Assembly: GCA_045617985.1 (NCBI GenBank)
Contig: JAZLJP010000052.1
Coordinates: forward strand, 10,327-74,326
Origin: Kiritimatiellia bacterium
Lineage (GTDB): Bacteria > Verrucomicrobiota > Kiritimatiellia > RFP12 > UBA1067
DNA length: 64,000 nucleotides
Direction of reading: 5' to 3'
The notes below the pieces were generated by a model. It was given only the letters and a program-made list of their open reading frames with translations, did not search any database and was not told where the DNA came from. Both the position numbers and the translations under genes were made by a program. Positions 1 through 64,000 of the stretch are shown piece by piece (positions within the stretch are counted from its first letter, which is position 1; each line of letters opens with the position of its first letter).

Positions 1-1661
1 TAGCGCGGCGCACTCTCCACGCACCACCAGAGGTTACTGCGCCATTCAATCTGCGCGCCGTTCTTGATTCCCGTGTAGCGCGTGCCAAACGCATCGCCCG
101 CCTGCCAATAGAGGATGTTGTTCTCAACCTTCATCGAAAGGTGCGATTCGACCCTCGTCACCGCCACCTGGCACTGCCGCGAGAAGCCGAAGATGTTGTT
201 CCGAACGACATTGGCGCGGCCGTAGTGTTGATGCAAAGAAGCGTCCATCGTATCATACACGAGATTGTTCTCAACGGTCAATCCCTCGCTTCCTTCGTCG
301 GGATAGATGCCCCAACCGCCGTAGGAGTAGGAATCGATATCGGAAATCACGTTGTTGAAGAGCCGCGTGCCGAAACTCGTACCAAGCGTATAGATCCCCC
401 CCATATCGGAGAGAGCGCGCTGGCCGATTTTGCGAATGCGGTTGAAGCCGATCTGGTTGCGCTGCGCAACCGACCCCGCATACCCCCACACCCAACCGAC
501 GGAAATGCCGGTGTAGTAAAAATCCTCGATCGTGTTCTTCACCACGGTGTTGTCCGACGCATGCGCGATGATCACGCCCACGCCCGATTCCGTGTGGCGT
601 CCCCCGCACCGGAAGACGCAGTTTGTCACGAGGTTGAACGATGTCGCAGCCGGCGGTTGCACCACCGCGCCCGACGCGCCCGGGTTCGTAAAGGGGCCGA
701 TTTTCATGCCCCCCGCGCCGAGATCGTCGAACAGGCAGCTCTCCACACGGTTGCTCGCGCAATCCGCTTCGAGATGCATCCCGTAGGCACCGATGTGGCG
801 AAAGGCACAATTACGGAAGACGATTCGCCGCGCATGGTTCACCTTCACCGCTGCCGGCGTCGTCACCGCCGCCTGATAGGCGTCATACGAAGACGGCCCC
901 ATTTGCTCGGAAGGCGTTGAGTGGGCAAAGGTCACGTTCTCGAACGTCACGTCCTCTGCGCCGTCGATTACGACAAGTGTTTCAAAACCCTGCCGCGGCG
1001 CAATCGCCTCAAGCCAGTCGAGGCGTTCACCGGGTAACGGGCGGTACAGCACCTCGCCCGCCACGCCGTCGTAAAACCATTCGCCCGGCGCATCGAAAGC
1101 GCTACGCAGATTTTCGAAATAGAATTGTTCCTGCGCGTCGAGCTTGCCGGCGGCTACGCCGGCAATGCTCACACGACTCGACGACGCTTTGAATGCCGTG
1201 AGCGGGCGCCGATACAGATCCCATTTCACATGCGCGACGAGATGGACGAACGGGAGGTCCGCCTCCGGCACCTGTGCGAGAAGCGCCGCCTCAGCCGGCA
1301 ACACCCCCACGCCACAGGAGCCATTCTCCTCGCTTGCGATGTCACGCGCCTGGAAGAACCCCGCGTTCGGCGCGCGCGCACGCACGGCACGACGTCCGTT
1401 CACGAACAACGCCTCGAAATAGAACGGCGCGCGTGCCACCCACACGCCGTCCTCGCGCGCAGTCCATCCCGTGATCGGCACGCCCCCCGAAAGAACGGTT
1501 GTACCATCTGCCGCGCCGACGAACCGCGTGCCCGAATCGGCAGCCGTGAGTGTCAGCGCAAGCGGAAGACTCGTCATCCCCGGCGCCAATTCCACCGTTC
1601 GCGCAAGGGCGCCCGCAACCGTCACGCTCCCCGCAAAAAGAACTGCCAACATCCGGCCCAT
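1..1661 (-). CDS. Secreted right-handed parallel beta-helix protein (putative glycan-active enzyme); 3' end runs off the window
   Basis: Manual translation from ATG at 1661: MGRMLAVLFAGSVTVAGALA...FYFEALFVNGRRAVRARAPN...ENLRSAFDAPGEWFYD...HQHYGRANVVRNNIFG. Same motifs as 33156-35273. Missing from the ORF track because no stop lies inside the window. Confidence 0.85.
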   Translation of the reverse strand, partial: MGRMLAVLFAGSVTVAGALARTVELAPGMTSLPLALTLTAADSGTRFVGAADGTTVLSGGVPITGWTAREDGVWVARAPFYFEALFVNGRRAVRARAPNAGFFQARDIASEENGSCGVGVLPAEAALLAQVPEADLPFVHLVAHVKWDLYRRPLTAFKASSSRVSIAGVAAGKLDAQEQFYFENLRSAFDAPGEWFYDGVAGEVLYRPLPGERLDWLEAIAPRQGFETLVVIDGAEDVTFENVTFAHSTPSEQMGPSSYDAYQAAVTTPAAVKVNHARRIVFRNCAFRHIGAYGMHLEADCASNRVESCLFDDLGAGGMKIGPFTNPGASGAVVQPPAATSFNLVTNCVFRCGGRHTESGVGVIIAHASDNTVVKNTIEDFYYTGISVGWVWGYAGSVAQRNQIGFNRIRKIGQRALSDMGGIYTLGTSFGTRLFNNVISDIDSYSYGGWGIYPDEGSEGLTVENNLVYDTMDASLHQHYGRANVVRNNIFGFSRQCQVAVTRVESHLSMKVENNILYWQAGDAFGTRYTGIKNGAQIEWRSNLWWCVESAPR

Positions 1662-1664
1662 GGC

Positions 1665-4600
1665 TTAACGAATCAGAATCAGCACGCCCCCACGCAGATA
1701 GAGTCCCGTTCCCTCGACAAAGAGGGATTTCGGGGTGGCCGTCAACGGCGTGAACTTCAGCTGAGTGAGGTTCGCGGGCGGCGTTGCGGCATCCCAAGCA
1801 ACCACACAAGTGCCGGATTTCGGCTCGGGATCATGGGGAAGTTCAACGTTGTATACCGAGCCGGCCACCGTTCCAAGCGGCAGCCAGGTCCACGGCAGCT
1901 CGCTCACCGCGCTGAGATTGAGCGTTGCGCCATTCACAAGCGTGAGATTGTGCACGTAGGCCGAAGCCGGCGTGTAGCGCCCGGAAATGAAGAGCTGATG
2001 CGTTCCGGCCTTGCTGGATCCGGCGACAAGGTTCGCGCTGACGGCGAAATCGCGCACCGTGATATCGCCATCGAGATACAGGCAGGCGCCGCAGATGATA
2101 TCCGCCTCCTTCCACACCATCGCCTGCCCCGAAGGACGGAACCAGCCGCCCGTGACGATGTTGATCGTGCCGTTGGTGAAGGCGTAGTCCTTGCAGGCGA
2201 AGTAGTTGCCGCTTCCACTTCCAAGATCGACAGTCAGCGTATGCCCACCGAGATTGCCGTAATACGGCGGCTTGTTGAAGAGTAGATGATTGCCGCTGCC
2301 GGGTACGACGATCTTCGAATCGGCCGTCAACGTCACCGCGCCGATGGCACCGTTGTTGTAAGAACTCATGCCGGCACCCTTGTTGACGAGCGACGAAGTA
2401 AGCGTGCCGCCATTGAGAATCACATGGTGCTGCGCGACTTCGTAAACGCTCCGCACGTCGAAGGTGCCATTGGAATTGACGGTCATGGTCGTTCCTCCTG
2501 CGCCGAAATCATGATAGTAGCACAGGGCATAATTCGTCGCGGTTGTATCGTTATAGGCCTGAAGCGTGCCACCATTGATCACCGTGCCACCCGTATAGGT
2601 GTTTTTGCCGAGCACCGTGAACGTTCCCTCGCCGTCCTTCACCAACTTGAGCGAACCCGTGAGCACGAAGTAGTTGCCGTAGTTGCGATCGGTGCTCATG
2701 CTCTTGCCTGCGGGCAGGAAAACGTGCAACTCTCCGCCCGCCCCCGTGGGGAGCGTATCGGTGATCGACACCCCGGAACCGAAATAAGTGTAGATTTTGG
2801 GATAGATCGTAAGGTTGTGGCCACGAAGGTCGATGCACTGCGCCGAAACGAATTCCGGCAGTCCCGCCCAGTCGCAGTCGTTCGTCAGCGCCACGCTGCC
2901 GATGGTCAGAGAGGCGCAGCTGAAGAGCGTCCCCGTGGGGGCGTTGAAGGCGATGTCGCCGTCGAGCGTGACGGCCGTCGCCGTACCCGGGCGGCCATTG
3001 GGAATCACGTTCCCGTTCGCGTCGCGGCACTCCCAGTTCGCCCGGTTCATCACATCGCCGTCGTTTGCCGCACCCGTCCACACGGCCGTCTTGGCGACCT
3101 TTTCAAGGTAGACGCCGTCTTCGCGCCGATCCAGCATGTAGGTCGCCGCCGCCTCTCCGGCGAGTACGAACTGCGAACTCTCCGACACAGGCGCGGAGAA
3201 ATCGACCACCTTCAAGCCAAGGGACAGATCCTCGCGTCCATCCAAGAGCACATTGATGCGCGCATTCGCGGCGAAAGCAACGGTGTTGGCCCCCGTTGTA
3301 AAGGCGCCGTGCGTAGACCAGGTACCGATGCGCGTACTCAAATCGAGCGTGGCACCGTTCTGCAGGGTGCAGCCGTAGTAGTAGTCGGTCTTCGGCGTGA
3401 AGCGCCCGAATACGTTCAACGCGGCGGTGCCGTTGTTCTGGTCGCGGTCACAATTCGCGTAATAGTCCATCACATCCGTTGCGGCCGCCACCTTCAGCGC
3501 GCTTGAAAGACGCAAGTTCGCCGCCCGCAAATTGTTCCCCGTCTCGAGAGCGAGCCAGTTGCCCTGCCCCTCAACGGCCAACGTGCCGTTGGTCACCGCC
3601 GTCTTCTGCAATTGGAACGACTTCCCCGTCACGCCTTCACCGAAGGCGATCGTGAGTGCATGGTTGTTCAGCTGGATGTTGCCCACCGTATCGGCGCCGC
3701 CGAAATAAATCGTTGCCAAAAGATCGATGCGGGCGTCACCAGTCAGCGCAAGCGTTCCCCACCCGCCATAGGTGTTGATCTTGTTCATGTCGTTGACGGA
3801 CGACTTGAACGAGGCGCCTTCCTCCAACCCCAGCCGATAGGTGGCCATCGACACATTGCCGTTCGTTTCGAAGACGGCATTCGTGCCCACGAGAATCTGC
3901 GTTCCCGCAGGTGTCGTGCCAAATGTCTTCATCGCCCACGGCGAGTACTGCGTCGCATTCGAGCTGGGGCTGGGCGGGATGGACACCAGGCCTGCGGCAA
4001 TGTAGGTGCCGCCCCGATAGGCCTGTGCACGAGATGAACAGTAGTGCCCCGCGCCCTCCTTCACGAACTTGAGCTTGCCGGCGAGGGCCACCGTCGTATT
4101 GGTCAGGACCACACCCTCGGCAAGATCGAGATGGAATTCGCCGCCGCCGATGGTGTCGGTAATTGTCGAAGTCGTCGTACCCTTGAGATCGGCCATGTAG
4201 AAACGATGTCCGGCAACTTCGATCGTCACGTCGGCGGGAATCGCCACCGAGCCGAGAGCGCGCCAATCGCAATCGGCATCAAGCGAAATGGTGCCCACGA
4301 GCGAGAGCGCCTTATGCACAAGCGTCTGCCCAGGTGGACAGGTGAAGGTCGTGGTGCCGGAAATGACCACCGTATGTTCTGCCGTCGGCGCGATGCCGGG
4401 CAGGTCATCGCCGTTTGCGTCCGTACAGGACCAGTTCGCAGGATCGTTCACGTTCGTATGGTCGCCGTCTCCCGTCCACACCGCCGTCAAAGGTTGCGCC
4501 GCACGGAACAACCCTTCTTCGACCGTCACGCCGGGTACGTTCGGCTGTTCGCAGGTGAAGACGAGCCGTCCCTTGCCCGTCTTAATGATGTTGCTCGCTG

Positions 4601-6233
4601 CGGACAGCGGAGCCGAAATTTTCACCGTCTCACCTTCGGCAACGAAGATCGTCGGCTCCGAAAGCGTCAATGTCGCCGTACCCGAGATAGCAACCGACTT
4701 GGTGAAGAAGAGGCGTCCGACCGTCGTCGCCGCATCGACGGACACCTCGCCGACCATGGAAAACGCCGCCGGGTTGCCGTCAGCCCACGCCGCCTCGGCA
4801 TCCTGATCCAGCGTCCACGCGCCCGCCTGGTTCCACGCGCCGCTTGCCGCCGTGCGCCGATAGACGAAATCGCTCTCGTCGATCCACGCCTTCCCGTTCG
4901 TCCACTTCGCCTGCAGATAATCCTGCACGACCGACCGCGAAAAACTTTCGATCGCCGACGTGCAGACGATGATTTCCGACAGGGCTCGGCCGCCGCTCCG
5001 CGCCGTGAGCGTGCGGTCGGTCGTCAGGCGGTTCGCCCGCGCATTGGCGCGCAGCGACATCGTATACTGGTGAAGGCCGAGCGGCCATTCGTCGCTGTAC
5101 GACACCGGCTCGCTATCGGTGTAGATCTTCGTCTCCCCGTTGATGAGGCCATAGGACGCCGTGCCGTAAACGCCCGACAGGCAGTGGAAATCATAGATCT
5201 CGCCTCCCACATAGCCGAGCCAGAACAAGACGTCTGGCTTAATGTCCATGGCCCAGAAGACCGTGCGGATCGTAGTGATGGCCGGGAAGGCAAGGTCGAT
5301 CTTCGACCCGGCGGCTCCCATCTGAAGAACGGGCACATCGTTCTGCCAGCCGAACGTGCCCTTATTGCTCCCCGCCGGCACCGTGCCGTCGTACGTTACG
5401 CCGCCGCTGCCGAGGTTCTTCCAGCCCGTCACGGCGTTGCCGGCATCGAAGGTGAAATAATCCCGGCGCGACGCATCGTAGCGCAGCACCGCGTTCGTGA
5501 GCACCGTTTCAAGGGCGATCTTGCGCCACTTGGCAATCAGATGGTTCGTCACGAGCTCGCGCTCGGCATCCCCGAGCTCCGAAGGAAAGAGGATCACTTC
5601 CGAGAGCTGCCGGCCCGACACCCGCTCGCCGCCAGCCGCGCTCTTGTTGCGATCGCGCGAAAGCGAATCGGAACAGCACCCCTGCGTTGTCGTGAAACAG
5701 ATGATCTGGAAACCGTCGGCCGGGATCGCTTCTGTACTGAAATCGACCACCTGCCGCAAACCGTTCCACACCTTCCTGATCTTGGCGTAGGCCGTTGCGA
5801 AATAGGCCGCCCCGCCACGGTGGAAGTTGTACGCACCCTTTCCGGCATTCGCGTCGCCCAACAGGAACGCACCGCCATTCGCCTCGATCTTGATGACCTC
5901 GAAGACCGTGCGGATGTTGGTGAAACGCGTGTAGGTCATGTCCTTGCCATTGCCATACGCGCCGAAGTCCACGGTGGGCATTCCCCAAGACGAAGGCGCA
6001 TACACGGGCTTGAGCGTCGCACTCACCGCATTCGCCGTCCGCCCGTCCCCGGCCTTCGACTTCCACGAAGCGAGATTGCCGTTCTCGTCCTTGGACATCG
6101 TCGTTTCATCGGCGGCATCCAACCAGAACATGGCATTCTGCGAGATGTAATTCACCGCGTCGTCTTCTGCGCGCACCGAGGCGGCAGAAACCAGCGCAAT
6201 CAAAGCGAAACAAACGAACCGAATCATTTTCAT
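1665..6233 (-). CDS. Large (~1520 aa) secreted surface protein: 2 LamG-like jelly-roll domains, 3 autotransporter-associated beta-strand repeats, 2 tandem ~470-aa modules, C-terminus GGVLILIR
   Basis: ORF 1665-6281; start moved to 6233 (MKMIRFVCFALIALVSAASVRA signal peptide, AAGGA RBS at 6241-6245). Repeats such as LKLVKDGEGTFTVLGKNTYTGGTVINGGTL. Duplicated FWLDA/LRYDA...IRTVF...LSEVI...AKW domains. Confidence 0.85.
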   Translation of the reverse strand: MKMIRFVCFALIALVSAASVRAEDDAVNYISQNAMFWLDAADETTMSKDENGNLASWKSKAGDGRTANAVSATLKPVYAPSSWGMPTVDFGAYGNGKDMTYTRFTNIRTVFEVIKIEANGGAFLLGDANAGKGAYNFHRGGAAYFATAYAKIRKVWNGLRQVVDFSTEAIPADGFQIICFTTTQGCCSDSLSRDRNKSAAGGERVSGRQLSEVILFPSELGDAERELVTNHLIAKWRKIALETVLTNAVLRYDASRRDYFTFDAGNAVTGWKNLGSGGVTYDGTVPAGSNKGTFGWQNDVPVLQMGAAGSKIDLAFPAITTIRTVFWAMDIKPDVLFWLGYVGGEIYDFHCLSGVYGTASYGLINGETKIYTDSEPVSYSDEWPLGLHQYTMSLRANARANRLTTDRTLTARSGGRALSEIIVCTSAIESFSRSVVQDYLQAKWTNGKAWIDESDFVYRRTAASGAWNQAGAWTLDQDAEAAWADGNPAAFSMVGEVSVDAATTVGRLFFTKSVAISGTATLTLSEPTIFVAEGETVKISAPLSAASNIIKTGKGRLVFTCEQPNVPGVTVEEGLFRAAQPLTAVWTGDGDHTNVNDPANWSCTDANGDDLPGIAPTAEHTVVISGTTTFTCPPGQTLVHKALSLVGTISLDADCDWRALGSVAIPADVTIEVAGHRFYMADLKGTTTSTITDTIGGGEFHLDLAEGVVLTNTTVALAGKLKFVKEGAGHYCSSRAQAYRGGTYIAAGLVSIPPSPSSNATQYSPWAMKTFGTTPAGTQILVGTNAVFETNGNVSMATYRLGLEEGASFKSSVNDMNKINTYGGWGTLALTGDARIDLLATIYFGGADTVGNIQLNNHALTIAFGEGVTGKSFQLQKTAVTNGTLAVEGQGNWLALETGNNLRAANLRLSSALKVAAATDVMDYYANCDRDQNNGTAALNVFGRFTPKTDYYYGCTLQNGATLDLSTRIGTWSTHGAFTTGANTVAFAANARINVLLDGREDLSLGLKVVDFSAPVSESSQFVLAGEAAATYMLDRREDGVYLEKVAKTAVWTGAANDGDVMNRANWECRDANGNVIPNGRPGTATAVTLDGDIAFNAPTGTLFSCASLTIGSVALTNDCDWAGLPEFVSAQCIDLRGHNLTIYPKIYTYFGSGVSITDTLPTGAGGELHVFLPAGKSMSTDRNYGNYFVLTGSLKLVKDGEGTFTVLGKNTYTGGTVINGGTLQAYNDTTATNYALCYYHDFGAGGTTMTVNSNGTFDVRSVYEVAQHHVILNGGTLTSSLVNKGAGMSSYNNGAIGAVTLTADSKIVVPGSGNHLLFNKPPYYGNLGGHTLTVDLGSGSGNYFACKDYAFTNGTINIVTGGWFRPSGQAMVWKEADIICGACLYLDGDITVRDFAVSANLVAGSSKAGTHQLFISGRYTPASAYVHNLTLVNGATLNLSAVSELPWTWLPLGTVAGSVYNVELPHDPEPKSGTCVVAWDAATPPANLTQLKFTPLTATPKSLFVEGTGLYLRGGVLILIR

Positions 6234-6296
6234 TTTGATTTCCTTGATAAAAAGTTCCACCAACGCCCTGTCGTTCATCACAAACAGGCGGAGTTA

Positions 6297-6325
6297 ATTA
6301 TAGCAAACACCCCAAAGGCACACAA
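6297..6325 (-). promoter_or_regulatory. Putative sigma70-type promoter for the large surface protein
   Basis: Minus strand reads TTGTGT-17 bp-TATAAT with extended -10 TG. Confidence 0.6.
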
Positions 6326-6334
6326 GGCAGAATT

Positions 6335-6392
6335 TGCCTGGAGTTTGCCCATTTTTCAGCCTCCTGCGCGCCGAGCGCCCCCGCGCCGTGCG
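6335..6392 (-). repeat. Copy A of a conserved ~58-bp intergenic element (candidate structured RNA or operator)
   Basis: 48/59 identical to 23491-23549 by manual alignment; all 10 substitutions are transitions. Confidence 0.75.
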
Positions 6393-6437
6393 TGCGGAGG
6401 CTCGCGCGGCTTCGGGGCCAACCGTACGCCGCACCAG

Positions 6438-7241
6438 CTAGCCTTTCTTCTCTCTTGCTCCGAGGCCTAGGGCGTTTTGCAGGCGCACGATGAGCGTATT
6501 GGGAACGAGGGCGAAAACGAGGGCTTTGAGCGTTTCTTTGAGGCGTGTTCGGAAAGGCGGAAGACCGCGCTTTTCAAAGTCGATTTCAAGATTGTTCGCG
6601 CGGCAGACGGCAACGCCGAAGCGCTCCCAGCAGCCCTTGTGAACCGCATCGACGAACGGGAATTCGCGTTGCGCGGTCGCGAGGATCGGGCGCGCCTCGT
6701 CGCCGACGGCAAAGGACCCGTACCGCTCGAACTCCCAGATGCTCGAAACGGGTCTCGCAAGACACCGCAGGAACCCACGCTCCCAAAATCCCGCGAGCGT
6801 GGAAATGCAATAGGCCGTGTTCTTCGGATATTCCATGAGTCCGTTCGCACGCGCAAGACCATGCTTGGGATTGGGAATCAACCGCAAATTGACGGCATTC
6901 GCGGCCTTCATCTCCGCAAGCCGTGCAAGAAGGTGCGCGGTCTCGACAGGGGCTTCGAGAAAATAGTCGTCGCACAACATGAAGACGTAGGGCGTTTTGA
7001 TCTCATCAAGCGCCTTCACGAGGCGCGAGGCCCAGTTCATCCCGGCGCCGCAGGCGATCACGCGATCGAACGCGGGGCGTTCCGCCTCCGCCTCGCCGGC
7101 GATTTCGGGCACGTGTTCCGTCACGAGCACCGTTTCAAACGGACAATCCGGCCAGAACTTCCGCTTGAGCGCGGCAAACGGCGCAAGCAGATCCCGATAC
7201 GCATCGCAAGACGCCACAAGGACCGTACAGTCGCCGTTCAT
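6438..7241 (-). CDS. Putative GT-A-fold glycosyltransferase-like protein
   Basis: VLVASCDAY...WASRL...YVFMLCDDYFL (DxD-like) motifs typical of GT2-like hypothetical proteins. Confidence 0.6.
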   Translation of the reverse strand: MNGDCTVLVASCDAYRDLLAPFAALKRKFWPDCPFETVLVTEHVPEIAGEAEAERPAFDRVIACGAGMNWASRLVKALDEIKTPYVFMLCDDYFLEAPVETAHLLARLAEMKAANAVNLRLIPNPKHGLARANGLMEYPKNTAYCISTLAGFWERGFLRCLARPVSSIWEFERYGSFAVGDEARPILATAQREFPFVDAVHKGCWERFGVAVCRANNLEIDFEKRGLPPFRTRLKETLKALVFALVPNTLIVRLQNALGLGAREKKG

Positions 7242-7253
7242 CGCCTTTCCCCC

Positions 7254-8333
7254 TTACACACCGATGATGTAGCACACAACGGCGATCAATCCGTCGAAGA
7301 CGGCAATCGCGATGATTCCGCCCACCACGGCATTCGTAGCCGCCACGCCCACGCCGTCCGCCGTGTTGCGCGTACGCATGCCGCAGGAACAGCCGATAAG
7401 CCCCACGAGGAAACCGAAGAGCACCGACTTCGAAAGGCCGAGCACGATGATGAACACGGTCGAGACCTTCGCCACATGGCTCCAGTAGACGACGGTTGGC
7501 ACATTCATGAGCTGCAGAACGATGGCGCCGCCGATCAACCCGGCGAACTCGGAGAAGATGGTCAGGACCGGCATCGCAAGCGCCACCGCCACCACGCGCG
7601 GCAGCACGAGGAACCGAACCGGCGGAAGCCCGAACGTGGTGAGCGCATCAAGCTCTTCATCCACTTTCATCGTGCCGATTTCAGCGGCGAAGGCGCTTCC
7701 CGAACGGCCCGCGAGAATGATCGCCGTCACCAAGGGGCCGAGTTCGCGGAAGAGGCCGATGGCAATCAGATCGGCCACATACACTTCCACGCCGAACGTG
7801 CGGAGCGAAGCCGCCGATTCAAAGGCGAGAATGAGGCCGAGAAGGAACCCGATCAACACCGTAATCGGCACGCCGTCGAAACCGGCCCGCTCAAACGCGA
7901 GCGCAAAATCCTTGAACCGGAACCGCCGCGGATGAAACAGCATCCCGCAGGCATCGACAACGGTCTCGCCGAGGAACGCGCAATTCGAATGGAAATCGGA
8001 AAAAAACGTACACGCCGCCCGCCCAACCGTTTCAAAGAGGCCCGCCCGTACCCGGCGCGGCCCCGATGTCACATCGTAGCTCGCAAAATCATAGCGCGCG
8101 CGAATGGGTTCGATCAAGCCATGCGGATCAACGGCTTTCAGCGAGAGGCCACTCGCCACGGCCTGACGGTCAAGTTGCAAGAGCAACGCTTCGAAGGCCG
8201 CTGAGGACGTCGTGAGTTCCGAAATGTCAAGGACAACCGTATCGCCTTTCTTCAGGCGCCGGACCTTGCGGACCTCTCGCCAGGCAAGGGCGATTTCATC
8301 CGCACTGCCCCCTTTCAGCACAATCGGCTTCAT
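7254..8333 (-). CDS. mlaE: MlaE-family ABC permease with N-terminal STAS-like domain
   Basis: RELGPLVTAIILAGRSGSAFAAEIGTMKVDEELDAL signature; N-terminal VVLDISELT..SSAA STAS-like segment. Confidence 0.9.
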   Translation of the reverse strand: MKPIVLKGGSADEIALAWREVRKVRRLKKGDTVVLDISELTTSSAAFEALLLQLDRQAVASGLSLKAVDPHGLIEPIRARYDFASYDVTSGPRRVRAGLFETVGRAACTFFSDFHSNCAFLGETVVDACGMLFHPRRFRFKDFALAFERAGFDGVPITVLIGFLLGLILAFESAASLRTFGVEVYVADLIAIGLFRELGPLVTAIILAGRSGSAFAAEIGTMKVDEELDALTTFGLPPVRFLVLPRVVAVALAMPVLTIFSEFAGLIGGAIVLQLMNVPTVVYWSHVAKVSTVFIIVLGLSKSVLFGFLVGLIGCSCGMRTRNTADGVGVAATNAVVGGIIAIAVFDGLIAVVCYIIGV

Positions 8334-11300
8334 CAGGCCTTCGGTTCAGCCGGCTTTTTTTCAACCGGCTTCGCCTCTACAGGTTTCGCAGGGGCCGCCG
8401 GCTTCGCCTCGGCGGGCTTCGCAGGAGCGGTCTCGCCAAGTTGCCGTAGAGACGGCGCTACAGGAGCGGCCGATGCTGGTGCGGGCTTTGCCGGTGCGGC
8501 AGCGGGCTTCGGCGTTGCCGGAACGGCCGGAGCAGGCGCCGCAGGGGCCGCCGGAACAGCAGGAGAAGGCGCGGGCTCGCTTCCGGGCTCCGGTGCCGGC
8601 TTCGTTTCAACCGGCGCGTTCTTCTCGCGGATCTTATCGATGATTTCGCGCAAGTCGGCCTGTTCGTCCTTGAAGCGCTTCTGTTCTTCGAGAATTTCCT
8701 TCTGGTGCTTCTGCGCCCATTCCTGACGATCCTTGTCATCCATCTTCGCGAGCTTCTTCGCGCGTTCGGCCTTGGCCTCTTCGATGGCCTTCGCCGTCTT
8801 GCGCTCGGCATCCTGGATTTCCCACTCTTCGCTCAAGCGGCGCAGCTGTTCACGCTTGGAGACGGGATCGGCCACGGGGCTCAGCGACCAGCCGTTCGAA
8901 TCGAACGGACGCGGATCGCTGAGCGACTTCTTGCGGCGGATGGCTTCCGCCTGCGCGGCGTCGGCATCGTCCAAGACATACGGCGTCATGAAGACGAGGA
9001 GTTCCGAACGGGCGTCCTTCTGCGAGACGCTGCCGAAGAGCCACTTGCCGATCCACGGGATGTCCTTCAAAATCGGAATACCCGATTCGCTATTCACTTC
9101 GGTCTTCTTCGTGAGGCCGCCCATCACCACCGTCATGCGGTTTTCCACCGAAACGTCGCTCGAGATCTTACGCGTCGTAACCGTGGCGTAGGGGTCCGTA
9201 CCGCCGGATTCGTTCGGCACGTTCTGGTCGGCACCCTGCGTTTCGAAGGTCTGTTCCACCGTGAGTACCACCGTGCCGTTCGGGTTGATACGCGGCGTCA
9301 CCTTCACCGTAAGGCCGATATCGCGCTTTTCATAGTTACGCACCTGGCCGCCCGTATAGGCCGAGCCGGAGTACTGGTAGCCGCTGAAGAGGTAGATCAT
9401 ATCGGTCGCCTCGATCGTGGCTTCCTTGTTGTCCACCGTCATCAGAATCGGCGAGGCAAGCACCTTCGTGCGGCTATCGCTCTTCGCGGCATTCAAGACG
9501 GCGGAGATGTTGAGCTTGTCGCTCTTGAGGAGGTAGTTGATACCGCCGCCGATGGGCGTAGCGCCGGCAAAGTAGCCGCTCGCCCCCTCAACGGCATTCG
9601 TGCCGAGCGACATCATCGACTGCAGAATCGCCGACGAGGATCCACCGCCGCCGCCAAGACCATAATGGCCATGGTTGACGAACCCGTCGCGGAGAAGCGT
9701 CTTCATCGACTCGTACACAGGGAAGCCCGTATCCGTCGTAGTGGTCTTCATGACCTTATTGCCCGTATCTTCATCCGTCGTTTCTTCCCAGAACAGGTCA
9801 CGCCCGTAGGCATCCTTCGCCTGCACCTTCTCGGTCACATGCTGGCGGCCGCGCTGCACCCAGTCGATGCCCGTTTGGAGGTCGTCGCCAAGTTCCACCT
9901 GCACGATCACCGTTTCGATGAGCACCTGCGAGAGCTTCACGTCCATGTCTTCGATGACTTCCTTCACGGCCTTCATATCGGCCTTGCGGGCCATCATCAC
10001 GATGCCGTTGATGCGCTTGTCGGCAAGGATCTTGATGTTGTCCTTGTTGAGTTCGCCCAAGCTCGAGGAAGCCGGCGTCGAGAACGTGGGGTTCGCCGTC
10101 TGCGGACGCGGCGCAGGCGCGGGCGTACGGGCCGTCAGGTTGCGGTTCGCGGCAGCCCCGCCGCGCGCGGCGGCGGCGTTGGGGTTGTTCTTCGAGGAGG
10201 ACGAGGACCCGTTGTTGCCGATGAGGTCGTTGAGCATCGAGGCCACTTCTTCGGCATCGGCATATTTCAAGCGCACCACTTCCACGCTCACCTCGGGCGT
10301 CGTTTCCACATCGAGCGTTTCGATCACCTTGTCGAAGAAGTCCATGTTCGTCTTCGCCGTGATGATGATGAGCTTGTTGGAGCGTTCGTCGGCGAGGATG
10401 AGCACCTTGCCGCGGATCATGCCGCGATCGGCGTCGGAAACCTGGGCGAGCATCGTCGCGTTCGGCGTGGTGACCTGCGGCTGCGGCTGGCCAGGACGGC
10501 CCGGGAGATTCAAAAGACGCGTCGGCTGCGGCGCCGGCGCACGCGCGCCGAAGCCGGGGGCGCCGCTCGTTTTCGGCCCGGAAGACGCCTGCTGCGCATC
10601 CTTCTGGCTTTCCGTCACGATCGTTTCAAGCGCCGTCTTGATATCCGTTGCCACGGCGAATTTGACCTGGCGCACGAAGACGTCTTCAAGAACGGGGTTG
10701 GCCACGTCGAGTTCCTTGATCACCTCGAGCATGCGGTTCACGTTCTCCTGCGTATCGGTAACGAGAATCGAGTTGTTGCGCTCGAACACCTGGAAGAGAC
10801 CCGTGGGATCCTTGAAGCCCTCGATCGCCTTCTGCGCTTCCTCCGCCGTAATGTGGGTGAGGCGGATGAGCTGGCTGATCACCTTGCCCTTTTCGGGAAT
10901 CGAATTCGTGGGAATCTCCATCGACGTGCGAATGCCTTGCGTACGCACGGTCTTGCGGTCGAAGGCGTAGAGGAAGATGTCGTCCACTTCCTCGAGCACC
11001 ACGCCGTTCATCGTGAGCACGCGCTCGATCGCGTTCAGATACTGTTCCTTCGTGAGGTCGCGGTCTTCAAACGTCTTGAGCGTCACCTGCGTCTTCGGCA
11101 GATTCGGCGCCGGGAGGAGAATCTTGTCGGCCACGTCCGCATACGCGAAAAGGAGAAGGTCTAGCGGCGCCTGGTCGAACGCAAGGCGCGTGGGAACGCC
11201 ATTCGTCCCTTTCGGAATTTCGGCGAGCATCTCCTCAGGCGTCTTCTGCTCTTCGCCGCCCGCCGCCGCACCGTTCATGCCGCCGTTCATGCCGCCGGCC

Positions 11301-11491
11301 ATGCCGCCGGCCATCGCACCGCCGCGCATGCCGCCGAATCCGCCGGCACGCCCTGCGCCGCCCAGCAGATTGCGCCGGCCGCCGAACCCGCCCATACCGC
11401 CGCCCATCGGGCGCGTCAGCTGCGCATCGGCCGTCGCCGCCACAAGGGCCGCGAACAGGAAAAGCGCGAGCGTATAGATTGTCTTTCTCAT
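8333..11491 (-). CDS. gspD: Type II secretion secretin GspD with long low-complexity extensions
   Basis: Signal peptide; N0 plus three Secretin_N repeats (IRLTHITAEE, ADERSNKLII, LKYADAEEVA); QVLIETVIVQV; KVLASP.LMTVDNKEATI; SGIPILKDIPWIGKWLF...RSELLVFMTPYV. Confidence 0.92.
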   Translation of the reverse strand: MRKTIYTLALFLFAALVAATADAQLTRPMGGGMGGFGGRRNLLGGAGRAGGFGGMRGGAMAGGMAGGMNGGMNGAAAGGEEQKTPEEMLAEIPKGTNGVPTRLAFDQAPLDLLLFAYADVADKILLPAPNLPKTQVTLKTFEDRDLTKEQYLNAIERVLTMNGVVLEEVDDIFLYAFDRKTVRTQGIRTSMEIPTNSIPEKGKVISQLIRLTHITAEEAQKAIEGFKDPTGLFQVFERNNSILVTDTQENVNRMLEVIKELDVANPVLEDVFVRQVKFAVATDIKTALETIVTESQKDAQQASSGPKTSGAPGFGARAPAPQPTRLLNLPGRPGQPQPQVTTPNATMLAQVSDADRGMIRGKVLILADERSNKLIIITAKTNMDFFDKVIETLDVETTPEVSVEVVRLKYADAEEVASMLNDLIGNNGSSSSSKNNPNAAAARGGAAANRNLTARTPAPAPRPQTANPTFSTPASSSLGELNKDNIKILADKRINGIVMMARKADMKAVKEVIEDMDVKLSQVLIETVIVQVELGDDLQTGIDWVQRGRQHVTEKVQAKDAYGRDLFWEETTDEDTGNKVMKTTTTDTGFPVYESMKTLLRDGFVNHGHYGLGGGGGSSSAILQSMMSLGTNAVEGASGYFAGATPIGGGINYLLKSDKLNISAVLNAAKSDSRTKVLASPILMTVDNKEATIEATDMIYLFSGYQYSGSAYTGGQVRNYEKRDIGLTVKVTPRINPNGTVVLTVEQTFETQGADQNVPNESGGTDPYATVTTRKISSDVSVENRMTVVMGGLTKKTEVNSESGIPILKDIPWIGKWLFGSVSQKDARSELLVFMTPYVLDDADAAQAEAIRRKKSLSDPRPFDSNGWSLSPVADPVSKREQLRRLSEEWEIQDAERKTAKAIEEAKAERAKKLAKMDDKDRQEWAQKHQKEILEEQKRFKDEQADLREIIDKIREKNAPVETKPAPEPGSEPAPSPAVPAAPAAPAPAVPATPKPAAAPAKPAPASAAPVAPSLRQLGETAPAKPAEAKPAAPAKPVEAKPVEKKPAEPKA

Positions 11492-12030
11492 TTAGCAGAT
11501 CCTTTCATGTAGGCACACGTCAACGTGAATTTCACCGAGAGGAAGCCGTTGTTCCGTGAAGAGATGTCCAAATCGCGCACGTCGAACATGCCGCCTTCCG
11601 CATGGTCGAGCGCATAGAAGAACTTCACGACGCGCGCCAGGGACGCTTCGAACTTGACTTCGATCGGCATCTCCCACACGCCGCCATGTTCCTCCTCGGG
11701 CTTCGGCTGTTCACCGAGGATTTCAACACCGTTTTCCTGGGCGATTTTTTCCAAGAGACGCTGCCACCGCGTTTCGGTGGACTCGCCTTCCGCGGCCGTG
11801 GGCATCTTCACGCTCACTTCCTCGGACTTCGCCACCCACTGCCCCTTCTCGGAAATCAGCTTGTTCTCGCGGGCGAGCTGCTTCTTCGCGTTCTCGTAGG
11901 CCTTGCGCGACTTCGCCCACGCCGCCTCGCGGCCGCTGAACCACAGAAGCGCCGCCAAACCGTAAAGCGCGATCACGCCAATGACGGCGAGCACCGTCCG
12001 TTCGCGACGGGACATCCCTGACATGCTCAT
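11488..12030 (-). CDS. GspM/PilO-like inner-membrane assembly protein
   Basis: SRRERTVL + single TM helix + coiled coil + ferredoxin-like tail (MPIEVKFEASL..VVKFFYAL); ATGA overlaps with both neighbours. Confidence 0.8.
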   Translation of the reverse strand: MSMSGMSRRERTVLAVIGVIALYGLAALLWFSGREAAWAKSRKAYENAKKQLARENKLISEKGQWVAKSEEVSVKMPTAAEGESTETRWQRLLEKIAQENGVEILGEQPKPEEEHGGVWEMPIEVKFEASLARVVKFFYALDHAEGGMFDVRDLDISSRNNGFLSVKFTLTCAYMKGSAK

Positions 12031-13505
12031 TTGCCACTCCCCTTCTTCGCGTTCGCGGCCTCTTCCTCCGTATGGAAGAACCCTTCCATCGTGAAGCGGA
12101 TGATGCCCTTCTTCGAAATGTTCTCGCCGCCGGACTGCTGCACCTTCGCGAAGAGGCGCTCATCTTCGGCGGCATCCTCGAACGAGGCGTCGTTGAGCGC
12201 GTCCATGAACGAACGCAAGTCCTCACGCGCCGTCGACGTGCCCGTCACGCGCACGCTTTCATCGCGATGGTAGCGGAAGTTGCTGAGGAACATATCCGGG
12301 GAATTCGGCAGACAGTCGGAAATCGTCTTGAACACTTCGAGCGCCCCATGCGCATGGTCGGCATAGCGCTGGATGAGCTCCACCCGGCTCTTGAGCGCGG
12401 AAACCTCCTTGAAGGCAACCGCGTGCCGATGGTCCTTCTGCAACTTCTTCTGACGGCCCGTCATGAAATCGTACGTCATGTCAACGCCGAAAAGAACGCC
12501 CATCACAAGGAGCCACAGCCCACCCGCAATCGAGAGCCAGAGAATGAGCTTTTTCCGAAAACGGTTCTCAATGAGCGCCTCGCGCCACGCCTCGGGCGTT
12601 ACATCGAGGGCCGCGTTTTCAACCGTGCGCCGCGCCGCGCCTTCCGTGCCGGCAAACGCATCTTCCGCGAGCACCTGCCGCACCGGGCCGAAAAACGCGA
12701 GCCGATCAAGGAACGCCGGATCGACAGGCGCACGCGAACAGACGACCACTTCATCGGCCGCCTCGGCGCCCCCCATCTGCTGGAGCAGGCTGAGCATGAC
12801 TTCACGATGAAGCTCCGCCGGCGAAGAGACGTTCCCAAGCCCGCGGAGGAACGTGGGCGCATCCCGGTCGATGAAAACGAGGTCCCATCCGTCGTCCAAA
12901 TTGAGGAGCACGAGCCGCCGCTTCGCATCGGCCTTCTCGCAGAGGCGCGGCCACAGGGAGCGCAACCATCCGAACGCCGTCGTATCGGTACGCATCACAT
13001 GCACCTTCGCGGCCGCAAGCGCTTCGCTGATCTCCATCGACGCCGCATCGGGAAGCGCCGCCACCACGGCGACGATCTCCTTATCCGTCTCGTCCACGAT
13101 CTCGGCGCCCGGCACGAGCACTTCATCCGGGAACGGCGAAATGCCGTCGAGCTCGAGCTGCGCCGCGCCAAGCAGATCGTCACGCGCCTCGGCGGGGAGG
13201 CGCACCGTCTTCACGAGAAATTTCGAAAGCGGCAGCGACAGCGCAAATTCGTGCGTACCGAACTTCTGCGCCGCCGCACGAAACGCGCGGGCGAGGGGCT
13301 TATCCTCCTCGGCCACCTCTTCGGTCGCCACCGGATCTCCCTCGGCGGCGGCGTCTTCCGGCTTCTCCGCACCCGGCAGATCCGCCGCCGCAATCAGCGG
13401 CCACGAGTCGCACGCGCCGCGCGAAACGCGCTCGCCATCAACCTCCAATTGGACACCGCGAAGCGCGGTGCCCTCGAGGCCCAGAACTGTCACTAATTTT
13501 GCCAT
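12027..13505 (-). CDS. GspL-like / PilM-PilN fusion assembly protein
   Basis: Actin-like N-terminus (VLGLEGTALRGVQL; LSLPLSKFLVKTVRLP..AQLELDGISPF), central TM helix, PilN-like periplasmic domain; start placed at MAKLVTV. Confidence 0.8.
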   Translation of the reverse strand: MAKLVTVLGLEGTALRGVQLEVDGERVSRGACDSWPLIAAADLPGAEKPEDAAAEGDPVATEEVAEEDKPLARAFRAAAQKFGTHEFALSLPLSKFLVKTVRLPAEARDDLLGAAQLELDGISPFPDEVLVPGAEIVDETDKEIVAVVAALPDAASMEISEALAAAKVHVMRTDTTAFGWLRSLWPRLCEKADAKRRLVLLNLDDGWDLVFIDRDAPTFLRGLGNVSSPAELHREVMLSLLQQMGGAEAADEVVVCSRAPVDPAFLDRLAFFGPVRQVLAEDAFAGTEGAARRTVENAALDVTPEAWREALIENRFRKKLILWLSIAGGLWLLVMGVLFGVDMTYDFMTGRQKKLQKDHRHAVAFKEVSALKSRVELIQRYADHAHGALEVFKTISDCLPNSPDMFLSNFRYHRDESVRVTGTSTAREDLRSFMDALNDASFEDAAEDERLFAKVQQSGGENISKKGIIRFTMEGFFHTEEEAANAKKGSGK

Positions 13506-13512
13506 TCGACAT

Positions 13513-13541
13513 ATTATCTCATTTCTAGGGACGGCGCGCAA
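13513..13541 (-). promoter_or_regulatory. Putative sigma70-type promoter of the T2SS operon, likely leaderless
   Basis: TTGCGC-17 bp-GATAAT (TG-extended), followed by 7 nt and then ATG; no RBS in between. Confidence 0.5.
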
Positions 13542-13566
13542 TAACGAAATTGAAAGGAACAAAAAT

Positions 13567-13601
13567 TCTTGGTGCTTGGCTCTTGGTGCCTGGTTCTTGG
13601 C
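13567..13601. repeat. Five degenerate heptamer tandem repeats (tcttggt/gcttggc)
   Basis: tcttggt gcttggc tcttggt gcctggt tcttggc, directly after the GH76 stop codon. Confidence 0.7.
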
Positions 13602-13602
13602 G

Positions 13603-14679
13603 CTACCTGGGCAAAGCCGTTAAAAGGAGCAAGGTGAGGGCGGAATTGGCAACTTGGCCTTCGATGTCGAAGGCGTCTTCGGGGATGTGTCGCCAATCGG
13701 GGCCGACGAGATCATCGCCTGGGCGGCGATGCGCCCAGGCGGCGGCGGCGTTCGCGAGGAGATAGCGGCGGAACGCGGGGTCTTTCGAGCGCCGTGCGAG
13801 TTCCGCAAAGTAGCGGAATCCGACGCCGTGAAAGGCGCCGCCATCCCCTTTTCCGCAAGGCTTTACGATACCGTCCCGGCTGAGCGCCCCCATGAAATGG
13901 CGCCCCGCCTTCTCGGCATCGGCGAGAAACGCCTTCTCGCCCGTGTACCGTGCCAGGCGCAGGGCCGAACCGATGAACGTGCCCACGTTGTAGGTGAAAT
14001 CCCATCGCGTGAGGTGGCCCGCGCGGTTGACGTTATCGTAAACCGCACCCGTCGCCTCGTCGAAAAACGTTTTCCGACTCCACGCGAAGAGGCGTTTCGC
14101 CGTCTCGAGATAGCTCTTCTCCTTCGTCAGGCCAAAGAGGTTCGCCGCCGTAATGACGGCCGGAAAATTGCAACAGGCGTTCTTGCTCTTGCGTTCGTCG
14201 CTCCTCCACCACATGCCGCCACCAAGCGTCTCGTCGATCTCCCGCGCCGCGAGATGGTCGAAAAGCGCCTTGCCTTGCGTGAGATAGGCGCGCTCCTTCG
14301 TGTGGACGTAGGCGTTCGTACAGGCGATCGTCCACCAGAGGATGTCGTCGTTGTAGACGTTCGTGCGCCAATCGGGATGGCGCGCGCAAAAGGACGCATA
14401 GAACCGGCGCACGAGCGTTTTCGTCTGCGCCGTGCGGAAGAGACGATCGGCATCAAGCAGCATATCCCAGGCGTGCGCCGAGAACCAGAAATCAAGCGGC
14501 TTCGCCTTTCCCTTGTGCCGCCGGAAATACGCCTTTTCTTCCACCCAGTAGGCGGCCACAAACGCCGCACACGCCGTGCGGGCCCGCGTGCGCACATCGA
14601 CCGTTCCTGCGGAGGCCCCTTCGGCAACGCCCAGCAGAGCGCCGCATCCCCCCGCCAGGAAGTCGCGCCGCGTCATCAT
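13603..14679 (-). CDS. Tat-exported glycoside hydrolase family 76 (alpha-1,6-mannanase-like)
   Basis: MMTRRDFLAGG twin-arginine signal; YNDDILWW acid pair; GGGMWW...KNACCNFP; FTYNVGTFIG; GDGGAFHG. Confidence 0.85.
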   Translation of the reverse strand: MMTRRDFLAGGCGALLGVAEGASAGTVDVRTRARTACAAFVAAYWVEEKAYFRRHKGKAKPLDFWFSAHAWDMLLDADRLFRTAQTKTLVRRFYASFCARHPDWRTNVYNDDILWWTIACTNAYVHTKERAYLTQGKALFDHLAAREIDETLGGGMWWRSDERKSKNACCNFPAVITAANLFGLTKEKSYLETAKRLFAWSRKTFFDEATGAVYDNVNRAGHLTRWDFTYNVGTFIGSALRLARYTGEKAFLADAEKAGRHFMGALSRDGIVKPCGKGDGGAFHGVGFRYFAELARRSKDPAFRRYLLANAAAAWAHRRPGDDLVGPDWRHIPEDAFDIEGQVANSALTLLLLTALPR

Positions 14680-15608
14680 TTTACGGTCCCCGTCTGCGCC
14701 GCCCAAGCCCGCGTCGCCGCACGGGCGAATCCCGTCACGGCCACCTTCCCCGAGGGATAGATCGCCACTTCCGCGAAGGCGTTCTTCTTTTGCCCTTCCA
14801 CCATCGCCGCAAGCGTGTAGAAGTTGACGCCGTGTTCGCAGGAGAAGCCGCCCACATGGTCGTGCCCCTGGAAGACGCCGAGCACCTTGCCGGCACCCCC
14901 GAGAATCTTCTGCACGGCCTCGCCGTTCTTCACGCGATGGTCTTTGCGGGCTTTCGAATCAAGCCGCTGATGGAGGAAAACGACCACCGGCTCGCACGAG
15001 GCGGCAAGCTCCCCGCGCAGCCATTCGATCTCTTGCGGCGGGATGTTGGAATCGATCCAGCTCCAGTTCAGCGGCCGGCTGCGATAGGGCTCCATCTTCG
15101 AATTGAAGTTGCCGTCAAGCACGAGGAAGCGCACGCCGCCACGAACAAACGCATAGTACGACTTCCCCGGCGGCACGCCCGTATTCACGTAGCACGGCAA
15201 GATATCCTCCTTGTCGAGGCAGTCGTTTTCATGGTTGCCCAACACGTGGTAGCGCGGCCCCTTGAAGCCGGACGCGAACACCGCCTCGATGTCGCGCGCG
15301 AATTTCAGCGTGATCTCTTTTGAAATTCTGTTCTTCTCGTCCCGCCCGAGGTCCTTGAAGTCGCCCAGCTCGATGACGAAGTCTTCCTGCCGTGCGGTAA
15401 AGACGCCGAGCGCTTCCGCAAGCTTCCCCTTCGAGAGGCGGTAGGACCGCGAATAGCTCGTTGGGATATCGGCATAATGGAGATCCGTCACCACGCCGAA
15501 GCGCACCATCGGCTTTTCATCCGCCGGCGCCTGGGCGCCAAAAAGCGGCTCCATCAGAAACGCCGCCCCACCGGCAAGAAAACCACGACGAGAAAGTTGA
15601 GCGCCCAT
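14676..15608 (-). CDS. Tat-exported calcineurin-like metallophosphoesterase
   Basis: MGAQLSRRGFL signal; TDLHYAD, ELGDFKD, LGNHE, FLHQRL, GHDH metal-binding motifs. The ORF-track start (15914) lies inside fmt and was rejected. Confidence 0.85.
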   Translation of the reverse strand: MGAQLSRRGFLAGGAAFLMEPLFGAQAPADEKPMVRFGVVTDLHYADIPTSYSRSYRLSKGKLAEALGVFTARQEDFVIELGDFKDLGRDEKNRISKEITLKFARDIEAVFASGFKGPRYHVLGNHENDCLDKEDILPCYVNTGVPPGKSYYAFVRGGVRFLVLDGNFNSKMEPYRSRPLNWSWIDSNIPPQEIEWLRGELAASCEPVVVFLHQRLDSKARKDHRVKNGEAVQKILGGAGKVLGVFQGHDHVGGFSCEHGVNFYTLAAMVEGQKKNAFAEVAIYPSGKVAVTGFARAATRAWAAQTGTVK

Positions 15609-15619
15609 CTTCAAATCCC

Positions 15620-16609
15620 TTAACTGTCGAGCAGCATGTCGGTGCGCGGCTGGAGGGGGCGGCCGCGCAGGAATTCGCCGCCGGCAAGTTCGCGCGCCCC
15701 ATCGGCCTTGAGCGAGGTGAGAAGCAAGGCGCCGTCGCCCGTGCGGACAATCGGCCCGCGCGGCGTCACGGCAACAACCGTGCCGGGGAGCTCGGCGCGC
15801 CAGGCGCTCTCCACCTGTTCCGTTTTCAGGAAGTCGACGCCCGTCACCACCACGCGCCCCGTATTCCCCTTCCGGCGCAGCCGCTGCGGCAGGAACGTGT
15901 AGCACCCGGGCCACGGCGAATAGGCGCGGAGCAGCAACTCGATCTCGAAGGACTTCTTCTTCCAGTCGATGAGGCCGTCCGTCTTCTTGATCTTATGGGC
16001 GAAGGTCGCCTTCGCATCCTCCTGCTCGACCGGCGGCGGAAGCGTGCCGGCCTCGAGCATCTTCAGCGTCTTCGCAAACGTCACGCCGCCCGCGATGGCC
16101 AAACGGTCCATGAGCGTATCGCCCGTATCGTCCGAATAGATCGGCTCGATGGCCTTGCGGAGAATCGGGCCGTCGTCCATGCCGCGGCCCATGCGGATGA
16201 CGGAAATGCCCGTCAGTTCATCGCCCGCGAGAAGCGCCGCCGTCACGGGGGAGGCGCCGCGATACTTCGGCAGAAGCGAGAAATGGCAGTTCACGCAACC
16301 GTACTTCGGCATGTTGAGAATGTCGTCTTTGAGGAACTGGCCGAAGGCGACGACGGCGATGACATCCGGCTTGCGCGCGCGGATCCACTCCACCGCCTCC
16401 GGCGCGTTCACGTTCTCGGGCGTGATGCAATCGAGAATGCCGCGCTCGCTCGCATACTTGCGGCACGGGCACGGCGTGAGGTCGCGCCCGCGCCCCGCCG
16501 GACGATCCGGCTGGGTGACGACGCCGACCACATTGAGATTCGGCAACCGAAGGATGGCGTGAAGGCACGTCGCTGACGCCTGTGATGAACCCATGAATAC
16601 AATACGCAT
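15620..16609 (-). CDS. fmt: Methionyl-tRNA formyltransferase
   Basis: MRIVFMGS...VVTQPDRPAGRG...VVAFGQFL...NCHFSLLPKYRGASP...MDDGP. Confidence 0.93.
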   Translation of the reverse strand: MRIVFMGSSQASATCLHAILRLPNLNVVGVVTQPDRPAGRGRDLTPCPCRKYASERGILDCITPENVNAPEAVEWIRARKPDVIAVVAFGQFLKDDILNMPKYGCVNCHFSLLPKYRGASPVTAALLAGDELTGISVIRMGRGMDDGPILRKAIEPIYSDDTGDTLMDRLAIAGGVTFAKTLKMLEAGTLPPPVEQEDAKATFAHKIKKTDGLIDWKKKSFEIELLLRAYSPWPGCYTFLPQRLRRKGNTGRVVVTGVDFLKTEQVESAWRAELPGTVVAVTPRGPIVRTGDGALLLTSLKADGARELAGGEFLRGRPLQPRTDMLLDS

Positions 16610-16682
16610 CTGATTTAACCTCCTCCGCGTTGCCGATATCTTTCGTTACGAATAGACGACAGACGCCCGCACCCGCACGATC

Positions 16683-17978
16683 CTACTCCGCGAGGCCCGG
16701 GAAATCGAGCGTGGCGAAATAGTCCGCCAAGGTCTCCGCCCGGCGGATGAGCTTGAAGGTACCGTCCGTTTGCAACAGGAATTCGGCGCTCCGGAGCTTG
16801 CCGTTATACTGGAAGCCCATCGCGTGCCCATGCGCGCCCGCATCGTGAAGAACGACGAGGTCGCCCGGCTCGACGGCGGGGATGGCGCGGTCGATCGAAA
16901 ACTTGTCGTTGTTCTCGCAGAGCGACCCCGTGACGTCGCATGTCATGAGCGGCACCGCCGGCGTCTCGCCCGGGAAGTTGTAAGTCGTTCCCGCCGCGCC
17001 GTATTTCGGCACGGAGATATGGTGGTACGCGCCATAGAGCGCGGGCCGCATCAGGTTCGCCATGCAGGCGTCGAGCCCCACGTAGGTCTTGTAGGTGCGC
17101 TTCACATGCCGCACGCGCGAAACGAGATACCCGTAGGGCCCCGTGATGCAGCGCCCGCACTCCATGTAGAGCTTGAGATCGGGATGGCCCTTCGCCTTGA
17201 GATGCGACTGATAGGCCGCCTCGATGCCCGCGCCGATCTTTTCAAGCGGCTGCTCCACCTGTTCGGGCTTGTAGGGAATGCCGATGCCGCCGCCGATGTT
17301 CACGAAGTCGAACGTGATGCCCACCTTCGCGGAAATCTCGCACACGAGATCGAAGAGCAGACTCGCCGTATCGATGATGTATTGCGGATCAAGTTCGTTC
17401 GACGCCACCATCGTATGAAGGCCGAAGCGCTTCACGCCCTTCGCCTTCATCCGCGCGTAGGCCTCGAAGAGCTGCTCCGTGGTAAACCCGTACTTCGCCT
17501 CTTCGGGCTTGCCGATGATGGCGTTGCCGCCCTTGAGGGGACCCGGGTTCCAACGGCAGCAAAGGAGCTCCGGCAACTTGCCGCCGAGGCTCTTCTCAAG
17601 GAAGTCGAGGTGCGTCGTGTCGTCGAGATTGATGATCGCCCCGAGCTCGTACGCCTTCTGGAACTCCGCCGCAGGCGTATCGTTCGACGTGAACATGATG
17701 CTTTCGCCCACATTCCCCACGGCTTGGGAAAGAACGAGCTCCGCCATCGACGAGCAGTCGCACCCGAAACCCTCCCCGCGTAGAAGCGCGAGAAGATGCG
17801 GGTTTGGCGCCGCCTTGACGGCGAAGTATTCGTGGAAGCCCTTGTTCCAGGCGAACGCGGCCTTCAAACGGCGCGCGTTCGCGAGAATCGCCGCCTCGTC
17901 GTAGATATGGAACGGCGTGGGGAAAGTCTCGGCGAGGTGCTCGAGTTGTTCGAGCGTGAACGGAAGCGATTTCATCAA
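16683..17978 (-). CDS. lysA: Diaminopimelate decarboxylase
   Basis: FPTPFHIYDE, YFAVKAAPNP (PLP lysine), NIGGGIGIPY, ECGRCITGPYG, GSLCENND, HDAGAHGHAMGFQYNGK. Confidence 0.92.
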   Translation of the reverse strand: MMKSLPFTLEQLEHLAETFPTPFHIYDEAAILANARRLKAAFAWNKGFHEYFAVKAAPNPHLLALLRGEGFGCDCSSMAELVLSQAVGNVGESIMFTSNDTPAAEFQKAYELGAIINLDDTTHLDFLEKSLGGKLPELLCCRWNPGPLKGGNAIIGKPEEAKYGFTTEQLFEAYARMKAKGVKRFGLHTMVASNELDPQYIIDTASLLFDLVCEISAKVGITFDFVNIGGGIGIPYKPEQVEQPLEKIGAGIEAAYQSHLKAKGHPDLKLYMECGRCITGPYGYLVSRVRHVKRTYKTYVGLDACMANLMRPALYGAYHHISVPKYGAAGTTYNFPGETPAVPLMTCDVTGSLCENNDKFSIDRAIPAVEPGDLVVLHDAGAHGHAMGFQYNGKLRSAEFLLQTDGTFKLIRRAETLADYFATLDFPGLAE

Positions 17979-20900
17979 TTAGAGTCCTTTACGCGTCAGA
18001 TGATAGGTGCCCGGCGCATACGTGCGCGAGGTCGTCTCGCCCGGAAGCGTCACCGAAGCCGTGGCGCCGGCCGGCACCGTGAAGTCCCACACCCAGGTCT
18101 CGCCCTCGTAGCGCCACGCGCTCGAAACAACGCCCTGGCGGGTCTTGTAGGACGCCTTCACGAACCCGAGGCGACGATCCGGTTTCGGTGCCATCACGAT
18201 GTTCTTGAAACCCGGCGCCCTCGGATCGGCGGCAATCCCGGCCGCGCTCTTGTAGATCCACGCGAGCACCGCGCCGTAGGCGTAGTGGTTGAACGAGTTC
18301 ATGCCCACCGGCCCGAAGCCCGTATCCTTGCGGTAGCTGTTCCAGCGTTCCCAGATCGTGGTTGCGCCCTGATCGACCGAATAGAGCCAGCTCGGATTCT
18401 TGTGCTGGAGGAGGAGCGTGTAGGCCATGTCCGCCATGCCGTTCGCCGTGAGCGTATCCATGAGGATGGAGGTGCCCAGGAAGCCGGTCTGCAGGCAGTC
18501 GCCGTGATCGGCGAAGTTCTTGCGCAAAAGCGCGATCGTCTTCGCCTTCGCCTCGCCCTCCACAAGGCCGAGCTTGAGCGCGAAGAGGGCCGGCGTTTGC
18601 ATGTCGCGGAGAAGCGGCATGATGAGCCCTTCCGGCGGCATGAAGAAGCGGCCCTTCAAATAGGCCTTCGCCCGCGCCGCCATCCGGGTGTACTTCGCCG
18701 CGTCCCTGCCCGTGGCCGCCGCCATTTCGGCCATCATCTGGGCATCCCACATCCAGTAGCACGCACCGAGGTAATCCCAGTAGGTGAACGCATCGGGACG
18801 GTTCTTGCCGTTGATGCCGCCACCGCAGCTTTCGAGCTTTTCATAGCTCAGCCAGTCGGCCCACTGGTAGTTCTGGCATTCGCCGGCAATGGCCGTATGC
18901 TCGTACTTCGTTTCGTTGCACCGCGCCAGATACTTCTCCATCGCCGCCCAGTTCTCGTTCACGATCGCCGTGTCGTTGAACTGCTTCCACACCTGGTAGG
19001 GCACGATCACGCCGGCATCGGCCCACCCCAGGCGCATCGCCGAGTTGCCGTACTGGCCGCGGGGGGCGACCCCGGGGAAGCCGCCGAGCACGTGCTGCGA
19101 GTCGCGCATGTCGCGCATCCATTTGTGGAAGAAGCGCGAGGTGTCGGCATTGAAGGTGCCGGCTTCCGCAAAGACCTGCGTATCGGCCGTCCACCCCAGG
19201 CGCTCGTTGCGCTGCGGGCAGTCCGTCGGCACGGAGAGGTAGTTGGAAAGCTGGCCCCAGTAGACATTCGCGATGAGGCGGGTGACGTCCTTCACGCCCG
19301 TCTCGATCGAGCCGAGCTCCATCTCCTTCGTGATGGAGGTCACCGGCACGCTCTCAACCGTGAGGGCCACGGCGTCCGTCGCCGTGATGGAAATATAGCG
19401 ATAGCCGAAGAAGGTGAAGCGCGGATAGTAGTCCGCCTTGCCGTCGGCAAACGTATAGACCGAGCGCATGCCCGTGTTGGGCATCCGGAGGTTCAAGCGG
19501 TAGAGCGAGCCCGCAGGGCCGTCATTGCCGCGGCGGCGTTCGCCGTTCGCGTCGTTGAGCATTTCGCCCGGAAGGCAGGTGAGCACCGTACCGGCCTTCG
19601 CCTCGGCGCGGAAGTGCGGCACGGCGGCGGCGTTCTGCCCGAAGTCCACAACGAGCGTCTCGCCGGGCGTCACGCGCAGCGTCTCGCCGGGCTTGAAGAC
19701 GCGCGTCTTCACCACCTTGCCGAAGACGTCCTTTGCCGCCCCCGTCACGCCCTTCCAGCAATACGCCTCCACGGGCTTCATCGCCAGATCGAACCGGCGC
19801 ACGATTTCCGCGCCTTCGTTCGGGAACACATCGCCCTTGAAGCCGTCATACGCAACCGCCGGCTTGAAGGAGGAGAGCCCGAGAAGCGGCGAGGCGATGC
19901 GCGCATCGTAGAGCTCGCCGTCGAAAATGCCCGCACGCGTCACCGGGCCGCCCACGCCGGCCGTCCAATCCGCGGGATTCGTCGTACGCACCTCGCGCCG
20001 CCCATCGGCATACTCGATGAGGAGTTCGCCGCGGAAGGCGCTCTTCGAGCCGGCGTAGTGCACGATCTTGTCGCGCCACCAACCCGCCGAGACTTCGGCC
20101 GCGAGCGTGTTCCGAGCGCCAGGCGCGGCCTTCAATTCCTTCGTCACGTCATAGACGAAGTAATGCTTCGTTTTCACGGCATGCGTGAAACCCGGCTTGA
20201 GCGCCTGTTCGCCGCCCACGCGCGTGCCGTTCACATACACTTCGAAAACACCCAGGCCCGCCACGCACCATTCGGCCTTCTTGATCTCGCCCGCGTTCGT
20301 GAAGGAACTCGCAAACCAGCTCGTTCCCGAAGCCGAAATCTGCGCCCGGCGCTCCGCATCGTTCGCGACCGGCGCCTCCGCCGCCGCGATCCACGTGCTC
20401 GTGTAGGGCCGAACGCCCGCGATGTCGCGCAGGCGCGGTGCGGCCTGGCGCACGCCTTCGGCGCACAACCCCCACGGCGAAACACCGTAGAGGCCGGCCA
20501 CCGAAGGCTTGACAAAGCTCTGGCCATCCAGCGAGACTTGCCAATCGAGGTCGTTCGTCTTGAACGTGCGCACCGCGCCGGCCGCATCCGCAAGCTCGAG
20601 AGCCGCGATGAAACCGGCGCGATTATCCACATTGAAGCCTTCGACTTCGATCAGGTTCTTGCCCGCCTTCACGACGCCGCCGAAATCCCACACCACCGTG
20701 GGCGTACGCCAGTCGTCGTTACCCGTACCCTGCTTGGCAACGTCCTTTCCGTTCACACGCACCACGGCGCCGTTGTCGCACGCGAAGATGAGCTGCGCGC
20801 GCGAGAGGGCCGCCGGCGCCTCGAAGGAGGCGCTGAGGAACACTTTGCAATTTCCGCGTTCCCCGTTCGGATGCCAGATCCACTGGGCACCGGCGAGCGA

Positions 20901-20996
20901 CGCGGTGGGCGCCGGCGCTGTACCCGCCACCGAAGCGGCGAGCGAGGCGAGCGCCAGGGTGAAAGTCAAAACCTTGCCAATCAGGAGCGTCTTCAT
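17979..20996 (-). CDS. Alpha-L-rhamnosidase-like GH78 with an extra N-terminal beta-sandwich domain
   Basis: Signal peptide; VVDFGQNAA; YYPRFTFFGYRY; SVPTDCPQRNERLGWTAD; GATTIWERWNS; MNSFNHYAYGAV. Confidence 0.9.
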   Translation of the reverse strand: MKTLLIGKVLTFTLALASLAASVAGTAPAPTASLAGAQWIWHPNGERGNCKVFLSASFEAPAALSRAQLIFACDNGAVVRVNGKDVAKQGTGNDDWRTPTVVWDFGGVVKAGKNLIEVEGFNVDNRAGFIAALELADAAGAVRTFKTNDLDWQVSLDGQSFVKPSVAGLYGVSPWGLCAEGVRQAAPRLRDIAGVRPYTSTWIAAAEAPVANDAERRAQISASGTSWFASSFTNAGEIKKAEWCVAGLGVFEVYVNGTRVGGEQALKPGFTHAVKTKHYFVYDVTKELKAAPGARNTLAAEVSAGWWRDKIVHYAGSKSAFRGELLIEYADGRREVRTTNPADWTAGVGGPVTRAGIFDGELYDARIASPLLGLSSFKPAVAYDGFKGDVFPNEGAEIVRRFDLAMKPVEAYCWKGVTGAAKDVFGKVVKTRVFKPGETLRVTPGETLVVDFGQNAAAVPHFRAEAKAGTVLTCLPGEMLNDANGERRRGNDGPAGSLYRLNLRMPNTGMRSVYTFADGKADYYPRFTFFGYRYISITATDAVALTVESVPVTSITKEMELGSIETGVKDVTRLIANVYWGQLSNYLSVPTDCPQRNERLGWTADTQVFAEAGTFNADTSRFFHKWMRDMRDSQHVLGGFPGVAPRGQYGNSAMRLGWADAGVIVPYQVWKQFNDTAIVNENWAAMEKYLARCNETKYEHTAIAGECQNYQWADWLSYEKLESCGGGINGKNRPDAFTYWDYLGACYWMWDAQMMAEMAAATGRDAAKYTRMAARAKAYLKGRFFMPPEGLIMPLLRDMQTPALFALKLGLVEGEAKAKTIALLRKNFADHGDCLQTGFLGTSILMDTLTANGMADMAYTLLLQHKNPSWLYSVDQGATTIWERWNSYRKDTGFGPVGMNSFNHYAYGAVLAWIYKSAAGIAADPRAPGFKNIVMAPKPDRRLGFVKASYKTRQGVVSSAWRYEGETWVWDFTVPAGATASVTLPGETTSRTYAPGTYHLTRKGL

Positions 20997-21011
20997 AATG
21001 CCTTTCGAAAA

Positions 21012-22361
21012 TTAGAAGCCAAGCGGCGCACCGAAGGTCGCCTTGTTCGCCGTCTTCACATTCTTGTCAAACCCACGCCACGGACGGCCCGGGAGAGCCC
21101 ATTCGTTGTCGGCCAGAGCCGGCATCGCCACTTCGCCCTTCTCGAAGTCCGCCGGGCGCGGAATGCAGTCCATGTTGTAGTACTTGCTGTTCGTATCCGT
21201 GAGGATCGACGCGAGCGAGATGATCTGGCCCGTGTAGCACGACATACGGCCGATCACGCCGCAGGCCGTGGACATCGCGCACGCTTCGCCTTCGTTGAAA
21301 TACGGCCCCGTCTTCATGATCGAGCGGAGGAGATCGTAGTGCTCGATATCGTAGGGGTTGCCATCGCGGAAGTCGCCCTTGAGCTCGATGCGCTTGCCGT
21401 CGAGGCCCTTCACGGAATGGCCCGCCGCGATGATGGAATCCTTCGTGCGGAACACTTCGCACACGCCGCCGCCCGAGCAGCCGTCGATCTGACGGCACAT
21501 CGAGTGGATGTGCACGCCTTCGCCGTAGTCGAAGTCGATGCCGAAGAAGTCGTACTGGTTGCCGCTCAAACGGCGCGCACGCGCGCCGAAACCGAGCGCG
21601 CTCTTCGGATAGCGCCCGAGGTACCAGTTCGCGATATCGATGTTGTGCACGTGCTGCTCGCAGATGTGGTCGCCGGAAAGTTCGGTGAAGTTGAGCCAGT
21701 TCTTGCAGAGGTAGGAGGCGTTCGACTCGCCCGCGTCGCGATTCTTCACCCACGGCACGGCGCCGTTCCAATACACGTTGCCGCCGAGAATCGGGCTCAC
21801 GAGGCCCTTCTGCAGCGCGTCCGCGATGAGGCGGTAGCCGCGCTGATGGCGCCGCTGCGTGCCGCACACGATCGTGAGGCCCTTCTTCGCCGCAAGGCGC
21901 GAGGCCTCGATCATGAGACGGCAGCCCGCGCCGTCCACCGCCACGCCCTTTTCGGCGAACACGTGCTTGCCCGCCTGAACGGCGGCCATCGTGTGGATCG
22001 GGCGGAAGTTGAGCGGCGTCGTGAGAATCACGATGTCCGCATCGCTTTCCATCACCTTCTTGTAACCGTTCGCACCGCCGAACGCATACTTGACGTCAAG
22101 GCCGTACTTCGTGGCAACGCTCTCCGCCTTCTCGAAGAAATAGTCGGCCGCCGCCACCACCTTGATTTCGACGTTGCACCCTTCGGCGCACAGCATCTTC
22201 GCCGCCGTGAAGATGTTGGCGAGCGCGCCGTTGCCGCGGCCGCCGCAACCGACGATGCCGACCTTGAAAACGCGCTTGGCGCCTTCGGCCTTGAGGATCG
22301 ACGGCACACCCACGGCGCCTGCGAACAGCGCCGAACTCTTGATGAAGTCTTTACGAGTCAT
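21012..22361 (-). CDS. Tat-exported Gfo/Idh/MocA-family oxidoreductase
   Basis: MTRKDFIKSS signal; GIVGCGGRGNG; HVFAEKG; GTQRRH; GDHICEQHVHNID. Confidence 0.88.
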   Translation of the reverse strand: MTRKDFIKSSALFAGAVGVPSILKAEGAKRVFKVGIVGCGGRGNGALANIFTAAKMLCAEGCNVEIKVVAAADYFFEKAESVATKYGLDVKYAFGGANGYKKVMESDADIVILTTPLNFRPIHTMAAVQAGKHVFAEKGVAVDGAGCRLMIEASRLAAKKGLTIVCGTQRRHQRGYRLIADALQKGLVSPILGGNVYWNGAVPWVKNRDAGESNASYLCKNWLNFTELSGDHICEQHVHNIDIANWYLGRYPKSALGFGARARRLSGNQYDFFGIDFDYGEGVHIHSMCRQIDGCSGGGVCEVFRTKDSIIAAGHSVKGLDGKRIELKGDFRDGNPYDIEHYDLLRSIMKTGPYFNEGEACAMSTACGVIGRMSCYTGQIISLASILTDTNSKYYNMDCIPRPADFEKGEVAMPALADNEWALPGRPWRGFDKNVKTANKATFGAPLGF

Positions 22362-22413
22362 TTTGTTTTTCCTTTTTTTGAAATCGGTTCTACGGAATTC
22401 CGGCCACCCGGCC

Positions 22414-22462
22414 TTCATTCCACACTTTCCATTCTACGTTTTACATTCTACATTCGGCATTC
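22414..22462. repeat. Seven degenerate heptamer tandem repeats (tacattc-like)
   Basis: ttcattc cacactt tccattc tacgttt tacattc tacattc ggcattc, right after the stop codon of 22466-23422. Confidence 0.7.
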
Positions 22463-22465
22463 GAC

Positions 22466-23422
22466 TCACGCCATTTCCCACTGTTCGCGCAGCATCTTCA
22501 CCATGCCCGTGAATACGGCGTGCTTCTGCTCGTTCGTGGGATAGATATCCTTGCCCTTCTCGTTCTTGCCCACGGGAAGGAAACCGGCTTCCACCGACAC
22601 CGCCCCGCGATAGCCGAGGAACTTGAGCGCGCGGAAACCATCCACGTAATTATCGAGCGCACCGTCCGAGCCCGGAATCTTCCGGCGGCCGAGCGAGGCG
22701 ATGTGGACGTGCGTGAGGAGCTTCCCCGCCGAAACGAACGCGCCGAAGAACGACGGCTCTTCCTTCGACATGTGCCAGAAGTCGCCCATCACCGTGCAGC
22801 CCGGCCCGATCTCCTGCGCCATCTTCGCGCCATCCGCCACCTGGCGGAGGAACGGCGTCTCGCGCCGCTGGAGCGGTTCGAGCACGATGGTAGTGCCGCA
22901 CGCGGCCGCCTTCTCGGCGAGGCGCTTGCCGGTGTTCGTAACGAAATCTTCACGCAGCTCCGTGAGGCCCACTTCCGGCTTGCCGCGCGCCGGGCAGATG
23001 ATGAGACCCACGCTCTTCATTTCGCCGAGCACTTCGAGAACGGGGAAGAAGGACTCGACCTCGCGGTCGTTCGCCGCCTTGTCCGCCCGGTCGAACCGGC
23101 TCGGGCCACACGCCGTTGCGAGGAAAAGCTTGCGATTCTTGAGCGAGGCCGCCACCTTGAGGCCCTTGTCCTTGAGCCAACCGAGGCCCGAAGGAATTTC
23201 CACCGCCTGATAGCCGTTCGCCTCGAGATAATCGAGTTTCGCGTTCACGTCGTCAGCCGTCGGAATCAATCCCCACTGAAGGCAGAGGTTCAACTGCGCG
23301 GGCTCCTTCGGAAACGGCAGTTTCGGCAGGCCCTTCTTCTTCGGGCAGTCGTCGGCAAGAGCAGGCATCGCCACGGCCAAACCGGCCAAAGCGCTCCCAG
23401 CAAGAAAATCACGTCGATTCAT
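22466..23422 (-). CDS. Tat-exported sugar phosphate isomerase/epimerase (xylose-isomerase-like TIM barrel)
   Basis: MNRRDFLAG signal; VLEPLQRRE, GDFWHM, HVHIAS, VSVEA metal motifs. Confidence 0.85.
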   Translation of the reverse strand: MNRRDFLAGSALAGLAVAMPALADDCPKKKGLPKLPFPKEPAQLNLCLQWGLIPTADDVNAKLDYLEANGYQAVEIPSGLGWLKDKGLKVAASLKNRKLFLATACGPSRFDRADKAANDREVESFFPVLEVLGEMKSVGLIICPARGKPEVGLTELREDFVTNTGKRLAEKAAACGTTIVLEPLQRRETPFLRQVADGAKMAQEIGPGCTVMGDFWHMSKEEPSFFGAFVSAGKLLTHVHIASLGRRKIPGSDGALDNYVDGFRALKFLGYRGAVSVEAGFLPVGKNEKGKDIYPTNEQKHAVFTGMVKMLREQWEMA

Positions 23423-23453
23423 TCGTTCTCCTTATTTACGGGTTGACTTCTAT

Positions 23454-23482
23454 ATTTTAGCGCAAAACACGCACAAGCGCAA
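23454..23482 (-). promoter_or_regulatory. Putative sigma70-type promoter of the isomerase-oxidoreductase-GH78 operon
   Basis: TTGCGC-17 bp-TAAAAT on the minus strand; AAGGAG RBS upstream of ATG 23422. Confidence 0.55.
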
Positions 23483-23490
23483 GCGAAAGG

Positions 23491-23549
23491 TGCCTGGAGT
23501 TTACCCCATTTTTCGGTCTCCTGTGCACCGAGCGCTCCTGTACCGTGTG
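23491..23549 (-). repeat. Copy B of the conserved ~58-bp intergenic element
   Basis: tgcctggagtttaccccatttttcggtctcctgtgcaccgagcgctcctgtaccgtgtg aligns to 6335-6392. Confidence 0.75.
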
Positions 23550-23550
23550 G

Positions 23551-23582
23551 AATGTTCGAATGCCTGAATGTCCAAATGAAGC
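23551..23582. repeat. Four degenerate octamer tandem repeats (aatgNNNN)
   Basis: aatgttcg aatgcctg aatgtcca aatgaagc. Confidence 0.5.
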
Positions 23583-23662
23583 CCGGTACGACGAGCGTTC
23601 TGTGAACAGGATCGGCTTGATGCGCATTTTATGGTATTGTCGCAAATTTGGAGATGGCGAAA

Positions 23663-23764
23663 CTGGGACAACGGGCATCTTGCCCGTTGGGAATCCACCC
23701 CGCAACGGGCGGGACGCCCGTTGTCCCAGCTTTCCAAGTTTTGCGCCGACGGGCGGGACACCCG
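23663..23764. repeat. REP-like palindrome doublet plus a third degenerate copy
   Basis: caacgggca-tct-tgcccgttg and caacgggcg-gga-cgcccgttg nested in outer inverted repeats ctgggacaacgggc...gcccgttgtcccag (23663-23729); partial gacgggcgggacacccg at 23748-23764. Confidence 0.75.
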
Positions 23765-23774
23765 AACCATCCGC

Positions 23775-23903
23775 CACGGAGGAGACCGCCGCCGCATCCT
23801 CGAACCGCAGTCAAGGCAGTTGGCCCCCATGGCGACGCCGGAAGCGTCCACCTGGGCATAGCCAATAGCATGTCTTAGGGAGCAACGGAGGGCGCTGGAA
23901 CCC
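23775..23903 (-). ncRNA. Putative 6S RNA (ssrS-like)
   Basis: 3' segment CCUUGAcugcGGUUCGAGGaUGCGGCGGC resembles the 6S 3' strand. Predicted rod: ccguugc/gcggcgg, a central bubble, and an apical gacgc-uuccg-gcguc hairpin. Ends are uncertain and the element is shorter than typical 6S. Confidence 0.5.
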
Positions 23904-23914
23904 GGGGGGGGGGG
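23904..23914. repeat. G11 homopolymer tract
   Basis: 11 consecutive G between the BatD-like stop codon and the 6S-like RNA. Confidence 0.85.
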
Positions 23915-23950
23915 ACAATCGCCGGATTTCAAGCGAGCCGGGCCAGAATC

Positions 23951-25003
23951 TCATTTCCGCGCGGGGCACTCGAGCCAGCCGATTGCCTTTTCCGCTTCCA
24001 CCCGCCGCCAGCCATTGACCACGGCAAGTTCCTTGACCGCCGTTCCCGGCGCGAGCGTCGCGACCACCGGCGCCTTCCGCGCCGGCGCGAAACGCAGCAC
24101 CAGCGGGGCTTGAGCCGTAGCGGCCGCCGCCGCAGAGCTCTCCTTTTCCCCGGCAACCGTCACGCTCGTATTCTGCGTGCTCGCCGCCTCGCCGGAGATG
24201 AACACGAGTTTCGGCACGCGCGCCTGCGCCCGTTCGTAGCGCCCCACCCGCGAATTGTAGTAGTCGAACGACACGAGCGGGGCGTTCGTTGCGGCCACCG
24301 TGCGCGGCACGAGAATCTGCGTCCAGGTCACCCGGCCCGGCACACGCGCCACCTCCTTCGGCTCGTACACCTTGAACTCCTTCGAAATGCGCTCGATGCG
24401 CGGCCAGATGTTCGACGGGCAGTAACCGTCATAGACGAGCTCGTAGGTGGCCGTTACAAGATCTCCCGGGCGCACCCGATCCGGCGAGAGCGTCTCCGTG
24501 AGATCGAACTGCCGCCCCACCGCTCCCGAGAACGTGGGCGGCCGCCCCTCTTCCGGCAACGGCTTCACGTTGATTGCGAGCGGCGCGAGCGCCTTGCGGA
24601 AGTTCGTTGAATAGCTTGAGCGAAACGACGTGCCGTTTCCCTGCTCCACCGTCTGCATGCCGCCCACCACCACGTTGAGCGTCGTCTTCATCGGCGCCGT
24701 AAATCGCACCGGCAGGCGATAGGTGTTGTCGGCATACGGCTCAACGGAATCGGCCAGGTACTCGATGTTCGCATTCGGCAGCCCCATCACCTGCTGGATT
24801 TCGAACCGGCTCTTCGAGGTGAAGGTGAACACGAACGCACAGGGAATCCCCACCACGGGATGGGACGGCTCCAGGCGCACCGTACCCGTGAAGGACGGCA
24901 TCTCCTGCCCCCTTCCGCCCAGGTTCATGTGAAAGAACTGCGCCGGCGAAGCGAGCGCCGCGCCCAGCACGAAGAGGCACACAATCACTTTAACGGCGCG
25001 CAT
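23951..25003 (-). CDS. BatD-like protein with C-terminal SH3-like domain
   Basis: Signal peptide; PLAINVKPLPEEGRPPTFSGAVG; VSFDYYNSRVGRYE; LRFAP...VVATLAPG..V...GWRRVE...GW SH3 tail. Confidence 0.7.
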   Translation of the reverse strand: MRAVKVIVCLFVLGAALASPAQFFHMNLGGRGQEMPSFTGTVRLEPSHPVVGIPCAFVFTFTSKSRFEIQQVMGLPNANIEYLADSVEPYADNTYRLPVRFTAPMKTTLNVVVGGMQTVEQGNGTSFRSSYSTNFRKALAPLAINVKPLPEEGRPPTFSGAVGRQFDLTETLSPDRVRPGDLVTATYELVYDGYCPSNIWPRIERISKEFKVYEPKEVARVPGRVTWTQILVPRTVAATNAPLVSFDYYNSRVGRYERAQARVPKLVFISGEAASTQNTSVTVAGEKESSAAAAATAQAPLVLRFAPARKAPVVATLAPGTAVKELAVVNGWRRVEAEKAIGWLECPARK

Positions 25004-27116
25004 GGATCTCTCCTTTCGCCATCTGTTCTCCGGCGAACGACACCCCCACCGAGACCGAACCGGCCAAAACGACGAGCGCCACCGCCACGATCAAAACGCG
25101 CTTGAGGCCGCAGGGCGGAATGAGGAAGAGCCCCCAGAGGAGCGCCCAGGCAAGCGCCGTCGCCACAAGCCGCGCATCGAGCGGCCAACGAACATGCGGC
25201 GCACAGAACGTGCGCGTAAGCGGCAGATCCGCCCGCGGATCCTTTTTGAGCTGTGCGAGCGCCGCGCGCACGCCCCGCCGCGTCGAGGCCGTTTCCCCGC
25301 CGCGCCGCTCCGCACAGGCGAAGGCCGCAAGGGCCACGCGCGCATCGCCCCCCAAAAGCGCACACGCGCCGAGATTCTGATAGAGAACGGGATTGGCCGC
25401 CCCCGCCGCCAAGCAATCGACATAAGCCGCGGCGGCCGCCTTGAACCCCGCCTCGTCCACGGCCTGCGTCGCCAGCGCCCCGGCCCGCCGATAGGAGAAC
25501 TCGGGCGACGCCCCCCAGGCCCCGCACACGGCAAAGCCCACCATCAACAGGAGCGCCACCACCTTGCGCGCCGCGAAATTCGTGCGATCGAGTTCCGCAA
25601 GCGCCGTCGCCACGGTCTCGATTTCCTCAGGCGTAAAATCGCCCGCCATCAACCGCCGTGCATCCGCCGCCGTCACCGCCGCCCCGTTCACGTCGTAACG
25701 CGTGGCGAAGAAGGTGCGAATCGCCCGCGCCCGCTTCTCCGGATCTCTTTCCTGGAGCGCCAGCCAGCACACGCCATACGCCGCCGCCCGGCGCGTTGCG
25801 CGCCGCTGCGCGGCGAAGCGCCGCCGCACGGGAGGCGCAAGCCGAATGACGGCGAACAGCACCGGCGCCAGCAGAAAGAGCGCAAGCGCCACGCCCGCAT
25901 GCGGCAGAAGCGGCTCCGCCGCCGCCCCGCGCGCGGCAAGGTCAAGCCCGTCCGGCAACGGAAACTCGTCCGTATCGCCCTCCGCCTCGCCAAGGGCGCC
26001 CAAGGCCGCCTGCGCACCCGCCTTCACCTGGATGGGGAACGACGCCGTCTGGCGCGTCACGTAGGCCCGCCGGGCAACGTCGTAATACGCCACGGGCAAG
26101 GACGGAAATTCCACCGTGCCCGCCTTGAGCGGACGCACCCGCCAGGTGAAGCGCCGCGATTCGGCGAGGGTTTCCGTTTTGAGCGCCCCTTCGTCCAAAC
26201 GGAACACGCCCCCCTCTTTGAGCACGTCGGCAAACGCCGGCGCCGTCACGGCCGTCAGATCCGTCGCCCCCGAGATGTCGAGCGTGAGGAGAAGCGGATC
26301 GCCCGCCGTGCACACGTTCACATCGAGCGCCGCCTTCACCACGAGGTTCGAGGCGATCGCGCCGCAATAGCTCTTCGGCCGCCCCGCGAACGGCGGCTCC
26401 ACCACCGTCACCATCCGCGCCCCGGTGGTGAGCCGCGCCTCCTTCAACGTCGGCTGGTAGGTTGCGCGGCCATACCGGTCGCGCACCGTGCGAATGGCCG
26501 TAATCACCGGCACCCGCGCCGTCACCGGGGGGAAGGACATCACGCCCGGCTTCATCGCCCGATACGGCAGCGATTCCGCCGTGAATTCCCAGCCCTTCAC
26601 CCCATGCCGCTCCACGCGCCGCACGGCGAACGGGAATTTCGCCTTCCGGGGCCCGAGCCCGCGCCCGAAGAAGTCGTCGTCGTCGAACAGGCCCGCGAAC
26701 GGGTCACGCCCGCCAAAGGGCGAGCGAAGGCTCGGGAAACCGTCCGTAATGTAGTCGTTGAGCGTAAAGACGGGCGCATTGCGCTCCGCCTCCGTCTCGA
26801 GCGGCGGAATCCGCTTCGGGTCGACCGGCTGGAGGATCTCCACCTTCCATTTCGGGCCCCAGAACGCCGCCTGCAAATCGGGCGGACGCTGGGCCATCAC
26901 GGGCGGCGTTGCGGAAAATTCGTCCTTCAAGGGCGGCATCCAAAGTTTCACCGCCACTTTCATCTCTTCCGTCACCACGAGATTGGTTGCCGAACAGACG
27001 AGCTCCAATTCCGGCTGCACGTTCGGCTCGACCGCGCCAAGGGCGAACGCCCCCATCAGAAGCCCGAGCGCCACGCGCGCGCCCACGGAAAATCCACCTT
27101 CACGGGTTGTTTTCAT
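24990..27116 (-). CDS. BatD-like protein fused to TM and TPR-like (BatE-like) region
   Basis: VTVVEPP..GRPKSYCGAIA; GDPLLLTLDISG; LKAGTVEFPSLPVAYYDV; AAAYVDCL...LYQNLG TPR-like repeat. Confidence 0.7.
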   Translation of the reverse strand: MKTTREGGFSVGARVALGLLMGAFALGAVEPNVQPELELVCSATNLVVTEEMKVAVKLWMPPLKDEFSATPPVMAQRPPDLQAAFWGPKWKVEILQPVDPKRIPPLETEAERNAPVFTLNDYITDGFPSLRSPFGGRDPFAGLFDDDDFFGRGLGPRKAKFPFAVRRVERHGVKGWEFTAESLPYRAMKPGVMSFPPVTARVPVITAIRTVRDRYGRATYQPTLKEARLTTGARMVTVVEPPFAGRPKSYCGAIASNLVVKAALDVNVCTAGDPLLLTLDISGATDLTAVTAPAFADVLKEGGVFRLDEGALKTETLAESRRFTWRVRPLKAGTVEFPSLPVAYYDVARRAYVTRQTASFPIQVKAGAQAALGALGEAEGDTDEFPLPDGLDLAARGAAAEPLLPHAGVALALFLLAPVLFAVIRLAPPVRRRFAAQRRATRRAAAYGVCWLALQERDPEKRARAIRTFFATRYDVNGAAVTAADARRLMAGDFTPEEIETVATALAELDRTNFAARKVVALLLMVGFAVCGAWGASPEFSYRRAGALATQAVDEAGFKAAAAAYVDCLAAGAANPVLYQNLGACALLGGDARVALAAFACAERRGGETASTRRGVRAALAQLKKDPRADLPLTRTFCAPHVRWPLDARLVATALAWALLWGLFLIPPCGLKRVLIVAVALVVLAGSVSVGVSFAGEQMAKGEIHARR

Positions 27117-27130
27117 CTGCGCCAACCACT

Positions 27131-27538
27131 CTATTGAATCACCATCACGGCCACGTTGCGATGCGCGGCGTGCGGCGTTTTATCGCCAATGCCCTTCGGC
27201 AGGGCCGCCGCGTTGGTCACGCTGCCGCCTGCAAAGGAATCGAGTTGTGAAAGCGCCCGCGCCAAACGCACTTCGCGCTGCGCCTGCGCCCGGGTCTCCA
27301 TGATCGTCATCCCCGCGAGTAGCCCCCCCGCAAAACTCACGAGCGCCAAGAGCACGACCGACGACACCACCAAAAACGGATGATGCCGCTTCACTTCCAT
27401 CGCGGCTTCGGCCTCGGCCCGCTGACGCGCCGCCGCCAGGCGCTCGCGTTCGATCGCCAGCGCCTCCCGTTCGAGTTTGAGCCGTTCCTCTCCCAGCAGG
27501 GCCAAACTCGCATCGACTGTACTCTTTTCGGTTTCCAT
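27131..27538 (-). CDS. Small coiled-coil single-TM hypothetical protein
   Basis: 135 aa; ERLKLEREALAIERERL coiled coil then a hydrophobic helix; TGgTACACT promoter-like motif just upstream. Confidence 0.6.
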   Translation of the reverse strand: METEKSTVDASLALLGEERLKLEREALAIERERLAAARQRAEAEAAMEVKRHHPFLVVSSVVLLALVSFAGGLLAGMTIMETRAQAQREVRLARALSQLDSFAGGSVTNAAALPKGIGDKTPHAAHRNVAVMVIQ

Positions 27539-27592
27539 AGGATGCCCCCTAGTGTACCATGGATTCGTTAGGCCTCCATTAGAATCGAACCG

Positions 27593-29803
27593 TCACTTCT
27601 TCGGCGCCTCCGCCGCCGGTTTCGGCACCGGCGGCACGCCGAGGAAACGGAATTCGGCCGAAAGATCCTCCCCCACGAGACGCGAAAGCCGCCGGCACCA
27701 CTGGATGCGCTTTTCGAGATCGGTCTTCGGCCGTTCGTTCGGCGCAAGCGCGCGATATTCGGCGAAGAGCTTTTCAAAAGTCGGCCAGCCGTACTTCTCG
27801 ATGAGCTTCGCGAAGAAGTCGAGCGCCAGGAACGGATCGGCCTTCCATTGGTCGAGCGGGCGGCCCGCCGCGTTCCAGGCCGCCACCCGTTGCGCCAATC
27901 CCGCATTGCCCATCTTCGTTTCCCGAATCGTCTTTCCGCAGATCTTTTCGAAATTGTAGAGCGTGAAGAAGTTCACCGTCACCTCGCCCGTGCCGTTGAA
28001 GGTCCAGTCGGCGTTTTGGTGGTTGTGCCCCATCTCGTGGAAGAAGCCCCACACGTCATCCTGTTCGCCCGCGCGGATGACCCGCTCGCTCAGCAAATGG
28101 CGCAGCGCGCTCGTGGGCACCATGATCGGATAGCCCGCATGCATGTAGCCCGCGCAGAGCTGCACGTCGCCGACGATCCGCTCGGGGTAACGGCGCTTCA
28201 GGGGCCGCCCCGTGAGGCGCGCATCGTTATCGATGATTTCGCGCCACACCGCAAGGAGCGGCGCCGGGTCGGCCAGGTTCTGCACGTACTTCGTGGGCAC
28301 CGAGATGACCACGTGGTCGCTCTCAAGCTCCACGAACGGCGCGCGCGACCGCCTGAGCGCGGCCACCCACGTTTCAGGCGTATCGCGCCCTTCCACGTAC
28401 GTGGCCGCCGCACACGCCGGCCCCACCTTCACCGTCGTCGTGCCGCTCGCGCCCTTCGGCACGACAAGGTAGATGAGCCCGCCGAACGGCGAGGAAAAGG
28501 TCGTCTTCGCCTTCGTGAGCGGCAGCTCCACGTCGACGACCGGCGCACGGAGCCATTTCGCGTGCGCCGTCACCCGGCAGGTGGTCGATCCCACGCGCAC
28601 GCGCAGCCCCAGCTTTTCCGCCCCCTCGGGAAGTTCGATCGTGAGCGGTTCGCCCGCCACGGCGAAGAGGCCCGTACCATGCCACCGCGGCACGGCAAGA
28701 TCCACGGCCACCTCGCGCGTCTCCCGCTCGGTTCCCTTCGCCGGCACGCCCGGATACACCGTTGCCGCCGGGCTCGCCGGCCACACGCGCTCCGGCGCCG
28801 CCAGCCACTCGTTCTGAAAGAGCTGATACCCGAGGCGCAACGCCACGCGGCTCGTTCCGAGCGGATGCTCCGGCGCCGGCAGGAATCCGTTCTTCGCCGG
28901 GGCTTTGACGAGCGCCTGAAGGCGCGGGAAATACCGCGTATCGTCGAGGGCCAGCACGTCCGCAAGTTGCCCGAGCGTGAAGAGGCAGCGCGCCCCAAGA
29001 GCCTGCGGCAGGGGCCGACCGGTCGAGACGAGGTCCAAGGCGTCCTCGGCCGTCACGCCCGGCAGGTCAAACGCCTGCGTCACCGAATAGGTGCCATCGC
29101 GTTCCCGATCCACGATCACATTGGAGGTGTAGAGCCCCCAGGCCCCGAACACCGTGTTGAACGGGCTCTCCGTGCGGAACGACTTCCCGCCGCTCACCTG
29201 GTGCCACCCCCAGCCCACCACCGGCGCGAGCGCCGCGCCGCCCTTTTCAAGGAACGCCTTCAGCTTCGCCGCCGCCGCAAGCGGATGGCCGTCGGGCGAA
29301 GTGACCACCACCGCCTTCTCGGGGAATGCCGCGAGGGCGTCATAGGAATCGAACGGCACGATCTGGAAGTCCTTCACGTCCTTCATCGCCTGCATGATCG
29401 CCGGGCGCATTCCCGCCGCGCGCGTATCGAGATAGACCGTGCGCGGATGCCGCCCGCCCCCGAGCCACACGAGGCAGGCGCGCAGGAACGTGGCGTTCTC
29501 GGGCCGATGCGCCGTACCCGCCGAGAAGAAACTCTGATGCGTCACCGCCACCGCCCGGCCGCGGCCCGTCGAGGTCGCGGCCGCCACTGGCGCCTTCACG
29601 CCGCTCACGCGGCCGAACGCGAGCGGCACGGCCGCCTCGCCCGCCACGATCACGCTCCCCGGGCACGCCCCGTCTTCGACCGTGAGCGACTTCACCTGCT
29701 GCGCCACCGCCGCGCGCAGCTCGTCGGCATCGCGCGCAAGAACGCCAAGCGCCCCCAGCGCCGCGAACGCCACCACCATCGACTTGTAGAGATTCGTCTT
29801 CAT
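27593..29803 (-). CDS. Secreted M60-like (enhancin-family) metallopeptidase with TCAF/FAM115-like architecture
   Basis: WHGTGLFAVAGE, SPFGGLIYL, QLCAGYMHAGYPI, WGFFHEMGHNHQ (HExxH) and GEVTVN; start at MKTNLYK after a GAGGAG/AAGG RBS. Confidence 0.88.
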   Translation of the reverse strand: MKTNLYKSMVVAFAALGALGVLARDADELRAAVAQQVKSLTVEDGACPGSVIVAGEAAVPLAFGRVSGVKAPVAAATSTGRGRAVAVTHQSFFSAGTAHRPENATFLRACLVWLGGGRHPRTVYLDTRAAGMRPAIMQAMKDVKDFQIVPFDSYDALAAFPEKAVVVTSPDGHPLAAAAKLKAFLEKGGAALAPVVGWGWHQVSGGKSFRTESPFNTVFGAWGLYTSNVIVDRERDGTYSVTQAFDLPGVTAEDALDLVSTGRPLPQALGARCLFTLGQLADVLALDDTRYFPRLQALVKAPAKNGFLPAPEHPLGTSRVALRLGYQLFQNEWLAAPERVWPASPAATVYPGVPAKGTERETREVAVDLAVPRWHGTGLFAVAGEPLTIELPEGAEKLGLRVRVGSTTCRVTAHAKWLRAPVVDVELPLTKAKTTFSSPFGGLIYLVVPKGASGTTTVKVGPACAAATYVEGRDTPETWVAALRRSRAPFVELESDHVVISVPTKYVQNLADPAPLLAVWREIIDNDARLTGRPLKRRYPERIVGDVQLCAGYMHAGYPIMVPTSALRHLLSERVIRAGEQDDVWGFFHEMGHNHQNADWTFNGTGEVTVNFFTLYNFEKICGKTIRETKMGNAGLAQRVAAWNAAGRPLDQWKADPFLALDFFAKLIEKYGWPTFEKLFAEYRALAPNERPKTDLEKRIQWCRRLSRLVGEDLSAEFRFLGVPPVPKPAAEAPKK

Positions 29804-29816
29804 CCTTTCCGTCTCC

Positions 29817-31688
29817 TCACTTTTGAACCAACTCGCCGCCGCGGAAATAGACCGGTGCATCGCTCACCTCCACGCACCACGCCTCGCCGGCGCGTTCCGC
29901 GCGCACCCGCGCGCCGAGATGATCCATGAATTCCATCTCGCGTCCCGTAAACCGGAGCGGACGCATCCCGCACTTTTTCGAAGTCGTCCAAATGAGCCCG
30001 CCCACGCGCCCATTCGGCTCCCTCCACTGCGGGAAGTAGGTCTTTCCGTCCGCGCTCTTCCACGGTCTTTCCAGCTGCACGCTCCCCGCCGGCCGACGCT
30101 CGATGAATGTCATGTACGCGCCGTAGGCCGGCTTCGGTGCGAAGTTCGCATGGAGCATTCCGAAATAGGATTCGGGATCGTACGGATCGCGGTCCACCTG
30201 CGTGGTCTCATACCAGAAGAACGCCTCCACCCCTTCGGCGAAGGCGAGCGCGAGCGAACGCGTCATCATCTTCGCCTGGCGCGCCTCGTCGCTCGTGCCG
30301 CGCATGTGGTTGAAGAGGCCGCTCACCGCCACCGCGCCCGTGTAGTCGCTGTTGAACTTGTACACGCCCGCACACACGGCCGTCACGTCTTTCGCCTGCC
30401 CCGCGAGAAGCGGAATGAAACGGTCGCCCGGCTTGAGGTGCGCCGCCGTGAAGAAACGCTCGCCGCGCAACGTCTTCGCCGGGAGATTCGCCGCGACAGG
30501 CCGCACGTCGAGCGCTTCGGGATAGCGCTTGTCGATCCACCAGGCCGTTTCGGCAATCCGGAACGCCTTGCGATCAGCCCACGCCTGATGCTTGGGCGCC
30601 GGCGCGAGAAAGCCTTCGTCATCCTGCTTGAAGGCGTTCCAAAGCGGCATGCCGCCGAAATCCACCAGTACGCCGCCGCGCTTCACAAAGGCGAGCACGT
30701 CGCCCACCGTATCGGCGGGATAGGCTTCCGAGAACGGATAGACGACGGCATCCACGTCGCCGCGCGCGAGGCGGGCGGCCAGGGTCTTGGCCCGGCAGAA
30801 CTCCACCGTCGAACCCGGCGGCAGCATTTTCAGAAGGTGGTCGCCCGTCATCGGATCGTTTTCCTGCGCGGGCAGGTAGAGGGTGCGCCACGCCGTCTTC
30901 GCCGGGTCGCAGGCGGCGAGGGCCGCGCGCAGAAGCGGCGCGTCGCCATCCAGCTTCACCTGATGGGTGGGCCAGCCCACTTCCGTAATCCAGATCGGCT
31001 TTTTCGCATCGCCATACTTCGCCATGATCGCGCGCAGTTTCTCGATGCTCTGATCCAAATTGCCTTCCGGCGCGTACGGATGGGAATAGGGATGCACGCT
31101 GAGGATGTCGAAATACTTGGCCCCGCCGAGCTTGTAGACCCCCTCGATATAGTCGAGCGGCACGCCCGCCGTACCGCCGAACGACACGCGAATGGACGGC
31201 GCCTCTTCCTTCACGACCTCATACGTGCGCTTCAAAAGCGCGAGATAGTTCGTGGGATTCGGCCCCTTCCAGAAGTGCTTGATATTCTCTTCGTTCCACA
31301 CTTCAACAACGGGCAGGCGCCTGCCGTAGCGCCGCACCACGCGCCGCACGTACTCGCCCCACTTGTCGAGATGCGCATCCGCGGGATCCGCCCACGGCAC
31401 CCGGTAGCCGAGAATCGGCAAGAGCTGCACGCCATGCCGCGCACACCCTTCGAGCACGCGGTCCATCGCCGAGAAATCCCATTCGCCCGGCTTGCGTTCG
31501 ATCGCCGCCCAGTCGAAATCGCTCCGCACCCATCCGATGCCCGCCACTTCGAGCATCGCACAGGTGCGCCCCGCCGGTTCCCCGCGCGTCACATGCGCAC
31601 AGGCGCCATAGGGATTCAGCGCGGCGCCTGCGGTTAAAAAGAAACCGCCGACGCCCGCCAAAACAAAAACTCGCATCGCCTTTTTCAT
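29817..31688 (-). CDS. Secreted clan GH-A glycoside hydrolase (GH5/GH39-like) with an inserted domain
   Basis: GIGWVRSDFDW..IE; EVWNEEN (acid/base); LSVHPY; PIWITEVGWPT (nucleophile); FFWYE; FGML...PKPAY. Confidence 0.8.
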   Translation of the reverse strand: MKKAMRVFVLAGVGGFFLTAGAALNPYGACAHVTRGEPAGRTCAMLEVAGIGWVRSDFDWAAIERKPGEWDFSAMDRVLEGCARHGVQLLPILGYRVPWADPADAHLDKWGEYVRRVVRRYGRRLPVVEVWNEENIKHFWKGPNPTNYLALLKRTYEVVKEEAPSIRVSFGGTAGVPLDYIEGVYKLGGAKYFDILSVHPYSHPYAPEGNLDQSIEKLRAIMAKYGDAKKPIWITEVGWPTHQVKLDGDAPLLRAALAACDPAKTAWRTLYLPAQENDPMTGDHLLKMLPPGSTVEFCRAKTLAARLARGDVDAVVYPFSEAYPADTVGDVLAFVKRGGVLVDFGGMPLWNAFKQDDEGFLAPAPKHQAWADRKAFRIAETAWWIDKRYPEALDVRPVAANLPAKTLRGERFFTAAHLKPGDRFIPLLAGQAKDVTAVCAGVYKFNSDYTGAVAVSGLFNHMRGTSDEARQAKMMTRSLALAFAEGVEAFFWYETTQVDRDPYDPESYFGMLHANFAPKPAYGAYMTFIERRPAGSVQLERPWKSADGKTYFPQWREPNGRVGGLIWTTSKKCGMRPLRFTGREMEFMDHLGARVRAERAGEAWCVEVSDAPVYFRGGELVQK

Positions 31689-31740
31689 GATACCGCCATG
31701 AGAACAAAAATACGCTCTGTCTCTAGACTTGCCGCGTCCC

Positions 31741-33138
31741 TCACCATCCCGCGAGGCGCTTTTGGTGGAGCATGGCGTTCGCGGCGGAGCTATTCGCGAA
31801 GCAGCGTTTGGCGGCGTCCCAGCGGAGCGTCTTCCCCGCGTCGAAGAGCGCGGCGACGCCCGTGAGCGAGCACTGCGTCATCGCACCCGCGTAGGCGAAG
31901 TCGCTTCCCACTTTCGGGCCACCCTTGACGGCGGCGAGGAATTCCGAATAGGGGTCGCCGCCCGGCACGCGCGCGTACTTTCTGGGCGGGCACCCGTTCT
32001 CGGAGCGCAGCTTCGCGAGCGTCACATCGGGGAGCATGCGCAGATAGTTCGCGCCATGGTGGCCGTATTCGATGACGCCGCGCGTTCCATACACGAACGC
32101 GCCGTTGCACATGTGGTCGCGGCGCTTGCGCGCCTCCTCCGAATTGTACGGCGGATAGAATTTCATGTCGTCCTTGTACCCGGGGGGCACCGGTACCGTT
32201 CGGCAGGCGATGCCGTCGTACCACACGAGCTTGAACGGCTTTCCCGCGCGCGTCGTATACTCGAACGTCGTCTTCACGCCCTTCGGGAACGTCGCGCCAT
32301 GCCGCGCGGGATCCCAGGTGCCGAAGACTTCGGCCTTGACCGTATTCGGAAGAGCGAGCCCGAGCGTCCAGAAAAGCGGATCCATCAAGTGGCAGCTCCA
32401 GTCGCCGAGCGTGTTCGTGCCGAAGGCGGTCCAGAAGCGCCACGCGCCCGGCAGGTACTTCGGGAAGTAGGGGCGATGCGGCACGGGGCCCTGCCATTGT
32501 TCCCAGTCGAGCGTCTCGGGAATCGGCCACGGCTTTTTCATCTCGTCAAGATGGTCCATGAAGGAATACACCGCAGGGCACCAGATGTGCGCCTCCGTCA
32601 CCTCGCCGATGAGCCCCGCTTCCACCCATTCGCGGAAGTCGCGGATCGTATCGTAGGCATGGCCCTGGTTCATCGCCTGGGTGACGAGATTCGGGTGTGC
32701 CTTCGCCGCGGCAAGCATGGCGTCCATTTCATGGAAACTCTGCGCGAGCGGCTTCTCGCATTCAACGTGCTTGCCGCGCCGCAGGCACTCGAGCGCCATC
32801 GTCGCATGCCAATGATCCGGCACGCCGATCATCACCGCGTCGATCGACTTGTCGAGCTTGTCGAGCATCTCGCGGTAGTGCGTGAAGAACGGCAACTTCT
32901 CGTGCTTCTTGCGCTCGCGCGCGCTGTGTTTCGCGTCGACGTCGCAAAGCGCCACAAAGCGCCCGCCCGCGTGCTCGAGCCCGCCGATATCGCTCGCGGC
33001 GCGGCCGCCCGCGCCGATCGCCGCCAGGCACACCTGCTCGCTCGGGGGCGTTTTACCGCTCCCGGCAATAAGCGCGCGCGGCAGGATGGTAAAGAGCCCC
33101 GCCCCGCCGGCGGCCTTGACAAAATCTCTCCGTTTCAT
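31741..33138 (-). CDS. Tat-exported Gfo/Idh/MocA-family oxidoreductase
   Basis: MKRRDFVKAAGG signal; AAIGAGGRA; VPDHWHA; HVECEKPL; LGDWSCHLMD. The ORF-track 5' extension overlaps the upstream gene and was rejected. Confidence 0.88.
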   Translation of the reverse strand: MKRRDFVKAAGGAGLFTILPRALIAGSGKTPPSEQVCLAAIGAGGRAASDIGGLEHAGGRFVALCDVDAKHSARERKKHEKLPFFTHYREMLDKLDKSIDAVMIGVPDHWHATMALECLRRGKHVECEKPLAQSFHEMDAMLAAAKAHPNLVTQAMNQGHAYDTIRDFREWVEAGLIGEVTEAHIWCPAVYSFMDHLDEMKKPWPIPETLDWEQWQGPVPHRPYFPKYLPGAWRFWTAFGTNTLGDWSCHLMDPLFWTLGLALPNTVKAEVFGTWDPARHGATFPKGVKTTFEYTTRAGKPFKLVWYDGIACRTVPVPPGYKDDMKFYPPYNSEEARKRRDHMCNGAFVYGTRGVIEYGHHGANYLRMLPDVTLAKLRSENGCPPRKYARVPGGDPYSEFLAAVKGGPKVGSDFAYAGAMTQCSLTGVAALFDAGKTLRWDAAKRCFANSSAANAMLHQKRLAGW

Positions 33139-33155
33139 TTTCCATTCCCTCCTTT

Positions 33156-35273
33156 TTAAGGCAACTTCGCTCCGGCCGTGGCGTAATCCCAGGCCTTGAA
33201 ACCCATCTTGAACGCCGGCGATTCCGGCTTCAGGCGAAAATCGTTCGCCGCGGCGTTCACGAAGAGCGGGTCTGCATAGACGCCGTTCACTTCGTGCCCC
33301 GTTGCGCACCATTGCGCCCAATCGAGATTGTGCGCGAATTTCGGCTTTGCCGAAACGTCGAACCACACGTTGTTCGCCCACACGCCCCCCACGTTCAGGA
33401 TGTCCCAGCTCGCAAGCGGACCCTCCCGCACGAGCACGATGTTGTTGTGGAAATGGAACGAACACGGCACGTTCTGCACTTCCGCGCGCGCGGTGCGCAC
33501 CGCCCCCACCATCCGGTTCCAGGCGAAGATGTTGTTCCGAATCACGCAGCCCGTGCCGTAGTGCTGGTGGAAACCGCCGTCCGTCGTGTTCCAGCAGAGG
33601 TTGCGCTCCATCACAAGGCCCTCGCTCCCCTCGTCCGTATAGAGCGCCCAGCCGCCGTAGGAGAACGAGGCCACGTCGTGGATCACGTTGTCGTGCACCC
33701 ATGTGCCGTAGCTTGTTCCAAGCGTGTAGACGCCGCCCATGTCGCTCATCATCCCCTTCCCAAGACGCGCGATGCGGTTGAAGGCGACTTCGTTGCGCTG
33801 CGCGACGGATCCCGCAAACCCCCAGGTCCAGCCCACGGAAACGCCCGTGTAGTAGATGTCCATGATATCGCAGCAGACCACCTTGCAATCCGCCGCATGC
33901 GTGATCGCAACGCCCGTTCCCTCGGGATTCACGAGCCCCGCCGCACGGATGACGCAGTTCGAGATGAGGTTGTGGTGGTTCGCCTCGGGGGCGACCTCCT
34001 GCGCGTGATAGACGCGGCGCGCAAGCTTCGCGCCCGTGTTCGGCGGCGGATAGCCGCGCTTCGCGCCCAGCCACACGCCGCCCGCACCGAGGTCTTCGAG
34101 CCGCGAATCGACGATGCGGTTGAACGCGCAGCCGTCGCCGAGGCGGAACGCGTAATTCGCGGTCTGCCGCACGGCGCAGCGGCACCAGGAAATGCGCTGC
34201 GCGCCCGTGGCCATCACGGCGGCGTCGGCCGACTGCGCGGCCTGGAACTGCCACGATTCCGTGGGGCCCTCCGCGGGCGGCGTCCATGTACCGCCCGTCG
34301 CGCCCGCTACGACGTCCGTCAGGCGCGTCTTCGTTGCCGTGCAGGCGAAGGTGAGGCCGGAGAACGCGATGTCATGCACGTAAGCCCCCTTCGCGGGCTC
34401 GCCCGCGAAAACGACGAGCTGCGAAAGGCCCGCCGTGGGCGCGAGCACGACGGCCCGCGTCATGTCCTCGCCCGCGAGCGGACGATACAGTACCTTCCCC
34501 GCCTTCGCATCGTAGAACCATTCGCCCGGCGCGTCGAAGGCGCTGCGCACGTTCTCGAACCAGACGAGCGTGCCCGACTTCCCCCACGGCGCATACCCCG
34601 GCCACGCACACGGCGCGTACGTCGTCACGCGGCGCGTCGCCGCGTCGAACGCGCGCAGGATGCGGCGCGCGAAGGTCCACTTGCACACGAAACACGCCTG
34701 TGCGTACCGAAGATCCTCCGCCGGCACCTGGGCGAGCTTCTCCGCAAACGGAGCCCCGAGGGTGAACGACTCGACGAACGCGTTGCGCGCGCCGCCCGGC
34801 GCCGGTACGCACGTGGGCTCGCACACCTCGGTCCAGCCCGTATCCGGCAGGCGCGCGCGCGATGCCCGCCGCCCGTTCACCCACAGCTGTTCGAAGAACG
34901 CGGGGCGGCCTGCGGCATCCTTCGGCAAAGGCGCGCTCCACACGCCCGGGCCCTCTTGCGTCCAGCCGGCAATCGGCGCGCCGCCGGCAAAAACGCTCTT
35001 GCCCTCTTCGCCGATCCAGGTGACGGGCGCTGCGGGCGTACCCGAATCCGCCGGCGTGAAGACGAGCGCCTTCTGAAGCGCGTAGATGCCCGCTTTCACG
35101 CGCACCGTCCACGCGCCCGTGTCGCCCGCGGCCTTCGCCGCGCGGATCTTTCGGAGCGCCCCTTCCGGCGTCTCGCCGCCCGGCGCCACCACGAGTTCGT
35201 GCGGCACGGCCCCGGCGGCCCACCCGCCGAGACACGCGGCCACGGCCCACAACAGCATGCGTTTCGTCTTCAT
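33156..35273 (-). CDS. Secreted right-handed parallel beta-helix protein
   Basis: FEQLWVNGRRASRARLP; ENVRSAFDAPGEWFYD; YYTGVSVGWTWG; SDMGGVYTLG; LYTDEGS; FHQHYG. Confidence 0.85.
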   Translation of the reverse strand: MKTKRMLLWAVAACLGGWAAGAVPHELVVAPGGETPEGALRKIRAAKAAGDTGAWTVRVKAGIYALQKALVFTPADSGTPAAPVTWIGEEGKSVFAGGAPIAGWTQEGPGVWSAPLPKDAAGRPAFFEQLWVNGRRASRARLPDTGWTEVCEPTCVPAPGGARNAFVESFTLGAPFAEKLAQVPAEDLRYAQACFVCKWTFARRILRAFDAATRRVTTYAPCAWPGYAPWGKSGTLVWFENVRSAFDAPGEWFYDAKAGKVLYRPLAGEDMTRAVVLAPTAGLSQLVVFAGEPAKGAYVHDIAFSGLTFACTATKTRLTDVVAGATGGTWTPPAEGPTESWQFQAAQSADAAVMATGAQRISWCRCAVRQTANYAFRLGDGCAFNRIVDSRLEDLGAGGVWLGAKRGYPPPNTGAKLARRVYHAQEVAPEANHHNLISNCVIRAAGLVNPEGTGVAITHAADCKVVCCDIMDIYYTGVSVGWTWGFAGSVAQRNEVAFNRIARLGKGMMSDMGGVYTLGTSYGTWVHDNVIHDVASFSYGGWALYTDEGSEGLVMERNLCWNTTDGGFHQHYGTGCVIRNNIFAWNRMVGAVRTARAEVQNVPCSFHFHNNIVLVREGPLASWDILNVGGVWANNVWFDVSAKPKFAHNLDWAQWCATGHEVNGVYADPLFVNAAANDFRLKPESPAFKMGFKAWDYATAGAKLP

Positions 35274-35292
35274 CTTGTTTCCGCTTTCTCGT

Positions 35293-36810
35293 TTACTTCA
35301 ACGGCGCACAGTTGACCTTCGAACGGATGAGGCGCCGGCGATGCTCGGCCGCCCGCACGGAGAACTCCGCGAAATCGCGTTTCGCGGGCGCAGTCCAGAG
35401 CGCTTCCGCAAGTGCGAAACCGCGCGGCCAAAGCTTCCACTCGAGGTCGAAACGGTTCCAGGTGTGCGAGCTCCAGTTTTCGCATTCGCCGCCCAAGACG
35501 TGCTTCCGGTGCTCGGGCGCGACGCCCTTGAACGGGTCGAACGTATAGACGCGCGCAAACGGCAGGTTGCCGCCGATGTACTGGAACGGATCTTCCGGGA
35601 GGCCCTGGCCGTAGTCGAAGTAGCAGTGGCTCGTGGGGCACGCCACGATGTCGTAGCCCGCATTCACGGCCTTGAGCCCGTCGGGCGAACCCGCGCGCCA
35701 GTACATGCCGATCGTCGACTTCGGCACGTCTCCGCCCTTGAAGATTTCATCCCAGCCGATCACGCGCCGGCCCTTCTTCGCAAGGTAGTCGGTGAAGTGG
35801 CGCGTGACCCACGCCTGAAGCTCGCGCGCATGCGGGATGCCTTCGCGCTTCATGAGCGCCTGGCACTTGGGGCACGTCTCCCACCGCACGTGCGGGCACT
35901 CGTCGCCGCCGATGTGGATGACCTTCGAAGGAAAGATGTCGCACACATAGTCGAACACCTTCTCGAAGAAGCGGATCGCCTCGGGGTTGCCCACGCACAG
36001 AACGTCCGGGTAGACGCCCGCGCAAAAGACGGGCGGCTTCCGGCCGGCATCGAGAATCCGCTTCGGCTGGCAGGCGAACTCGGGATAGGCGCAGAGGAGC
36101 GCATAGACATGGCCAGGCACTTCGATCTCGGGCACCACCGTGATGTGGCGCGCGGCGGCGAAGGCGACGATTTCCTTCAGGTCCTCTGCCGTGTAGCGGC
36201 AGGGCCCGTACTGCCCCGGCGCCTTGCGCTCATCCCTTCTCGCGCCATGCGCCGGCATCGCGGAACGCGTCATGCTCCACTTTTCAAGCTCGGGGTAGCC
36301 CGGGATCACGAGCGACCAGCACTGGTCTTCGGTGAGATGCCAGTGGAATACGTTGTACTTGTACCACGACATCTGCTCAAGAAGGCGCTTCACCGTCTCC
36401 TTGCCGAAGTGGTGCCGCACATCGTCGAGCTGCACGCCGCGCCAGGCGAACTTCGGCGCGTCCTTGATTTCAAGGCACGGGTAGTAGCGCTTCCCGTTTT
36501 CCGGCCGCAGGGCGATGTGAAGGAGCGTGCGCCCCGCATAGTAGCGGCCCTTCTCCGTGGAACTCCGCACGGTCACACCGCCGCCCTTCGTAATCGAAAG
36601 CTCATACCCTTCTTCGGGAATCGACGCCACCGTCTCATACTTGATCGTCCCGTCGAACACCGCCTCGCCGCCGGTGAGCTTCATCTCCTGCGGCGCCGGA
36701 ATGATCGAAACGGGAGCAAACGCCGCCGCCCCCCAAGAGAGCAGGAGGGCGATCGAAAAGACCCCAGGGAGGGCCGCGCTTCTGCGCGGCCAAGAACCGA
36801 TATGCATCAT
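35293..36810 (-). CDS. Beta-N-acetylhexosaminidase (GH20)
   Basis: IKDAPKFAWRG..LDDVRH; HWHLTEDQ; VPEIEVPGH; HIGGDEC; IGWDEI; PRGFALAEALW; AAGGAGG RBS. Confidence 0.92.
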   Translation of the reverse strand: MMHIGSWPRRSAALPGVFSIALLLSWGAAAFAPVSIIPAPQEMKLTGGEAVFDGTIKYETVASIPEEGYELSITKGGGVTVRSSTEKGRYYAGRTLLHIALRPENGKRYYPCLEIKDAPKFAWRGVQLDDVRHHFGKETVKRLLEQMSWYKYNVFHWHLTEDQCWSLVIPGYPELEKWSMTRSAMPAHGARRDERKAPGQYGPCRYTAEDLKEIVAFAAARHITVVPEIEVPGHVYALLCAYPEFACQPKRILDAGRKPPVFCAGVYPDVLCVGNPEAIRFFEKVFDYVCDIFPSKVIHIGGDECPHVRWETCPKCQALMKREGIPHARELQAWVTRHFTDYLAKKGRRVIGWDEIFKGGDVPKSTIGMYWRAGSPDGLKAVNAGYDIVACPTSHCYFDYGQGLPEDPFQYIGGNLPFARVYTFDPFKGVAPEHRKHVLGGECENWSSHTWNRFDLEWKLWPRGFALAEALWTAPAKRDFAEFSVRAAEHRRRLIRSKVNCAPLK

Positions 36811-36820
36811 GGCAACCTCC

Positions 36821-37927
36821 TTATTTTACGTTCTTCGGGGAACGGCAAATGAGCTCGTCGATCACGCGGCCCACCTCAAGCTTGTTCACCTTCTCGGTGA
36901 TGCGCACGTGCGGGCCGTTCTCTTCGTCGGGCGTCCACACGTTCGAGCCGGTCTTCGGATCCACGCGGTAGGCGCCGCGATGGACGTTGAAGTAGCTCGT
37001 CTCGCCGCGCACGGCCGCCAGTACGGCCGTTTCATCCCACGCGGAGCGCCCGCCCATGCCGAAGCAGCTGTTGAGCCAGCGCGCGGGATTTTTCGCCACC
37101 TCGGCGCGCGAGGGGATGTTGCCCGCAAAGACGTCCTTCACGGGATTGCGCGGGCCCTTCATTTCCGTGATCGCGCGCCCGGCGAAGACGTCCCAGCCGT
37201 ACTGCCAATCGGAAAACACGATCGGGATGCCTTTCGGCCAATGGGAGATCGCGTAGTCGGAAGAGGCGGCGTCGTTGCAGGAATTGTATTCGCGGCCGTC
37301 CGGATAGCGGCAGGCCATCGCCACCCAGCGCTTCACCTTCTTCGCGACGAGCTGCTCGCCGGTGAGCGGCGAGATGGCGTCCGCCGGCGTTTCGAGAAGA
37401 CGGCGCACGTTCGTGAGAAAGCCCACGGTGCAGATGACGACGGAATGGTCCGGCGCTGCGGCGAGCACGCGGCGGTAGACGAGATTCGCGTCCGGCGCCG
37501 TATCGGCATCGAGGTGCTTCACCCACTGCGGGTAGTCGGCCGCGAGCTTGCGGTACTTGTAGTGCCCGCCGTCGCCGCCGCCGCGCTTCCCCAGCGGCGA
37601 GAACGGATCGACCTTCACCTTCGCGCGCGGACTGGCGCCGAGAACGCCGATCTCCTTCGGCGCCCCGGTGGGCAGATCGCCGCGGCCATAGTAGCCGTTG
37701 ATCACTTCAACCGCCGCTACGGACGCATTCCCGCGCGTGGAAGAGACGGTCGCGAGAATCTCGCATTCGCCGGCATCGGCCATGGCATGAAGAGAAGCCA
37801 AGGCCCCCACGTCGTCGAAATCGGTCAACATGTCCGTATCGAACACGACCTTAACCGGTTCAGCCGCAACCAAAGCCGCGACACTCAAAACCGCCAAAGC
37901 GGCAACAAACATTTTCTTCGTATTCAT
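36821..37927 (-). CDS. Secreted nucleoside-hydrolase-family (IU_nuc_hydro-like) protein
   Basis: Signal peptide; VVFDTDMLTDFDDVGAL; ICTVGFLTNV; SAWDETAVL. Confidence 0.78.
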   Translation of the reverse strand: MNTKKMFVAALAVLSVAALVAAEPVKVVFDTDMLTDFDDVGALASLHAMADAGECEILATVSSTRGNASVAAVEVINGYYGRGDLPTGAPKEIGVLGASPRAKVKVDPFSPLGKRGGGDGGHYKYRKLAADYPQWVKHLDADTAPDANLVYRRVLAAAPDHSVVICTVGFLTNVRRLLETPADAISPLTGEQLVAKKVKRWVAMACRYPDGREYNSCNDAASSDYAISHWPKGIPIVFSDWQYGWDVFAGRAITEMKGPRNPVKDVFAGNIPSRAEVAKNPARWLNSCFGMGGRSAWDETAVLAAVRGETSYFNVHRGAYRVDPKTGSNVWTPDEENGPHVRITEKVNKLEVGRVIDELICRSPKNVK

Positions 37928-37933
37928 GACAGT

Positions 37934-37942
37934 ATTTTAGCA
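37934..37942 (-). promoter_or_regulatory. Extended -10 promoter, probably leaderless
   Basis: TGcTAAAAT followed by 6 nt and then the ATG of 36821-37927. Confidence 0.5.
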
Positions 37943-38135
37943 AAACGAAGAGCATAAGGAAAGGAGAAAGGACGCCCAACCGAGAGGCCCGCACTTCCGC
38001 GCGGCCTGGAACCCGACAAGCCCCCCCCTTCAACCCCTCGTCCCCCTCCCATCCGCTTTTCAGGTTCAACAGATCGTCACCAAATCAAAGATCTCGATTA
38101 CCGAAGTCCTTCCACCAGCCGAAATCTCATCCCCG

Positions 38136-38166
38136 ATGCGAAAACAGGTCAGACCTGTTTTCGCAT
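38136..38166. repeat. REP palindrome copy 1 (overlaps the RAYT stop codon)
   Basis: atgcgaaaacaggtc-a-gacctgttttcgcat, perfect 15-bp arms; central base is opposite to copies 2-4. Confidence 0.9.
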
Positions 38167-39234
38167 GCCGACGATCCACGGACCATCCGTATTGAGCTTC
38201 ACCAGTACACCATTCCTCTTCATTTTCTCAATCGCACGGTACACGGTTGACGGAAACACCTCCAAACGTTTCGCCACTTCGTCCGTTCCCAACGCCGGAT
38301 CGAGGAACAACACCGCCCACACCTTCGATTCGACATCAGGGAAACGATCAGTCCCGTATTCCCCGCCGTTCTTAAACGAAACATACGCACTTCTGACCTC
38401 TTCGAGATGCGCCGCCGCCTGCATCACCAGAACCTCGTTCGTCAACGGATCGCAAGGCGCATCACAACCGGCCGCCCGGAGACGCGCGATTCCCTCAGCC
38501 CGGCTACGTTTGATATCGGAAAGCAGATCGTCAAGCAACGCGATATGGCACGCCTCCATTTGCGAAAACAGGTCTGACCTGTTTTCGCACACTTCGCCAT
38601 AGATGAATTTCATTCCTGCGATGGCCGTTTGATCGCCACGCCGGAACGCGGCGAAACTACTCCATGCGTATCCGTCGTAGCGATCAGTCATTGCGGCACA
38701 GATGGGATTGAGGTTGATGTAACCGAGGCGTTGAGCCATCTCCTTGAACACCATCTCAACCTTCCTGTCGATGTAGACGCCCTCCCACAACGTTCCGGTA
38801 TGTTTGTGACGTTGGTTGTATTCCTCGGTAAACCACTGCTTGGCTATCTTCATGAAGTTGCCAACGTCGTACATACGCCGACGCTGCCGACGCAACCAAA
38901 CGTCAACCTCCGACTCAAGGCCATCTTTCCTTAGCCGATTGAGTTGCACGGCCATGGACGCCGCCGCCGCCGAACCTTTGAGCACACCATATCTACGCAA
39001 CACCTCCGCCTCATCCAACGCCTCCGGCTCTGGCAAATATACCAGCAAGTGGAAATGGTTGGTCATCAGGCACCATCCCAGTAATTGTATCCCCGTAAAA
39101 TCCGCCGTCCGGCGAATGATCTCGAGGAATTCGTTACGATCTTCATCGTCAAGGATGAAAACCTTGTGCGCGATTCGGCTCATCAGATGGTGAACCGTAT
39201 CGTAAGATTTGACTCGATTGTTTGATGCAGACAT
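38149..39234 (-). mobile_element. REP-associated tyrosine transposase (RAYT, Y1/HUH) with C-terminal winged HTH
   Basis: VHHLMSRI; CLMTNHFHLLV (HUH); FMKIAKQWFTEEYN...GTLWEG; GYINLNP (catalytic Tyr); YAWSSF; C-terminal DEVAKRLEVFPSTVYRAIEKMKRNG. Confidence 0.88.
38561..38589. repeat. REP palindrome copy 2, inside the RAYT ORF
   Basis: tgcgaaaacaggtc-t-gacctgttttcgca; encodes CENRSDLFSQ in frame. Confidence 0.9.
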
Positions 39235-39287
39235 TCCGTCCTCCTTTTTGCCAATCCCCCGATCGGCAATAGCCAGAACACAACGAC

Positions 39288-39296
39288 ATTATATCA
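39288..39296 (-). promoter_or_regulatory. Extended -10 promoter candidate for the RAYT
   Basis: TGaTATAAT about 55 nt upstream of the ATG, with AAGGAGG RBS. Confidence 0.5.
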
Positions 39297-39328
39297 CATT
39301 TTTCCGCTTCAAGACCCTAAAAAAATAA

Positions 39329-39359
39329 ATGCGAAAACAGGTCTGACCTGTTTTCGCAT
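39329..39359. repeat. REP palindrome copy 3
   Basis: atgcgaaaacaggtc-t-gacctgttttcgcat. Confidence 0.9.
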
Positions 39360-39415
39360 CGCAATTCAGTAACAAAGGAACGACACCTCTGCCGGGTGAC
39401 GTACAAAGATACATT

Positions 39416-39444
39416 TGCGAAAACAGGTCTGACCTGTTTTCGCA
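39416..39444. repeat. REP palindrome copy 4
   Basis: tgcgaaaacaggtc-t-gacctgttttcgca; the 36-nt context catttgcg...cgcacac is identical to copy 2. Confidence 0.9.
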
Positions 39445-39454
39445 CACAAATTCT

Positions 39455-40219
39455 CTATTCCACACTCGCGAGCCAGTCGGCTTGGCGGAGAAGCTTGCGG
39501 CTGGCGAGGAACATCACGCGCAACGCACGGTACAGTATCGGCATCCGCCTCCCGCTTTCCATCGGCGCGCCCTCGCCCTTGAAACGCCCGCTCAAGGAGA
39601 CCTCATCCAAGAAATCCCACTCCGGCGCCGTCTCGTCATTGTCATAACGATGTTTTCGCCACCGTACGCGCCGCACGGTCAAATCCGCCACCTCCACAAC
39701 CTCCTCGACCTCCTGGCCGAAGAGCACCGTAAAAAGCGAAAAGCGGACAGAAGGAAATGCCGCCTCCCATCCGCTTTTCAGTTTCAACAGATCGTCATTG
39801 GAAAACTTCGAATCGGAATCAAGAACGAGAAGCACCTTCCCGGCCGACGAGAGCCAATCGATCAAACGCGCGAACCGCCGCCGGTAGACCTCAACGACAT
39901 CGTGATAGAACCGCCGATTTTCCGCCGCCAAAACATCGCAGTGGAAATCATGGAGAAACTCAAAACCCGTTGCCCGATCCCGATATTGGAATTTCCCGAG
40001 TCCCGCCCCCGCATGACAATTCGCAAGCCGCTCAAGATTCTTGAACACAAGCCATCCCTCTCCCCTGTTCCGAACAATTTCCAGTGCCGCCGCAAACACG
40101 TCCTCACGCCCCTGCAACACCCAATCAAAAGGCAAAAAAGCGGCCTACAATCCGCGCCGCTTCAACTGAATGGCAGAAGAACAAGATCCACCCAAAGAAA
40201 AACAAAAATCAACAATCAT
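39455..40219 (-). pseudogene. DUF1796-like putative papain-fold cysteine peptidase interrupted by an in-frame TAG
   Basis: ATG 40219: MIVDFCFSLGGSCSSAIQLKRRGL*AAFLPFDW...FEFLHDF. TAG at 40145-40147 is in frame with ORF 39455-40135. The SLG..C, PFDW and HDF motifs match my recollection of DUF1796. Confidence 0.7.
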
Positions 40220-40238
40220 AACCTTTTCAACATCCTCC

Positions 40239-41169
40239 TCACCCAATTCCCAATCGCCGACGCGTCGCCTCCACCTGCTCCCGCCGCTCCGCCTCCATCC
40301 GCGCCATATTCGCCCACTCTCGCATGATATTCTTGCGGAACAGAATCGTCGTATCAAGAGTAAATCCTCCCACGCAGCACATCATCCACAAGATGCCGCC
40401 GATGCCACCGGGAGAGAAAAGGGTTGCCTCTCCCATGTTTGTCACAAAAAAGACAGCCATCATCGTCGTCGTAACGAAATATTTTCGCTGCATGCAGATG
40501 CCGAAGAACGACGCGAGAAAAATCAAAAAACAAATCTCTCCCAAAATCCCCGTTTCACCCAGCACCATGACGGGCAACACGCCCTTTTCGACCGAAGCGG
40601 AAATCACGAATCCCTTTCCTCGCGTCTGTTCACGCGTATATTCCGCAACCTGAAACCCGCTTCCGATCAACGGATTCCGGCGGAATTCACGCAGACTCAT
40701 TGCCATCAACCCCATACGGCTCGAAGTCAAAGCCTCCGTCAACGACCGCTTATCGGCTGACACGTCCGACGTCTTTCGCGCCCATTCCATCATAGTACCC
40801 ACCCATCAACCGACGAAACCAGCGCCGCCATCAAAAACAGAACGATCCCCATGGAAGGCAATCGGTGCCGTCCCGTCCTGGACATTCCCCCCATCGCCAG
40901 ACAGAGGCCGATCAAAAGCGGTCCCGCGCGCAGTGAAAGCACAACCACAGAATTCGATTTCGGGAACAGTCCAGGATTGAGAATCACAAAAAACGGCATT
41001 AAGGGGAAAAAACAAGTGCCCAGCCCAATTTGTTGGTAATCGCACACCAAACGCCAGCAAGCACTAAAACCGGCGTGAAATACCCCTTCGTAAACCGGCA
41101 AAGCACAATGCCCAAGATCGTAAAGGCCAACATCTTCCCTGCTTGCTTATAAATATCAAGTTCGTTCAT
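40239..41169 (-). pseudogene. Broken paralog of the Wzy-like polymerase at 45200-46684
   Basis: N-terminal part (MNELDIYKQAGK...GPLLIG...SSVDGW) and C-terminal part (GTMMEWARK...SSRMGLM..EKGVLP..LGETG) both align to the intact paralog. Frameshift at A6 41007-41012; about 200 codons missing at ~40800. Confidence 0.8.
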
Positions 41170-41262
41170 TAGCGCGTTTCATCCTTTCGATTTACCACAT
41201 ACTAACCATCATCCAACACTACCCCGACAAGCACCACGCCAACCGGTAACACCACAGCCATA

Positions 41263-41817
41263 TCACACCCGTTTCCACTGTCCATCTTCCCAAAACATCT
41301 CGCCACTTGACTCTTTGGAAAAGAAACGATTGTCAAGATTTTCCTTCTGGATAACGCGCATAGGGGCCATGACTGCAACGGAATGCGACGGCAGATCCTT
41401 GTACACGCAACAATTCGCCCCGATACGACAATGATCACCCACCTTAACTCCACCTATTATTTTAGCACCCGCACCAATATAAACACAGTCTCCAATTTCC
41501 GGCGCCAATCCCGCAGATCCCCCGCTGTCTTTTAGAGTATCCGAACCAATTGTCACTTGCTGAAAAATGACAACATCTTTTCCGATTTTTGCTCCACGTG
41601 AAATGAAGACGCCATTGCGTCCATGCGGGAAACAAGGCTGATATGGCATTTCTACCTCCAAGGGGATGCTAGCACCCGACCTGGCCGTAAAATGGAGATA
41701 CGCCCACCGTACTACCCCGCCCCCACTCTGAAGCGCCAACTGTCGCAATTTCCACCAATTGCGGCAACGTAACAACACAAACGGATAACAACAATAACAA
41801 ACAATCTGCCGAATCAT
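41263..41817 (-). CDS. Hexapeptide-repeat (serine acetyltransferase-like) acyltransferase
   Basis: FPHGRNGVFIS..AKIG..VVIFQQVTIG; PEIGDCVYIGAGAKIIGGVKVGD...IGANCCV. Confidence 0.85.
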   Translation of the reverse strand: MIRQIVCYCCYPFVLLRCRNWWKLRQLALQSGGGVVRWAYLHFTARSGASIPLEVEMPYQPCFPHGRNGVFISRGAKIGKDVVIFQQVTIGSDTLKDSGGSAGLAPEIGDCVYIGAGAKIIGGVKVGDHCRIGANCCVYKDLPSHSVAVMAPMRVIQKENLDNRFFSKESSGEMFWEDGQWKRV

Positions 41818-42917
41818 TGGAACACCGCTCTAGCCTGTTCAGCCAATCCTCCATTGACTATTTGAGAAGGCGCAATCTCCCAATTGTCATTACCTTCTAC
41901 AATCATGGGGCCATTAGGAGTGAAAGCCATGTCCCAACCAATTGATTTCACTCGTGGTAAACATTTATGCGCCTTGAGCGCCAAAGCCAAAGCAACCTCA
42001 TAATTAGGAACTTTCAGACCCTCAAACCGAATCATCGTCTCTGGATGCTTGTCAACTTTCGTCCCACCATATTTCTTATCCTTAAACCAGCCCCAAGAAC
42101 CAATCTCTCCCTTACTCGACAAAGAGAACAGAAGTCCCCCAACAGCCCAATTGTCAACCGAATTACCATTGGCACCAATACGCATGAACTGAGTGAAGAG
42201 TTCTGGTCTGCCAACCCGATCATTCCAAACCGTAATGAATCGCGCCGTATTCAGCGACCGAGGATAGACTACGGCAAGTGATTCATGGTTGCAAATCGTT
42301 TCTTGCACGATAAAATCCCCACTCCGCGAAAACGTATTCGTAAAATCAAAAGGACGACCATCACACTCTATCGTGTTTCCATTTTTCATCAGCTTGTATA
42401 CACTCCTTCCACAAGCTTCATCCGTTGCCTTCAAAAAAAGAGGGAAACTGAAATTCAACAACGCATCCGTCCATAAGTCTAACGTACATTCTCTCTCATC
42501 AACGAAACAACGCCCACCTCGAACGTAAGCAACGACCTTTGGTGTTGGAATACCGAACTTGGACATCACCGCCCAAAAGAGCAGTTTGTCGCGAAGGATT
42601 ACGGACTGGTTGATTTCGCCACTGTAATTCAAGGGAATGATCTTCTTCCAGAATTCCGGCTCAAGCATGTATTCCTTCTGATTCTTGCAGCCGACAAGAT
42701 CAAACCCGTATGGATTGTAGAACTTACCATAATCCCCTGTCTTGATTGCCGACCAGACCAACTCCAGGTAACGGCGAACCGCCGACTTGCGCTTCCGCTC
42801 GGGATAGTACGACGGATCCTTTACCCGCAACGGTGCCAAATAGAACATCACCGCCAGCACACGCAATGGATACCACCGATAAACAATATCGGCCAATTTG
42901 AGCATTCGCGGACTCAT
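41814..42917 (-). CDS. Sugar-transfer-associated ATP-grasp protein
   Basis: LRDKLLF; FLKATDEACGRSV; IVQETICNH; SLNTARFIT; DNWAVGG; IGWDMA.T..GP.IVEGN. Confidence 0.85.
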   Translation of the reverse strand: MSPRMLKLADIVYRWYPLRVLAVMFYLAPLRVKDPSYYPERKRKSAVRRYLELVWSAIKTGDYGKFYNPYGFDLVGCKNQKEYMLEPEFWKKIIPLNYSGEINQSVILRDKLLFWAVMSKFGIPTPKVVAYVRGGRCFVDERECTLDLWTDALLNFSFPLFLKATDEACGRSVYKLMKNGNTIECDGRPFDFTNTFSRSGDFIVQETICNHESLAVVYPRSLNTARFITVWNDRVGRPELFTQFMRIGANGNSVDNWAVGGLLFSLSSKGEIGSWGWFKDKKYGGTKVDKHPETMIRFEGLKVPNYEVALALALKAHKCLPRVKSIGWDMAFTPNGPMIVEGNDNWEIAPSQIVNGGLAEQARAVFQ

Positions 42918-42933
42918 TGGACCATCCTCTTCT

Positions 42934-43866
42934 TTAAACCTTCACATTCCAGAAACAGGCCAAACCTGGCCGAAACACAAATTCAGCAAGCGCCTTACTC
43001 AAGAATTTACTCGCGGTACGATAAATCAACGACGGCGAATTATTCACCTCGTAAAAGAAACGGCCATCCTCTTCATACATCGGATTCCCGATACTCGTGT
43101 ACCGCGTTCCCTCAATCGTATTCCCGGCATCGGCAGCTGCATCGATGAAGAAACATCCCTTCTTCGTCCGTGCGATGTCTTCTTTTGTGACTAAGTGAGC
43201 ATTGGGAATGTCGATCTCGATTCCGTTCACAATCACATCGAATGAACCGATCTCCTGCTTGAACTCATTCATCGTCTTACGGTAAAACATACGAATGTTA
43301 TCCGTAAACTTGCTAAGGAAATGGAAAACCCCTTGGGCGGTATTCCCATTTCCAAGAACGGCGATCCGCATTGTCGGATCAGGATAAGCACCATAATTAA
43401 GAAACGCATGCATCGTCGAAGAGAACCCTGCGTAGAAACTATTTTTATAAAGGAAATTCTTCGGAATAAAATCAAGCACAACAGATCGGCCCTCATAATA
43501 CATCTTGGGATAGGCATTATCTAAGTCAATGATTTTCAGTTTCTTCGGCAACGCCTGTTCGGTCATGAAATTCATGCCCGATCCCGTTGGGTGTGTCCAA
43601 CCGACAATCATCTGTCCTTCACGAATAGAGGCATAGTCCTGCGGTTGAAGTAATTTAAGCGCAAAAATCGTATCACAGGTTCTAAAAACATTCTCACGGG
43701 ACTCAATCAGACATCCCTTCTCCAGATAGGCGGCATCGCTGATCCCCATCGCCTTACCAAACCCCGTCTCAACAATCAAATCATCCGGGAATTCATCAAT
43801 ATCCTCAGGGAACAGGGCAATCCGCTTCTCATTCGGATAACTAGGGATAACAAGTCCAACCTTCAT
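42934..43866 (-). CDS. N5-(carboxyethyl)ornithine synthase-like opine dehydrogenase (AlaDH/PNT family)
   Basis: NEKRIALFPED; ETGFGKAMGISD..Y; GWTHP; VLGNGNTAQG; IDAAADAG; VNNSPSL. Confidence 0.82.
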   Translation of the reverse strand: MKVGLVIPSYPNEKRIALFPEDIDEFPDDLIVETGFGKAMGISDAAYLEKGCLIESRENVFRTCDTIFALKLLQPQDYASIREGQMIVGWTHPTGSGMNFMTEQALPKKLKIIDLDNAYPKMYYEGRSVVLDFIPKNFLYKNSFYAGFSSTMHAFLNYGAYPDPTMRIAVLGNGNTAQGVFHFLSKFTDNIRMFYRKTMNEFKQEIGSFDVIVNGIEIDIPNAHLVTKEDIARTKKGCFFIDAAADAGNTIEGTRYTSIGNPMYEEDGRFFYEVNNSPSLIYRTASKFLSKALAEFVFRPGLACFWNVKV

Positions 43867-43870
43867 AGCC

Positions 43871-45190
43871 TCATCCTTTCACATTCAAATTCTGGACAAT
43901 CTTCCGAAGTTTCCCGCGTCCACTTTTTTCCATCTGCGAATCGTCATCAACCAAGCGGAACTTCAGTTTGAAATTCGGTAGATTCTTCTCGTATGATTGC
44001 TTCATCAACGCCAAAAGCCGATTCCCTTCGTGCTGCCATTCATGGCGAATGAGCAACAGCACCTCTATCTCGGCATACTTATTTTGCACGACTTGAAAGA
44101 AAAGCATTTTACGATAGACTTCATCAGGGGCCCCAATGGCCGTGAGCGAATACTTCACATCGGGAGACTCGTAGACGAAATCCTTCGCCGAACGCCCCTG
44201 CAAGTCAACAATAACGATGCGTTCTTCCTCGCGTACAATCCGTCCGTAATCGCCCGTTCTATAATTCACGAGCGGCATGGCTGGATTCACAAACGTCGTC
44301 CCCACGATTTCCCCAACTCCGTTTTCACTTTGATCGACGACACGTGGATAGCCATACGACGTGAAATTGACAAAACGTCCATCGGCATTTTCGTCATACG
44401 CGAGAACGACCTTTTCGGTCAGACCATACCACGACATGACACGCGCATGGAAGAAATCGGACAATTCCTTTTTCAGTTCCACCGTCGCGCCTTCACTCGC
44501 CAACATGATCTCCCGGACATCGAATCGTTCACCCAAATTCTCCAAACGTTCCTTGAACATCTTGATCAGAGTTGGATAACCATGAAGACATGAAATATGC
44601 AAACGCCGTATCCGAGCCAAGAATTCAGGGAATGTCCTGTTATTAACCTGAAAGGCATCCACGCTCAACTCATTATAGATTGGATCAAATCGAACGAACT
44701 CTCCTGGCTTAAACTTGTAGCCCCGAAACGTAAGCTTTAGATCCTTATGGCGATCATACCCGCCCAGTTTCCAAATACGCAGCATGTGCTTCCATTCAAC
44801 ACCATACGCCGAATTACTCAACTTGACATGTGTCGGCAGTTTCGTCATCCCCGTTGTCGTCCAATACGAATTGAAATCCGTAGCCCCATTGCTCACGAAT
44901 TTGTCCGGCGCGGCCGATATGTCCTGCGATCCGACAATCGGCAAGTCTGCCACAACCTTCTCGGCATCTTCTACGGTAATATGGTTCGGGATATTCTCAC
45001 GCCCCCAGACGGTATGGTCACGCGCATAGTCAAGCGCCGTCTTCAGATTTGATCCAAGACAACAAAGATCCGTTCGCGGCACACATGTGCGAAATCCCCC
45101 ACCAAACAACACCCCATCAGGAACATACTTGAGCGGTGCCGTAAGCTGCGGAGGTAAACTGCGATATAACTTTTTCAGTTGAAGAAGCAT
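43871..45190 (-). CDS. CapK / phenylacetate-CoA-ligase-like adenylating enzyme
   Basis: TTTGMT (divergent TSGST loop); LHGYPT; YGLTE; GEIVGTTFVNPAMPLVNYRTGD; GRGKLRKIV. Confidence 0.78.
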   Translation of the reverse strand: MLLQLKKLYRSLPPQLTAPLKYVPDGVLFGGGFRTCVPRTDLCCLGSNLKTALDYARDHTVWGRENIPNHITVEDAEKVVADLPIVGSQDISAAPDKFVSNGATDFNSYWTTTGMTKLPTHVKLSNSAYGVEWKHMLRIWKLGGYDRHKDLKLTFRGYKFKPGEFVRFDPIYNELSVDAFQVNNRTFPEFLARIRRLHISCLHGYPTLIKMFKERLENLGERFDVREIMLASEGATVELKKELSDFFHARVMSWYGLTEKVVLAYDENADGRFVNFTSYGYPRVVDQSENGVGEIVGTTFVNPAMPLVNYRTGDYGRIVREEERIVIVDLQGRSAKDFVYESPDVKYSLTAIGAPDEVYRKMLFFQVVQNKYAEIEVLLLIRHEWQHEGNRLLALMKQSYEKNLPNFKLKFRLVDDDSQMEKSGRGKLRKIVQNLNVKG

Positions 45191-45199
45191 AGTACTACC

Positions 45200-46684
45200 C
45201 TATCGTCTAAATTCCACCGGTCCTGCAAGTGCCATCATCTTTTCTAGGTTCCGATGATAAAGAAGAATTGTGTCTATAGTAAACCCGCCAACAACGCAAA
45301 TCACCCACATAATACCACCGATCCCGCCCGGAGAGAAGAACGTCGACTCGCCCATATTCGTTGTGATGAATACCGTAAAGAGAGTCACAGTTGTTATAAA
45401 TTGCTTCCTATTGCAAATACCATAGAAACCGACCAAGAAAACGGCAAAAAGAGTAAAGCCAAGCAACCCTGTTTCTCCAAGGACCATCGTTGGAAGAACG
45501 CCCTTCTCAATCGACGCGGAAATAATGAGACCTTTTCGCCGACCAAACCTGCGTAAAGTGTTCTCATCCACCTGGAACCCCATCCCCAACAACGGATTTT
45601 TCTTAAAATCACGTATAGACGCCTCCATCAAACCCTGGCGGCTAGACGTAAAAGCCTCGGTAAGGGTTCGCGTGTCCGAAGAGACGTCATCTTTCTTTCG
45701 CAACCACCGCGTCATCGAACCATCCTTCAACTCGGCAGCGATCATAATCAACCCCATAAGGGCCAAGCCGACCGTCAGCCCCGTGCGGACATGACGCTTC
45801 ATCTTCTGCGGCATCTTAACTTTTCGAGACGCATAACAATAAACCATTGCAAACATTACTGAGAACGACAAGAAACCACATCTTGAACGCGTGAGATAAA
45901 GCATCGGCAACGACAAAAACACAAGCAACAAATGGAACTTATTAAACTTGCGCTGAATGAACAACATATCACAGACAATCCAACCAACACAACAGGTCAT
46001 AATCGGAGCGAGCGCCTGACTTTGATTGAGCACGCCACAAAACAGAGCAGATGTTCCCTCGGCCGTTTGTGCTAGATCAGCCGCAGCCCCCAGATCCCCG
46101 CTTCGCATCGCGAGCTGCATGGCGCTAAGCTGCGAATAGGCCGGAAAGGGGTATAATAAAACGCTTCCCAACACGACCCAACAGGCAATTGCCATAAAAA
46201 AAGCCCTCAGCAGATAGACATCTTTCGGCCGATGGTGCATATTCTTCGTCCCGAGCCACAAACCCAACAGGAATACTGAGAAGTTGACAAGTTTCAAATA
46301 ACTGACCTTCGGCAGCCAACCACCACCTGACGAAATACAGGCCGCCAAGAGGAAAGGAATCATCAAGCCAAAGGGCACACAATGCCGCCCGACCCGCTGC
46401 GAACTCGTCACCGCCAAGATGCCACCAATCAACAAAGGACCAAACCGAGCCGCATAAGCGATTGACGAGGTGGTGGGGACAAGCAACGGGTTGATGACAA
46501 TCGTAAGCGGCATGAACACATAACAACAAAGAGCGATTCCCGTCTTCCCCGTCAAGGCGCAAACGGAACCGATTACCGCCACCGCCACCGCAGCATAACC
46601 ACCAGTCAATCTGCAAAGAACCAGAAGGCCGACGATAACGGCCAAACATTTTCCAATCAACTTATAATAAACCCGATCATTCAT
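45200..46684 (-). CDS. Wzy/O-antigen-ligase-like polymerase (multi-TM)
   Basis: About 12 hydrophobic segments; GVLNQSQ; LTRSRCG; SSRQGLM...NPLLGMGF; LGETGLLG; start set at MNDRV after the upstream stop. Confidence 0.78.
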   Translation of the reverse strand: MNDRVYYKLIGKCLAVIVGLLVLCRLTGGYAAVAVAVIGSVCALTGKTGIALCCYVFMPLTIVINPLLVPTTSSIAYAARFGPLLIGGILAVTSSQRVGRHCVPFGLMIPFLLAACISSGGGWLPKVSYLKLVNFSVFLLGLWLGTKNMHHRPKDVYLLRAFFMAIACWVVLGSVLLYPFPAYSQLSAMQLAMRSGDLGAAADLAQTAEGTSALFCGVLNQSQALAPIMTCCVGWIVCDMLFIQRKFNKFHLLLVFLSLPMLYLTRSRCGFLSFSVMFAMVYCYASRKVKMPQKMKRHVRTGLTVGLALMGLIMIAAELKDGSMTRWLRKKDDVSSDTRTLTEAFTSSRQGLMEASIRDFKKNPLLGMGFQVDENTLRRFGRRKGLIISASIEKGVLPTMVLGETGLLGFTLFAVFLVGFYGICNRKQFITTVTLFTVFITTNMGESTFFSPGGIGGIMWVICVVGGFTIDTILLYHRNLEKMMALAGPVEFRR

Positions 46685-46688
46685 AAGA

Positions 46689-47789
46689 TCATACTTTGGC
46701 ATAATTTGGGGCGACAGGCATCCTGTCTGCCCCCCCTTCAAACAAAGATTCATAGACCGCGTCCATCCGCAGGGCAACAGCTTCCCACGAATACTTCGCA
46801 CGCACCAACTCACGGCCGCGCCCCCCCATATCCGCTCGCTCCGCGTCCGAAAGCAAAATCAATGCCCGCAAAGCCTTCACTAGACTTTCAGCATCGTTTT
46901 CCACCCACCAACCGCATCGAGCCGCTTCCACTTCCTGCCAAGGCGTGCCCTTACTCGTAATTACCGGAAGGCCCCAGGCAAGGGCATCCACCACCACTCC
47001 GCCAAAGTTCTCGGTAAAACTCGGCAAGATCAGCGCATCGGCATTCCGATATTCCTCATCCAGCGTCTCATCGTATTTCGGCCCCGGGAATTCAACAGAC
47101 GTCTCCAATGCCAAACGCTGCGTAAGAGATCTCAAGGTTCCAGAGTAATTCGCCACGTCCGTACCGACAATCCGCAGTTTCCATTTCTCGTTCTGCACAA
47201 CCTGCCAAGCTCGAATCAGATTCTCAAGCCCCTTCACTGGATTGATGCGACCTACGAAGAGGAGCGTCTTCTTCTCATGTCGCCGTAACGGAACCACCTC
47301 TGGGAATGCTGTTCCCAACGGAACATTTTCAATTCGCTTCTTAAAGCCATACGCCTCAACCCATTCACGTTCTCTCTCACTCGTCACATGTAAAACAGCC
47401 GCTGTACGCAAGTCATGCTTCTGCCAAAGCGTCCATGCCAAGCTTTTCTTCCACCACTTGTACCGTATCGCCCAAGGCGCCAACATGCCATGCAGAGACC
47501 AAATGACCGGTTTATTCCATCCCCTACATTTCTTGATAATCCCATGCATAAAGGGGGGCCAAATACCGTGCAAATGAATCAAATCCCAATCCGACAACCG
47601 AATCATCGCATCTTCCATACGTACCCGCGGAACTTCAACAGCCGATGGAGCAATATCAAAACGATTCCAATCCTTGATGGCAATTGTATTATCTCCCCCG
47701 CTCCGCTGAAGTGCATCAGAAATCCCTACAACAAAAGTTGTCACACCAGAGGCTTTTGGCAGATAGGGGACTATGTGTAAGACTTTCAT
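46689..47789 (-). CDS. Glycosyltransferase family 4
   Basis: MKVLHIVP; HLHGIW; LFVGRINPVKGL; LPSFTENFGGVVVDALAWGLPVI; ATGA overlap at the start. Confidence 0.9.
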   Translation of the reverse strand: MKVLHIVPYLPKASGVTTFVVGISDALQRSGGDNTIAIKDWNRFDIAPSAVEVPRVRMEDAMIRLSDWDLIHLHGIWPPFMHGIIKKCRGWNKPVIWSLHGMLAPWAIRYKWWKKSLAWTLWQKHDLRTAAVLHVTSEREREWVEAYGFKKRIENVPLGTAFPEVVPLRRHEKKTLLFVGRINPVKGLENLIRAWQVVQNEKWKLRIVGTDVANYSGTLRSLTQRLALETSVEFPGPKYDETLDEEYRNADALILPSFTENFGGVVVDALAWGLPVITSKGTPWQEVEAARCGWWVENDAESLVKALRALILLSDAERADMGGRGRELVRAKYSWEAVALRMDAVYESLFEGGADRMPVAPNYAKV

Positions 47790-48904
47790 TCGTGCCCCCC
47801 CTCCAACAGGCGCCTTGCGGCCTCTCTTGCCGTCCAATTCGCAATGCCCGCTTCCGTCAACGCCCCCTCCTTCTTGTATCGCATGCATTTTTCGACCAAG
47901 GCTACCAACTTATCAACATTCCCTGAAGGAAACAACCTCGACTCATCCAACATCGTGGCGCAAGCCCCACACTCTCGCGCACCAAGAACCGTAAGCCCTT
48001 CCTCCAATGCCTCACTCACCACAGCCCCCCATCCCTCGCGACCATTACTAGCTAAAATATAGACATCATGCACCCGCATAATCGGCCGAATCTCATCCAT
48101 CGGTACAGGAGGATGATATGTCACCACATCTGTCAAGCCAAGTCGTTGAGTTAACCCCTTAAGTTCTAATTCCGCAGGGCCAAAACCATACACATCAAAA
48201 GTTACACGGCACTGCTCACAACCTGTCCGCCGACGAATTCGTGCCAATGCCTTAAGAATCGTGTCGATACGTTTCAACTTAAGAATCCGTCCCACCCAAA
48301 GCAATCGCAATTCGTCGTGCAATGGGCATGGGCGTTCAACTTTTTCTGCCGCCTTGACGAAATACCCCCACATTCGGACGTTGTCCAGTCGGCATCCGCC
48401 GCATCTGACCACACCAAATGGGGCACGGTCAAATTCAACCCAACCACGGTGACCCAACAAACTGGCCATATCCCTTGCTGCCCAAACGCCAATCGGCAAA
48501 TAGGTCACACCGCCATTCCGAATCAGGCGCACCATCCGCCGTGCCATTTCCCGAAACGACGGAACGAACATCCGCAACCGCCCCAAACGCGGTTTAAACC
48601 AACGTTCAGACGTATAAAAAGTTTTTAATCCCCTTGCCGCACGACGTTCGAAAAGTTCAACATCACGGATCCCCGTCAACAAGACATCGCAAGTCTCCAA
48701 CACCGAGCCAACTCCCTGATCACCAGCGCGGCCTTGACAGATCCACGGTGCTACATCGGTCATCCACCCTTGCAGTCTCCTATCACCAGTCATCTCATCG
48801 GTGTAGATATAACTAAAATTCGTTTCTCCGACACGCGCGCAAATCTCACGTGCCAACGGCGATTGGTGCGGAGACACACAATTCATGTAAAAACAGAATT
48901 TCAC
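47786..48904 (-). CDS. Glycosyltransferase family 4
   Basis: LLWVGRILKLKRID; REGWGAVVSEALEEG. Confidence 0.85.
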   Translation of the reverse strand: MKFCFYMNCVSPHQSPLAREICARVGETNFSYIYTDEMTGDRRLQGWMTDVAPWICQGRAGDQGVGSVLETCDVLLTGIRDVELFERRAARGLKTFYTSERWFKPRLGRLRMFVPSFREMARRMVRLIRNGGVTYLPIGVWAARDMASLLGHRGWVEFDRAPFGVVRCGGCRLDNVRMWGYFVKAAEKVERPCPLHDELRLLWVGRILKLKRIDTILKALARIRRRTGCEQCRVTFDVYGFGPAELELKGLTQRLGLTDVVTYHPPVPMDEIRPIMRVHDVYILASNGREGWGAVVSEALEEGLTVLGARECGACATMLDESRLFPSGNVDKLVALVEKCMRYKKEGALTEAGIANWTAREAARRLLEGGHE

Positions 48905-50097
48905 ACTCTCCCCCGAAGTTGATCGACCTCGGTCAAAAAACGTCTGACAACTGAATTAATCTCAATGTCCTGGGTTAAATGTTGTTGTGGCCGAATCCTA
49001 AAATAGTGTTCAATCATCCGTGCAAGCATTTCTTCATTGCGAGGTTCGCACACCCAGAGATTACGTTCTCCATCCGGAATCATATCCGCAATTCCAGAAA
49101 CCGTTGTTGTAATAAATGGAGTGCCGCACATCCACGATTCCGCATAGACGCACCCAAAGCCCTCGAAATACGACGGCAGGACAAACAAGTCAATCGATCG
49201 GTAGAAATCAGCCAATTTCTCATGCGGAACCTCATTCAAAAACTCAATCAGCAAACCCTGGTCTGTGGCAAATTGTTCACAATGTGTCCGCAATGGACCC
49301 GAGCCAACCAGCTTCAATTTTATCGGCAAATTAGACAATCTCGCCACCGCTTTCAGCAAAGTCAGTTGATCCTTGAGCTCGACGAAATTCCCAACACACC
49401 CGATTGTCAAATTCTCATGGGGCGAACGATCAACATCATGGAAAACACTTCCTTCAACCCCATTGGCGGAAACGATCGAATGTCGAATACGCACAGGACG
49501 ATACGGCAGCCCTCGCATTTGCCTACGATAGTCGTGATAGCTCGTCCATCGCGTGTCCGGAGCCAAGGAAAAACTCTTCTTAACCAACTCGCTGATAAAG
49601 ACATGCCCATCCATCCGTTCATGCCAACGCCTCAAAATCGGGAACTCGATCAGATTGTACAACCAGCAATGTCGCAAAGCCCCATTATTCAAGCCAAAGC
49701 TCTGCAAGTCGTGGTGATGCAAGAGCGTGAGACATTTTGGATTACGCTTCTTAACAGCATTCAGATAGACCGAAAAAGGAGCTGTATGTCCATGACAAAT
49801 CGCAACCTCCTTACAGTCAATTCCCGCCCGCCCAAGCGCTTTCAAAAAGCTCTGCTGATTCTGACGATGAAATAAAAAAGGGAAAATCGAACTCGGCAAC
49901 TGCCACGTCTTGAATGTCCAAACTTTCACCCCTTGATATTCATAGTTCCCATCTTCTCCAGGTTTGAACACCACGACCTCATACCGCCCATCCCGCATCA
50001 ACGCCTTGACGGCATCAAGACAATAAGCACCTCGCCAATTTCCGGGCGAAGGGAAAAAAGGTGTCACATAAAGATATTTTTGCCCGCCAAACATCAT
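48901..50097 (-). CDS. Glycosyltransferase family 4
   Basis: IGCVGNFVELKDQ; FVLPSYFEGFGCVYAE. Confidence 0.88.
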   Translation of the reverse strand: MMFGGQKYLYVTPFFPSPGNWRGAYCLDAVKALMRDGRYEVVVFKPGEDGNYEYQGVKVWTFKTWQLPSSIFPFLFHRQNQQSFLKALGRAGIDCKEVAICHGHTAPFSVYLNAVKKRNPKCLTLLHHHDLQSFGLNNGALRHCWLYNLIEFPILRRWHERMDGHVFISELVKKSFSLAPDTRWTSYHDYRRQMRGLPYRPVRIRHSIVSANGVEGSVFHDVDRSPHENLTIGCVGNFVELKDQLTLLKAVARLSNLPIKLKLVGSGPLRTHCEQFATDQGLLIEFLNEVPHEKLADFYRSIDLFVLPSYFEGFGCVYAESWMCGTPFITTTVSGIADMIPDGERNLWVCEPRNEEMLARMIEHYFRIRPQQHLTQDIEINSVVRRFLTEVDQLRGRV

Positions 50098-50133
50098 CTA
50101 CCGCCAAATAAACTTACCCATATTCTCTCACCC

Positions 50134-51237
50134 TTAATCCTTAAGTACGTTTCCAACAAAATCAACATAAGAACTTCCTAAAGCAGCATTATGCGCAGCC
50201 TCACTCATGATCCTGTAGCATTGCGGTGACAATGCCAGCATGTTTTCCAACTTAGCCTTCAAGAATGTCACATCCTCTTGATCACAATAATATCCAAATA
50301 CGCCATCATCCCCGTATAGCCCAACAATGTCCGCATAATTTCCAACAATAATCGGCACGCCCCTATAGAGCGCCTCTGCAACCGACGAACCGCCGCCCCA
50401 ACCCTTCCTTACATTGACAAAGCATCGCGCATCGCGAAAGAGGCGATCATACGTTTCCTTCTGTTCGGGTATCGCCTTATTCAAGTATCCATGAAAGTTC
50501 ACCCTATATCCACTCGGTTGTGTCTTTGACGAGAATACCCCAACCACGTCAATCACAATCTCAGGATCCCCTATCAGGTTCGCTGCCTTGACAACGCACT
50601 CGACATTACTCTGATACGTGCTTCCGCCCACGAGCAGAATATGCTTCGAATGAAGTCCGCCCGCAATCGAAGCCTCAACATCGGGCACCTCGTCTGTATT
50701 AATCGGATTGCAATAGAACTTCACCTTATCTCCAACTGCCGCCCGCATGTATTCTGCCGCATTGGGATAAAGCGAAACGACTTTCGCTGCCGATCGCATC
50801 GCCGCAAACTGCCGTGCATCCCCCGCCTTTTCTGCCGCAGTCATCGGTCGACAATGGAACAACTGCTGAAGGTAACCATTCGTCCAATCGTGAATAAGGA
50901 TCACCGGCTTGTCGATTCCCTTCGCGTCAACGCAATAGCTGAACACGAGGACTTTGTCGCATTCAGGATGTTTCCTCACCACCGACTGCAACCATCGACT
51001 CTGCAACGCGATACCCAATCCCGTCGTTTCAAACGCCACCCAACGCCACGGTCGCCAGATCTTGCGGACAATCCGATTAAACAAGATGCGAGGCACCTTG
51101 ATCCATTTCACCTCGCTCATATCAAGGCAGACAACCTCATGCCCCTGCCGTCGCAATTCAACAAGGACCCGGTTCGGAACCCCGCTCCAAGTACGAGGAC
51201 TTTCCGCGTTACCATTAGCTACCAGAAGGATATTCAC
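50134..51237 (-). CDS. GT-B (family 4-like) glycosyltransferase
   Basis: WSGVP..V; FHGYLNK; SVAEALYRGVPIIV. Confidence 0.75.
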   Translation of the reverse strand: MNILLVANGNAESPRTWSGVPNRVLVELRRQGHEVVCLDMSEVKWIKVPRILFNRIVRKIWRPWRWVAFETTGLGIALQSRWLQSVVRKHPECDKVLVFSYCVDAKGIDKPVILIHDWTNGYLQQLFHCRPMTAAEKAGDARQFAAMRSAAKVVSLYPNAAEYMRAAVGDKVKFYCNPINTDEVPDVEASIAGGLHSKHILLVGGSTYQSNVECVVKAANLIGDPEIVIDVVGVFSSKTQPSGYRVNFHGYLNKAIPEQKETYDRLFRDARCFVNVRKGWGGGSSVAEALYRGVPIIVGNYADIVGLYGDDGVFGYYCDQEDVTFLKAKLENMLALSPQCYRIMSEAAHNAALGSSYVDFVGNVLKD

Positions 51238-51990
51238 TCAACGCCCCGTAATCAAGAATAAAAGACAATCAAGACCCTTCGACAACGCCCGAACAACCTT
51301 AAAGAAAAACCAATTCAATCCGGAGCGCCCAGTACCATCAGTCCCCAACAATTCCGTGGGCGACCGTTTGCTCCAATCAGCAAGGGCCGATTCAAAACGT
51401 TCGTTTGCCTGTCTCGCTGTCGTGGGATAGGCCCTATACAATTTCAGGCCATGTCGACGTACCCATCTTCCCCACGCATCTGCAACACAAATCACTGGTT
51501 GGTTCACACGTAAGATCAATTTAGCTGCCGACAGAGTAATTAGATAAGCATCCGCACATCCTGCACTCTGAAGTTCTTGGAGCCCATTTTCATAAGAAGA
51601 ACCACCTTCCCCGCCCCAATCAGAAAACAATATGACTTGAGGTAAATTCGAGTTCACATATTGTTCCGCCATTTGAAGCACATCTGGGAAACGATCCGAA
51701 AGAATCACATCATCTTCCAACACAAGAGCATAAGGCAATTGCCTTTCGACCATCAATCGATAAACTGCCATATGCGACAACGCACAACCTAGTTCCCCCC
51801 CCTTAATAACATGCGCCAAACACAACCAGGAACGAAAAGACGACGAGAGCCGTTTCCGCTCAACATCGGACAAAGCCTTACCGTTAATAGCCGAAAAACG
51901 TTCGTACGACACCCCCAATCGGTGCAATTGCTCATCAGCAGACACTAACCGATCCGTATTCTTATCGAGATTGATCAGAAAGACATTCAT
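51238..51990 (-). CDS. Glycosyltransferase family 25
   Basis: VFLINLDKNTDRL; FSAING; GELGCALSH; LVLEDD; AYLIT..AA. Confidence 0.88.
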   Translation of the reverse strand: MNVFLINLDKNTDRLVSADEQLHRLGVSYERFSAINGKALSDVERKRLSSSFRSWLCLAHVIKGGELGCALSHMAVYRLMVERQLPYALVLEDDVILSDRFPDVLQMAEQYVNSNLPQVILFSDWGGEGGSSYENGLQELQSAGCADAYLITLSAAKLILRVNQPVICVADAWGRWVRRHGLKLYRAYPTTARQANERFESALADWSKRSPTELLGTDGTGRSGLNWFFFKVVRALSKGLDCLLFLITGR

Positions 51991-51993
51991 CCA

Positions 51994-52974
51994 TCATTCC
52001 CTAAATTTCCTTGATGCTACAATGCCAATCCACGCCAAAGACCGACGCACGCAGACATCCAACACAACACACCCGCCAAACAAGATAACTGCTATCAACA
52101 ATTGGGCAACCCAGATATTGGTGTTACCCTGTTCAATAAAGTAGTTTGTCAAACGGGCGACAATATCACGTCCTTCGTTCTCGGCATGGTACAAATAAAC
52201 GGCAAACATTGACGGCCCAAGGAAAACCGCCAAGCGTCCAATCCAAGTCGGCCAACGGATTGACTTGAACACGGCAAACACGGCGACGGCCAACCCCATG
52301 GCAAAAGGAGAGACATACCCAGACAAACCAACCGATGTCGCTGCCGCACATCCAAGCAAAAGAGCAGTTTTTCGACGCGGCGTTAGAAAGGCAGAACAAT
52401 CAAAACGACGGCAAAGTCTCCCGATGACATAAACCACGCTCATCATCAAATAAGTGTAGCTACCGAATCCCCATGGCTTAGGAAGATGAACGCCAAACTT
52501 TTCCATGTAAGAACCACCCCAACACCAAACAAAAACCAAAACACAGAACGGGATCCCAATCTGCAGAATCTGGTTGCGGTCAGCTTTCTCAGTCACATAA
52601 TTCAACATAGGACAAAGCAGCATCAATACTGCATAGCAATTCAAGAACCAATGACAAAACAATCTTGCATGAATGGCCTTGACAAACGCCACCCCACTTG
52701 GAACGCCCGCGCCGAGAAAACCATCGTAAAAGACGGTCACAATCACCGAGCAGGCCAGTGCCACGCCCCAGATTCGAAAGAATCGTTTCCAAGAAAATCG
52801 GATGCCAAAATATCCAGAGATAAAGACAAAACCGTCCACACACGCCACCAGCATGTTCGTAAACCACGGATGGAGATTGCCCGAGAAACCAATGGCATGC
52901 AACAGACAAATGCCGAACATCAGGCAACATCTGTAAACTTCAATCGAAGCGTCCCTCGTTCTCTTACCCTTCAT
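51994..52974 (-). CDS. Membrane acyltransferase (acyltransferase_3-like)
   Basis: RDASIEVYR..LMFGI.LLH; VDGFVFISGYF; HWFL..Y; MFAVYLYH; ATGA overlap at the start. Confidence 0.82.
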   Translation of the reverse strand: MKGKRTRDASIEVYRCCLMFGICLLHAIGFSGNLHPWFTNMLVACVDGFVFISGYFGIRFSWKRFFRIWGVALACSVIVTVFYDGFLGAGVPSGVAFVKAIHARLFCHWFLNCYAVLMLLCPMLNYVTEKADRNQILQIGIPFCVLVFVWCWGGSYMEKFGVHLPKPWGFGSYTYLMMSVVYVIGRLCRRFDCSAFLTPRRKTALLLGCAAATSVGLSGYVSPFAMGLAVAVFAVFKSIRWPTWIGRLAVFLGPSMFAVYLYHAENEGRDIVARLTNYFIEQGNTNIWVAQLLIAVILFGGCVVLDVCVRRSLAWIGIVASRKFRE

Positions 52975-53963
52975 CGATGGAACCCTCTCGCTTTCAGTTG
53001 GTAAGGCCAGAGGCACAGTATCGTCGCCAGCAACCGCAATGGGCACAATCGCAGAAACCTGAAACGGCCCTGCTGAAATAGGGACATACGACGGCAAGTC
53101 AGGACACGCGGCAAGGCCGCTTTCCATACCTGCCAAACCTCGTCTCGATCCTCCTTGGGCAATTGGACATACTCATGCATGAAAGTCTCCGACATCCCAT
53201 TCGCATACCCACGAACCAATGACCTGCCAAGCGTGCGCGGCGAAGTTTCCAGCAACTCCAAACACTGCGTTACATATTCAATTCTGTCCAACACTCGACG
53301 CTTTCCGATCGGCGACAAAATGGCCGAACCAGTACGTCGACGATAACCATAAAATGTCGAATCAAGAATCACCTGTTTCTTCGCCCGCAAACAACACGAC
53401 AAAAGAAACAGGATGTCTTCCCCAAAGGCCAACGGCTGAAACCGAAGTGATCCGACAACATCCCTCCGATACACCTTTCCCGCGAAACAAAACGACACAT
53501 CCGCCGAGTCAACAAACTCTAAAAGGTTAGAAATGCGCTGCTCGCAGCCCTCGAACTTCTCCGGCCAAGGATAAGGCCCCTTCTCTGGGAAATACTCAGT
53601 ATTAAACGCAACAACATCAACTGTCGCGTCTTGTCCAGCGACACGCGCACATTCCGCGAGCGTCCAAGGCGCCCACACATCATCCCCATCGAGAAAGGCA
53701 ATCCATTGTCCCTGAGCCACCTCCAAACCGGCATTCCGCGCTGCGGCGACACCGACATTGCGTTGGTGGATAATCTTAAAACGGTTGTCCCGCCGCGCCG
53801 CCTCGTCTAAAATCAGACCACTGCCGTCCGATGACCCATCATCGACACAAATACACTCCAAATCCACACAAGTCTGTTCCCGAACCGAATCAAGGCACTC
53901 GCGCAGATAAGGGGCGACATTGTAGACTGGAATGATGATTGAGAAACAGGGGGGGGCACTCAT
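52971..53963 (-). CDS. Glycosyltransferase family 2
   Basis: FSIIIPVYNVAPYLRECLDSV; VDDGSSDGS; GVAAARNAG; FLDGDD; GEDILF. Confidence 0.9.
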   Translation of the reverse strand: MSAPPCFSIIIPVYNVAPYLRECLDSVREQTCVDLECICVDDGSSDGSGLILDEAARRDNRFKIIHQRNVGVAAARNAGLEVAQGQWIAFLDGDDVWAPWTLAECARVAGQDATVDVVAFNTEYFPEKGPYPWPEKFEGCEQRISNLLEFVDSADVSFCFAGKVYRRDVVGSLRFQPLAFGEDILFLLSCCLRAKKQVILDSTFYGYRRRTGSAILSPIGKRRVLDRIEYVTQCLELLETSPRTLGRSLVRGYANGMSETFMHEYVQLPKEDRDEVWQVWKAALPRVLTCRRMSLFQQGRFRFLRLCPLRLLATILCLWPYQLKARGFHR

Positions 53964-55105
53964 GGCAAATGTGAAGACAACCAAGCTAGGGATTGATTAC
54001 GTTCTTGGGCAATGACGAACTTCAACTTTTGAAGATCACAATCCTCCGACAACACACGGATCAATTCAGCCGACGACACCTCCATCGGAAAATGCCGGTT
54101 CTGAAGCCCCAATCGTTCAAGCAACTCAACCTGCCGCGCGTTTTGATTACCATAACTCGCCGCATGTTGCTCGACAAAAACCAGTTTCTTACCAAAAATC
54201 GCTGCGAAAACAAGTCCATGAAATGAATTGGTGATAATATAGTCTGCATCACGGTAACAGGCGAGAAAATCAACAGGGCCTGGACTGAGGCGAATCGAGC
54301 GGGGCAGGAAATATTGCGCCCCTTGAACACCAATCACCTTCAATTCACACCCAAGCGAAACTGCCGTTTTTTCTAGATTATCCAAGTTCAGCTGCTGACG
54401 GCTCTCCACATTGACAAGATAAGCCAGCAACGTTTTACGCTTCAACACTTTCCGCGATGACGGCAAAGACAACCACTCACGGACGGAGAGCAGGAAGACC
54501 GGATCGGCCACGCGCACCACCTCTACCTGCGGTACAAGCCTGCGGCAAACCTCAACCCCAGCCTCTTCACGCACCCCCAGGGCACGAAACACGCGCCCCG
54601 CCTCTTTCAAGCAATGTTCCCATTGTTCATTACCAACCCGATCGCACCAACCCGTACTAACAGCATAGGACAAGCGAAGCGGAACGGAATCCATACCCAA
54701 CAGAAAATCCTCGGGGCGCATGGATGACCAGATCTGATCGCCACCCACCACGCAAGCCACCGGCTGCGACAATTCTTGATTCTCAAACACCCGTCCGATA
54801 AGGCGATGGTAATCGACGAGGAACCGACAATAACCGACAAGATAGTCCAGCCCCAGGAATCGGGCACCCGAACGGCGAACATGCAACCAAGACAAGAGCT
54901 TCATCCGTAAGGTCCGCACCGGCATCAGCCAATCACCAAGGCCTCTTAACCGCGAATCGTCTTCAAGACGATACGGTACATACCCCCGCTCTGCCAATAC
55001 TTTCCGCAAGGCATAATGTTGGAAGAACGACCCGTAGTTTGACAGGAGAAAAGCCCTACCAATCGTACGAATGCCAATCCGGTTGCTCAAACCACTCTTC
55101 ACCAT
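53960..55105 (-). CDS. Polysaccharide pyruvyl transferase family protein
   Basis: NYGSFFQHYAL; VGGDQIW; GVREEAG; DPVFLL; ITNSFHGLVFAAIFGK. Confidence 0.88.
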   Translation of the reverse strand: MVKSGLSNRIGIRTIGRAFLLSNYGSFFQHYALRKVLAERGYVPYRLEDDSRLRGLGDWLMPVRTLRMKLLSWLHVRRSGARFLGLDYLVGYCRFLVDYHRLIGRVFENQELSQPVACVVGGDQIWSSMRPEDFLLGMDSVPLRLSYAVSTGWCDRVGNEQWEHCLKEAGRVFRALGVREEAGVEVCRRLVPQVEVVRVADPVFLLSVREWLSLPSSRKVLKRKTLLAYLVNVESRQQLNLDNLEKTAVSLGCELKVIGVQGAQYFLPRSIRLSPGPVDFLACYRDADYIITNSFHGLVFAAIFGKKLVFVEQHAASYGNQNARQVELLERLGLQNRHFPMEVSSAELIRVLSEDCDLQKLKFVIAQERNQSLAWLSSHLP

Positions 55106-56271
55106 AACCCAACTTTCCGCAAAAATCTCCCTACCGTTGTCCGCGCATACCGAAGCCCATATTTCGGGAAACGACGATACCAAGGGCCATCCATCACGAA
55201 CGCAACCGCCTGCGTCACCGTACCCCGCTCAAGCACCTTTTGAAAGGCTACAACTTTCTGCCGGTCCAGGGGCGTCGCCGCAACGAGGGACTTGTTGTAG
55301 GCCGTCACGTTCTCCCAGGTTGTCGGAGTGAGCACGAGGTCACAGTCCTCCACAGCCCGCCGTCCGCGTTCCGTAAAACAGACCACTGCCGAACACCCCT
55401 GCGTTCGATCTAACTCAGGATGGAAATGCTCAACGCCCCAAAAATCACCAATCGCCACATCCGCTCCCGATCGACCGCTCTTGAACGGACATGCATGACA
55501 ACTCGGTCGAAGGCAAAGCCCCTTCAGAAAAGCTCGCGAATATCCCTCTGAATAGGCTGGGCGAACCAATGACTTCCCATTATCGAAGGTCACGGCAAAT
55601 GCACTCCCCGATGACAGCAATCCCTTCGTCCTAAACCCGACTCGCGTAATCTTCCCACGATATTGGCACTCTAATTCATCACAATACCGTTGCCACAATC
55701 CAGGCGAACCGATACCATGACAGACGACTTCAACTGCCAAGAGGTTCTCATACTCCCGCCCAAGGAATCGCTTCAAACCTGCGATTTGGCAGGGCGTACC
55801 GGTAAAGAGGACCTCAAGACCATTACAAAGCGCCTGCTTCACTTGAACGTAGGATCGTCCTGCTGCACTTTGCACATATTTCGAACCACGCATAGACGCG
55901 CAAGCGTCTTCCACCTCACCGACCAGATGTCGAACAGACCGATAATTCTCCGTCCAAACGCAACCAAAGGCAACACCTTCTGCCGCCAGTACCCGTCGAT
56001 ACAGTGCCGCGAAAACGCCACCCGATGTACTTTTTGCCAAATCATTCCGATCCCTAAGAACAGCCGCGAAGCATTCCTTGGAGGGTTGCTCCGCCCTCGG
56101 CTTCAACACAGGGCATCTGTTTTCACATAGCGAACACCCCCGGCACTTCGTCCGATTGACTTGGGGGTAATCGAATCCAGCATCCGTCAGAACGAGTGAA
56201 ATGGCGGCAACAGGGCAAATTGCTGCACAAGTGCCACAACCCGTACAAAGTTCTAATCCCGGCAAGCTCAT
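55099..56271 (-). CDS. 4Fe-4S dicluster + F420-hydrogenase beta-subunit (FrhB)-like protein
   Basis: CTGCGTCAAICP; CRGCSLCENRCP; STSGG; RGSKYVQS; GTPCQI; VCHGIGSP; LRPSCHAC; DVAIGDFWG. Confidence 0.88.
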   Translation of the reverse strand: MSLPGLELCTGCGTCAAICPVAAISLVLTDAGFDYPQVNRTKCRGCSLCENRCPVLKPRAEQPSKECFAAVLRDRNDLAKSTSGGVFAALYRRVLAAEGVAFGCVWTENYRSVRHLVGEVEDACASMRGSKYVQSAAGRSYVQVKQALCNGLEVLFTGTPCQIAGLKRFLGREYENLLAVEVVCHGIGSPGLWQRYCDELECQYRGKITRVGFRTKGLLSSGSAFAVTFDNGKSLVRPAYSEGYSRAFLKGLCLRPSCHACPFKSGRSGADVAIGDFWGVEHFHPELDRTQGCSAVVCFTERGRRAVEDCDLVLTPTTWENVTAYNKSLVAATPLDRQKVVAFQKVLERGTVTQAVAFVMDGPWYRRFPKYGLRYARTTVGRFLRKVGLW

Positions 56272-57827
56272 TTCTCTTTCCGTCCCACCAACCGCCGGTG
56301 GAGAGAAGCTAAGCGACTTCTGACAAATTCGCGTTCTTGAGCCGTTAAAACAATGAACCAGGCAAGTGGAAGAAATGCCGACAAAACGACACTGCTTGAA
56401 AGAACAACACGACAGAATGACCCCTGCATCACTAGATGAAAAGGCAACCCAACCGCCAAACAGGCTCCTGAAATAAACACTGTCGGCAAAAGGACTCCTT
56501 TGGTCCAGACCCGAACTGACAGATGGGCGACATGCCTACCATTGAGAACACGAACAATTGCGATTAGAACCCACAAGGCAATCAAGGCGTGCCCCACCCC
56601 CCGGATACCCCACGATGCGACAACGGCACCCCAAATCATAAAAAAACCGACAAGGAAACAAAGAGCGATCTCAAACTGATAACGTTTGATCCGCCCCATA
56701 GCGAAGACGACCATCCAATTTCCACTCGTCAACCGATCCAAAACCTGCGTAACAAGAACGCAAAGACAAATGTAAGAGACATCAGGGGGAGGATTTTTCA
56801 ACCACAAGGCCATGACGGTGTCCACCTCCACCGCCAAAGGAAGAGCAAAGGCAAGGATAAGGAGCGTACCGATCTTACTGGCATTGGTAGCCAAACTCCG
56901 CATATGATCGTAGGCTTTCGCACCAGCCGCGTTCGCAATCGCGGGCCAGAGGGCCCCGTTCAGGGATGCGGAGAAGGTGGCCGCCTGTGAAGAAACAGTT
57001 CTTCCAATGGAAACGGTCGCATTACTCTTGGCCCCCAGATATTTGTTCACAACAATAGCCGTCCCTTGACTCTGCATGAGTTGCGAAAACGTACCGAAGA
57101 AATGATAGAGCACGAACGAACCCAGTTCCCGTGCCTTCTTACCATCCCAAAGATAACGCGCAACAAACTTACATTCAGGGAAAACACGCAACGCCCGCAA
57201 ACAGATAATCACCTGAGGAACAGACGCCACCAAGCAAGACCAGAACGCATAGCGTGACAACCAATCGCCTGGATGTTCCACCATGTAATAGAGCACCACG
57301 ACATTGGCTGCCGTTTGAATAACACCGTAGATCGTCAACTCGGCAATATATTGCCTCGCCACATACATGGCCCTGAAGGGGGCGTTCACCATATTGATAA
57401 AACAGGTCAAACACACAAAACGCCAAACCCAGACGCAAGGTTCCACCCGCGACAACGGGATGGCCAAAAAATCACGTATGGCCCAGATCCCCAGAGGATA
57501 ACCAACAACCAACAGCACTATCGGCAAAACAGTATGGATGGAAACGGCCATATTGAACCATTGTCGACAAGTCTCCAAATCATCTGTCCCATCCTTTTGC
57601 GCTTTGCCGACGGCAACGGCATAAAAGCGTCCAACGGCATTCGAAAGGAGATCGTTAAAGAATGAAACAAACGAAGTGAGTCCGCCCACCACACCCCAAA
57701 GGCCATAATCCTCATGTCCAAGCGCCATCAACGCCCAACGGCCAGAAAACAATCCGCACACAAGTGCGAAAAGTGACCGACCGTAAGTCGCACACACGTT
57801 CAGGAAAATACGCCGTGTCTCAGTCAT
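56268..57827 (-). CDS. Wzx-like polysaccharide flippase (MOP superfamily)
   Basis: RRIFLN...R..L..LG.EDYGLW.VVGG; AVGRFYA; multiple TM helices. Confidence 0.82.
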   Translation of the reverse strand: MTETRRIFLNVCATYGRSLFALVCGLFSGRWALMALGHEDYGLWGVVGGLTSFVSFFNDLLSNAVGRFYAVAVGKAQKDGTDDLETCRQWFNMAVSIHTVLPIVLLVVGYPLGIWAIRDFLAIPLSRVEPCVWVWRFVCLTCFINMVNAPFRAMYVARQYIAELTIYGVIQTAANVVVLYYMVEHPGDWLSRYAFWSCLVASVPQVIICLRALRVFPECKFVARYLWDGKKARELGSFVLYHFFGTFSQLMQSQGTAIVVNKYLGAKSNATVSIGRTVSSQAATFSASLNGALWPAIANAAGAKAYDHMRSLATNASKIGTLLILAFALPLAVEVDTVMALWLKNPPPDVSYICLCVLVTQVLDRLTSGNWMVVFAMGRIKRYQFEIALCFLVGFFMIWGAVVASWGIRGVGHALIALWVLIAIVRVLNGRHVAHLSVRVWTKGVLLPTVFISGACLAVGLPFHLVMQGSFCRVVLSSSVVLSAFLPLAWFIVLTAQEREFVRSRLASLHRRLVGRKEK

Positions 57828-58869
57828 TCTTTCCCCACCGGATCATCCCCTTGACCCGACGCTTCAATGTACGAACACCTTCACCTCGGGAAATGAGACA
57901 AAGCTGAAACCAATAATAGGGCCAGACGACAATCGAGCAATCAAAGAGCTTATAATCAAGTTCCTGTTTACGTTTCTCTCGACGGATCTTACCCGCCCAT
58001 TCGGACGATAACTTACCATCCGGAGAGAGGCTGGCCAGGTCTTTAGCCAGAATTTCACATCGATCAATACGGTCTTGAATCCACCGTTTATTATAGCATC
58101 CGCTCCCACAGGCGCTTTGAGGGTTGACGAAGTAATAGTAATAGCAAGAGTAATCGATCAAAATTTGTCCAATCAACAAAGCCCTTTTAGCCATGACAAC
58201 ATCCTCACCCTTGATACGATAAGGCATGTCTATCGTCTTGAAACGTTCAAAAAGATTCCGCCGAGCCACAAATCCGCACCCCCCTACAGGTGTCCGACTA
58301 AGAATGTCATCGTAATCACTTAAAGACATCTGGAGACATCCGTCATCGACACGCCCCAACACGGTTTTGGAGCTAGGTTGCAACTCTGGCAATTGCTCTG
58401 AACCATCCCACATCAATCCATTTGTCGCAATAAGAACGACCTCGTCAGACAATGTCTTCACCAAAGAAGCCAAGCGTGGCATTCTGTCTTTCATCGGCAG
58501 ATCATCGCCGTCAACATTGACAAACCATTCACCCTGCGCCTGATTCATGGCACGCCAACGGTTACGCAAGATATCGCAATTCTCGTGAGCTGTATAATAG
58601 ACGATTCGAACGGCATCTGAGGACGAAATCGTACTCAGATAACCCACCATATCCTGACAGGTCGCGGTATCTGACGCGTCATCCATGATGACTATTTCGT
58701 ATCCGCAATCTCCCTGCCGAAGAAGCGCTTCTATGGCTTTCTTCACCGTGTCGTTCTGCCTATAGGACAAAACACACGCACTCAGCAAAGGCTTTTGCTG
58801 CGAAAAAACACGCTCAAACAATTTATCACACAGATAAAATGAAGGCAGATACATATGTCTTACTCTCAA
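57820..58869 (-). CDS. Glycosyltransferase family 2
   Basis: LSACVLSYRQ; EIVIMDDASD; VNVDGDD; GEDVV. Confidence 0.82.
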   Translation of the reverse strand: MRVRHMYLPSFYLCDKLFERVFSQQKPLLSACVLSYRQNDTVKKAIEALLRQGDCGYEIVIMDDASDTATCQDMVGYLSTISSSDAVRIVYYTAHENCDILRNRWRAMNQAQGEWFVNVDGDDLPMKDRMPRLASLVKTLSDEVVLIATNGLMWDGSEQLPELQPSSKTVLGRVDDGCLQMSLSDYDDILSRTPVGGCGFVARRNLFERFKTIDMPYRIKGEDVVMAKRALLIGQILIDYSCYYYYFVNPQSACGSGCYNKRWIQDRIDRCEILAKDLASLSPDGKLSSEWAGKIRREKRKQELDYKLFDCSIVVWPYYWFQLCLISRGEGVRTLKRRVKGMIRWGKND

Positions 58870-59846
58870 TCAAGTCCCTGCGGATGAGAGACATGGAAAG
58901 ACCACGCATCCCACACAATTGACATAACATCAGAATGCGTTGGATTCCACCCAAGCTCAGCCCGAGCTTTCGCACCGCTCGCGTAGAGCACAGCCGGATC
59001 GCCAGGACGCCGCGGGCTAAATTTCACGGGAATGGGATGGCCTGTAATTTTCCGGCATGCCTCGACAATCTCCATTACCGAAATGCCGTTACCCGTACCT
59101 AGGTTGTAAGCTCCAGTCTTTCCCTTCTCCAATGCCAAAATGTGTGCGCTACAAAGGTCTTCCAAGTGGACATAATCCCTAACGCATGTACCATCTTTTG
59201 TCGGATAATCATTGCCAAAAACCTCAACCCACTCCTTTTGGCCCAGCGCGACCTTAAGGACATTTGGGATTATATGCGTCTCCGGTTCATGGTCCTCACC
59301 CAAACTTCCCACTGCACCACACGCATTGAAATAACGCAAAAAGGTTGGCTGAAAGTGGAAATCGGCGACAGGCGAGGAGAACCAGGAACACATCTGCTCA
59401 AAAATCAACTTAGACTGCCCATATGGATTCGTCGGGCGTTGTGGCATGGTCTCCTCTATTGGCAAACAATCAGGCTGGCCATAGGTAGCACATGTCGAAG
59501 AAAAGATGATTCGGTCGCAGCCGACTCGTTTCATGGCACCAAGCAAGTTAACTCCACCTCCGACATTGTTTTTGAAATACATGAATGGATTTGCCATTGA
59601 CTCACCCACCAGCGCATATGCGGCAAAATGCATCACGGCATCAGGACGAACCTCATCCATCGCGGCTTCAATCTCACCCACATGCCTCAAATCTCCAACA
59701 ATAAGCCGAGCGTGGGGATCGACATTACAACGATGCCCCCTTTCAAGATTGTCAAAAACCGTCACCACATACCCACGCTCCACCAAGCGTCGCACGACAA
59801 CAGACCCAATATACCCACTACCACCTGTGACAAGGATACTCTTCAT
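58866..59846 (-). CDS. galE: UDP-glucose 4-epimerase
   Basis: ILVTGGSGYIGS; HFAAYALVGES; FSSTCATYG; PYGQSK; LRYFNACG; GEDH.PETH; DGTCVRDYVH. Confidence 0.93.
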   Translation of the reverse strand: MKSILVTGGSGYIGSVVVRRLVERGYVVTVFDNLERGHRCNVDPHARLIVGDLRHVGEIEAAMDEVRPDAVMHFAAYALVGESMANPFMYFKNNVGGGVNLLGAMKRVGCDRIIFSSTCATYGQPDCLPIEETMPQRPTNPYGQSKLIFEQMCSWFSSPVADFHFQPTFLRYFNACGAVGSLGEDHEPETHIIPNVLKVALGQKEWVEVFGNDYPTKDGTCVRDYVHLEDLCSAHILALEKGKTGAYNLGTGNGISVMEIVEACRKITGHPIPVKFSPRRPGDPAVLYASGAKARAELGWNPTHSDVMSIVWDAWSFHVSHPQGLD

Positions 59847-59865
59847 AGACATTCCTCTCGTTATT

Positions 59866-61283
59866 TTACGGAAGCTCAACAACAACTTTAAAAAAATGGT
59901 CATCTGCCTCAGGAGGGGTATGCCAGTCTTGTGTCCATAGACTTTTTGTTCCATATACTGAATATTTTCGCATTTCCCCCAAGTCGGGTGCCCATGTAAT
60001 ACGAGGCAAAGTTCCATTCAAATCAATGTATGTACGGAACGCGCCATTCAAACTGTTTGGCCGAGGATCGGTACCCGCAACATAATCGAACCACAAAGGC
60101 GTCGATTTTCCAAATGGACTCGGAATCATTCGCAACAATTGCCTTAACTCCTGCCCAGACAAATCCAATACCGCAGGATAGACCGGCGCAAGGACCTCCT
60201 TTATCCATGTCCCAGGAATACTCGGCACGATCCCGCTTATGACATCCTCATCACCAGACATACTCAAATCATTCCAATAAATCGTTTTAGTCAACAAATA
60301 ATTACGCGCCAAGATAGAACCGTCAATTCCCAGACCTACGACTGAAATACAGTCATACTCCTTGTCCCGAGTGACTGCCATCAACTTTTCAGGCTTGATG
60401 GAGACCTCTACGGATCCATCCTTCACGTCTACACGATCCACCTTTAATCCATCAACATAAACATTCACAGTTTTAACATCCATAGATCCGACCGCCACAT
60501 GCAATCTAATCCAGGCACCATCCATTATACCAACGGACTCAATCGTACCATTCAATCCATTCAAAACCGAGAAACCGATTAATGAAGACACGGCATAGGG
60601 AGATGCACTATTTGCCGTTTTCAAGCTTTTCATCAAAGTTCCAACATTTTCAAACTGTCCATCAAGCCATATCAATCTCTCCAAGAGATATTGTTTCACC
60701 CCCGCTACATCTCCCTCCTTGCCACTAAACCCGATACGATATTTCCATCGTTTCTCATTTGCTACTCCAGCTTCAAACGAATACTTTGCGAATGTATCTA
60801 TGCACCCGTAAGAGTAATATCCTTAAAGATAGCATCACCATTATCCGACGAGTCCAAAGATTCCCTCATGATCGCCCCCCCGCCCAAAGGACCATCACCA
60901 GCTACATACACATGCCTCGTGTTCAACGTTGAAGTCTTCGCATCTCCGCACAATCGTAACGCTGCGTTGTTTGAAACAACCAAATCGCCTATTCCCCCAA
61001 AGGCTGTCGCATTAGCCCCCATAAAGGTACCGTCCCTCACTTCAATATTTCCAATATAGTCCATGTTTGTACTTGTCACCCAAACGTCCCCCCCTCTTGT
61101 AACCACGGTATGGCCAATCAATGGCAATACATAAACAACTTGTTCATCTGAATGAGCCGTCAATGTTAAAATATCATCATCCGCAAATCCAAAACCGATC
61201 TGCATCCAGATCAAAACCAGCAACAAACACTTGTAGTGTAGAGAAGCCCCCCCTCGTGCACGAACGTTTGACAGACAGAACAC
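59866..61283 (-). pseudogene. Frameshifted secreted/surface protein (autotransporter-type repeat N-terminal part; DYVAGTDP...FFKVVVELP C-terminal domain)
   Basis: ORF 60798-61283 (signal-like segment, YIGNIEVRDG, DITLTG) stops at TAG 60798-60800. A second frame open from ~60825 continues into ORF 59866-60699. One frameshift or junction joins them. Start uncertain. Confidence 0.6.
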
Positions 61284-61321
61284 AATCTCTTAGCAATGAA
61301 CTTTTGCAACAAAGACTACGA

Positions 61322-61930
61322 TCAAATAAATTTATACGAACGTCCATCGTCTCTCTCCTCATTCCATGAAAGATTGGCAAGAAGATCACAAACTTGCAAC
61401 TCTTTTAATTTCAAATATCTTTTGTCTTTCTCCGTAAGCTCCAACGGCACGTCCAACTCAGGCCATTTAATTTTCAATGTCTGATCATCAAAGAGAACAC
61501 CTCGCTCAGCAGATGGACAATAGAAATTATCGCACTTGTAACAAAAGAGAGTGTTGTCTTCCAGAGAAACAAAGCCATGGGCGAACCCTTGCGGGATGAA
61601 AAACTGACGTCCGTTTTCAGCCGAAAGCGTGACGGCGACATGTTTACCGAATGTCGGGGATCCCATTCGAACATCCACCGCAACATCCCAAACCGCTCCC
61701 TGAACAACCCAAACAAGCTTCGACTGAGTATGAGGCGCCACCTGCCAATGCAAACCGCGTATCACGCCCTTATGGGACAAACTCATATTATCTTGAACAA
61801 AATCAACCATTATTCCAGCAGCCTTATACCGCTCTGCATTGTAGGTCTCAACGAAAAAACCACGTGCATCACCGAATTTCTGTGGTTCAACTATCTTGAC
61901 ACCTTCAATTTCAGTATCAAAAACTTTCAT
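61322..61930 (-). CDS. rfbC: dTDP-4-dehydrorhamnose 3,5-epimerase
   Basis: FGDARGFFVE; FVQDN.S.S..GVIRGLH; QSKLV; DVAVDVR.GSPTFG; GFAHGF; YKCDNFY. Confidence 0.93.
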   Translation of the reverse strand: MKVFDTEIEGVKIVEPQKFGDARGFFVETYNAERYKAAGIMVDFVQDNMSLSHKGVIRGLHWQVAPHTQSKLVWVVQGAVWDVAVDVRMGSPTFGKHVAVTLSAENGRQFFIPQGFAHGFVSLEDNTLFCYKCDNFYCPSAERGVLFDDQTLKIKWPELDVPLELTEKDKRYLKLKELQVCDLLANLSWNEERDDGRSYKFI

Positions 61931-62055
61931 ACTTCAGTATCCTTCACCTAACAACACAAACATCATCTCCTCAAGAACCGCGATTCCCAATATCCAATAA
62001 TTTCCTTGGATGTATCCGGAAAATGGAAACAATGTGATGGACATCAGGGCATTCT

Positions 62056-62817
62056 TCAGATCCGTTCCTCTACGCCCCTGAAGTGGACGTTGAGCTCGTG
62101 GAGTGGCGCGAGGAGCGTTCCTAGCGGTGTACCTGCGGTCATTTTCGCGAAGGCGTTCACGTCCTTCGGGAAGCATTTTCCGCCGTAGCCGAACTTGCCG
62201 TCGGGGCCGGGGACGTAGGTGTGGGTGTCGTTGATGTAGCCCGAGAGAAGGCAGCCGTTGTGGACGTTCGCCCAGCGGGCCCCCATCTTTTCGCAGTATT
62301 CCTTCACGGCATTGAAGTACGTTACCTTATAGGCGCCGAAGACGTTGTGAACGTATTTCGTGATTTCCGCCTCAAGGGGCGTCATCACCGCGAACTTCTT
62401 ACCGATGAAAATCTTCGTGAGGAGATCCACCGCGCCCGTGAAGACCATCGTCTGCTTCTTGAAGTCGGCAATGTGCGTACGCTCGGTGAGGAACTCGGGC
62501 ATGTAGCAGACCTGGTGGCCCGTCTCGCGCGAGAGCATGTCAGAAGTACCCGGGAGGATCGTCGTTCGTACGAAAACGGGTACGTTCGGCAACTTCCGAA
62601 TGAGTTCTTTCATGAGCGTCAGATTCTGCGTACCATCGTCCTCCGTGGGTACATGGATCTGGAGAAACGCGATGTCGATCTGCGAAAGATCGTCGTTATA
62701 CCCCTTCGGCGGATCGGAAACGAAGATCTCGCAATCCCGATTGTTCTCTTCAAGCCACGTCTTGAGCGCTCCGCCCACGAAACCGCAGCCGATGATACCG
62801 ACTTTGATCTTGCTCAT
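62056..62817 (-). CDS. Short UDP-glucose 6-dehydrogenase-like protein (lacks the C-terminal UDP-binding domain)
   Basis: GIIGCGFVG; IHVPT; RTTILPGT; MPEFLTE; AEITKY..N...A.KVTYFN; PGPDG..GYGGKCFPKD. Confidence 0.8.
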   Translation of the reverse strand: MSKIKVGIIGCGFVGGALKTWLEENNRDCEIFVSDPPKGYNDDLSQIDIAFLQIHVPTEDDGTQNLTLMKELIRKLPNVPVFVRTTILPGTSDMLSRETGHQVCYMPEFLTERTHIADFKKQTMVFTGAVDLLTKIFIGKKFAVMTPLEAEITKYVHNVFGAYKVTYFNAVKEYCEKMGARWANVHNGCLLSGYINDTHTYVPGPDGKFGYGGKCFPKDVNAFAKMTAGTPLGTLLAPLHELNVHFRGVEERI

Positions 62818-62929
62818 TTACTCACTCTTTCTCGGATCGTTCAAACTGAAAAAAAGCAATACGCGAATACCTAATGTTCCCATGCCAAGGTTCCTTCCCG
62901 GTCACGCCCCCATTCGAACAGCCACACCC

Positions 62930-63190
62930 TCAAGCATTCGAACACCGATCCATCTGCTCCCGCCCGGAATCAACCGGCCGGAGTTCCGGCATGAAGTCCA
63001 TGCAAAGCGCGTTCGCGAGTTTCGCCGCCGTTTCAAACGAAATGTTCACGTCGCCCGAAAGGACCTTCGTGATATACGGGCGGGAAACATGCATGCGCCT
63101 CGCAAGCTCGGTTTTCGAAAGCCCCATCCGTTTCATTTCCAAGATCACATGCCGAAGAAAAACGGATACGATGTGATTGACGGCTTTCAT
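62930..63190 (-). CDS. XRE-family helix-turn-helix protein
   Basis: MGLSKTELARRMHVSRPYITKVLSGDVNISFETAAKLANAL. Confidence 0.82.
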   Translation of the reverse strand: MKAVNHIVSVFLRHVILEMKRMGLSKTELARRMHVSRPYITKVLSGDVNISFETAAKLANALCMDFMPELRPVDSGREQMDRCSNA

Positions 63191-63286
63191 GATTCAATTG
63201 AAACAACGCTCCGCGCCCGTGGCGTATGCATCGCTGACGTCACGAAGGAAAAATCTTTGCGCCTTGTACCGCATTGGAATGACACT

Positions 63287-63315
63287 ATTTTAACCGATGA
63301 GTTACGGAAAGTCAA
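63287..63315 (-). promoter_or_regulatory. Near-consensus sigma70 promoter upstream of HTH-ugd-rfbC
   Basis: TTGACT-17 bp-TAAAAT. Confidence 0.65.
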
Positions 63316-63331
63316 GGATAAAGCGCTCCCT

Positions 63332-63580
63332 TCATTTAGTCTTCGAGCGTAAAACCGAAACGATCGACTGGAGGGATTTATCCTTCATGAGCGCGGCGAA
63401 AGCGAGATAGCAGACTGCCCCTACGGGCACCCCGACAAAGAGTTTCAGCCACGGCCCCGAAAGCGGACAAATGACCATCGCCACGACAAGGCTCATCACG
63501 CTGCCATTGAGGAAGATGGGGAACAGATCGTTCAACTGAGCCACGAAACCGTAGTCTAAAAACTTCTTCGTATAATGGCA
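63332..63580 (-). pseudogene. C-terminal fragment of a second Wzx flippase
   Basis: Frame reads CHYTKKFLDYGFVAQLNDLFPIFL...GAVCYL...LRSKTK*, like the WzxC-type C-terminus; no N-terminus or start present. Confidence 0.65.
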
Positions 63581-64000
63581 AACGCTGAACGCCCTGCCAC
63601 CACAAGCCCGTCATCCACGAAAGCAAATGCGAAGGATGGCGCAACTCCAGAAGATGGAAACGACGATATAAGCCCAGCCCCAGACGAACCCTGAAGATCT
63701 TCCGACGAAGAGCTTCAATCCCGAGGCAGAACCGCTTCCGTTCATCCGGATCGTCGGGCAGGCAGTCGAGCGGAAAGATATCGATGAACAACCCCTGATT
63801 GAAATCGAAGAGCGCGCGCCCATTCACCATCTCGTCCTTCAAAATGCCCGTCGTCGACGAATTCCGCAGCTGGGCGTGTCCACGCGCCGAACCGGGATCG
63901 GTCGCGTTCGTCTGCCAGAAATAGGGCGCGCGAAACGCCGTTGGCGCAATCTTGCAAAGCCGCTCATAATCGTCACGCGGCATCAAGAGGTCGATGTCGT
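63581..64000 (-). pseudogene. LicD-family phosphotransferase; start outside the window, C-terminus apparently deleted
   Basis: DIDLLMPRDDYERL; YFWQT; LFIDIFPLD LicD motifs. The frame runs out of frame into the Wzx fragment; no YD.YL...YGDY-type C-terminal motif. Junction position approximate. Confidence 0.7.

Follow-up and report, generated by a model that had tools for sequence, protein, structure and literature searches.

A large exported protein of a gut or rumen Kiritimatiellia bacterium ends in a glycine, five hydrophobic residues and an arginine, and this ending belongs to a lineage-wide, strictly terminal motif of the Kiritimatiellia. We draw this conclusion because the tail recurs, ends at a fixed position and matches no database family. 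As judged from sequence, it could credibly act as a signal for sorting or anchoring. The protein has 1,522 amino acids and is encoded at 1665..6233 on the minus strand of the window, by which we mean the whole stretch of 64,000 nucleotides analysed here. Its C-terminus reads LYLRGGVLILIR, followed by the stop codon. The original prediction gave the last residues as GGVLILIR, as the translation confirms; the tail GVLILIR lies at 1668..1688 (minus strand), with the stop TAA at 1665-1667.

Results

Recurrence of the tail

The tail closes a C-terminal domain of 54 amino acids (1668..1829, minus strand; residues 1469-1522) that follows the pattern W..P..F.L..(G)Y.L..dGL.L..G-hydrophobic5-[RK]. Among 72 homologues of the large protein, many of which resemble it in the N-terminal modules only, 69 terminate in hydrophobic-x-hydrophobic-[RK]. 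A profile built from these 54 residues matched 407 clusters (50% identity, E<=1e-3) among 1.84 billion proteins, and the match nearly always runs to the last residue of the protein. These counts dispose of one doubt attached to the original prediction, that the tail might be unique to this protein. The strict pattern G[FTLMVIA]x[ILMV]x[VLFIM][RK]$ fits 111 of the 143 retrieved proteins and only five of 3,956 ORFs in related DNA (about 1 Mb); we estimate its chance rate at about 3e-4 per ORF. The end itself is sharply defined: 196 of 199 non-redundant terminal copies have no residue beyond profile position 54. The last residue in those 196 is R in 132, K in 54 and another residue in 10, which makes 186 (95%) basic.

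The last 61 and the last 114 amino acids gave no Pfam or NCBIfam match at E<=10, and five other tail proteins gave no NCBIfam match to described tails. The profile of the 54-residue domain has no sequence match in the PDB, a word-indexed protein search with a 55-residue profile returned a single, irrelevant match, and a literature search turned up no description of such a tail. A second doubt, that the tail might belong to an already described sorting family, thus found nothing to sustain it in Pfam, NCBIfam or the literature.

Is the tail attached to different kinds of proteins? Most carriers form one modular superfamily built of modules A, B and C, so an argument from diverse passengers is weaker here than for PEP-CTERM or the type IX secretion system (T9SS) C-terminal domain. 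Pfam scans of 14 further tail proteins found little but Laminin_G_3, F5/8 type C and autotransporter-associated beta-strand repeat (PATR) domains. In 17 divergent proteins, the core-family profile aligns with the last 10-25 residues only. A degenerate DNA pattern for GFMI.VR plus stop gave 64 metagenome matches, mostly chance ones in short out-of-frame ORFs; three are supported by the profile, and four more (L085, L094, L095 and L114) are long ORFs of secreted type. The tail directly follows a Laminin_G_3 domain in L095 and a PKD plus beta-helix protein in L114, and in L085 it sits on a PATR-like protein unrelated by BLAST. We estimate that 2-4 chance matches to this pattern are expected in the metagenome collection, so these three examples could be chance. 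On sequence, the tail is possibly portable between domains. The regular expression, but not the profile, also fits a C10 peptidase (L065) and ORFs in L024 and L059; we set these aside as possibly chance matches.

Architecture of the large protein

The large protein combines lectin-like and beta-helix modules with a Sec signal peptide and has no outer-membrane barrel. Alignment of the 72 homologues to the query indicates that modules A (amino acids 30-236 and 240-444), B (about 580-690 and 1049-1143) and C, the beta-helix module (698-1045 and 1165-1522), each occur twice. The Sec-type signal peptide, MKMIRFVCFALIALVSAASVRA, was read from the translation (6168..6233, minus strand; amino acids 1-22) and is followed by EDD. 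By a crude test, the N-terminus is hydrophobic in 102 of 112 full-length tail proteins. The original prediction had paired this signal with three beta-strand repeats. The signal stands; of the repeats, one PATR scores above thresholds (2559..2645, minus strand; amino acids 1197-1225; PF12951, 35.4 bits; TIGR02601, 36.4 bits), and the other two only resemble the repeat in degenerate form. The same prediction took as a premise that PATR repeats 'need' a barrel or an established sorting tail, which is a generalisation and not a rule.

No match to the Autotransporter family was found; PF03797 and TIGR01414 are absent at E<=10 from the whole protein and from its last 114 amino acids. An AlphaFold2 model of the last 365 amino acids (pLDDT 82, pTM 0.86) has short strands throughout and no barrel. 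Its best PDB matches in Foldseek are beta-helix passengers and tailspikes, not barrels, with Hap, IcsA, Ag43, pertactin and UpaB at the top. The predicted absence of a C-terminal beta-barrel therefore holds over the last 365 residues, where a barrel had been sought as evidence to the contrary. A PDB sequence search with the large protein found nothing except a match of the PATR region to fusolisin (E=7e-4). Contigs near-identical to the large gene are present in a gut RNA library.

A NosD-like right-handed beta-helix gene (1..1661, minus strand) begins 3 nt past the large gene and runs off the window. It is 95% identical to positions 5788-7440 of locus L001, and the Beta_helix/NosD matches on its orthologue are weak or faint. 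One contig of the gut RNA library covers the junction of the two genes.

Internal and terminal copies of the domain

The body of the 54-residue domain also occurs inside the protein. This internal copy (3102..3209, minus strand; about amino acids 1009-1044) ends YMLDRREDGVYLE, continues with KVAKTAVWTG and lacks the G-hydrophobic5-R strand. In orthologue P0001, 90% identical to the large protein, the profile match to the internal copy ends at position 45 of 54. Terminal copies, 205 in number, extend to profile positions 49-54, and 189 of them to position 54; of 53 internal copies, 40 end at positions 41-47 and one reaches 54, and the next module then begins. The hairpin of an internal copy is followed, after 5-10 residues, by the conserved strand-like ..A.WTG of that next module.

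The terminal strand could accordingly be a structural cap, a reading that we consider possible if somewhat unlikely. It would complete the small beta-sheet that closes the last beta-helix module, the basic end would be an aggregation 'gatekeeper', and the tail would have no sorting role. Where the domain lies inside a protein, the tail's position would be covered by the strand with which the next module begins. The domain body is indeed a repeated module cap, internal copies included; since the internal hairpins precede the ..A.WTG strand, the tail may simply replace that strand; and most carriers have the same module C. A merely structural strand, however, would not usually show the complete lack of C-terminal raggedness seen in 196 of 199 copies, nor a basic end in 95%. 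Furthermore, the tail is kept where the domain body is unrecognisable or has apparently been swapped for a LamG domain. The five hydrophobic positions in a row imply burial of both faces, yet the AlphaFold2 monomer leaves the tail unpaired: the final eight residues have no assigned strand, and the final five have a mean pLDDT of about 70.

An unpaired, all-hydrophobic strand might instead serve assembly, driving oligomerisation as a tailspike-like trimer or by head-to-tail strand exchange into fibres, again without a role in sorting. The closest structural matches of the model are tailspike-like and adhesin-like beta-helices, and some tail genes adjoin each other (in L001, L070 and L065). The data, however, give no specific indication of polymerisation, no acceptor groove was identified, and we regard this explanation as distinctly unlikely.

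The upstream secretion-type operon

Upstream of the large gene, and like it on the minus strand, lie gspL-, gspM-, gspD-, mlaE- and glycosyltransferase (GT)-like genes. The first encodes a GspL or fused PilM-PilN-like inner-membrane assembly protein (12027..13502, minus strand; 491 amino acids from ATG, in an ORF that extends up to 13562 and 511 amino acids). Its sole match is a weak one to PilN (17.6 bits, under the cut-off), and a PDB sequence search gave no match. The GspM/PilO-like protein (11488..12030, minus strand; 180 amino acids) matches T2SSM (24.9 bits), T2SSM_b (21.6 bits) and NF040576 (39.7 bits), every score being under the cut-off. The names gspL and gspM thus come from sub-threshold matches combined with synteny, as the two genes lie directly upstream of the secretin gene in about 52 of 62 related loci from Kiritimatiellia genomes. 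We take the gene order L-M-D to be closer to pilMNO(P)Q than to gspC-M.

The GspD-type secretin (8333..11491, minus strand; 1,052 amino acids) has a Secretin domain (PF00263, 141.5 bits) and GspD-type N-domains, including three Secretin_N (PF03958) stretches, as in an outer-membrane module of a type II secretion system (T2SS) or type IV pilus-like system. Against TIGR02517 it scores 336.7 bits, slightly below the cut-off of 351.35. Its N-terminal stretch is Gly/Met-rich, and its long C-terminal extension is Lys/Glu-rich and then Pro/Ala-rich. A STAS-MlaE permease follows (7254..8333, minus strand; 359 amino acids), matching MlaE (PF02405, 217.7 bits), STAS_2 (22.3 bits) and TIGR00056 (206.8 bits against a cut-off of 212.2). 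The four genes are linked by stop/start overlaps, as originally described. Read from the sequence, these are ATGA between gspL and gspM and again between gspM and gspD (4 bp each, one at either end of gspM), and TGATG between gspD and mlaE, where the permease gene overlaps the secretin stop by 1 bp.

The window holds no ATPase GspE, platform protein GspF or pseudopilins, and inspection by eye found none among ORFs of at least 150 amino acids upstream of gspL in seven related loci. MlaF and MlaD partners are absent next to mlaE in the window and in the related loci L002-L004; in the more distant loci L008, L009, L013 and L018, mlaF- and mlaD-like ORFs, recognised by eye on the basis of end motifs and a transmembrane start, follow mlaE.

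After a spacer of 12 nt, mlaE is followed by a gene for a GT-A-fold glycosyltransferase-like protein (6438..7241, minus strand; 267 amino acids). This protein has no Pfam, NCBIfam or PDB sequence match. It has at least 515 homologues, all unnamed, and the 120 listed among them are 60-80% identical to it. Its AlphaFold2 model (pLDDT 92) matches B4GALNT1, WrtF, TarS, TarP and SpsA in Foldseek at probability 1.0; there are 126 PDB matches at E<=1e-3, and the best 50 of the 126 are all glycosyltransferases, mostly known GT-A enzymes. Model and matches together vindicate the earlier label 'GT-like'. A conserved CDDY (amino acids 90-93) comes right after the strand at 85-90, with D92 invariant and D91 nearly so; from that position it is a candidate DxD-type metal/nucleotide motif. 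The protein lacks a signal peptide and is therefore presumably cytoplasmic. Among the 62 related loci, the GT gene follows mlaE in L002-L004 only. In L002 an rmlC-like gene, recognised by eye, comes after the GT gene.

The GT gene and the large gene are 204 bp apart, and because of this gap we do not count the large gene as part of the operon. Within the gap, the sequence reads TGcTATAAT, an extended -10-like element (6297..6305, minus strand); the element is a putative one, since a consensus scan of 6150-6500 found neither a full promoter nor a terminator. An AAGGAA ribosome-binding site lies 7 nt ahead of the ATG of the large gene at 6233.

Linkage between the tail and the neighbouring genes

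According to the original prediction, the T2SS, the MlaE protein and/or the GT-like product handle the tail. In that case they would form a dedicated system that exports or sorts tail proteins. The genes are adjacent and on the same strand in the window, and no outer-membrane protein exporter other than a type II system has been reported for Kiritimatiella glycovorans, the type strain of the phylum; this strain is described as having that system together with Sec and Tat (PMC5148204). The related genomes contradict the proposed linkage. A homologue of the large protein was found within 10 kb in 0 of the 62 related gspLMD loci; a tail ORF at the level of the regular expression occurs in only two of them, neither matched by the profile. 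Conversely, four orthologues at least 90% identical, in four assemblies, sit in another neighbourhood without secretion genes nearby, and GCA_045641465.1 has the orthologue on one contig and the secretin on another. Within 10 kb of ten tail genes (204 kb), there is no homologue of gspL, gspM, gspD, mlaE or the GT gene. The gap with its own -10-like element, the pairing of mlaE with mlaF- and mlaD-like genes in relatives and the lack of a signal peptide on the GT-A protein also speak against a dedicated system, which we consider highly improbable. That a gene lies beside a secretin operon in one genome does not count as evidence that the two are functionally linked. We infer that the gspL-gspM-gspD, mlaE and GT-A genes are ordinary housekeeping modules that came to lie beside the large gene through local rearrangement.

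The contexts of tail genes that we examined contain no recurrent partner gene, and no receptor, protease or translocon for the tail emerged from the analysis. The neighbours are housekeeping genes, glycoside hydrolases, other tail proteins and, once, TatA/TatC. Such dispersal without a fixed neighbour is as expected for the substrates of a many-to-one system.

Comparison with known systems

The T9SS C-terminal domain of Bacteroidota (Por_Secre_tail TIGR04183; type B, TIGR04131) is likewise small, all-beta and strictly C-terminal. It too occurs on large Sec-exported proteins, often glycan-active or adhesin-like, whose genes are dispersed, and conservation is highest in its last strand. It measures 70-100 amino acids, whereas the domain described here has about 54 and ends in Gly, five hydrophobic residues and a terminal R or K. 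TIGR04183/PF18962 and TIGR04131 do not match the last 61 or 114 amino acids at E<=10, nor do they appear in NCBIfam searches with five other tail proteins. No T9SS is known from the phylum of the Kiritimatiellia.

In Vibrio, GlyGly-CTERM substrates exit by the T2SS. GlyGly-CTERM with rhombosortase (Haft 2011, PMC3237569) is likewise a many-to-one C-terminal tag system on T2SS-routed exoproteins, and the window protein happens to have GG ahead of its hydrophobic run. GlyGly-CTERM, however, requires a complete transmembrane helix and a cluster of basic residues, whereas the Kiritimatiellia tail has a run of five hydrophobic residues and one basic residue. Gly stands at position -8 in just 15 of 65 tails, and NCBIfam gave no match. 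PEP-CTERM, handled by exosortase, is also a C-terminal sorting tag, and PATR-bearing proteins from other PVC bacteria commonly carry it. The tail has no PEP motif, transmembrane helix or Arg cluster and does not match TIGR02595.

With classical autotransporters (type Va, T5aSS), the large protein shares the Sec signal, the PATR repeat and a beta-helical, passenger-like fold; unlike them, it lacks the C-terminal 12-strand barrel translocator. The body of its cap domain may be analogous to the autochaperone or cap region of autotransporters. An extreme C-terminal strand with Gly and hydrophobic positions at a fixed distance from a free carboxylate is also a feature of the beta-signal that BamA reads in outer-membrane proteins. 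Might the tail mimic this signal, docking on BamA or TamA and so giving PATR passengers a barrel-less route or anchor? The spacing (G-x-x-hydrophobic-x-hydrophobic plus one residue) resembles that of the published beta-signal, and the passenger is autotransporter-like and has no barrel of its own. But the beta-signal ends in F, W or Y inside a barrel, whereas the tail ends in R or K (186 of 196) outside any barrel, and we consider such mimicry very unlikely.

Discussion

The reading we favour, tentatively, is that the terminal hairpin and strand may well be a recognition element read in the envelope, and that the upstream gsp, mlaE and GT-A genes are no dedicated machine for the large protein. 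The element would act on a Sec-exported protein: after Sec export, an envelope component would bind the free C-terminus. Binding would probably occur by beta-strand augmentation into a hydrophobic groove, and the register would be marked by the basic last residue and the carboxylate. The bound protein would then cross the outer membrane or be kept on the cell surface. The type II system would be the default export route, since no other outer-membrane protein exporter has been reported from the type strain. A bolder version, which we hold to be possible and rather doubtful, is that Gly-hydrophobic5-[Arg/Lys]-COOH is an address tag of an undescribed sorting or secretion pathway in Kiritimatiellia, portable among beta-helix, LamG and other domains and read via the free C-terminus. 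If true, it may be a linear signal, the first of its kind, for surface retention or for export that depends on a type II system, or it may mark a barrel-less route for autotransporter-like passengers.

For each of the C-terminal tags LPXTG, PEP-CTERM, GlyGly-CTERM and the T9SS C-terminal domain, the tag led researchers to a sorting machine. The tail described here is built unlike those tags: its last residue is a fixed basic one, and it has neither a transmembrane helix nor a barrel. It is carried by at least 407 protein clusters, most of them huge proteins without other annotation, in an abundant, nearly uncultured phylum of the gut and rumen. Even if the tail were only a structural cap, it would still supply a domain model that is missing from the databases. 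If it is a signal, it would be a simple handle for predicting the surface and secreted proteome of Kiritimatiellia, and its receptor could be found by phylogenetic profiling. It would also offer a possible way into a long-standing question: how do type II systems choose their substrates?

The large protein ends in a motif that follows a beta-helix

The 1,522-aa product of the gene at 6233..1665 (minus strand) carries a Sec-type signal at its N-terminus (MKMIRFVCFALIALVSAASVRA, followed by EDD), beta-helix and lectin-like modules, and a C-terminus, ...EGTGLYLRGGVLILIR, that closes with the tail studied here, GGVLILIR. Its modules A, B and C are present in two copies each. Module A (~205 aa; 5526-6146 and 4902-5516, aa 30-236 and 240-444) goes unrecognised by Pfam in this protein; many Kiritimatiellia proteins contain it, in one to five copies. 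Pfam listings precomputed for whole proteins give Laminin_G_3 matches in relatives.

Modelled with AlphaFold2 from a 28-sequence alignment (pLDDT 82, pTM 0.86), the last 365 residues contain short strands only. In the PDB the model finds its best matches, weak throughout, in the autotransporter passengers Hap, IcsA, Ag43, pertactin and UpaB and in phage tailspikes, which indicates a right-handed beta-helix rather than a barrel. The original prediction was thus right that a C-terminal barrel is absent; of the three autotransporter-associated beta-strand (PATR) repeats that it counted, one is significant (aa 1197-1225) and the other two are not. The model assigns no strand to the last eight residues, and mean pLDDT falls to ~70 over the last five, against 82-87 immediately before.

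The tail is a lineage-wide family trait

A whole-protein search returned 72 homologues, many of them aligning to the query in N-terminal module A only, and 69 of these terminate in hydrophobic-x-hydrophobic-[RK]. The consensus of 65 non-redundant tails has G at -7 (60/65), F/T/L/M at -6, I/L at -4, F/L/I/Y at -3, V/L/F/I at -2 and R/K at -1. A search of 1.84 billion representative proteins with a profile of the final 54-55 residues matched 407 clusters at E<=1e-3, and among the matches listed nearly all reach the protein's last residue. The strict tail expression is satisfied by 111 of 143 retrieved sequences; of the 3,956 ORFs of 100 aa or more in ~1 Mb of related DNA, 5 satisfy it, and we estimate its chance rate at ~3e-4 per ORF. 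Judged by the source names of the homologues and related loci, the window belongs to gut or rumen Kiritimatiellia, the closest assembly seen being GCA_045641465.1.

At E<=10, the last 61 and the last 114 residues of the large protein gave no match in Pfam or NCBIfam, so that the tail matches no sorting family described there. Five other tail proteins gave no NCBIfam matches, and full-text literature searches found no description of the tail. A real, undescribed C-terminal motif, shared well beyond one protein, exists across the Kiritimatiellia lineage.

Does the tail also follow other passengers? A DNA pattern for GFMI.VR plus stop, searched in a metagenome collection, gave mostly chance matches, along with three profile-supported proteins and four long ORFs. 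Tails occur after a Laminin_G_3 domain that ends ~12 residues short of the C-terminus (L095), on a PKD and beta-helix protein ending ...DIGCYETATSGFMIFVR (L114), on a PATR-like fragment (L085) and on a relative of the protein P0026 (L094). Because we estimate that a collection so large should yield 2-4 matches by chance, these four cases are suggestive only. In locus L092 an 84-aa ORF (2019-2270), downstream of a formylglycine-generating-enzyme-like gene, ends ...FPDGFMILVR and may be either a tail-bearing protein of very small size or a chance match. At L065 a Peptidase_C10 protein (14083-16569) adjoining a tail protein ends in NGVYISVK, which satisfies the tail expression and is missed by the domain profile.

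The tail is strictly terminal

The internal copy of module C ends in the body of the C-terminal domain as well. We compared terminal and internal copies by local hmmsearch over all fetched proteins. The 205 terminal copies extend to profile positions 49-54, and 189 of them attain position 54, the final column; 40 of 53 internal copies end at positions 41-47, right past the dGLYL strand, and a single one reaches position 54. Instead, internal copies run on into the next module (...A.WTGA.GDGD), as does that of the large protein itself (...DRREDGVYLE, then KVAKTAVWTG). No residue lies beyond position 54 in 196 of 199 non-redundant terminal copies; 132 of these 196 end in R, 54 in K and 10 in another residue. 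In 17 divergent proteins the alignment to the core-family profile is confined to the last 10-25 residues, which comprise strand, turn and G-hydrophobic5-[RK].

These observations suggest, at a little under an even chance, that the tail strand is a sorting or anchoring signal, a recognition element at the free C-terminus. Its chief competitor, rather less likely in our estimation, is a purely structural strand that caps the last module; in favour of this, the next module's strand follows in internal copies and could fill the same structural part. Smaller shares of probability go to an oligomerisation element and to a mimic of the BAM-type beta-signal.

The neighbouring secretion genes are not linked to the tail

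Could the candidate signal be handled by the genes alongside? Six minus-strand genes, gspL-like through large, form the series: a PilN-like ORF of 491-511 aa (13502..12027, the ORF extending to 13562; sole match PilN, sub-threshold); a 180-aa GspM/PilO-like gene (12030..11488; matches sub-threshold); a 1,052-aa secretin (11491..8333; Secretin 141.5 bits, three Secretin_N stretches, TIGR02517 336.7 bits against a cut-off of 351.35); a STAS-MlaE permease (8333..7254; MlaE 217.7 bits); a 267-aa gene (7241..6438); and the large gene. The operon-like stop/start overlaps noted earlier are there to be read, as ATGA, ATGA and TGATG, followed by a 12-nt spacer before the 267-aa gene. A 204-bp gap then precedes the large gene; it holds TGcTATAAT and an AAGGAA ribosome-binding site, but neither a complete promoter nor a terminator by consensus scan. 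Near-identical contigs from a library of gut RNA, in which DNA may also be present, cover all these genes, including the junction with a NosD-like beta-helix gene, likewise on the minus strand, that starts 3 nt past the large-gene stop and runs off the window edge. That gene (1-1661; 5782-9090 in L001) and the large gene form a tightly coupled pair; the L001 orthologue of the NosD-like gene ends ...RFTLDEAG.GKIFVVPNRNGLGGFARVRILEKD, a body-like motif and degenerate tail, then three extra residues. The secretin has an unusual Gly/Met-rich stretch at ~aa 28-80 and a C-terminal extension of ~200 aa, first Lys/Glu-rich, then Pro/Ala/Lys-rich.

With the secretin as query against species-representative genomes, we found 62 related loci, labelled nearly all as Kiritimatiellia or unclassified, Verrucomicrobia, Lentisphaerae or mis-binned gut MAGs. 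The order gspL-gspM-gspD is kept in ~52, mlaE lies downstream within 10 kb in 21, mostly closer relatives, and the 267-aa gene follows mlaE in the three closest only (L002-L004). None of the 62 contains a homologue of the large protein; two have an ORF matching the tail expression, neither with profile support. Conversely, four other assemblies (L001, L070-L072) encode an orthologue that is >=90% identical to the large protein; all four have the NosD-like gene downstream, and none has a secretion gene alongside. Upstream in L070-L072 are a 1,257-aa tail protein ending GTTIFIR, a 167-aa gene and a 1,022-aa SLH/fn3/CBM-like gene; L001 has the first two types only. In GCA_045641465.1 the orthologue and secretin are on separate contigs, and ten tail-gene loci (204 kb) lack homologues of gspL, gspM, gspD, mlaE and the GT gene. 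A dedicated adjoining cluster, as originally proposed, is thus another reading with a small share: the genes do adjoin here, but neighbours differ elsewhere, and the link is an accident of gene order.

Two of the neighbours have other affinities. By eye, mlaF- and mlaD-like ORFs follow mlaE in L008, L009, L013 and L018, so mlaE probably belongs to an ordinary Mla set. It lies directly after the secretin gene in closer relatives, and more distant relatives have mlaF-/mlaD-like genes after it; the GT-A gene takes their place in the window and in L002-L004, leaving the window mlaE without adjacent partners. The 267-aa protein matches no Pfam or NCBIfam family by sequence and has at least 515 homologues, unnamed by any source, of which the 120 listed are 60-80% identical. 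Its model (pLDDT 92) matches the GT-A glycosyltransferases B4GALNT1, WrtF, TarS, TarP and SpsA with probability 1.0, bearing out the 'GT-like' label, and a CDDY motif is kept after strand 85-90. Lacking a signal peptide, this sugar transferase-like protein is presumably cytoplasmic and would then be unable to act on an exported C-terminus.

Elsewhere in the window, 13603-37927 (minus strand) is a run of glycan-degrading and related genes: GH76, metallophosphoesterase, GH78-type rhamnosidase (by eye), Gfo/Idh/MocA oxidoreductases, a mucinase-like M60 peptidase, GH39-like, GH141-like and GH20. Over 38000-64000 the GC skew is strongly negative and GC drops from ~0.63 to 0.45-0.53; this all-minus-strand polysaccharide locus (O-antigen or capsule type) encodes a sugar-transfer ATP-grasp, a Wzy-like protein, two GT4, a pyruvyl transferase, a MatE/Wzx-like flippase and an epimerase/dehydratase. 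Its border is marked, at 38149-39234, by an IS200-like Y1 transposase with a fused winged-helix domain.

Discussion

Known systems were compared on their defining features. The tail as T9SS C-terminal domain, PEP-CTERM, GlyGly-CTERM or OMP beta-signal, and the large protein as a classical autotransporter, were each excluded, a defining feature that was tested being absent. Nearest in working is the T9SS C-terminal domain, which is likewise small, all-beta and terminal and is borne by large exported proteins with dispersed genes.

The systems that Spring et al. (PMC5148204) reported for Kiritimatiella glycovorans are limited to Sec, Tat and a type II system, so the type II route would be the default exit, by elimination and not by linkage. 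What stands of the original prediction is a credible candidate signal, terminal and lineage-wide; its tie to the adjacent cluster does not. As a sorting or anchoring signal, the tail strand would be a recognition or docking element, read via the free C-terminus, and would serve either outer-membrane passage or surface retention.

Follow-up and report, generated by a model that had tools for sequence, protein, structure and literature searches.

REP-type hairpins around and within the gene for a RAYT-like enzyme with a C-terminal winged helix

How does the gene of a presumed mobilising enzyme come to carry a perfect palindrome upstream of its start, over its stop codon, and inside its reading frame? 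In the window, the 64-kb stretch of DNA analysed here, a RAYT-like TnpA_Y1 gene lies among four copies of one hairpin, and a sequence-only reading had described it as a RAYT invaded by its own REP. Of the domesticated transposases that coexist with non-autonomous repeats, RAYTs with their REPs are the best known. We lean toward the view that the locus is a REPtron, that is, a single-copy domesticated RAYT-like HUH/Y1 ssDNA nuclease-ligase together with its cognate REP hairpins, in which three of the four copies belong to the layout of the family and one has a history of its own.

The enzyme, its hairpins, and the layout of the family

The gene (Table 1) starts at an ATG (39234–39232) with an SD (GGAGG) 8 nt upstream and stops at a TGA (38151–38149). 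The Pfam family Y1_Tnp matches the 361-aa protein (E = 1.2e-7, 32.3 against a cutoff of 23) over aa 11–70 only, and NCBIfam NF047646 (REP_Tyr_transpos) scores 40.3 bits, under its 80-bit cutoff; we take the window protein to represent a divergent lineage. Its homologs number 599, at about 355–362 aa, and source names appear only in three JGI entries ("REP element-mobilizing transposase RayT"). The family profile found no TnpA when searched against the PDB by sequence. An AF2 model of the protein (pLDDT 89) gave E. coli TnpA_REP (4ER8_A) as the first Foldseek match (probability 1.0, TM (target) 0.66, E = 7e-4), followed by ISDra2 and IS608 TnpA. The HUH motif is N59-H60-F61-H62 (39049–39060), and the catalytic Tyr172 (38719–38721) lies within YINLNP, in which Y172-I-N-L-N176-P177 is the Y---NP tyrosine motif of the RAYT class (class 2); W150-E151 is the WE motif, and W191-S192-S193 is the "SS" motif of the Y1 domain. 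Across 119 aligned sequences H60, H62, N176, and P177 never vary, nor do the WSS residues, and at least 90% of the sequences keep Y172. The secondary structure of the model places a three-helix insertion (aa 75–119) between beta3 and alphaC, and two long helices, one of them (219–254) starting near the site of hairpin copy 2, ahead of the C-terminal winged helix. All family members carry a winged helix; that of the window has sub-threshold Pfam matches (TrmB, Fe_dep_repress, HTH_24), matches in a PDB profile search (Lrp/AsnC, MarR, and Lrs14, at E about 0.01), and MarR-type and Z-alpha-type Foldseek matches. Thus, the description of a RAYT-like HUH/Y1 enzyme with an added winged HTH is upheld by Pfam Y1_Tnp, AF2, Foldseek, and the winged-helix matches, and the HUH/Y1 nuclease is intact in its motifs and has the TnpA_REP fold in its model.

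Table 1. Coordinates of the gene, its domains, the hairpins, and neighbouring elements in the window
Feature	Position	Strand	Remarks
38-nt direct repeat, copy 1	38042..38079	+	partner 39760–39797, 95% identical
REP copy 1	38136..38166	.	ATGCG...CGCAT type; 15-bp stem, 1-nt centre; codes last residues MRKQV
RAYT-like TnpA_Y1 gene with C-terminal winged helix	38149..39234	-	361 aa; from ORF list
Winged helix-turn-helix	38170..38334	-	aa 301–355; three helices and beta-hairpin wing; DSSP of model
Probable decayed in-frame REP relic	38338..38361	-	aa 292–299, EYGTDRFP
REP copy 2	38557..38592	.	TTTGCG...CGCACA type; in frame; codes C216–Q225 (CENRSDLFSQ)
HUH/Y1 catalytic domain	38599..39198	-	aa 13–212; 119-sequence alignment, AF2 model, structural matches
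Conserved 5'UTR stem-loop	39248..39269	-	TTGCCGATC-GGGG-GATTGGCAA; just upstream of SD
Putative extended -10 element	39288..39296	-	TGATATAAT; read by eye from sequence
REP copy 3 with T-run	39316..39361	-	copy at 39329–39359, then TTATTTTTTTA on gene strand
REP copy 4	39412..39447	.	180 nt upstream of ATG; orientation and 36 nt as copy 2

The perfect palindrome GCGAAAACAGGTC-N-GACCTGTTTTCGC is present in the four copies originally counted, at 38138, 38562, 39331, and 39417. All matches to GCGAAAACAGGTCNGACCTGTTTTCGC (38138–38164, 38562–38588, 39331–39357, and 39417–39443) are perfect; a search of the 64-kb window with up to 3 mismatches gave no others, and 100 shuffles of the sequence gave none, with none expected by chance. 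Copies 1 and 3 form a perfect 33-nt inverted repeat (copy 1 has the opposite plus-strand centre, A versus T), while copies 2 and 4 are direct repeats in the same orientation, identical over 36/36 nt (CATTTGCGAAAACAGGTCTGACCTGTTTTCGCACAC). The TGA stop (38149–38151) is the centre, or loop, of copy 1, and the ORF ends in ...GMRKQV-TGA; translation across copy 2 gives ...GEVCENRSDLFSQME..., at the junction of the Y1 domain and the long helix 219–254. Both statements about coding made at the outset, that copy 2 is translated as CENRSDLFSQ and that the inverted copy 1 supplies MRKQV-TGA, are therefore correct from the ORF. As read from the sequence, a stop codon occurs in just one of the palindrome's six reading frames, in line with a tolerance of in-frame copies. 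The hairpin foot is GTGC in copies 2 and 4 and ATGC in copies 1 and 3, and the canonical GT[AG]G foot is absent from the 5' end of all window copies.

A hairpin search allowing 3 mismatches showed that this arrangement recurs in the family. An upstream hairpin was found in 15 of the 16 relatives examined (46–78% protein identity), and 13 of 15 assessable genes have a hairpin that overlaps or abuts the stop codon; the loci L040 and L117 also have two upstream hairpins. The family plan is thus one or two hairpins upstream, beside the promoter/5'UTR, and one over the stop codon. The C-terminal tails K[QE]V (21/119 sequences) and KxGLT (3/119) are both hairpin translations, and an overlap of REPs with the 3' ends of RAYT genes is already on record (PMC3733652). 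Because upstream and stop hairpins are this common, copies 1, 3, and 4 are standard family architecture, that of a REPtron, and we conclude that they are a conserved layout and not an invasion; "invaded by its own REP" is right only in part, copy 2 alone being lineage-specific.

The upstream hairpins may also bear on expression. Copy 3, which lies 95 nt ahead of the ATG and directly upstream of the putative promoter, scores as a terminator-like hairpin, and its T-run is kept in L008, the locus of a relative. A consensus promoter scan gave no full -35/-10 promoter; TGnTATAAT is found at the place equivalent to the putative -10 element in L008, L119, and L040, and L013 and L121 have it just ahead of the hairpin. 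The arms of the 5'UTR stem-loop are identical in L008 and its loop differs. In IS200, a hairpin upstream of the gene terminates transcription that would otherwise read into it, and there is a stem in the 5'UTR near the ribosome binding site. Copy 3 and its T-run probably insulate the gene from read-through of the upstream ORF, and the promoter-proximal hairpins and the stop hairpin probably damp expression. Since the hairpin beside the promoter/5'UTR is conserved, autoregulation is plausible from the sequence.

By analogy with the TnpA_REP proteins of E. coli, S. maltophilia, and Marinomonas (PMC8266576), the Y1 domain would bind the hairpin extruded in ssDNA, cut beside it via Tyr172, and rejoin the strands, an activity that would spread and homogenise the REP copies. 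The winged helix, by the same analogy, would make binding tighter or more specific, its target being either the conserved apex or the palindrome in duplex form.

Hairpins within the reading frame

Copy 2 is common only to the window and its relative P0002/L008 and is absent at that site from the other 117 aligned relatives, which bears out the view of an in-frame copy restricted to this lineage. The two genes are 79% identical in nt overall, with a gene-wide codon identity of 0.57, and copy 2 lies in a 58-nt (19-codon) run of perfect identity between them; it is thus perfect at synonymous sites across 21% nt divergence. The 36 identical nt of copies 2 and 4 had been taken to indicate recent activity. 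Although the identity is real (36/36), copy 2 and its flanks are identical in a relative diverged by 21% in nt, and for this reason the sequences indicate that copy 2 is old and maintained, not recent. Nor does it look like a clean insertion, because the nearest relatives without it are just 2 aa shorter at that point. Alignment of orthologs for REP-derived segments, as had been proposed, therefore yielded a lineage-specific internal copy and hairpin-coded C-terminal tails, but not a clean insertion.

There is a second in-frame site. Three sister lineages (P0003, P0004, and P0005) have an intact in-frame hairpin there, and the window residues EYGTDRFP, which align column for column with the hairpin-coded WENRS(N/D)L(F/L)S of these proteins, lie in a disordered loop (pLDDT 53) ahead of the winged helix and probably represent a decayed copy. 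All five clade members have an in-frame hairpin at one of the two domain junctions; internal hairpins are missing from the remaining 114 of the 119 aligned sequences. The derived centre GGTCTAACC is common to every hairpin of L116 and L117, whether internal, flanking, or at the stop. We conclude that internal copies evolve in concert with the gene-flanking copies.

In the REPtron reading, copy 2 would be an old, REP-derived, in-frame patch at a domain junction that the protein tolerates, with that homogenising activity, or else gene conversion, holding its sequence to that of the copies outside the gene; the second site, ahead of the winged helix, would have decayed in the window lineage. An alternative, which we consider possible but unlikely, is that the intragenic hairpins are selected functional cis-elements, with the enzyme or its winged helix acting on its own coding sequence (as DNA or mRNA) and thereby limiting its own expression or rearranging the gene. 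The positions of the hairpins suit this idea, as they fall at the module boundaries of promoter, Y1 domain, helical region, winged helix, and stop, and the 36-nt direct repeats of copies 2 and 4 bracket the promoter and Y1 domain. The presence of an in-frame hairpin in every member of the clade, and the way in which internal copies follow the lineage-specific hairpin variant, point the same way. Direct selection on the hairpin fits the synonymous-site conservation of copy 2 just as well as homogenisation does; by the same token, homogenisation by the RAYT or gene conversion accounts for the same data. Against selection for such elements, members without an internal hairpin have the same architecture, the site-2 copy decayed in the window lineage, and in-frame REPs also occur in unrelated genes (PMC3733652), here in a GT4 glycosyltransferase, where the copy sits in the linker between domains, and in a radical-SAM ORF. 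An isolated copy was counted as lying in a gene only when Pfam domains flanked it on either side, a stop-free-span test being too noisy in GC-rich DNA.

Were it true, which we doubt, that within the clade the RAYT coding sequence itself became a substrate and that the in-frame REPs are kept perfect because the enzyme or the winged helix acts on them, the consequence would be either self-targeting feedback or the cutting and swapping of gene modules. The units of such swaps would be the promoter with the Y1 domain, between copies 4 and 2, and the winged helix, between site 2 and the stop hairpin.

Dispersed hairpins and genes in fixed positions

The hairpin has a life outside the gene. Seven genome loci have the hairpin without a RAYT, and among 96 metagenome stretches with the hairpin a RAYT was found in only 8. 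Sequencing runs that hold the window sequence show at least five foreign flanks, with a core word depth of 85–89 against 4–8 in the flanks. Exact hairpin copies number 1–3 per representative MAG and roughly 10–20 genome equivalents in the runs, whereas classical REP systems have hundreds of copies. These seemingly modest numbers count against the REPtron view, as do the missing GT[AG]G foot, the NF047646 score under its cutoff, and the lack of a TnpA among the PDB profile matches. The hosts of isolated hairpins and of homologs are rumen and gut PVC-group bacteria. All family hairpins have the apex AGGTC-T-GACCT, which is better conserved than the protein itself, and outer stems that are lineage-specific, with compensatory changes at pairs 8–12. 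The stem covariation score was 0.206, compared to 0.097 for shuffled stems (0/500 shuffles reach the observed value) and at most 0.103 for slid controls. The feet in relatives are GTGG (16), GTGA (16), CTGG (14), and others, with GTAG in L009; 16 of 106 distinct copies are double-footed as GTGG...CCAC, and L009 has GTAG...CTAC. Thus, RAYT-free genome loci, metagenome stretches, and stem covariation together establish the palindrome as a dispersed REP-type hairpin.

These data also speak to a different view, in which the palindromes are duplex operators of a dimeric winged-helix regulator, the Y1 domain is irrelevant, and there is no REP system. Perfect dyad symmetry with a conserved centre, sites that in most loci of the family adjoin the promoter or fall within the 5'UTR, and a winged helix in all members are what an operator would lead one to expect. 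We nonetheless regard this as improbable: outer stems vary by locus and yet stay complementary, which a fixed protein–duplex contact would not give; there are copies at the stop codon, others within ORFs, and others dispersed with no homolog nearby; and the protein retains the catalytic HUH His without exception and Tyr172 in at least 90% of the 119 sequences, on a core fold that is that of the hairpin-binding TnpA_REP.

Even less credible, in our estimate, is that the gene and its flanking hairpins form an autonomous IS200/IS605-type IS newly inserted at the edge of the polysaccharide locus. There is indeed such an edge, as the sequence-only reading had stated: GC drops from about 63% to about 50% near 38000, and the genes on the low-GC side are of Wzy, GT4, hexapeptide-transferase, and ATP-grasp types. 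The GC boundary, subterminal hairpins on both sides, a 38-nt direct repeat whose two copies bracket the RAYT/REP segment, and the many homologs on 1.1–1.6 kb contigs all resemble an IS. The short contigs, however, end within palindromes, the repeated part, and four homologs (P0063, P0114, P0032, and P0097) each have one conserved neighbourhood across several samples, as a fixed gene would; downstream of P0097 strains seemed to differ, but only in their gene calls, the DNA being identical. Hairpins on their own are far more numerous than copies of the gene, the window gene has no tnpB-like ORF next to it, and the tyrosine motif is Y---NP (class 2, RAYT), not the Y---Q of IS200 (PMC6006769). IS200/IS605 elements make no target duplications, and copy 1 of the 38-nt repeat corresponds to aa 113–125 of the neighbouring ORF 39455..40135, of which it is an orphan fragment. 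In one run contig the copy-1 variant of this repeat is attached to ORF-like sequence (joint 39683>38045), and the repeat does not extend past 38 nt at the DNA or protein level, so it is not a target-site duplication, nor is it clearly a scar of recombination.

That the clustered copies arose in assembly, a concern because palindromes near the k-mer size break short-read assemblies, can practically be dismissed: contigs of run X1, a public gut metagenome that may share the window's source data, reproduce both copy 2 junctions with 0–1 differences (pieces 38324–38591, 38562–38605, and 38576–38700), the separately assembled L008, at 79% nt identity, has a four-hairpin layout identical to that of the window, a dozen more distant loci share the layout, and the reading frame is intact through copy 2.

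Likeness to known RAYTs and what is new

The REPtron of E. coli (subclass 2.2, Bertels group 2; 4ER8; PMC8266576) is the nearest model for the REPtron that we favour. The window protein shares its HUH/Y1 fold and Y---NP motif, and the two systems share a single-copy gene (in the window family, as seen for four homologs), flanking hairpins of its own in inverted orientation, and dispersed hairpins (in the window family, those of related genomes and metagenomes). E. coli TnpA_REP, however, has 165 aa, compared to 361 aa for the window protein with its three-helix insertion after the HUH strand, long helices, and winged helix. Unlike E. coli REPs, the window hairpins are perfect palindromes with a 1-nt centre, no bulge, and no GTAG foot; their copy number is apparently tens at most, and the 3' hairpin holds the stop codon. 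To our knowledge, only three RAYTs have been studied biochemically, all of them short proteobacterial proteins. In the RAYTs studied so far, the GT[AG]G motif is required for cleavage (PMC8266576).

In-frame self-insertion had been put forward as novel, but in-frame REPs in RAYT genes were published in 2018 by Quentin et al. (PMC6006769), who give REPs in frame in tnpA_REP, together with "double-foot" REPs, as typical of TnpA_REP subclass 2.4 (Bertels group 4). Frame-keeping REPs inside the RAYT gene and many double-footed hairpins are likewise found in the window family. The signature of subclass 2.4 is NH[IFV]H, WQ, and YIxNNP, with a median of 194 aa and REP insertions between HUH and Y (PMC6006769). 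The NHFH of the window protein fits, but it has WE in place of WQ, YI[HN]LNP in place of YIxNNP, and 361 aa; moreover, the in-frame REPs of the window family lie at aa 216–225 and 292–299, after Y172, and the protein has a C-terminal winged helix. In-frame palindromes tolerated in loops and linkers are also known from Opitutus terrae REPs and Rickettsia RPEs (PMC3733652); the difference is that one host gene here is that of the presumed mobilising enzyme, and that its internal copy tracks the flanking copies.

In its motifs the family is closer to long, HTH-bearing RAYTs. Subclass 2.1 (TIRYT) has NH[YF]H, W[EQ], Y[IV]HLNP, SS, a C-terminal HTH, and terminal inverted repeats with GGGGWSAS (PMC6006769; PMC3733652), and a motif comparison finds these four motifs and a C-terminal HTH in the window family. 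With subclass 2.3 it shares a beta3–alphaC insertion of about 50 aa and a length above 320 aa; the window protein is 120 aa over the median of subclass 2.1, from which the insertion also sets it apart. The HTH is of a different type, a TrmB/MarR/AsnC-like winged helix, compared to Bac_DnaA_C, HTH_23, and HTH_28 in subclasses 2.1/2.3. Subclasses 2.1 and 2.3 are reported without REP-like hairpins beside the gene (PMC6006769), whereas the window family has the typical REPtron layout. The IS200/IS605 enzymes (IS608 and ISDra2; 2VJV, 2XM3) have the same catalytic fold and recognise subterminal ssDNA hairpins, but the window family differs from them in its RAYT-class Y motif, its single-copy gene in a fixed position, the absence of tnpB, and hairpins that are mostly alone.

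What is new, therefore, is an HTH-bearing, subclass 2.1/2.3-like lineage with a REP association. If it does run a REP system, no other HTH-bearing TnpA_Y1 lineage would have been shown to do so before it, and it would connect the "REP-less" subclasses 2.1/2.3 with REPtrons. Our overall understanding of REP biology stays as it was. With several hundred members in PVC-group bacteria of rumen and gut, a family that combines an HTH-bearing enzyme with a textbook REPtron is a system for asking what role the extra DNA-binding domain has, and the concerted internal and flanking copies are a natural experiment on how REP families stay homogeneous.

A second palindrome, GGGGAC-N-GTCCCC, which neither the window nor any of the fetched loci contains, is present in the foreign flanks of the runs and resembles the TIRYT motif GGGGWSAS.

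Four hairpins and a large RAYT

The pattern GCGAAAACAGGTC-N-GACCTGTTTTCGC matched the 64-kb window exactly four times, gave no further match there with up to 3 mismatches allowed, and was absent from 100 dinucleotide-preserving shuffles. Copies 1 and 3 flank the gene of the REP-associated tyrosine transposase (RAYT) as a perfect 33-nt inverted pair of the ATGCG...CGCAT type, and copies 2 and 4 are direct repeats with 36 identical nucleotides (TTTGCG...CGCACAC type). The RAYT ORF, the sole long ORF through the region, crosses copy 2 as GEV-CENRSDLFSQ-MEA and ends in MRKQV-TGA, its stop codon being the centre of copy 1. The pattern scan, ORF translation and repeat comparison thus agreed with every factual statement of an earlier, sequence-only reading. 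An assembly artefact is very unlikely to be the source of this layout, because both junctions of the internal copy are covered by public gut-metagenome contigs with 0–1 differences (from a run that may share the window's source data) and the layout recurs in a relative that was assembled separately.

Pfam placed Y1_Tnp at the RAYT N-terminus (E = 1.2e-7) and, below threshold, winged-helix families at aa 300–345; the top NCBIfam match was the REP-associated tyrosine transposase model, yet at 40 bits against a cutoff of 80. A database search returned 599 homologs, nearly all 350–375 aa long and about 50% identical, of which JGI names three RayT. Invariant or nearly so in a 119-sequence alignment were HUH residues H60 and H62, Tyr172 in YI(H/N)LNP, W150-E151, and W191-S192-S193. 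The AlphaFold2 model built on this alignment is confident (pLDDT 89, pTM 0.77). Its top PDB match was 4ER8, E. coli TnpA_REP with a REP hairpin bound (TM 0.66), followed by the ISDra2 and IS608 transposases, and in the structure search its C-terminal domain resembled MarR-type and Z-alpha-type winged helices.

Features of the RAYT/REP segment, the RAYT protein and the hairpin stem
Feature	Position	Strand	Remarks
Hairpin copy 1	38138		at RAYT stop codon
Hairpin copy 2	38562		inside RAYT gene
Hairpin copy 3	39331		upstream
Hairpin copy 4	39417		upstream
RAYT ORF	38149..39234	minus	361 aa
5'UTR stem-loop	39248-39269	minus	9 bp, just before Shine-Dalgarno; in L008 stem identical, loop differs
38-nt direct repeat	38042-38079 and 39760-39797		95% identical; brackets whole RAYT/REP segment
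Y1 core	aa 13-212		AlphaFold2 model
Three extra helices	aa 75-119		inserted after HUH strand of Y1 core; AlphaFold2 model
Two long helices	aa 219-254 and 267-289		AlphaFold2 model
Poorly ordered loop	aa 290-300		AlphaFold2 model
Winged helix	aa 301-355		3 helices, 2 strands; AlphaFold2 model
Stem pair 12/36			GC 41, AU 18, CG 17, unpaired 3; 79 distinct copies
Stem pair 11/37			GC 69, UA 10, unpaired 0; 79 distinct copies

Hairpins as part of the family's gene layout

We gathered DNA for 16 distinct family genes (46–100% protein identity to the window RAYT) and mapped hairpins around them by their GGTC-N-GACC-like centre. One or two hairpins lie 6–270 nt 5' of the start codon in 15 of the 16, and a hairpin overlaps or abuts the stop codon in 13 of 15 assessable genes, mostly with TGA in the loop. 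The C-termini agree with such stop hairpins, since K-(Q/E)-V (21 of 119 proteins) and K-x-G-L-T (3 of 119) are both hairpin translations, in two different frames. The apex AGGTC-T-GACCT is also conserved in loci located via protein rather than DNA pattern, the remaining stem varying by lineage. Window copies 1, 3, and 4 therefore follow the standard family layout, and the description of the gene as invaded by its own REP does not apply to them. At L119:242-1435, the locus of homolog P0005, the ORF continues across the 3' hairpin, which is read in a different frame (...GKTGLTCFPKGN). Di Nocera et al. 2013 had already listed REPs that overlap a tyrosine-transposase gene at its 5' or 3' end (PMC3733652).

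The upstream hairpins adjoin several putative control elements. TTATTTTTTTA follows copy 3 on the gene strand, and copy 3 was scored as terminator-like; the T-run is conserved in L008, the locus of the relative P0002. About 25 nt 3' of copy 3 and the T-run lies a putative extended -10 element, TGATATAAT, conserved in L008, L119, and L040, and in L013 and L121 the -10 element is just 5' of the hairpin, which forms the start of the 5'UTR. The promoter-adjacent palindrome could thus be an operator for a repressing winged-helix dimer, and the 5'UTR stem-loop may be a translational control element. The window's terminator-like hairpin and pre-Shine-Dalgarno stem recall IS200, in which a terminator lies upstream and a stem close to the ribosome binding site. 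One RNA-run contig, matching 38857–39010 exactly, weakly suggests that the RAYT gene is transcribed.

Internal hairpin copies

Of the 119 family members, just 5 have a translated-hairpin signature inside the protein: that of the window and the four most closely related to it. The signature occupies site 1 (aa 216–225, the junction of the Y1 domain and first long helix) in the window and P0002, and site 2 (aa 285–308, the disordered loop leading into the winged helix), as an intact hairpin, in P0003, P0004, and P0005. The site 2 residues of the window (EYGTDRFP) and P0002 (EYGADLFS) line up with the hairpin peptide ENRS(N/D)L(F/L)S in every alignment column, so window site 2 is probably a decayed relic of an in-frame REP. 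Ortholog alignment thus upheld the internal 10-aa segment as a lineage-restricted REP peptide; it is no clean insertion, however, because the nearest relatives without the site-1 copy are just 2 aa shorter there. In P0005 the linker after the Y1 domain has an extra ~24 aa at the position of the window's internal REP, so this junction takes up insertions repeatedly.

The 36 identical nucleotides had been taken as a sign of recent activity. The site-1 copy is not recent, because window and L008, only 79% identical in DNA, agree at every position of a 58-nt stretch (19 codons) that contains the palindrome; at the gene-wide codon identity of 0.57, ~0.01 such runs are expected per gene. The derived centre GGTCTAACC is common to all hairpins of L116 and L117, whether internal, upstream, at the stop, or downstream; intragenic and flanking copies therefore change together. 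Three processes would explain this equally well: homogenisation by the enzyme, gene conversion, and selection acting directly on the hairpin.

Isolated hairpins also occur in frame in other genes. One separates the two Rossmann domains in a GT4 glycosyltransferase (L107:1088-1110 and L063:2314-2336, two samples), and another falls within the part of an ORF that matched radical-SAM/HemN (L051:4076-4098). Such in-frame copies are helped by the palindrome having a stop in only one of its six reading frames.

Dispersal, classification, and genomic setting

A check of related MAGs located the exact palindrome on 7 contigs of 4 species-representative MAGs (labelled Kiritimatiellae, Lentisphaerae, or Verrucomicrobia), with no RAYT homolog beside it in the fetched stretches of up to 8 kb. 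Its 23-nt core occurs in 96 metagenome stretches, only 8 of which encode a homolog. Perfect stems span 11–23 bp, and over 79 distinct copies the base pairs beyond the core vary in both partners, with a covariation score of 0.206 compared to 0.097 for shuffled data (0 of 500 shuffles reached 0.206) and at most 0.103 for slid partners. In runs holding the window's sequence, word depth was 85–89 for the core versus 4–8 for its flanks, and at least 5 foreign flanks were present; therefore copies exist elsewhere, in tens rather than hundreds. Many homologs lie on contigs of 1.1–1.6 kb, which might suggest an insertion sequence. Those contigs simply break off inside the palindromes, however, and P0063, P0114, P0032, and P0097 each keep one conserved gene neighbourhood across several samples, which is how a domesticated single-copy RAYT behaves and not an insertion sequence. 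Among the foreign hairpin flanks at loose ends in runs X1 and X2 (window 38135–38167 and 39416), several hold another palindrome, GGGGAC-N-GTCCCC. It is similar to GGGGWSAS, the motif of TIRYT inverted repeats, and is absent from the window and all fetched loci.

Quentin et al. 2018 split TnpA_Y1 proteins into 12 subclasses and gave in-frame REP insertions inside tnpA_REP as a hallmark of subclass 2.4, whose members also have "double-foot" REPs (PMC6006769), so the in-frame self-insertion, proposed as novel, has a published precedent. The window's family is nevertheless not subclass 2.4, which has WQ and YIxNNP rather than WE and YIHLNP, a median length of 194 versus 361 aa, and insertions before rather than after the catalytic tyrosine. 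Placed by motifs alone, the family fits subclass 2.1 in its NHFH, WE, YIHLNP, and SS motifs and C-terminal HTH; its beta3:alphaC insertion and length recall subclass 2.3. Both subclasses were reported REP-less (PMC6006769). The window hairpins lack the GT[AG]G foot, essential for cleavage in RAYTs studied so far, and their conserved apex suggests that recognition may occur through the loop, as in group 3 enzymes (PMC8266576). We conclude that the locus is probably a REPtron (a RAYT gene with cognate REP hairpins) of a large winged-helix-bearing, REP-associated lineage, for which we found no earlier description in the literature. Inside the gene an old in-frame REP patch is kept in step with the flanking copies, and a second one probably survives as a decayed relic; the original sequence observation stands, without invasion by copies 1, 3, and 4, recent activity, or novelty of the in-frame REP.

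As first noted, the RAYT gene sits at the edge of a lower-GC polysaccharide locus. GC content falls from ~63% to ~50% at roughly 38000, with GH20 and nucleoside-hydrolase genes on the high-GC side and an acyltransferase gene among those on the low-GC side. The ~24 kb at 38000–62000 (44–55% GC, adjoining 60–70% GC DNA) encode a hexapeptide transferase, a sugar-transfer ATP-grasp enzyme, an AlaDH-like protein, an AMP-binding enzyme, a Wzy-like polymerase, and a GT4 glycosyltransferase, and probably form a horizontally exchanged polysaccharide locus. The right copy of the 38-nt repeat encodes aa 113–125 of ORF 39455..40135 (minus strand). The left one is an orphan piece of a gene of this kind, the DNA on either side of it showing no further alignment, and a run contig holds ORF-like sequence with the left-copy variant. 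The repeat may be a recombination scar at the locus border. At 40239–41169 (minus strand) three hydrophobic ORF pieces lie next to one another, each in its own frame (40239–40802, without a Pfam match, 40790–41101, and 40999–41169). They resemble a membrane-protein gene broken by frameshifts where the low-GC locus begins, and this would agree with the earlier remark on decay there. At 23660–23732 there is also an inverted repeat of 30 nt, unrelated to the hairpins, whose arms are 87% complementary (AAACTGGGACAACGGGC... / ...GCCCGTTGTCCCAGCTT) and separated by a 13-nt spacer.

Follow-up and report, generated by a model that had tools for sequence, protein, structure and literature searches.

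N5-(carboxyethyl)ornithine synthase (CEOS, the product of ceo) belongs to a family of which, to our knowledge, the Lactococcus lactis enzyme is the sole characterised member. The product of the lactococcal enzyme is a free intracellular amino acid that is not known to have a physiological role. Related compounds are found in surface glycans. In the O-antigen of Providencia rustigianii O14, N-epsilon-(1-carboxyethyl)-L-lysine is amide-linked to GalA, P. alcalifaciens O35 has alanopine on Qui4N, the O-antigen of Proteus mirabilis O27 has plain Lys amides on uronic acid, and both alanine amides and alanopine are known glycan constituents (PMC10609480). Amide formation at the C6 carboxylate of GlcA has been shown experimentally for the TupA-like ATP-grasp Cj1438C of the Campylobacter capsule (PMC11800379). 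In the open-access articles that we searched, we found neither a gene assignment for the Providencia opine O-antigens nor a description of ceo in partnership with a ligase in polysaccharide loci.

We analysed a 64-kb stretch of DNA (the window) from an uncultured bacterium of the gut; it includes a surface-polysaccharide locus that is specific to the strain. The original prediction for this locus was that a ceo homolog and its neighbors make an opine and amidate the polysaccharide with it. It cited N-(1-carboxyethyl)-lysine amides on uronic acids, which are real (P. rustigianii O14; PMC10609480), and knew of no earlier description of such a pathway, in agreement with our searches of open-access articles. 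Our preferred reading, which we hold with modest confidence, is that the four genes are a side-chain module of a Wzx/Wzy-dependent surface-polysaccharide locus, and that an opine is made and amide-linked to the repeat unit.

A conserved four-gene cassette downstream of wzy

Four tightly packed genes follow wzy where they had been predicted, all on the minus strand and with intact reading frames. In the direction of transcription, the order is wzy, CapK, ceo, ATPgrasp_ST and the acetyltransferase gene. The features are:

45200..46813, minus strand: wzy (repeat-unit polymerase), the functional copy directly upstream of the cassette (Wzy_C, E = 4.9e-9)
43871..45190, minus strand: CapK/PaaK-like adenylate-forming (ANL) ligase, 439 aa (AMP-binding, 26.5 bits; NCBIfam DVU_1553-family and PaaK matches; ANL motifs)
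42934..43866, minus strand: ceo homolog, N5-(carboxyethyl)ornithine synthase family, 310 aa (AlaDh_PNT_N and AlaDh_PNT_C)
41814..42917, minus strand: ATPgrasp_ST carboxylate-amine ligase, 367 aa (PF14397, 132.8 bits)
41263..41817, minus strand: hexapeptide (left-handed beta-helix) acetyltransferase, 184 aa (Hexapep, 46.7 bits)
40239..41172, minus strand: decayed second wzy, a pseudogene (tblastn fragments in three frames)
62056..62817, minus strand: short Ugd-like dehydrogenase, 253 aa (UDPG_MGDP_dh central domain, 2e-15)

The gaps are 9 nt between the wzy stop and the CapK start, 4 nt between CapK and ceo, and 16 nt between ceo and ATPgrasp_ST; the reading frames of ATPgrasp_ST and the acetyltransferase overlap by 4 nt. 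The cassette is flanked by wzy, wzx and glycosyltransferase genes transcribed in the same direction, a setting also found for 32 other ceo loci, and a dedicated exporter or regulator is not present. The Wzx/Wzy island that contains the cassette has a GC content of 45-53%, compared to 60-69% for the surrounding genome.

The quartet is conserved and mobile. It is colinear in another metagenome scaffold (L090), with 76.6% nucleotide identity over window positions 45157-41254 and 78-92% amino-acid identity between the proteins. dN/dS was ~0.05-0.07 for CapK, ATPgrasp_ST and the acetyltransferase, and these three genes are under strong purifying selection. Synonymous sites in ceo were saturated (pN = 0.14), and dN/dS is therefore given for the other three genes only. 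Because the quartet is colinear in L090 and dN/dS is low, the arrangement of the four genes is not due to chance. All four families are also present in another locus (L097), with the gene order reshuffled and a divergent AlaDh_PNT enzyme. That dehydrogenase is only 32% identical to the ceo product and nearer to alanine dehydrogenase (AlaDH). There may be variation in the amine or the keto acid that is used.

The true start of the functional wzy is probably near 46684, because its ortholog in L088 aligns only from residue 44; from there onward the two proteins are 84% identical, and dN/dS for wzy was 0.14. From the second wzy, tblastn recovered three pieces of Wzy (residues 43-102, 90-167 and 365-537), each in a separate frame, and residues ~168-364 are gone. 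It is 48-49% identical to the C-terminus of the L090 Wzy. Judged by these alignments, it is the remnant of the wzy found 3' of the cassette in L090-like donor loci, that is, a recombination scar.

The ceo homolog has the features of N5-(carboxyethyl)ornithine synthases

The ceo product matches PF05222 (AlaDh_PNT_N, 55.3 bits) and PF01262 (AlaDh_PNT_C, 56.8 bits), both above the cut-off. In full-length alignments, its identity is 52-57% to proteins that bear the name N5-(carboxyethyl)ornithine synthase and 47-50% to Lactococcus homologs (L046, L073), with a range of 45-57% across the CEOS family. In contrast, identity to solved alanine dehydrogenases is ~18-20% (E = 2e-14, in two fragments), and those enzymes are ~370 aa long compared to 310 aa here. 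The predicted model (pLDDT 91) has the AlaDH fold (TMq 0.78). The AlaDH residues R15, K74, H95 and D270 correspond to R15, K71, H92 and D246, which are invariant in the alignment of ceo homologs, and the active-site residues match the AlaDH motifs ENR, VKEP, YLH and DQGG.

We compared ceo homologs from glycan loci to stand-alone homologs from Firmicutes (~67 proteins in all). No residue position separated the two groups, and 51 positions, including R15, K71 and H92, were at least 95% conserved in both. The lack of group-specific substitutions suggests that both groups carry out the same chemistry on free Orn or Lys. An invariant R196-K197-T198 after the dinucleotide-binding strand would be compatible with binding of a 2'-phosphate, and thus with NADPH. 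From these features, the enzyme is predicted to convert pyruvate, the side-chain amine of Orn or Lys, and NADPH to an opine.

ceo is linked to carboxylate-amine ligases in several phyla

We sampled ceo neighborhoods by means of two peptide patterns and called their ORFs naively; the counts are therefore approximate. An ATP-dependent carboxylate-amine ligase was within 3 kb of ceo in 27 of 32 loci with polysaccharide markers, usually less than 100 bp away. In contrast, ~45 Firmicute ceo loci, including those of Lactococcus, had neither polysaccharide markers nor a ligase. This linkage favors the core of the original prediction. The pair in polysaccharide loci is found in Bacteroidota (including the duck pathogen Riemerella anatipestifer), PVC-like gut bacteria, Cloacimonadota, some Bacillota, and Patescibacteria. 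The partner ligases fall into four families that are non-homologous or only distantly related to one another: a divergent ATP-grasp of 329 aa, ATPgrasp_ST, ATPgrasp_TupA and CapK-like. The 329-aa protein is an ATP-grasp by its profile, which matches only ATP-grasp PDB entries (best, 9.4e-8). ATP-grasps are the commoner partner; in most ceo loci (Riemerella, Bacteroidales), an ATP-grasp is present and CapK is not. In one locus (L026), a gene for arginase, a source of ornithine, is directly 3' of ceo, suggesting a supply of free ornithine. In two Methanogenium loci (L035, L040), ceo has an ATP-grasp partner and polysaccharide markers were not detected nearby.

We tentatively propose that ceo and a carboxylate-amine ligase may constitute a widespread, unrecognised and horizontally spread module for the attachment of carboxyethyl-ornithine or carboxyethyl-lysine opines to surface glycans. 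If so, this would be the first clear physiological role for the CEOS family, and it would supply the missing genetics for antigens of the 'alaninolysine' type.

The two ligases of the cassette

Coupling of the opine or amino acid to the glycan is most likely the task of ATPgrasp_ST. Its PF14397 score is far above the cut-off of 31.4 bits. With the predicted model (pLDDT 90.7), Foldseek matched ArgX/LysX, Ddl and RimK, with a probability of 1.00 for ArgX, Ddl and RimK. K163, Q205, E341 and N343 are invariant among 37 homologs and D329 is nearly so; these are putative ATP/Mg-binding residues. An AlaDh_PNT gene adjoins each of the three nearest homologs whose context we examined (85%, 51% and 50% identity). 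For amino-acid ligation at sugar carboxylates, experimental precedent was found for the TupA-like family only, and not for ATPgrasp_ST. TupA-like ATP-grasps are among the partners of ceo, and the amidation of the GlcA C6 carboxylate by one of them, Cj1438C, supports decoration with an opine amide.

The CapK-like protein is a candidate second acyl or aminoacyl ligase. Its AMP-binding score (PF00501) is slightly under the Pfam cut-off of 29.9 bits; a precomputed Pfam list assigns PF00501 to this protein. Its NCBIfam matches (DVU_1553-family, 3.2e-16, and PaaK) are all well under their own cut-offs, and the sole PDB sequence match is the phenylacetate-CoA ligase 9s3l. The protein has the motifs TTGMTKLP (A3), YGLTE (A5), YRTGD (A7), GR (A8) and GK (A10). 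The A5, A7, A8 and A10 motifs are invariant, and invariant residues include T112, G114, T116, P119, D314, G332, R333, G426 and K427. The A3 P-loop is a variant of TSGSTGxP with Lys in place of the second Gly. Among its homologs are proteins annotated as phenylacetate-CoA ligase and proteins with a CapK_C domain, and it is 83% identical to the L088 and L090 orthologs. We know of no capsule-locus CapK member with a known biochemical function.

It had been predicted that CapK activates the opine. We do not favor this: CapK homologs with 39-53% identity are in polysaccharide loci that lack ceo (L094, L095, L096), and ATP-grasps are the more frequent partner of ceo. Without ceo, CapK is accompanied by Hexapep and PGA_cap genes in Vibrio breoganii (L096) and by PGA_cap and a short Ugd-like gene in L094. 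The cassette may thus be made up of two sub-modules that act independently of each other. In three other loci (L084, L085, L088), CapK is the sole ligase adjoining ceo.

The acetyltransferase and the supply of uronic acid

The last protein of the cassette is above the Hexapep (PF00132) cut-off of 27 bits. Its nearest NCBIfam matches (EpsC/CysE/NeuD/WcaB) are all under the cut-off, and none is at the equivalog level. It is 92% identical to its counterpart in L090, 58% to that in L097, and 44% to the Hexapep protein beside CapK in V. breoganii. Its predicted role is O- or N-acetylation, either of the sugar or of the amino acid that is attached.

The Ugd-like gene had been proposed as the source of UDP-GlcA. 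In profile searches, its product had no C-terminal UDP-binding domain (PF03720) and the N-terminal domain was weak. It falls in a 90%-identity cluster of 1094 members of ~251 aa, and L094 has an 86%-identical copy immediately 3' of its CapK homolog. It is uncertain that this gene belongs to the cassette pathway. A full-length Ugd (UDP-glucose dehydrogenase) was not found in the window, which therefore contains no clear source of uronic acid; a full-length Ugd is within 10 kb of ceo in 12 other loci, and only the short form in two more. The gene identifications of the original prediction are upheld. Of the predicted pathway, amidation of the polysaccharide with an opine gains from the linkage of ceo to ligases and the TupA-like precedent (PMC11800379); the parts given to CapK and to the Ugd-like gene are not supported.

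Proposed pathway and alternatives

Based on these results, we infer the substrates, the order of steps, the division of labor between the ligases, and the acceptor sugar. In an NADPH-dependent reductive condensation, the ceo product would join pyruvate to the side-chain amine of L-ornithine or L-lysine and so yield N5-(1-carboxyethyl)ornithine or N6-(1-carboxyethyl)lysine. An ATP-dependent ligase, most likely ATPgrasp_ST, would then amide-link this opine to the repeat unit; by analogy to the Campylobacter TupA-like ATP-grasp, a sugar carboxylate would be phosphorylated and then attacked by the alpha-amine. The CapK-like enzyme and the acetyltransferase would add or finish a second acyl or aminoacyl feature. 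In two close relatives, CapK has ceo beside it and no other ligase, and it may be the enzyme that couples the opine there.

It is possible, though unlikely, that the order is reversed, with a ligase attaching plain Lys or Orn by an amide bond to the glycan or a sugar nucleotide and ceo then carboxyethylating the free side-chain amine of the bound residue, for an unchanged end product. Such add-on tailoring fits the related O-antigens, whose uronic acids bear either unmodified Lys (P. mirabilis O27) or carboxyethyl-Lys (P. rustigianii O14) in amide linkage (PMC10609480), and also the CapK homologs in loci that lack ceo, one of which L088 resembles with ceo added. However, the active site has no changes relative to the stand-alone Firmicute enzymes, which presumably use free amino acids, and the arginase gene in L026 points to free ornithine. 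The same CapK loci without ceo, with PGA_cap and either Hexapep (L096) or the short Ugd-like gene (L094), together with the majority of ceo loci, in which an ATP-grasp but no CapK is present, would also fit two unrelated decorations: an opine amide from ceo and ATPgrasp_ST, and a separate acyl group added by CapK and the acyltransferase via acyl-AMP or acyl-CoA. This is rather improbable, given the loci in which only CapK adjoins ceo and the renewed association of all four families in L090 and, reordered, in L097.

We give little credence to a dehydrogenase that is not an opine synthase and either makes a common amino acid (such as alanine, formed from pyruvate plus ammonia) or carboxyethylates an amino sugar, with the ligases attaching the product. 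In its favor, alanine dehydrogenase has the same fold and catalytic residues, the L097 enzyme is nearer to AlaDH, and glycans are known to contain alanine amides and alanopine (PMC10609480). Against this are the much higher full-length identity to CEOS (45-57%, compared to ~20%) and the shorter protein. Further, alanine is an abundant metabolite for which a dedicated gene would be unneeded, and an aminotransferase for a free-amino sugar was not found in the visible locus. The Methanogenium loci could be taken to mean that the product is a free opine peptide or metabolite unattached to polysaccharide; for this, or for a non-functional passenger, we see hardly any likelihood, since the genes are embedded among wzy, wzx and glycosyltransferase genes in the window and 32 other loci, purifying selection on the cassette is strong, and no dedicated exporter or regulator is present.

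Comparison to known systems

The outcome predicted for the cassette, an opine amide on a repeat-unit sugar, is the one seen in Providencia O14 and O35. Those are known only as chemical structures, and their source is a different phylum. The C-terminal TupA-like amidoligase of Campylobacter jejuni HS:2 Cj1438 is, like ATPgrasp_ST, an ATP-grasp enzyme in a capsule or polysaccharide locus, and ATP-grasps of its type adjoin ceo in L086, L087 and L006. In contrast to ATPgrasp_ST, a stand-alone protein, this amidoligase is of the TupA type and shares one polypeptide with a GT2; as amines, its system is known to use ethanolamine or serinol phosphates, and not an opine. The CapK-like protein shares ANL motifs, PaaK/DVU_1553 similarity and a polysaccharide-locus setting with the PaaK/CapK (COG1541-type) enzymes of capsule loci, but has a variant P-loop and a Pfam score slightly under the gathering threshold. 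The ceo product resembles L. lactis CEOS (EC 1.5.1.24) in length (~310 aa), in its AlaDh_PNT N and C domains and in its conserved catalytic residues. The genes differ in context: ceo of L. lactis and other Firmicutes stands alone, with neither polysaccharide genes nor a ligase nearby, whereas ceo of the window is in a Wzy locus, adjoined by two ligases.

Organization of the four genes and identity of the dehydrogenase

The original prediction described four tightly packed genes at 41263-45190, and we found all four precisely as stated, directly downstream of wzy on the minus strand.

45200-46813 (-), wzy
43871-45190 (-), CapK/PaaK-like ANL ligase (CapK)
42934-43866 (-), AlaDh_PNT protein, homolog of N5-(carboxyethyl)ornithine synthase (CEOS); gene referred to as ceo
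41814-42917 (-), ATP-grasp protein of the ATPgrasp_ST family
41263-41817 (-), hexapeptide acetyltransferase

The wzy stop is 9 nt before the first gene, the next two gaps are 4 and 16 nt, and the last two genes overlap by 4 nt. Sequence comparisons bore out all four gene identities. CapK matched AMP-binding slightly below threshold, was similar to PaaK and DVU_1553, and has intact ANL core motifs with the sole exception of its P-loop, a variant (TTGMTKLP). Sequence searches against the PDB gave one weak match for CapK and none for the ATP-grasp protein. The latter scored 132.8 bits against the ATPgrasp_ST profile, and its AlphaFold model (pLDDT 90.7) resembles ArgX/LysX, Ddl, and RimK. Values of dN/dS for CapK, the ATP-grasp, and the acetyltransferase were 0.05-0.07, indicating that the cassette genes have been maintained.

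As judged by sequence comparison, the dehydrogenase belongs to the CEOS family. The protein (310 aa) shares 52-57% full-length identity with proteins named N5-(carboxyethyl)ornithine synthase at their source, one of them from Riemerella anatipestifer, and 44-50% identity with homologs from Lactococcus, Enterococcus, Vagococcus, and Clostridium. Sequence similarity to alanine dehydrogenases was only fragmentary. R15, K71, H92, and D246 are the conserved AlaDH-type pyruvate-binding/catalytic residues, and the AlphaFold model (pLDDT 91.1) has the AlaDH fold (TMq 0.78) at an identity of only 18-20%; no solved CEOS structure was present in the PDB copy searched. The reaction of the lactococcal CEOS, reportedly described by Thompson and Donkersloot, uses pyruvate, ornithine or lysine, and NADPH.

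ceo is usually paired with a ligase in polysaccharide loci

We compared the neighbourhoods of 80 loci that contain relatives of ceo, taken from species-representative genomes, and of contigs from closer relatives in metagenomes; L numbers denote these loci and contigs. Neighbouring genes were identified among naive ORF calls with iterative HMM searches, and polysaccharide context was defined as at least two polysaccharide markers, which were found in 32 ceo loci. Such a comparison had been proposed as a check of the original prediction, and it agreed with a role in glycan modification: a carboxylate-amine ligase was located within 3 kb of ceo, mostly less than 100 bp away, in 27 of these 32 loci. 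The other five were mostly contigs that end beside ceo. The adjoining ligases belong to four families: a 329-aa protein, ATPgrasp_ST, ATPgrasp_TupA, and the CapK-like ANL enzymes. Approximately 45 ceo loci from Lactobacillales and Clostridia had no polysaccharide marker, no ligase, and unrelated neighbours. That the partner of ceo has been swapped for non-homologous enzymes of the same predicted chemistry argues strongly that ceo and the ligase work in one pathway.

The 329-aa protein has no Pfam match. It was found in 21 loci, usually as the gene right after ceo (for example, L001:10936-11925). The only PDB entries matched by its profile were ATP-grasp enzymes (PurD at 9.4e-8, and also RimK, LysX, and Ddl), its alignment (A2) has 52 invariant positions, and hhalign gave a 90% probability of a relationship to ATPgrasp_ST. 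Based on these results we infer that this is a divergent ATP-grasp family, and it appears to be undescribed. The pair of ceo and the 329-aa ATP-grasp also occurs on a Patescibacteria contig (L028) and in Methanogenium (L035, L040). In Methanogenium it adjoins an ATP-grasp_3 protein, TFIIE-alpha, and an HD protein, and no polysaccharide markers were detected near it.

Other arrangements bear on substrate and product. ATPgrasp_ST can be present in up to three tandem copies. Three paralogs accompany ceo in L007, where they form a tandem array, and in L009 and L030, where other genes lie between them; this is suggestive of a short peptide side chain being built step by step. The gene immediately after ceo is of the arginase family in L026 (10929-11810), L048, L057, L065, and L074, and several Bacilli contigs have an alanine-racemase-like gene after it. 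The arginase in L026 hints at ornithine as the substrate of ceo, and the set as a whole suggests that ornithine is supplied specifically for ceo or that these genes make up a small opine operon. Genes for PGA_cap, a CapA-like protein of the metallophosphatase fold, recur near CapK-like ligases and near ceo in polysaccharide loci (L084, L085, L090, L094, L096, L008, L009, L013, and L023). Directly after the polysaccharide genes, L084 has a defence-like group (L084:7030-14699) with an AAA_15/AAA_21 ATPase, HATPase_c_3, HNH, and an N6_Mtase/Eco57I-type methylase.

Two other readings of ceo were rejected. The first was that the ceo of glycan loci forms a neofunctionalised clade; no alignment column told ligase-linked ceo from that of Lactobacillales and Clostridia. 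A rough neighbor-joining tree did place most ligase-linked ceo apart from the Lactobacillales clade, but the split was not clean and the groups were separated only in part. A staphylopine-type metallophore pathway was ruled out on gene context and on enzyme family, since such pathways use another family of opine dehydrogenase.

Roles of CapK and the Ugd-like gene

The original prediction had CapK activating the opine. CapK homologs (39-53% identity) are also located in polysaccharide loci without any ceo, where their neighbours include PGA_cap, a hexapeptide transferase (Vibrio breoganii), a gene for a short Ugd-like protein, an ADH/GFO fusion, and a heparinase-II/III-like gene. Because of these loci, we dropped the firm claim that CapK is a dedicated opine-activating enzyme. 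CapK is the only ligase beside ceo in L084, L085, and L088.

A supply of UDP-GlcA from the ugd-like gene, also proposed, was not supported. Its product (62056-62817, minus strand; 253 aa) has the NAD domain, GxGxxG, and the cysteine motif GGKCFPKD but no UDP-binding C-terminal domain, and the window has no full-length Ugd. Short relatives of 251-253 aa (L006:2362-3117 and L094:7350-8105) are 85-86% identical across unrelated contigs, and the protein belongs to a 90%-identity cluster of 1094 members. In L094, the short gene directly follows a CapK homolog.

The cassette is part of a strain-specific, mosaic island

The GC content of the window is 60-69%, except in a low-GC island (45-53%) that begins at ~38 kb and reaches at least 62 kb. 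The island is a Wzx/Wzy polysaccharide locus on the minus strand, with the following order in the direction of transcription.

LicD fragment, short Ugd-like gene, RmlC, two ORFs without a family match
GalE-like epimerase, GT2, Wzx
FrhB-like Fe-S protein, pyruvyl transferase, GT2, Acyl_transf_3 protein, GT25
four GT4/GT1 genes, Wzy, the four cassette genes

Aminotransferase, PGA_cap, and initiating transferase genes were not found in the window, nor were rRNA, tRNA, or other Rfam matches. At 53960-56271 (minus strand), the genes for the polysaccharide pyruvyl transferase and for an FrhB/FdhB-like protein containing two 4Fe-4S clusters overlap. Together they could produce either a pyruvyl ketal or a substituent of reduced, lactyl type, in which case the locus would have a second pyruvate-derived decoration. 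The two family-less ORFs (59866-61283, minus strand; 277 and 161 aa) lie between the GalE-like and RmlC genes, and one resembles a fragment of a repeat-rich secreted protein. Together with the LicD fragment (63378-63986), they suggest more decay or mosaicism within the locus.

The high-GC flank encodes GH20, GH78, GH76, GH39-like, and GH141-like enzymes, an M60 peptidase, a secretin, MlaE, and a PATR-repeat protein. These genes resemble those of PVC glycan and mucin degraders, and their content points to a Gram-negative glycan degrader. Core sequence like that of the flank was found in several public gut metagenomes and one metatranscriptome, with coverage stopping at 38-41 kb. The cassette had zero coverage in these datasets, and a search of sequencing runs with the cassette returned no run. 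Thus, the polysaccharide locus is strain-specific.

Four copies of a perfect 27-nt palindrome, GCGAAAACAGGTCWGACCTGTTTTCGC, are present (at 38138, 38562, 39331, and 39417; none expected by chance). They surround and sit within an ORF on the minus strand (38149-39234) whose product has the N-terminus of an IS200/Y1 transposase and an HTH at its C-terminus. The region 38138-39443 resembles a REP/RAYT-type element and lies exactly where the GC content changes at the edge of the island. Parts of it occur in other metagenomes without the cassette.

We compared the cassette to related loci. L090 has the order PGA_cap-CapK-ceo-ATPgrasp_ST-acetyltransferase, then wzy, and is colinear with window positions 45157-41254 at 76.6% nucleotide identity (amino acid identities: CapK, 83%; ceo, 78%; ATPgrasp_ST, 85%; acetyltransferase, 92%). 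In L088, synteny with the window begins in the glycosyltransferases and extends through Wzy-CapK-ceo (80-84% nucleotide identity), after which fucosyltransferase genes replace the ATP-grasp and acetyltransferase. L097 has the same four families in another order, Wzy-CapK_C-ATPgrasp_ST (51%)-Hexapep (58%)-AlaDh_PNT, with a dehydrogenase that shares only 32% identity with ceo. Downstream of the acetyltransferase in the window is a decayed wzy, in three frames and with residues ~168-364 deleted. It is a relic of the wzy found after the cassette in L090-like loci. Based on these comparisons and the relic, we infer that the arrangement in the window is a recombination mosaic.

Implications and comparison to known glycans

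Non-sugar substituents of bacterial surface glycans determine serotype, charge, and recognition by phages and antibodies. A few O-antigens are known from their chemistry to carry opine substituents. To our knowledge, CEOS has had no clear purpose since the 1980s. The conserved ceo-ligase pair provides a directly testable hypothesis for that purpose and for the genetics of opine substituents, and strains of R. anatipestifer carrying the locus (for example, CP121210.1 at about 810-831 kb, where the 329-aa ATP-grasp adjoins ceo) are a cultivable test organism. The pair could also serve as a genomic marker that predicts zwitterionic or poly-anionic amino-acid side chains on the capsules of uncultured bacteria, gut Bacteroidales among them. 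In a limited search of open-access literature, we found no paper linking ceo to polysaccharide loci, no genes assigned to opine groups of the O14/O35 type, and nothing relevant on the function of CapK.

Overall, comparative genomics supports well the predicted coupling of an opine-making enzyme to ATP-dependent ligases in a glycan locus, the part of the original prediction that stood; the roles given to CapK and the Ugd-like protein were not supported. Decoration of surface glycans with amino-acid amides is an already known kind of feature. Carboxyethyl-lysine is amide-linked to GalA in Providencia rustigianii O14, and alanopine is found on Qui4N in P. alcalifaciens O35 (PMC10609480). In the C. 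jejuni capsule, the TupA-like ATP-grasp domain of Cj1438 forms amides on glucuronic acid at its C6 carboxylate (PMC11800379), an experimental precedent from one of the ligase families paired with ceo.
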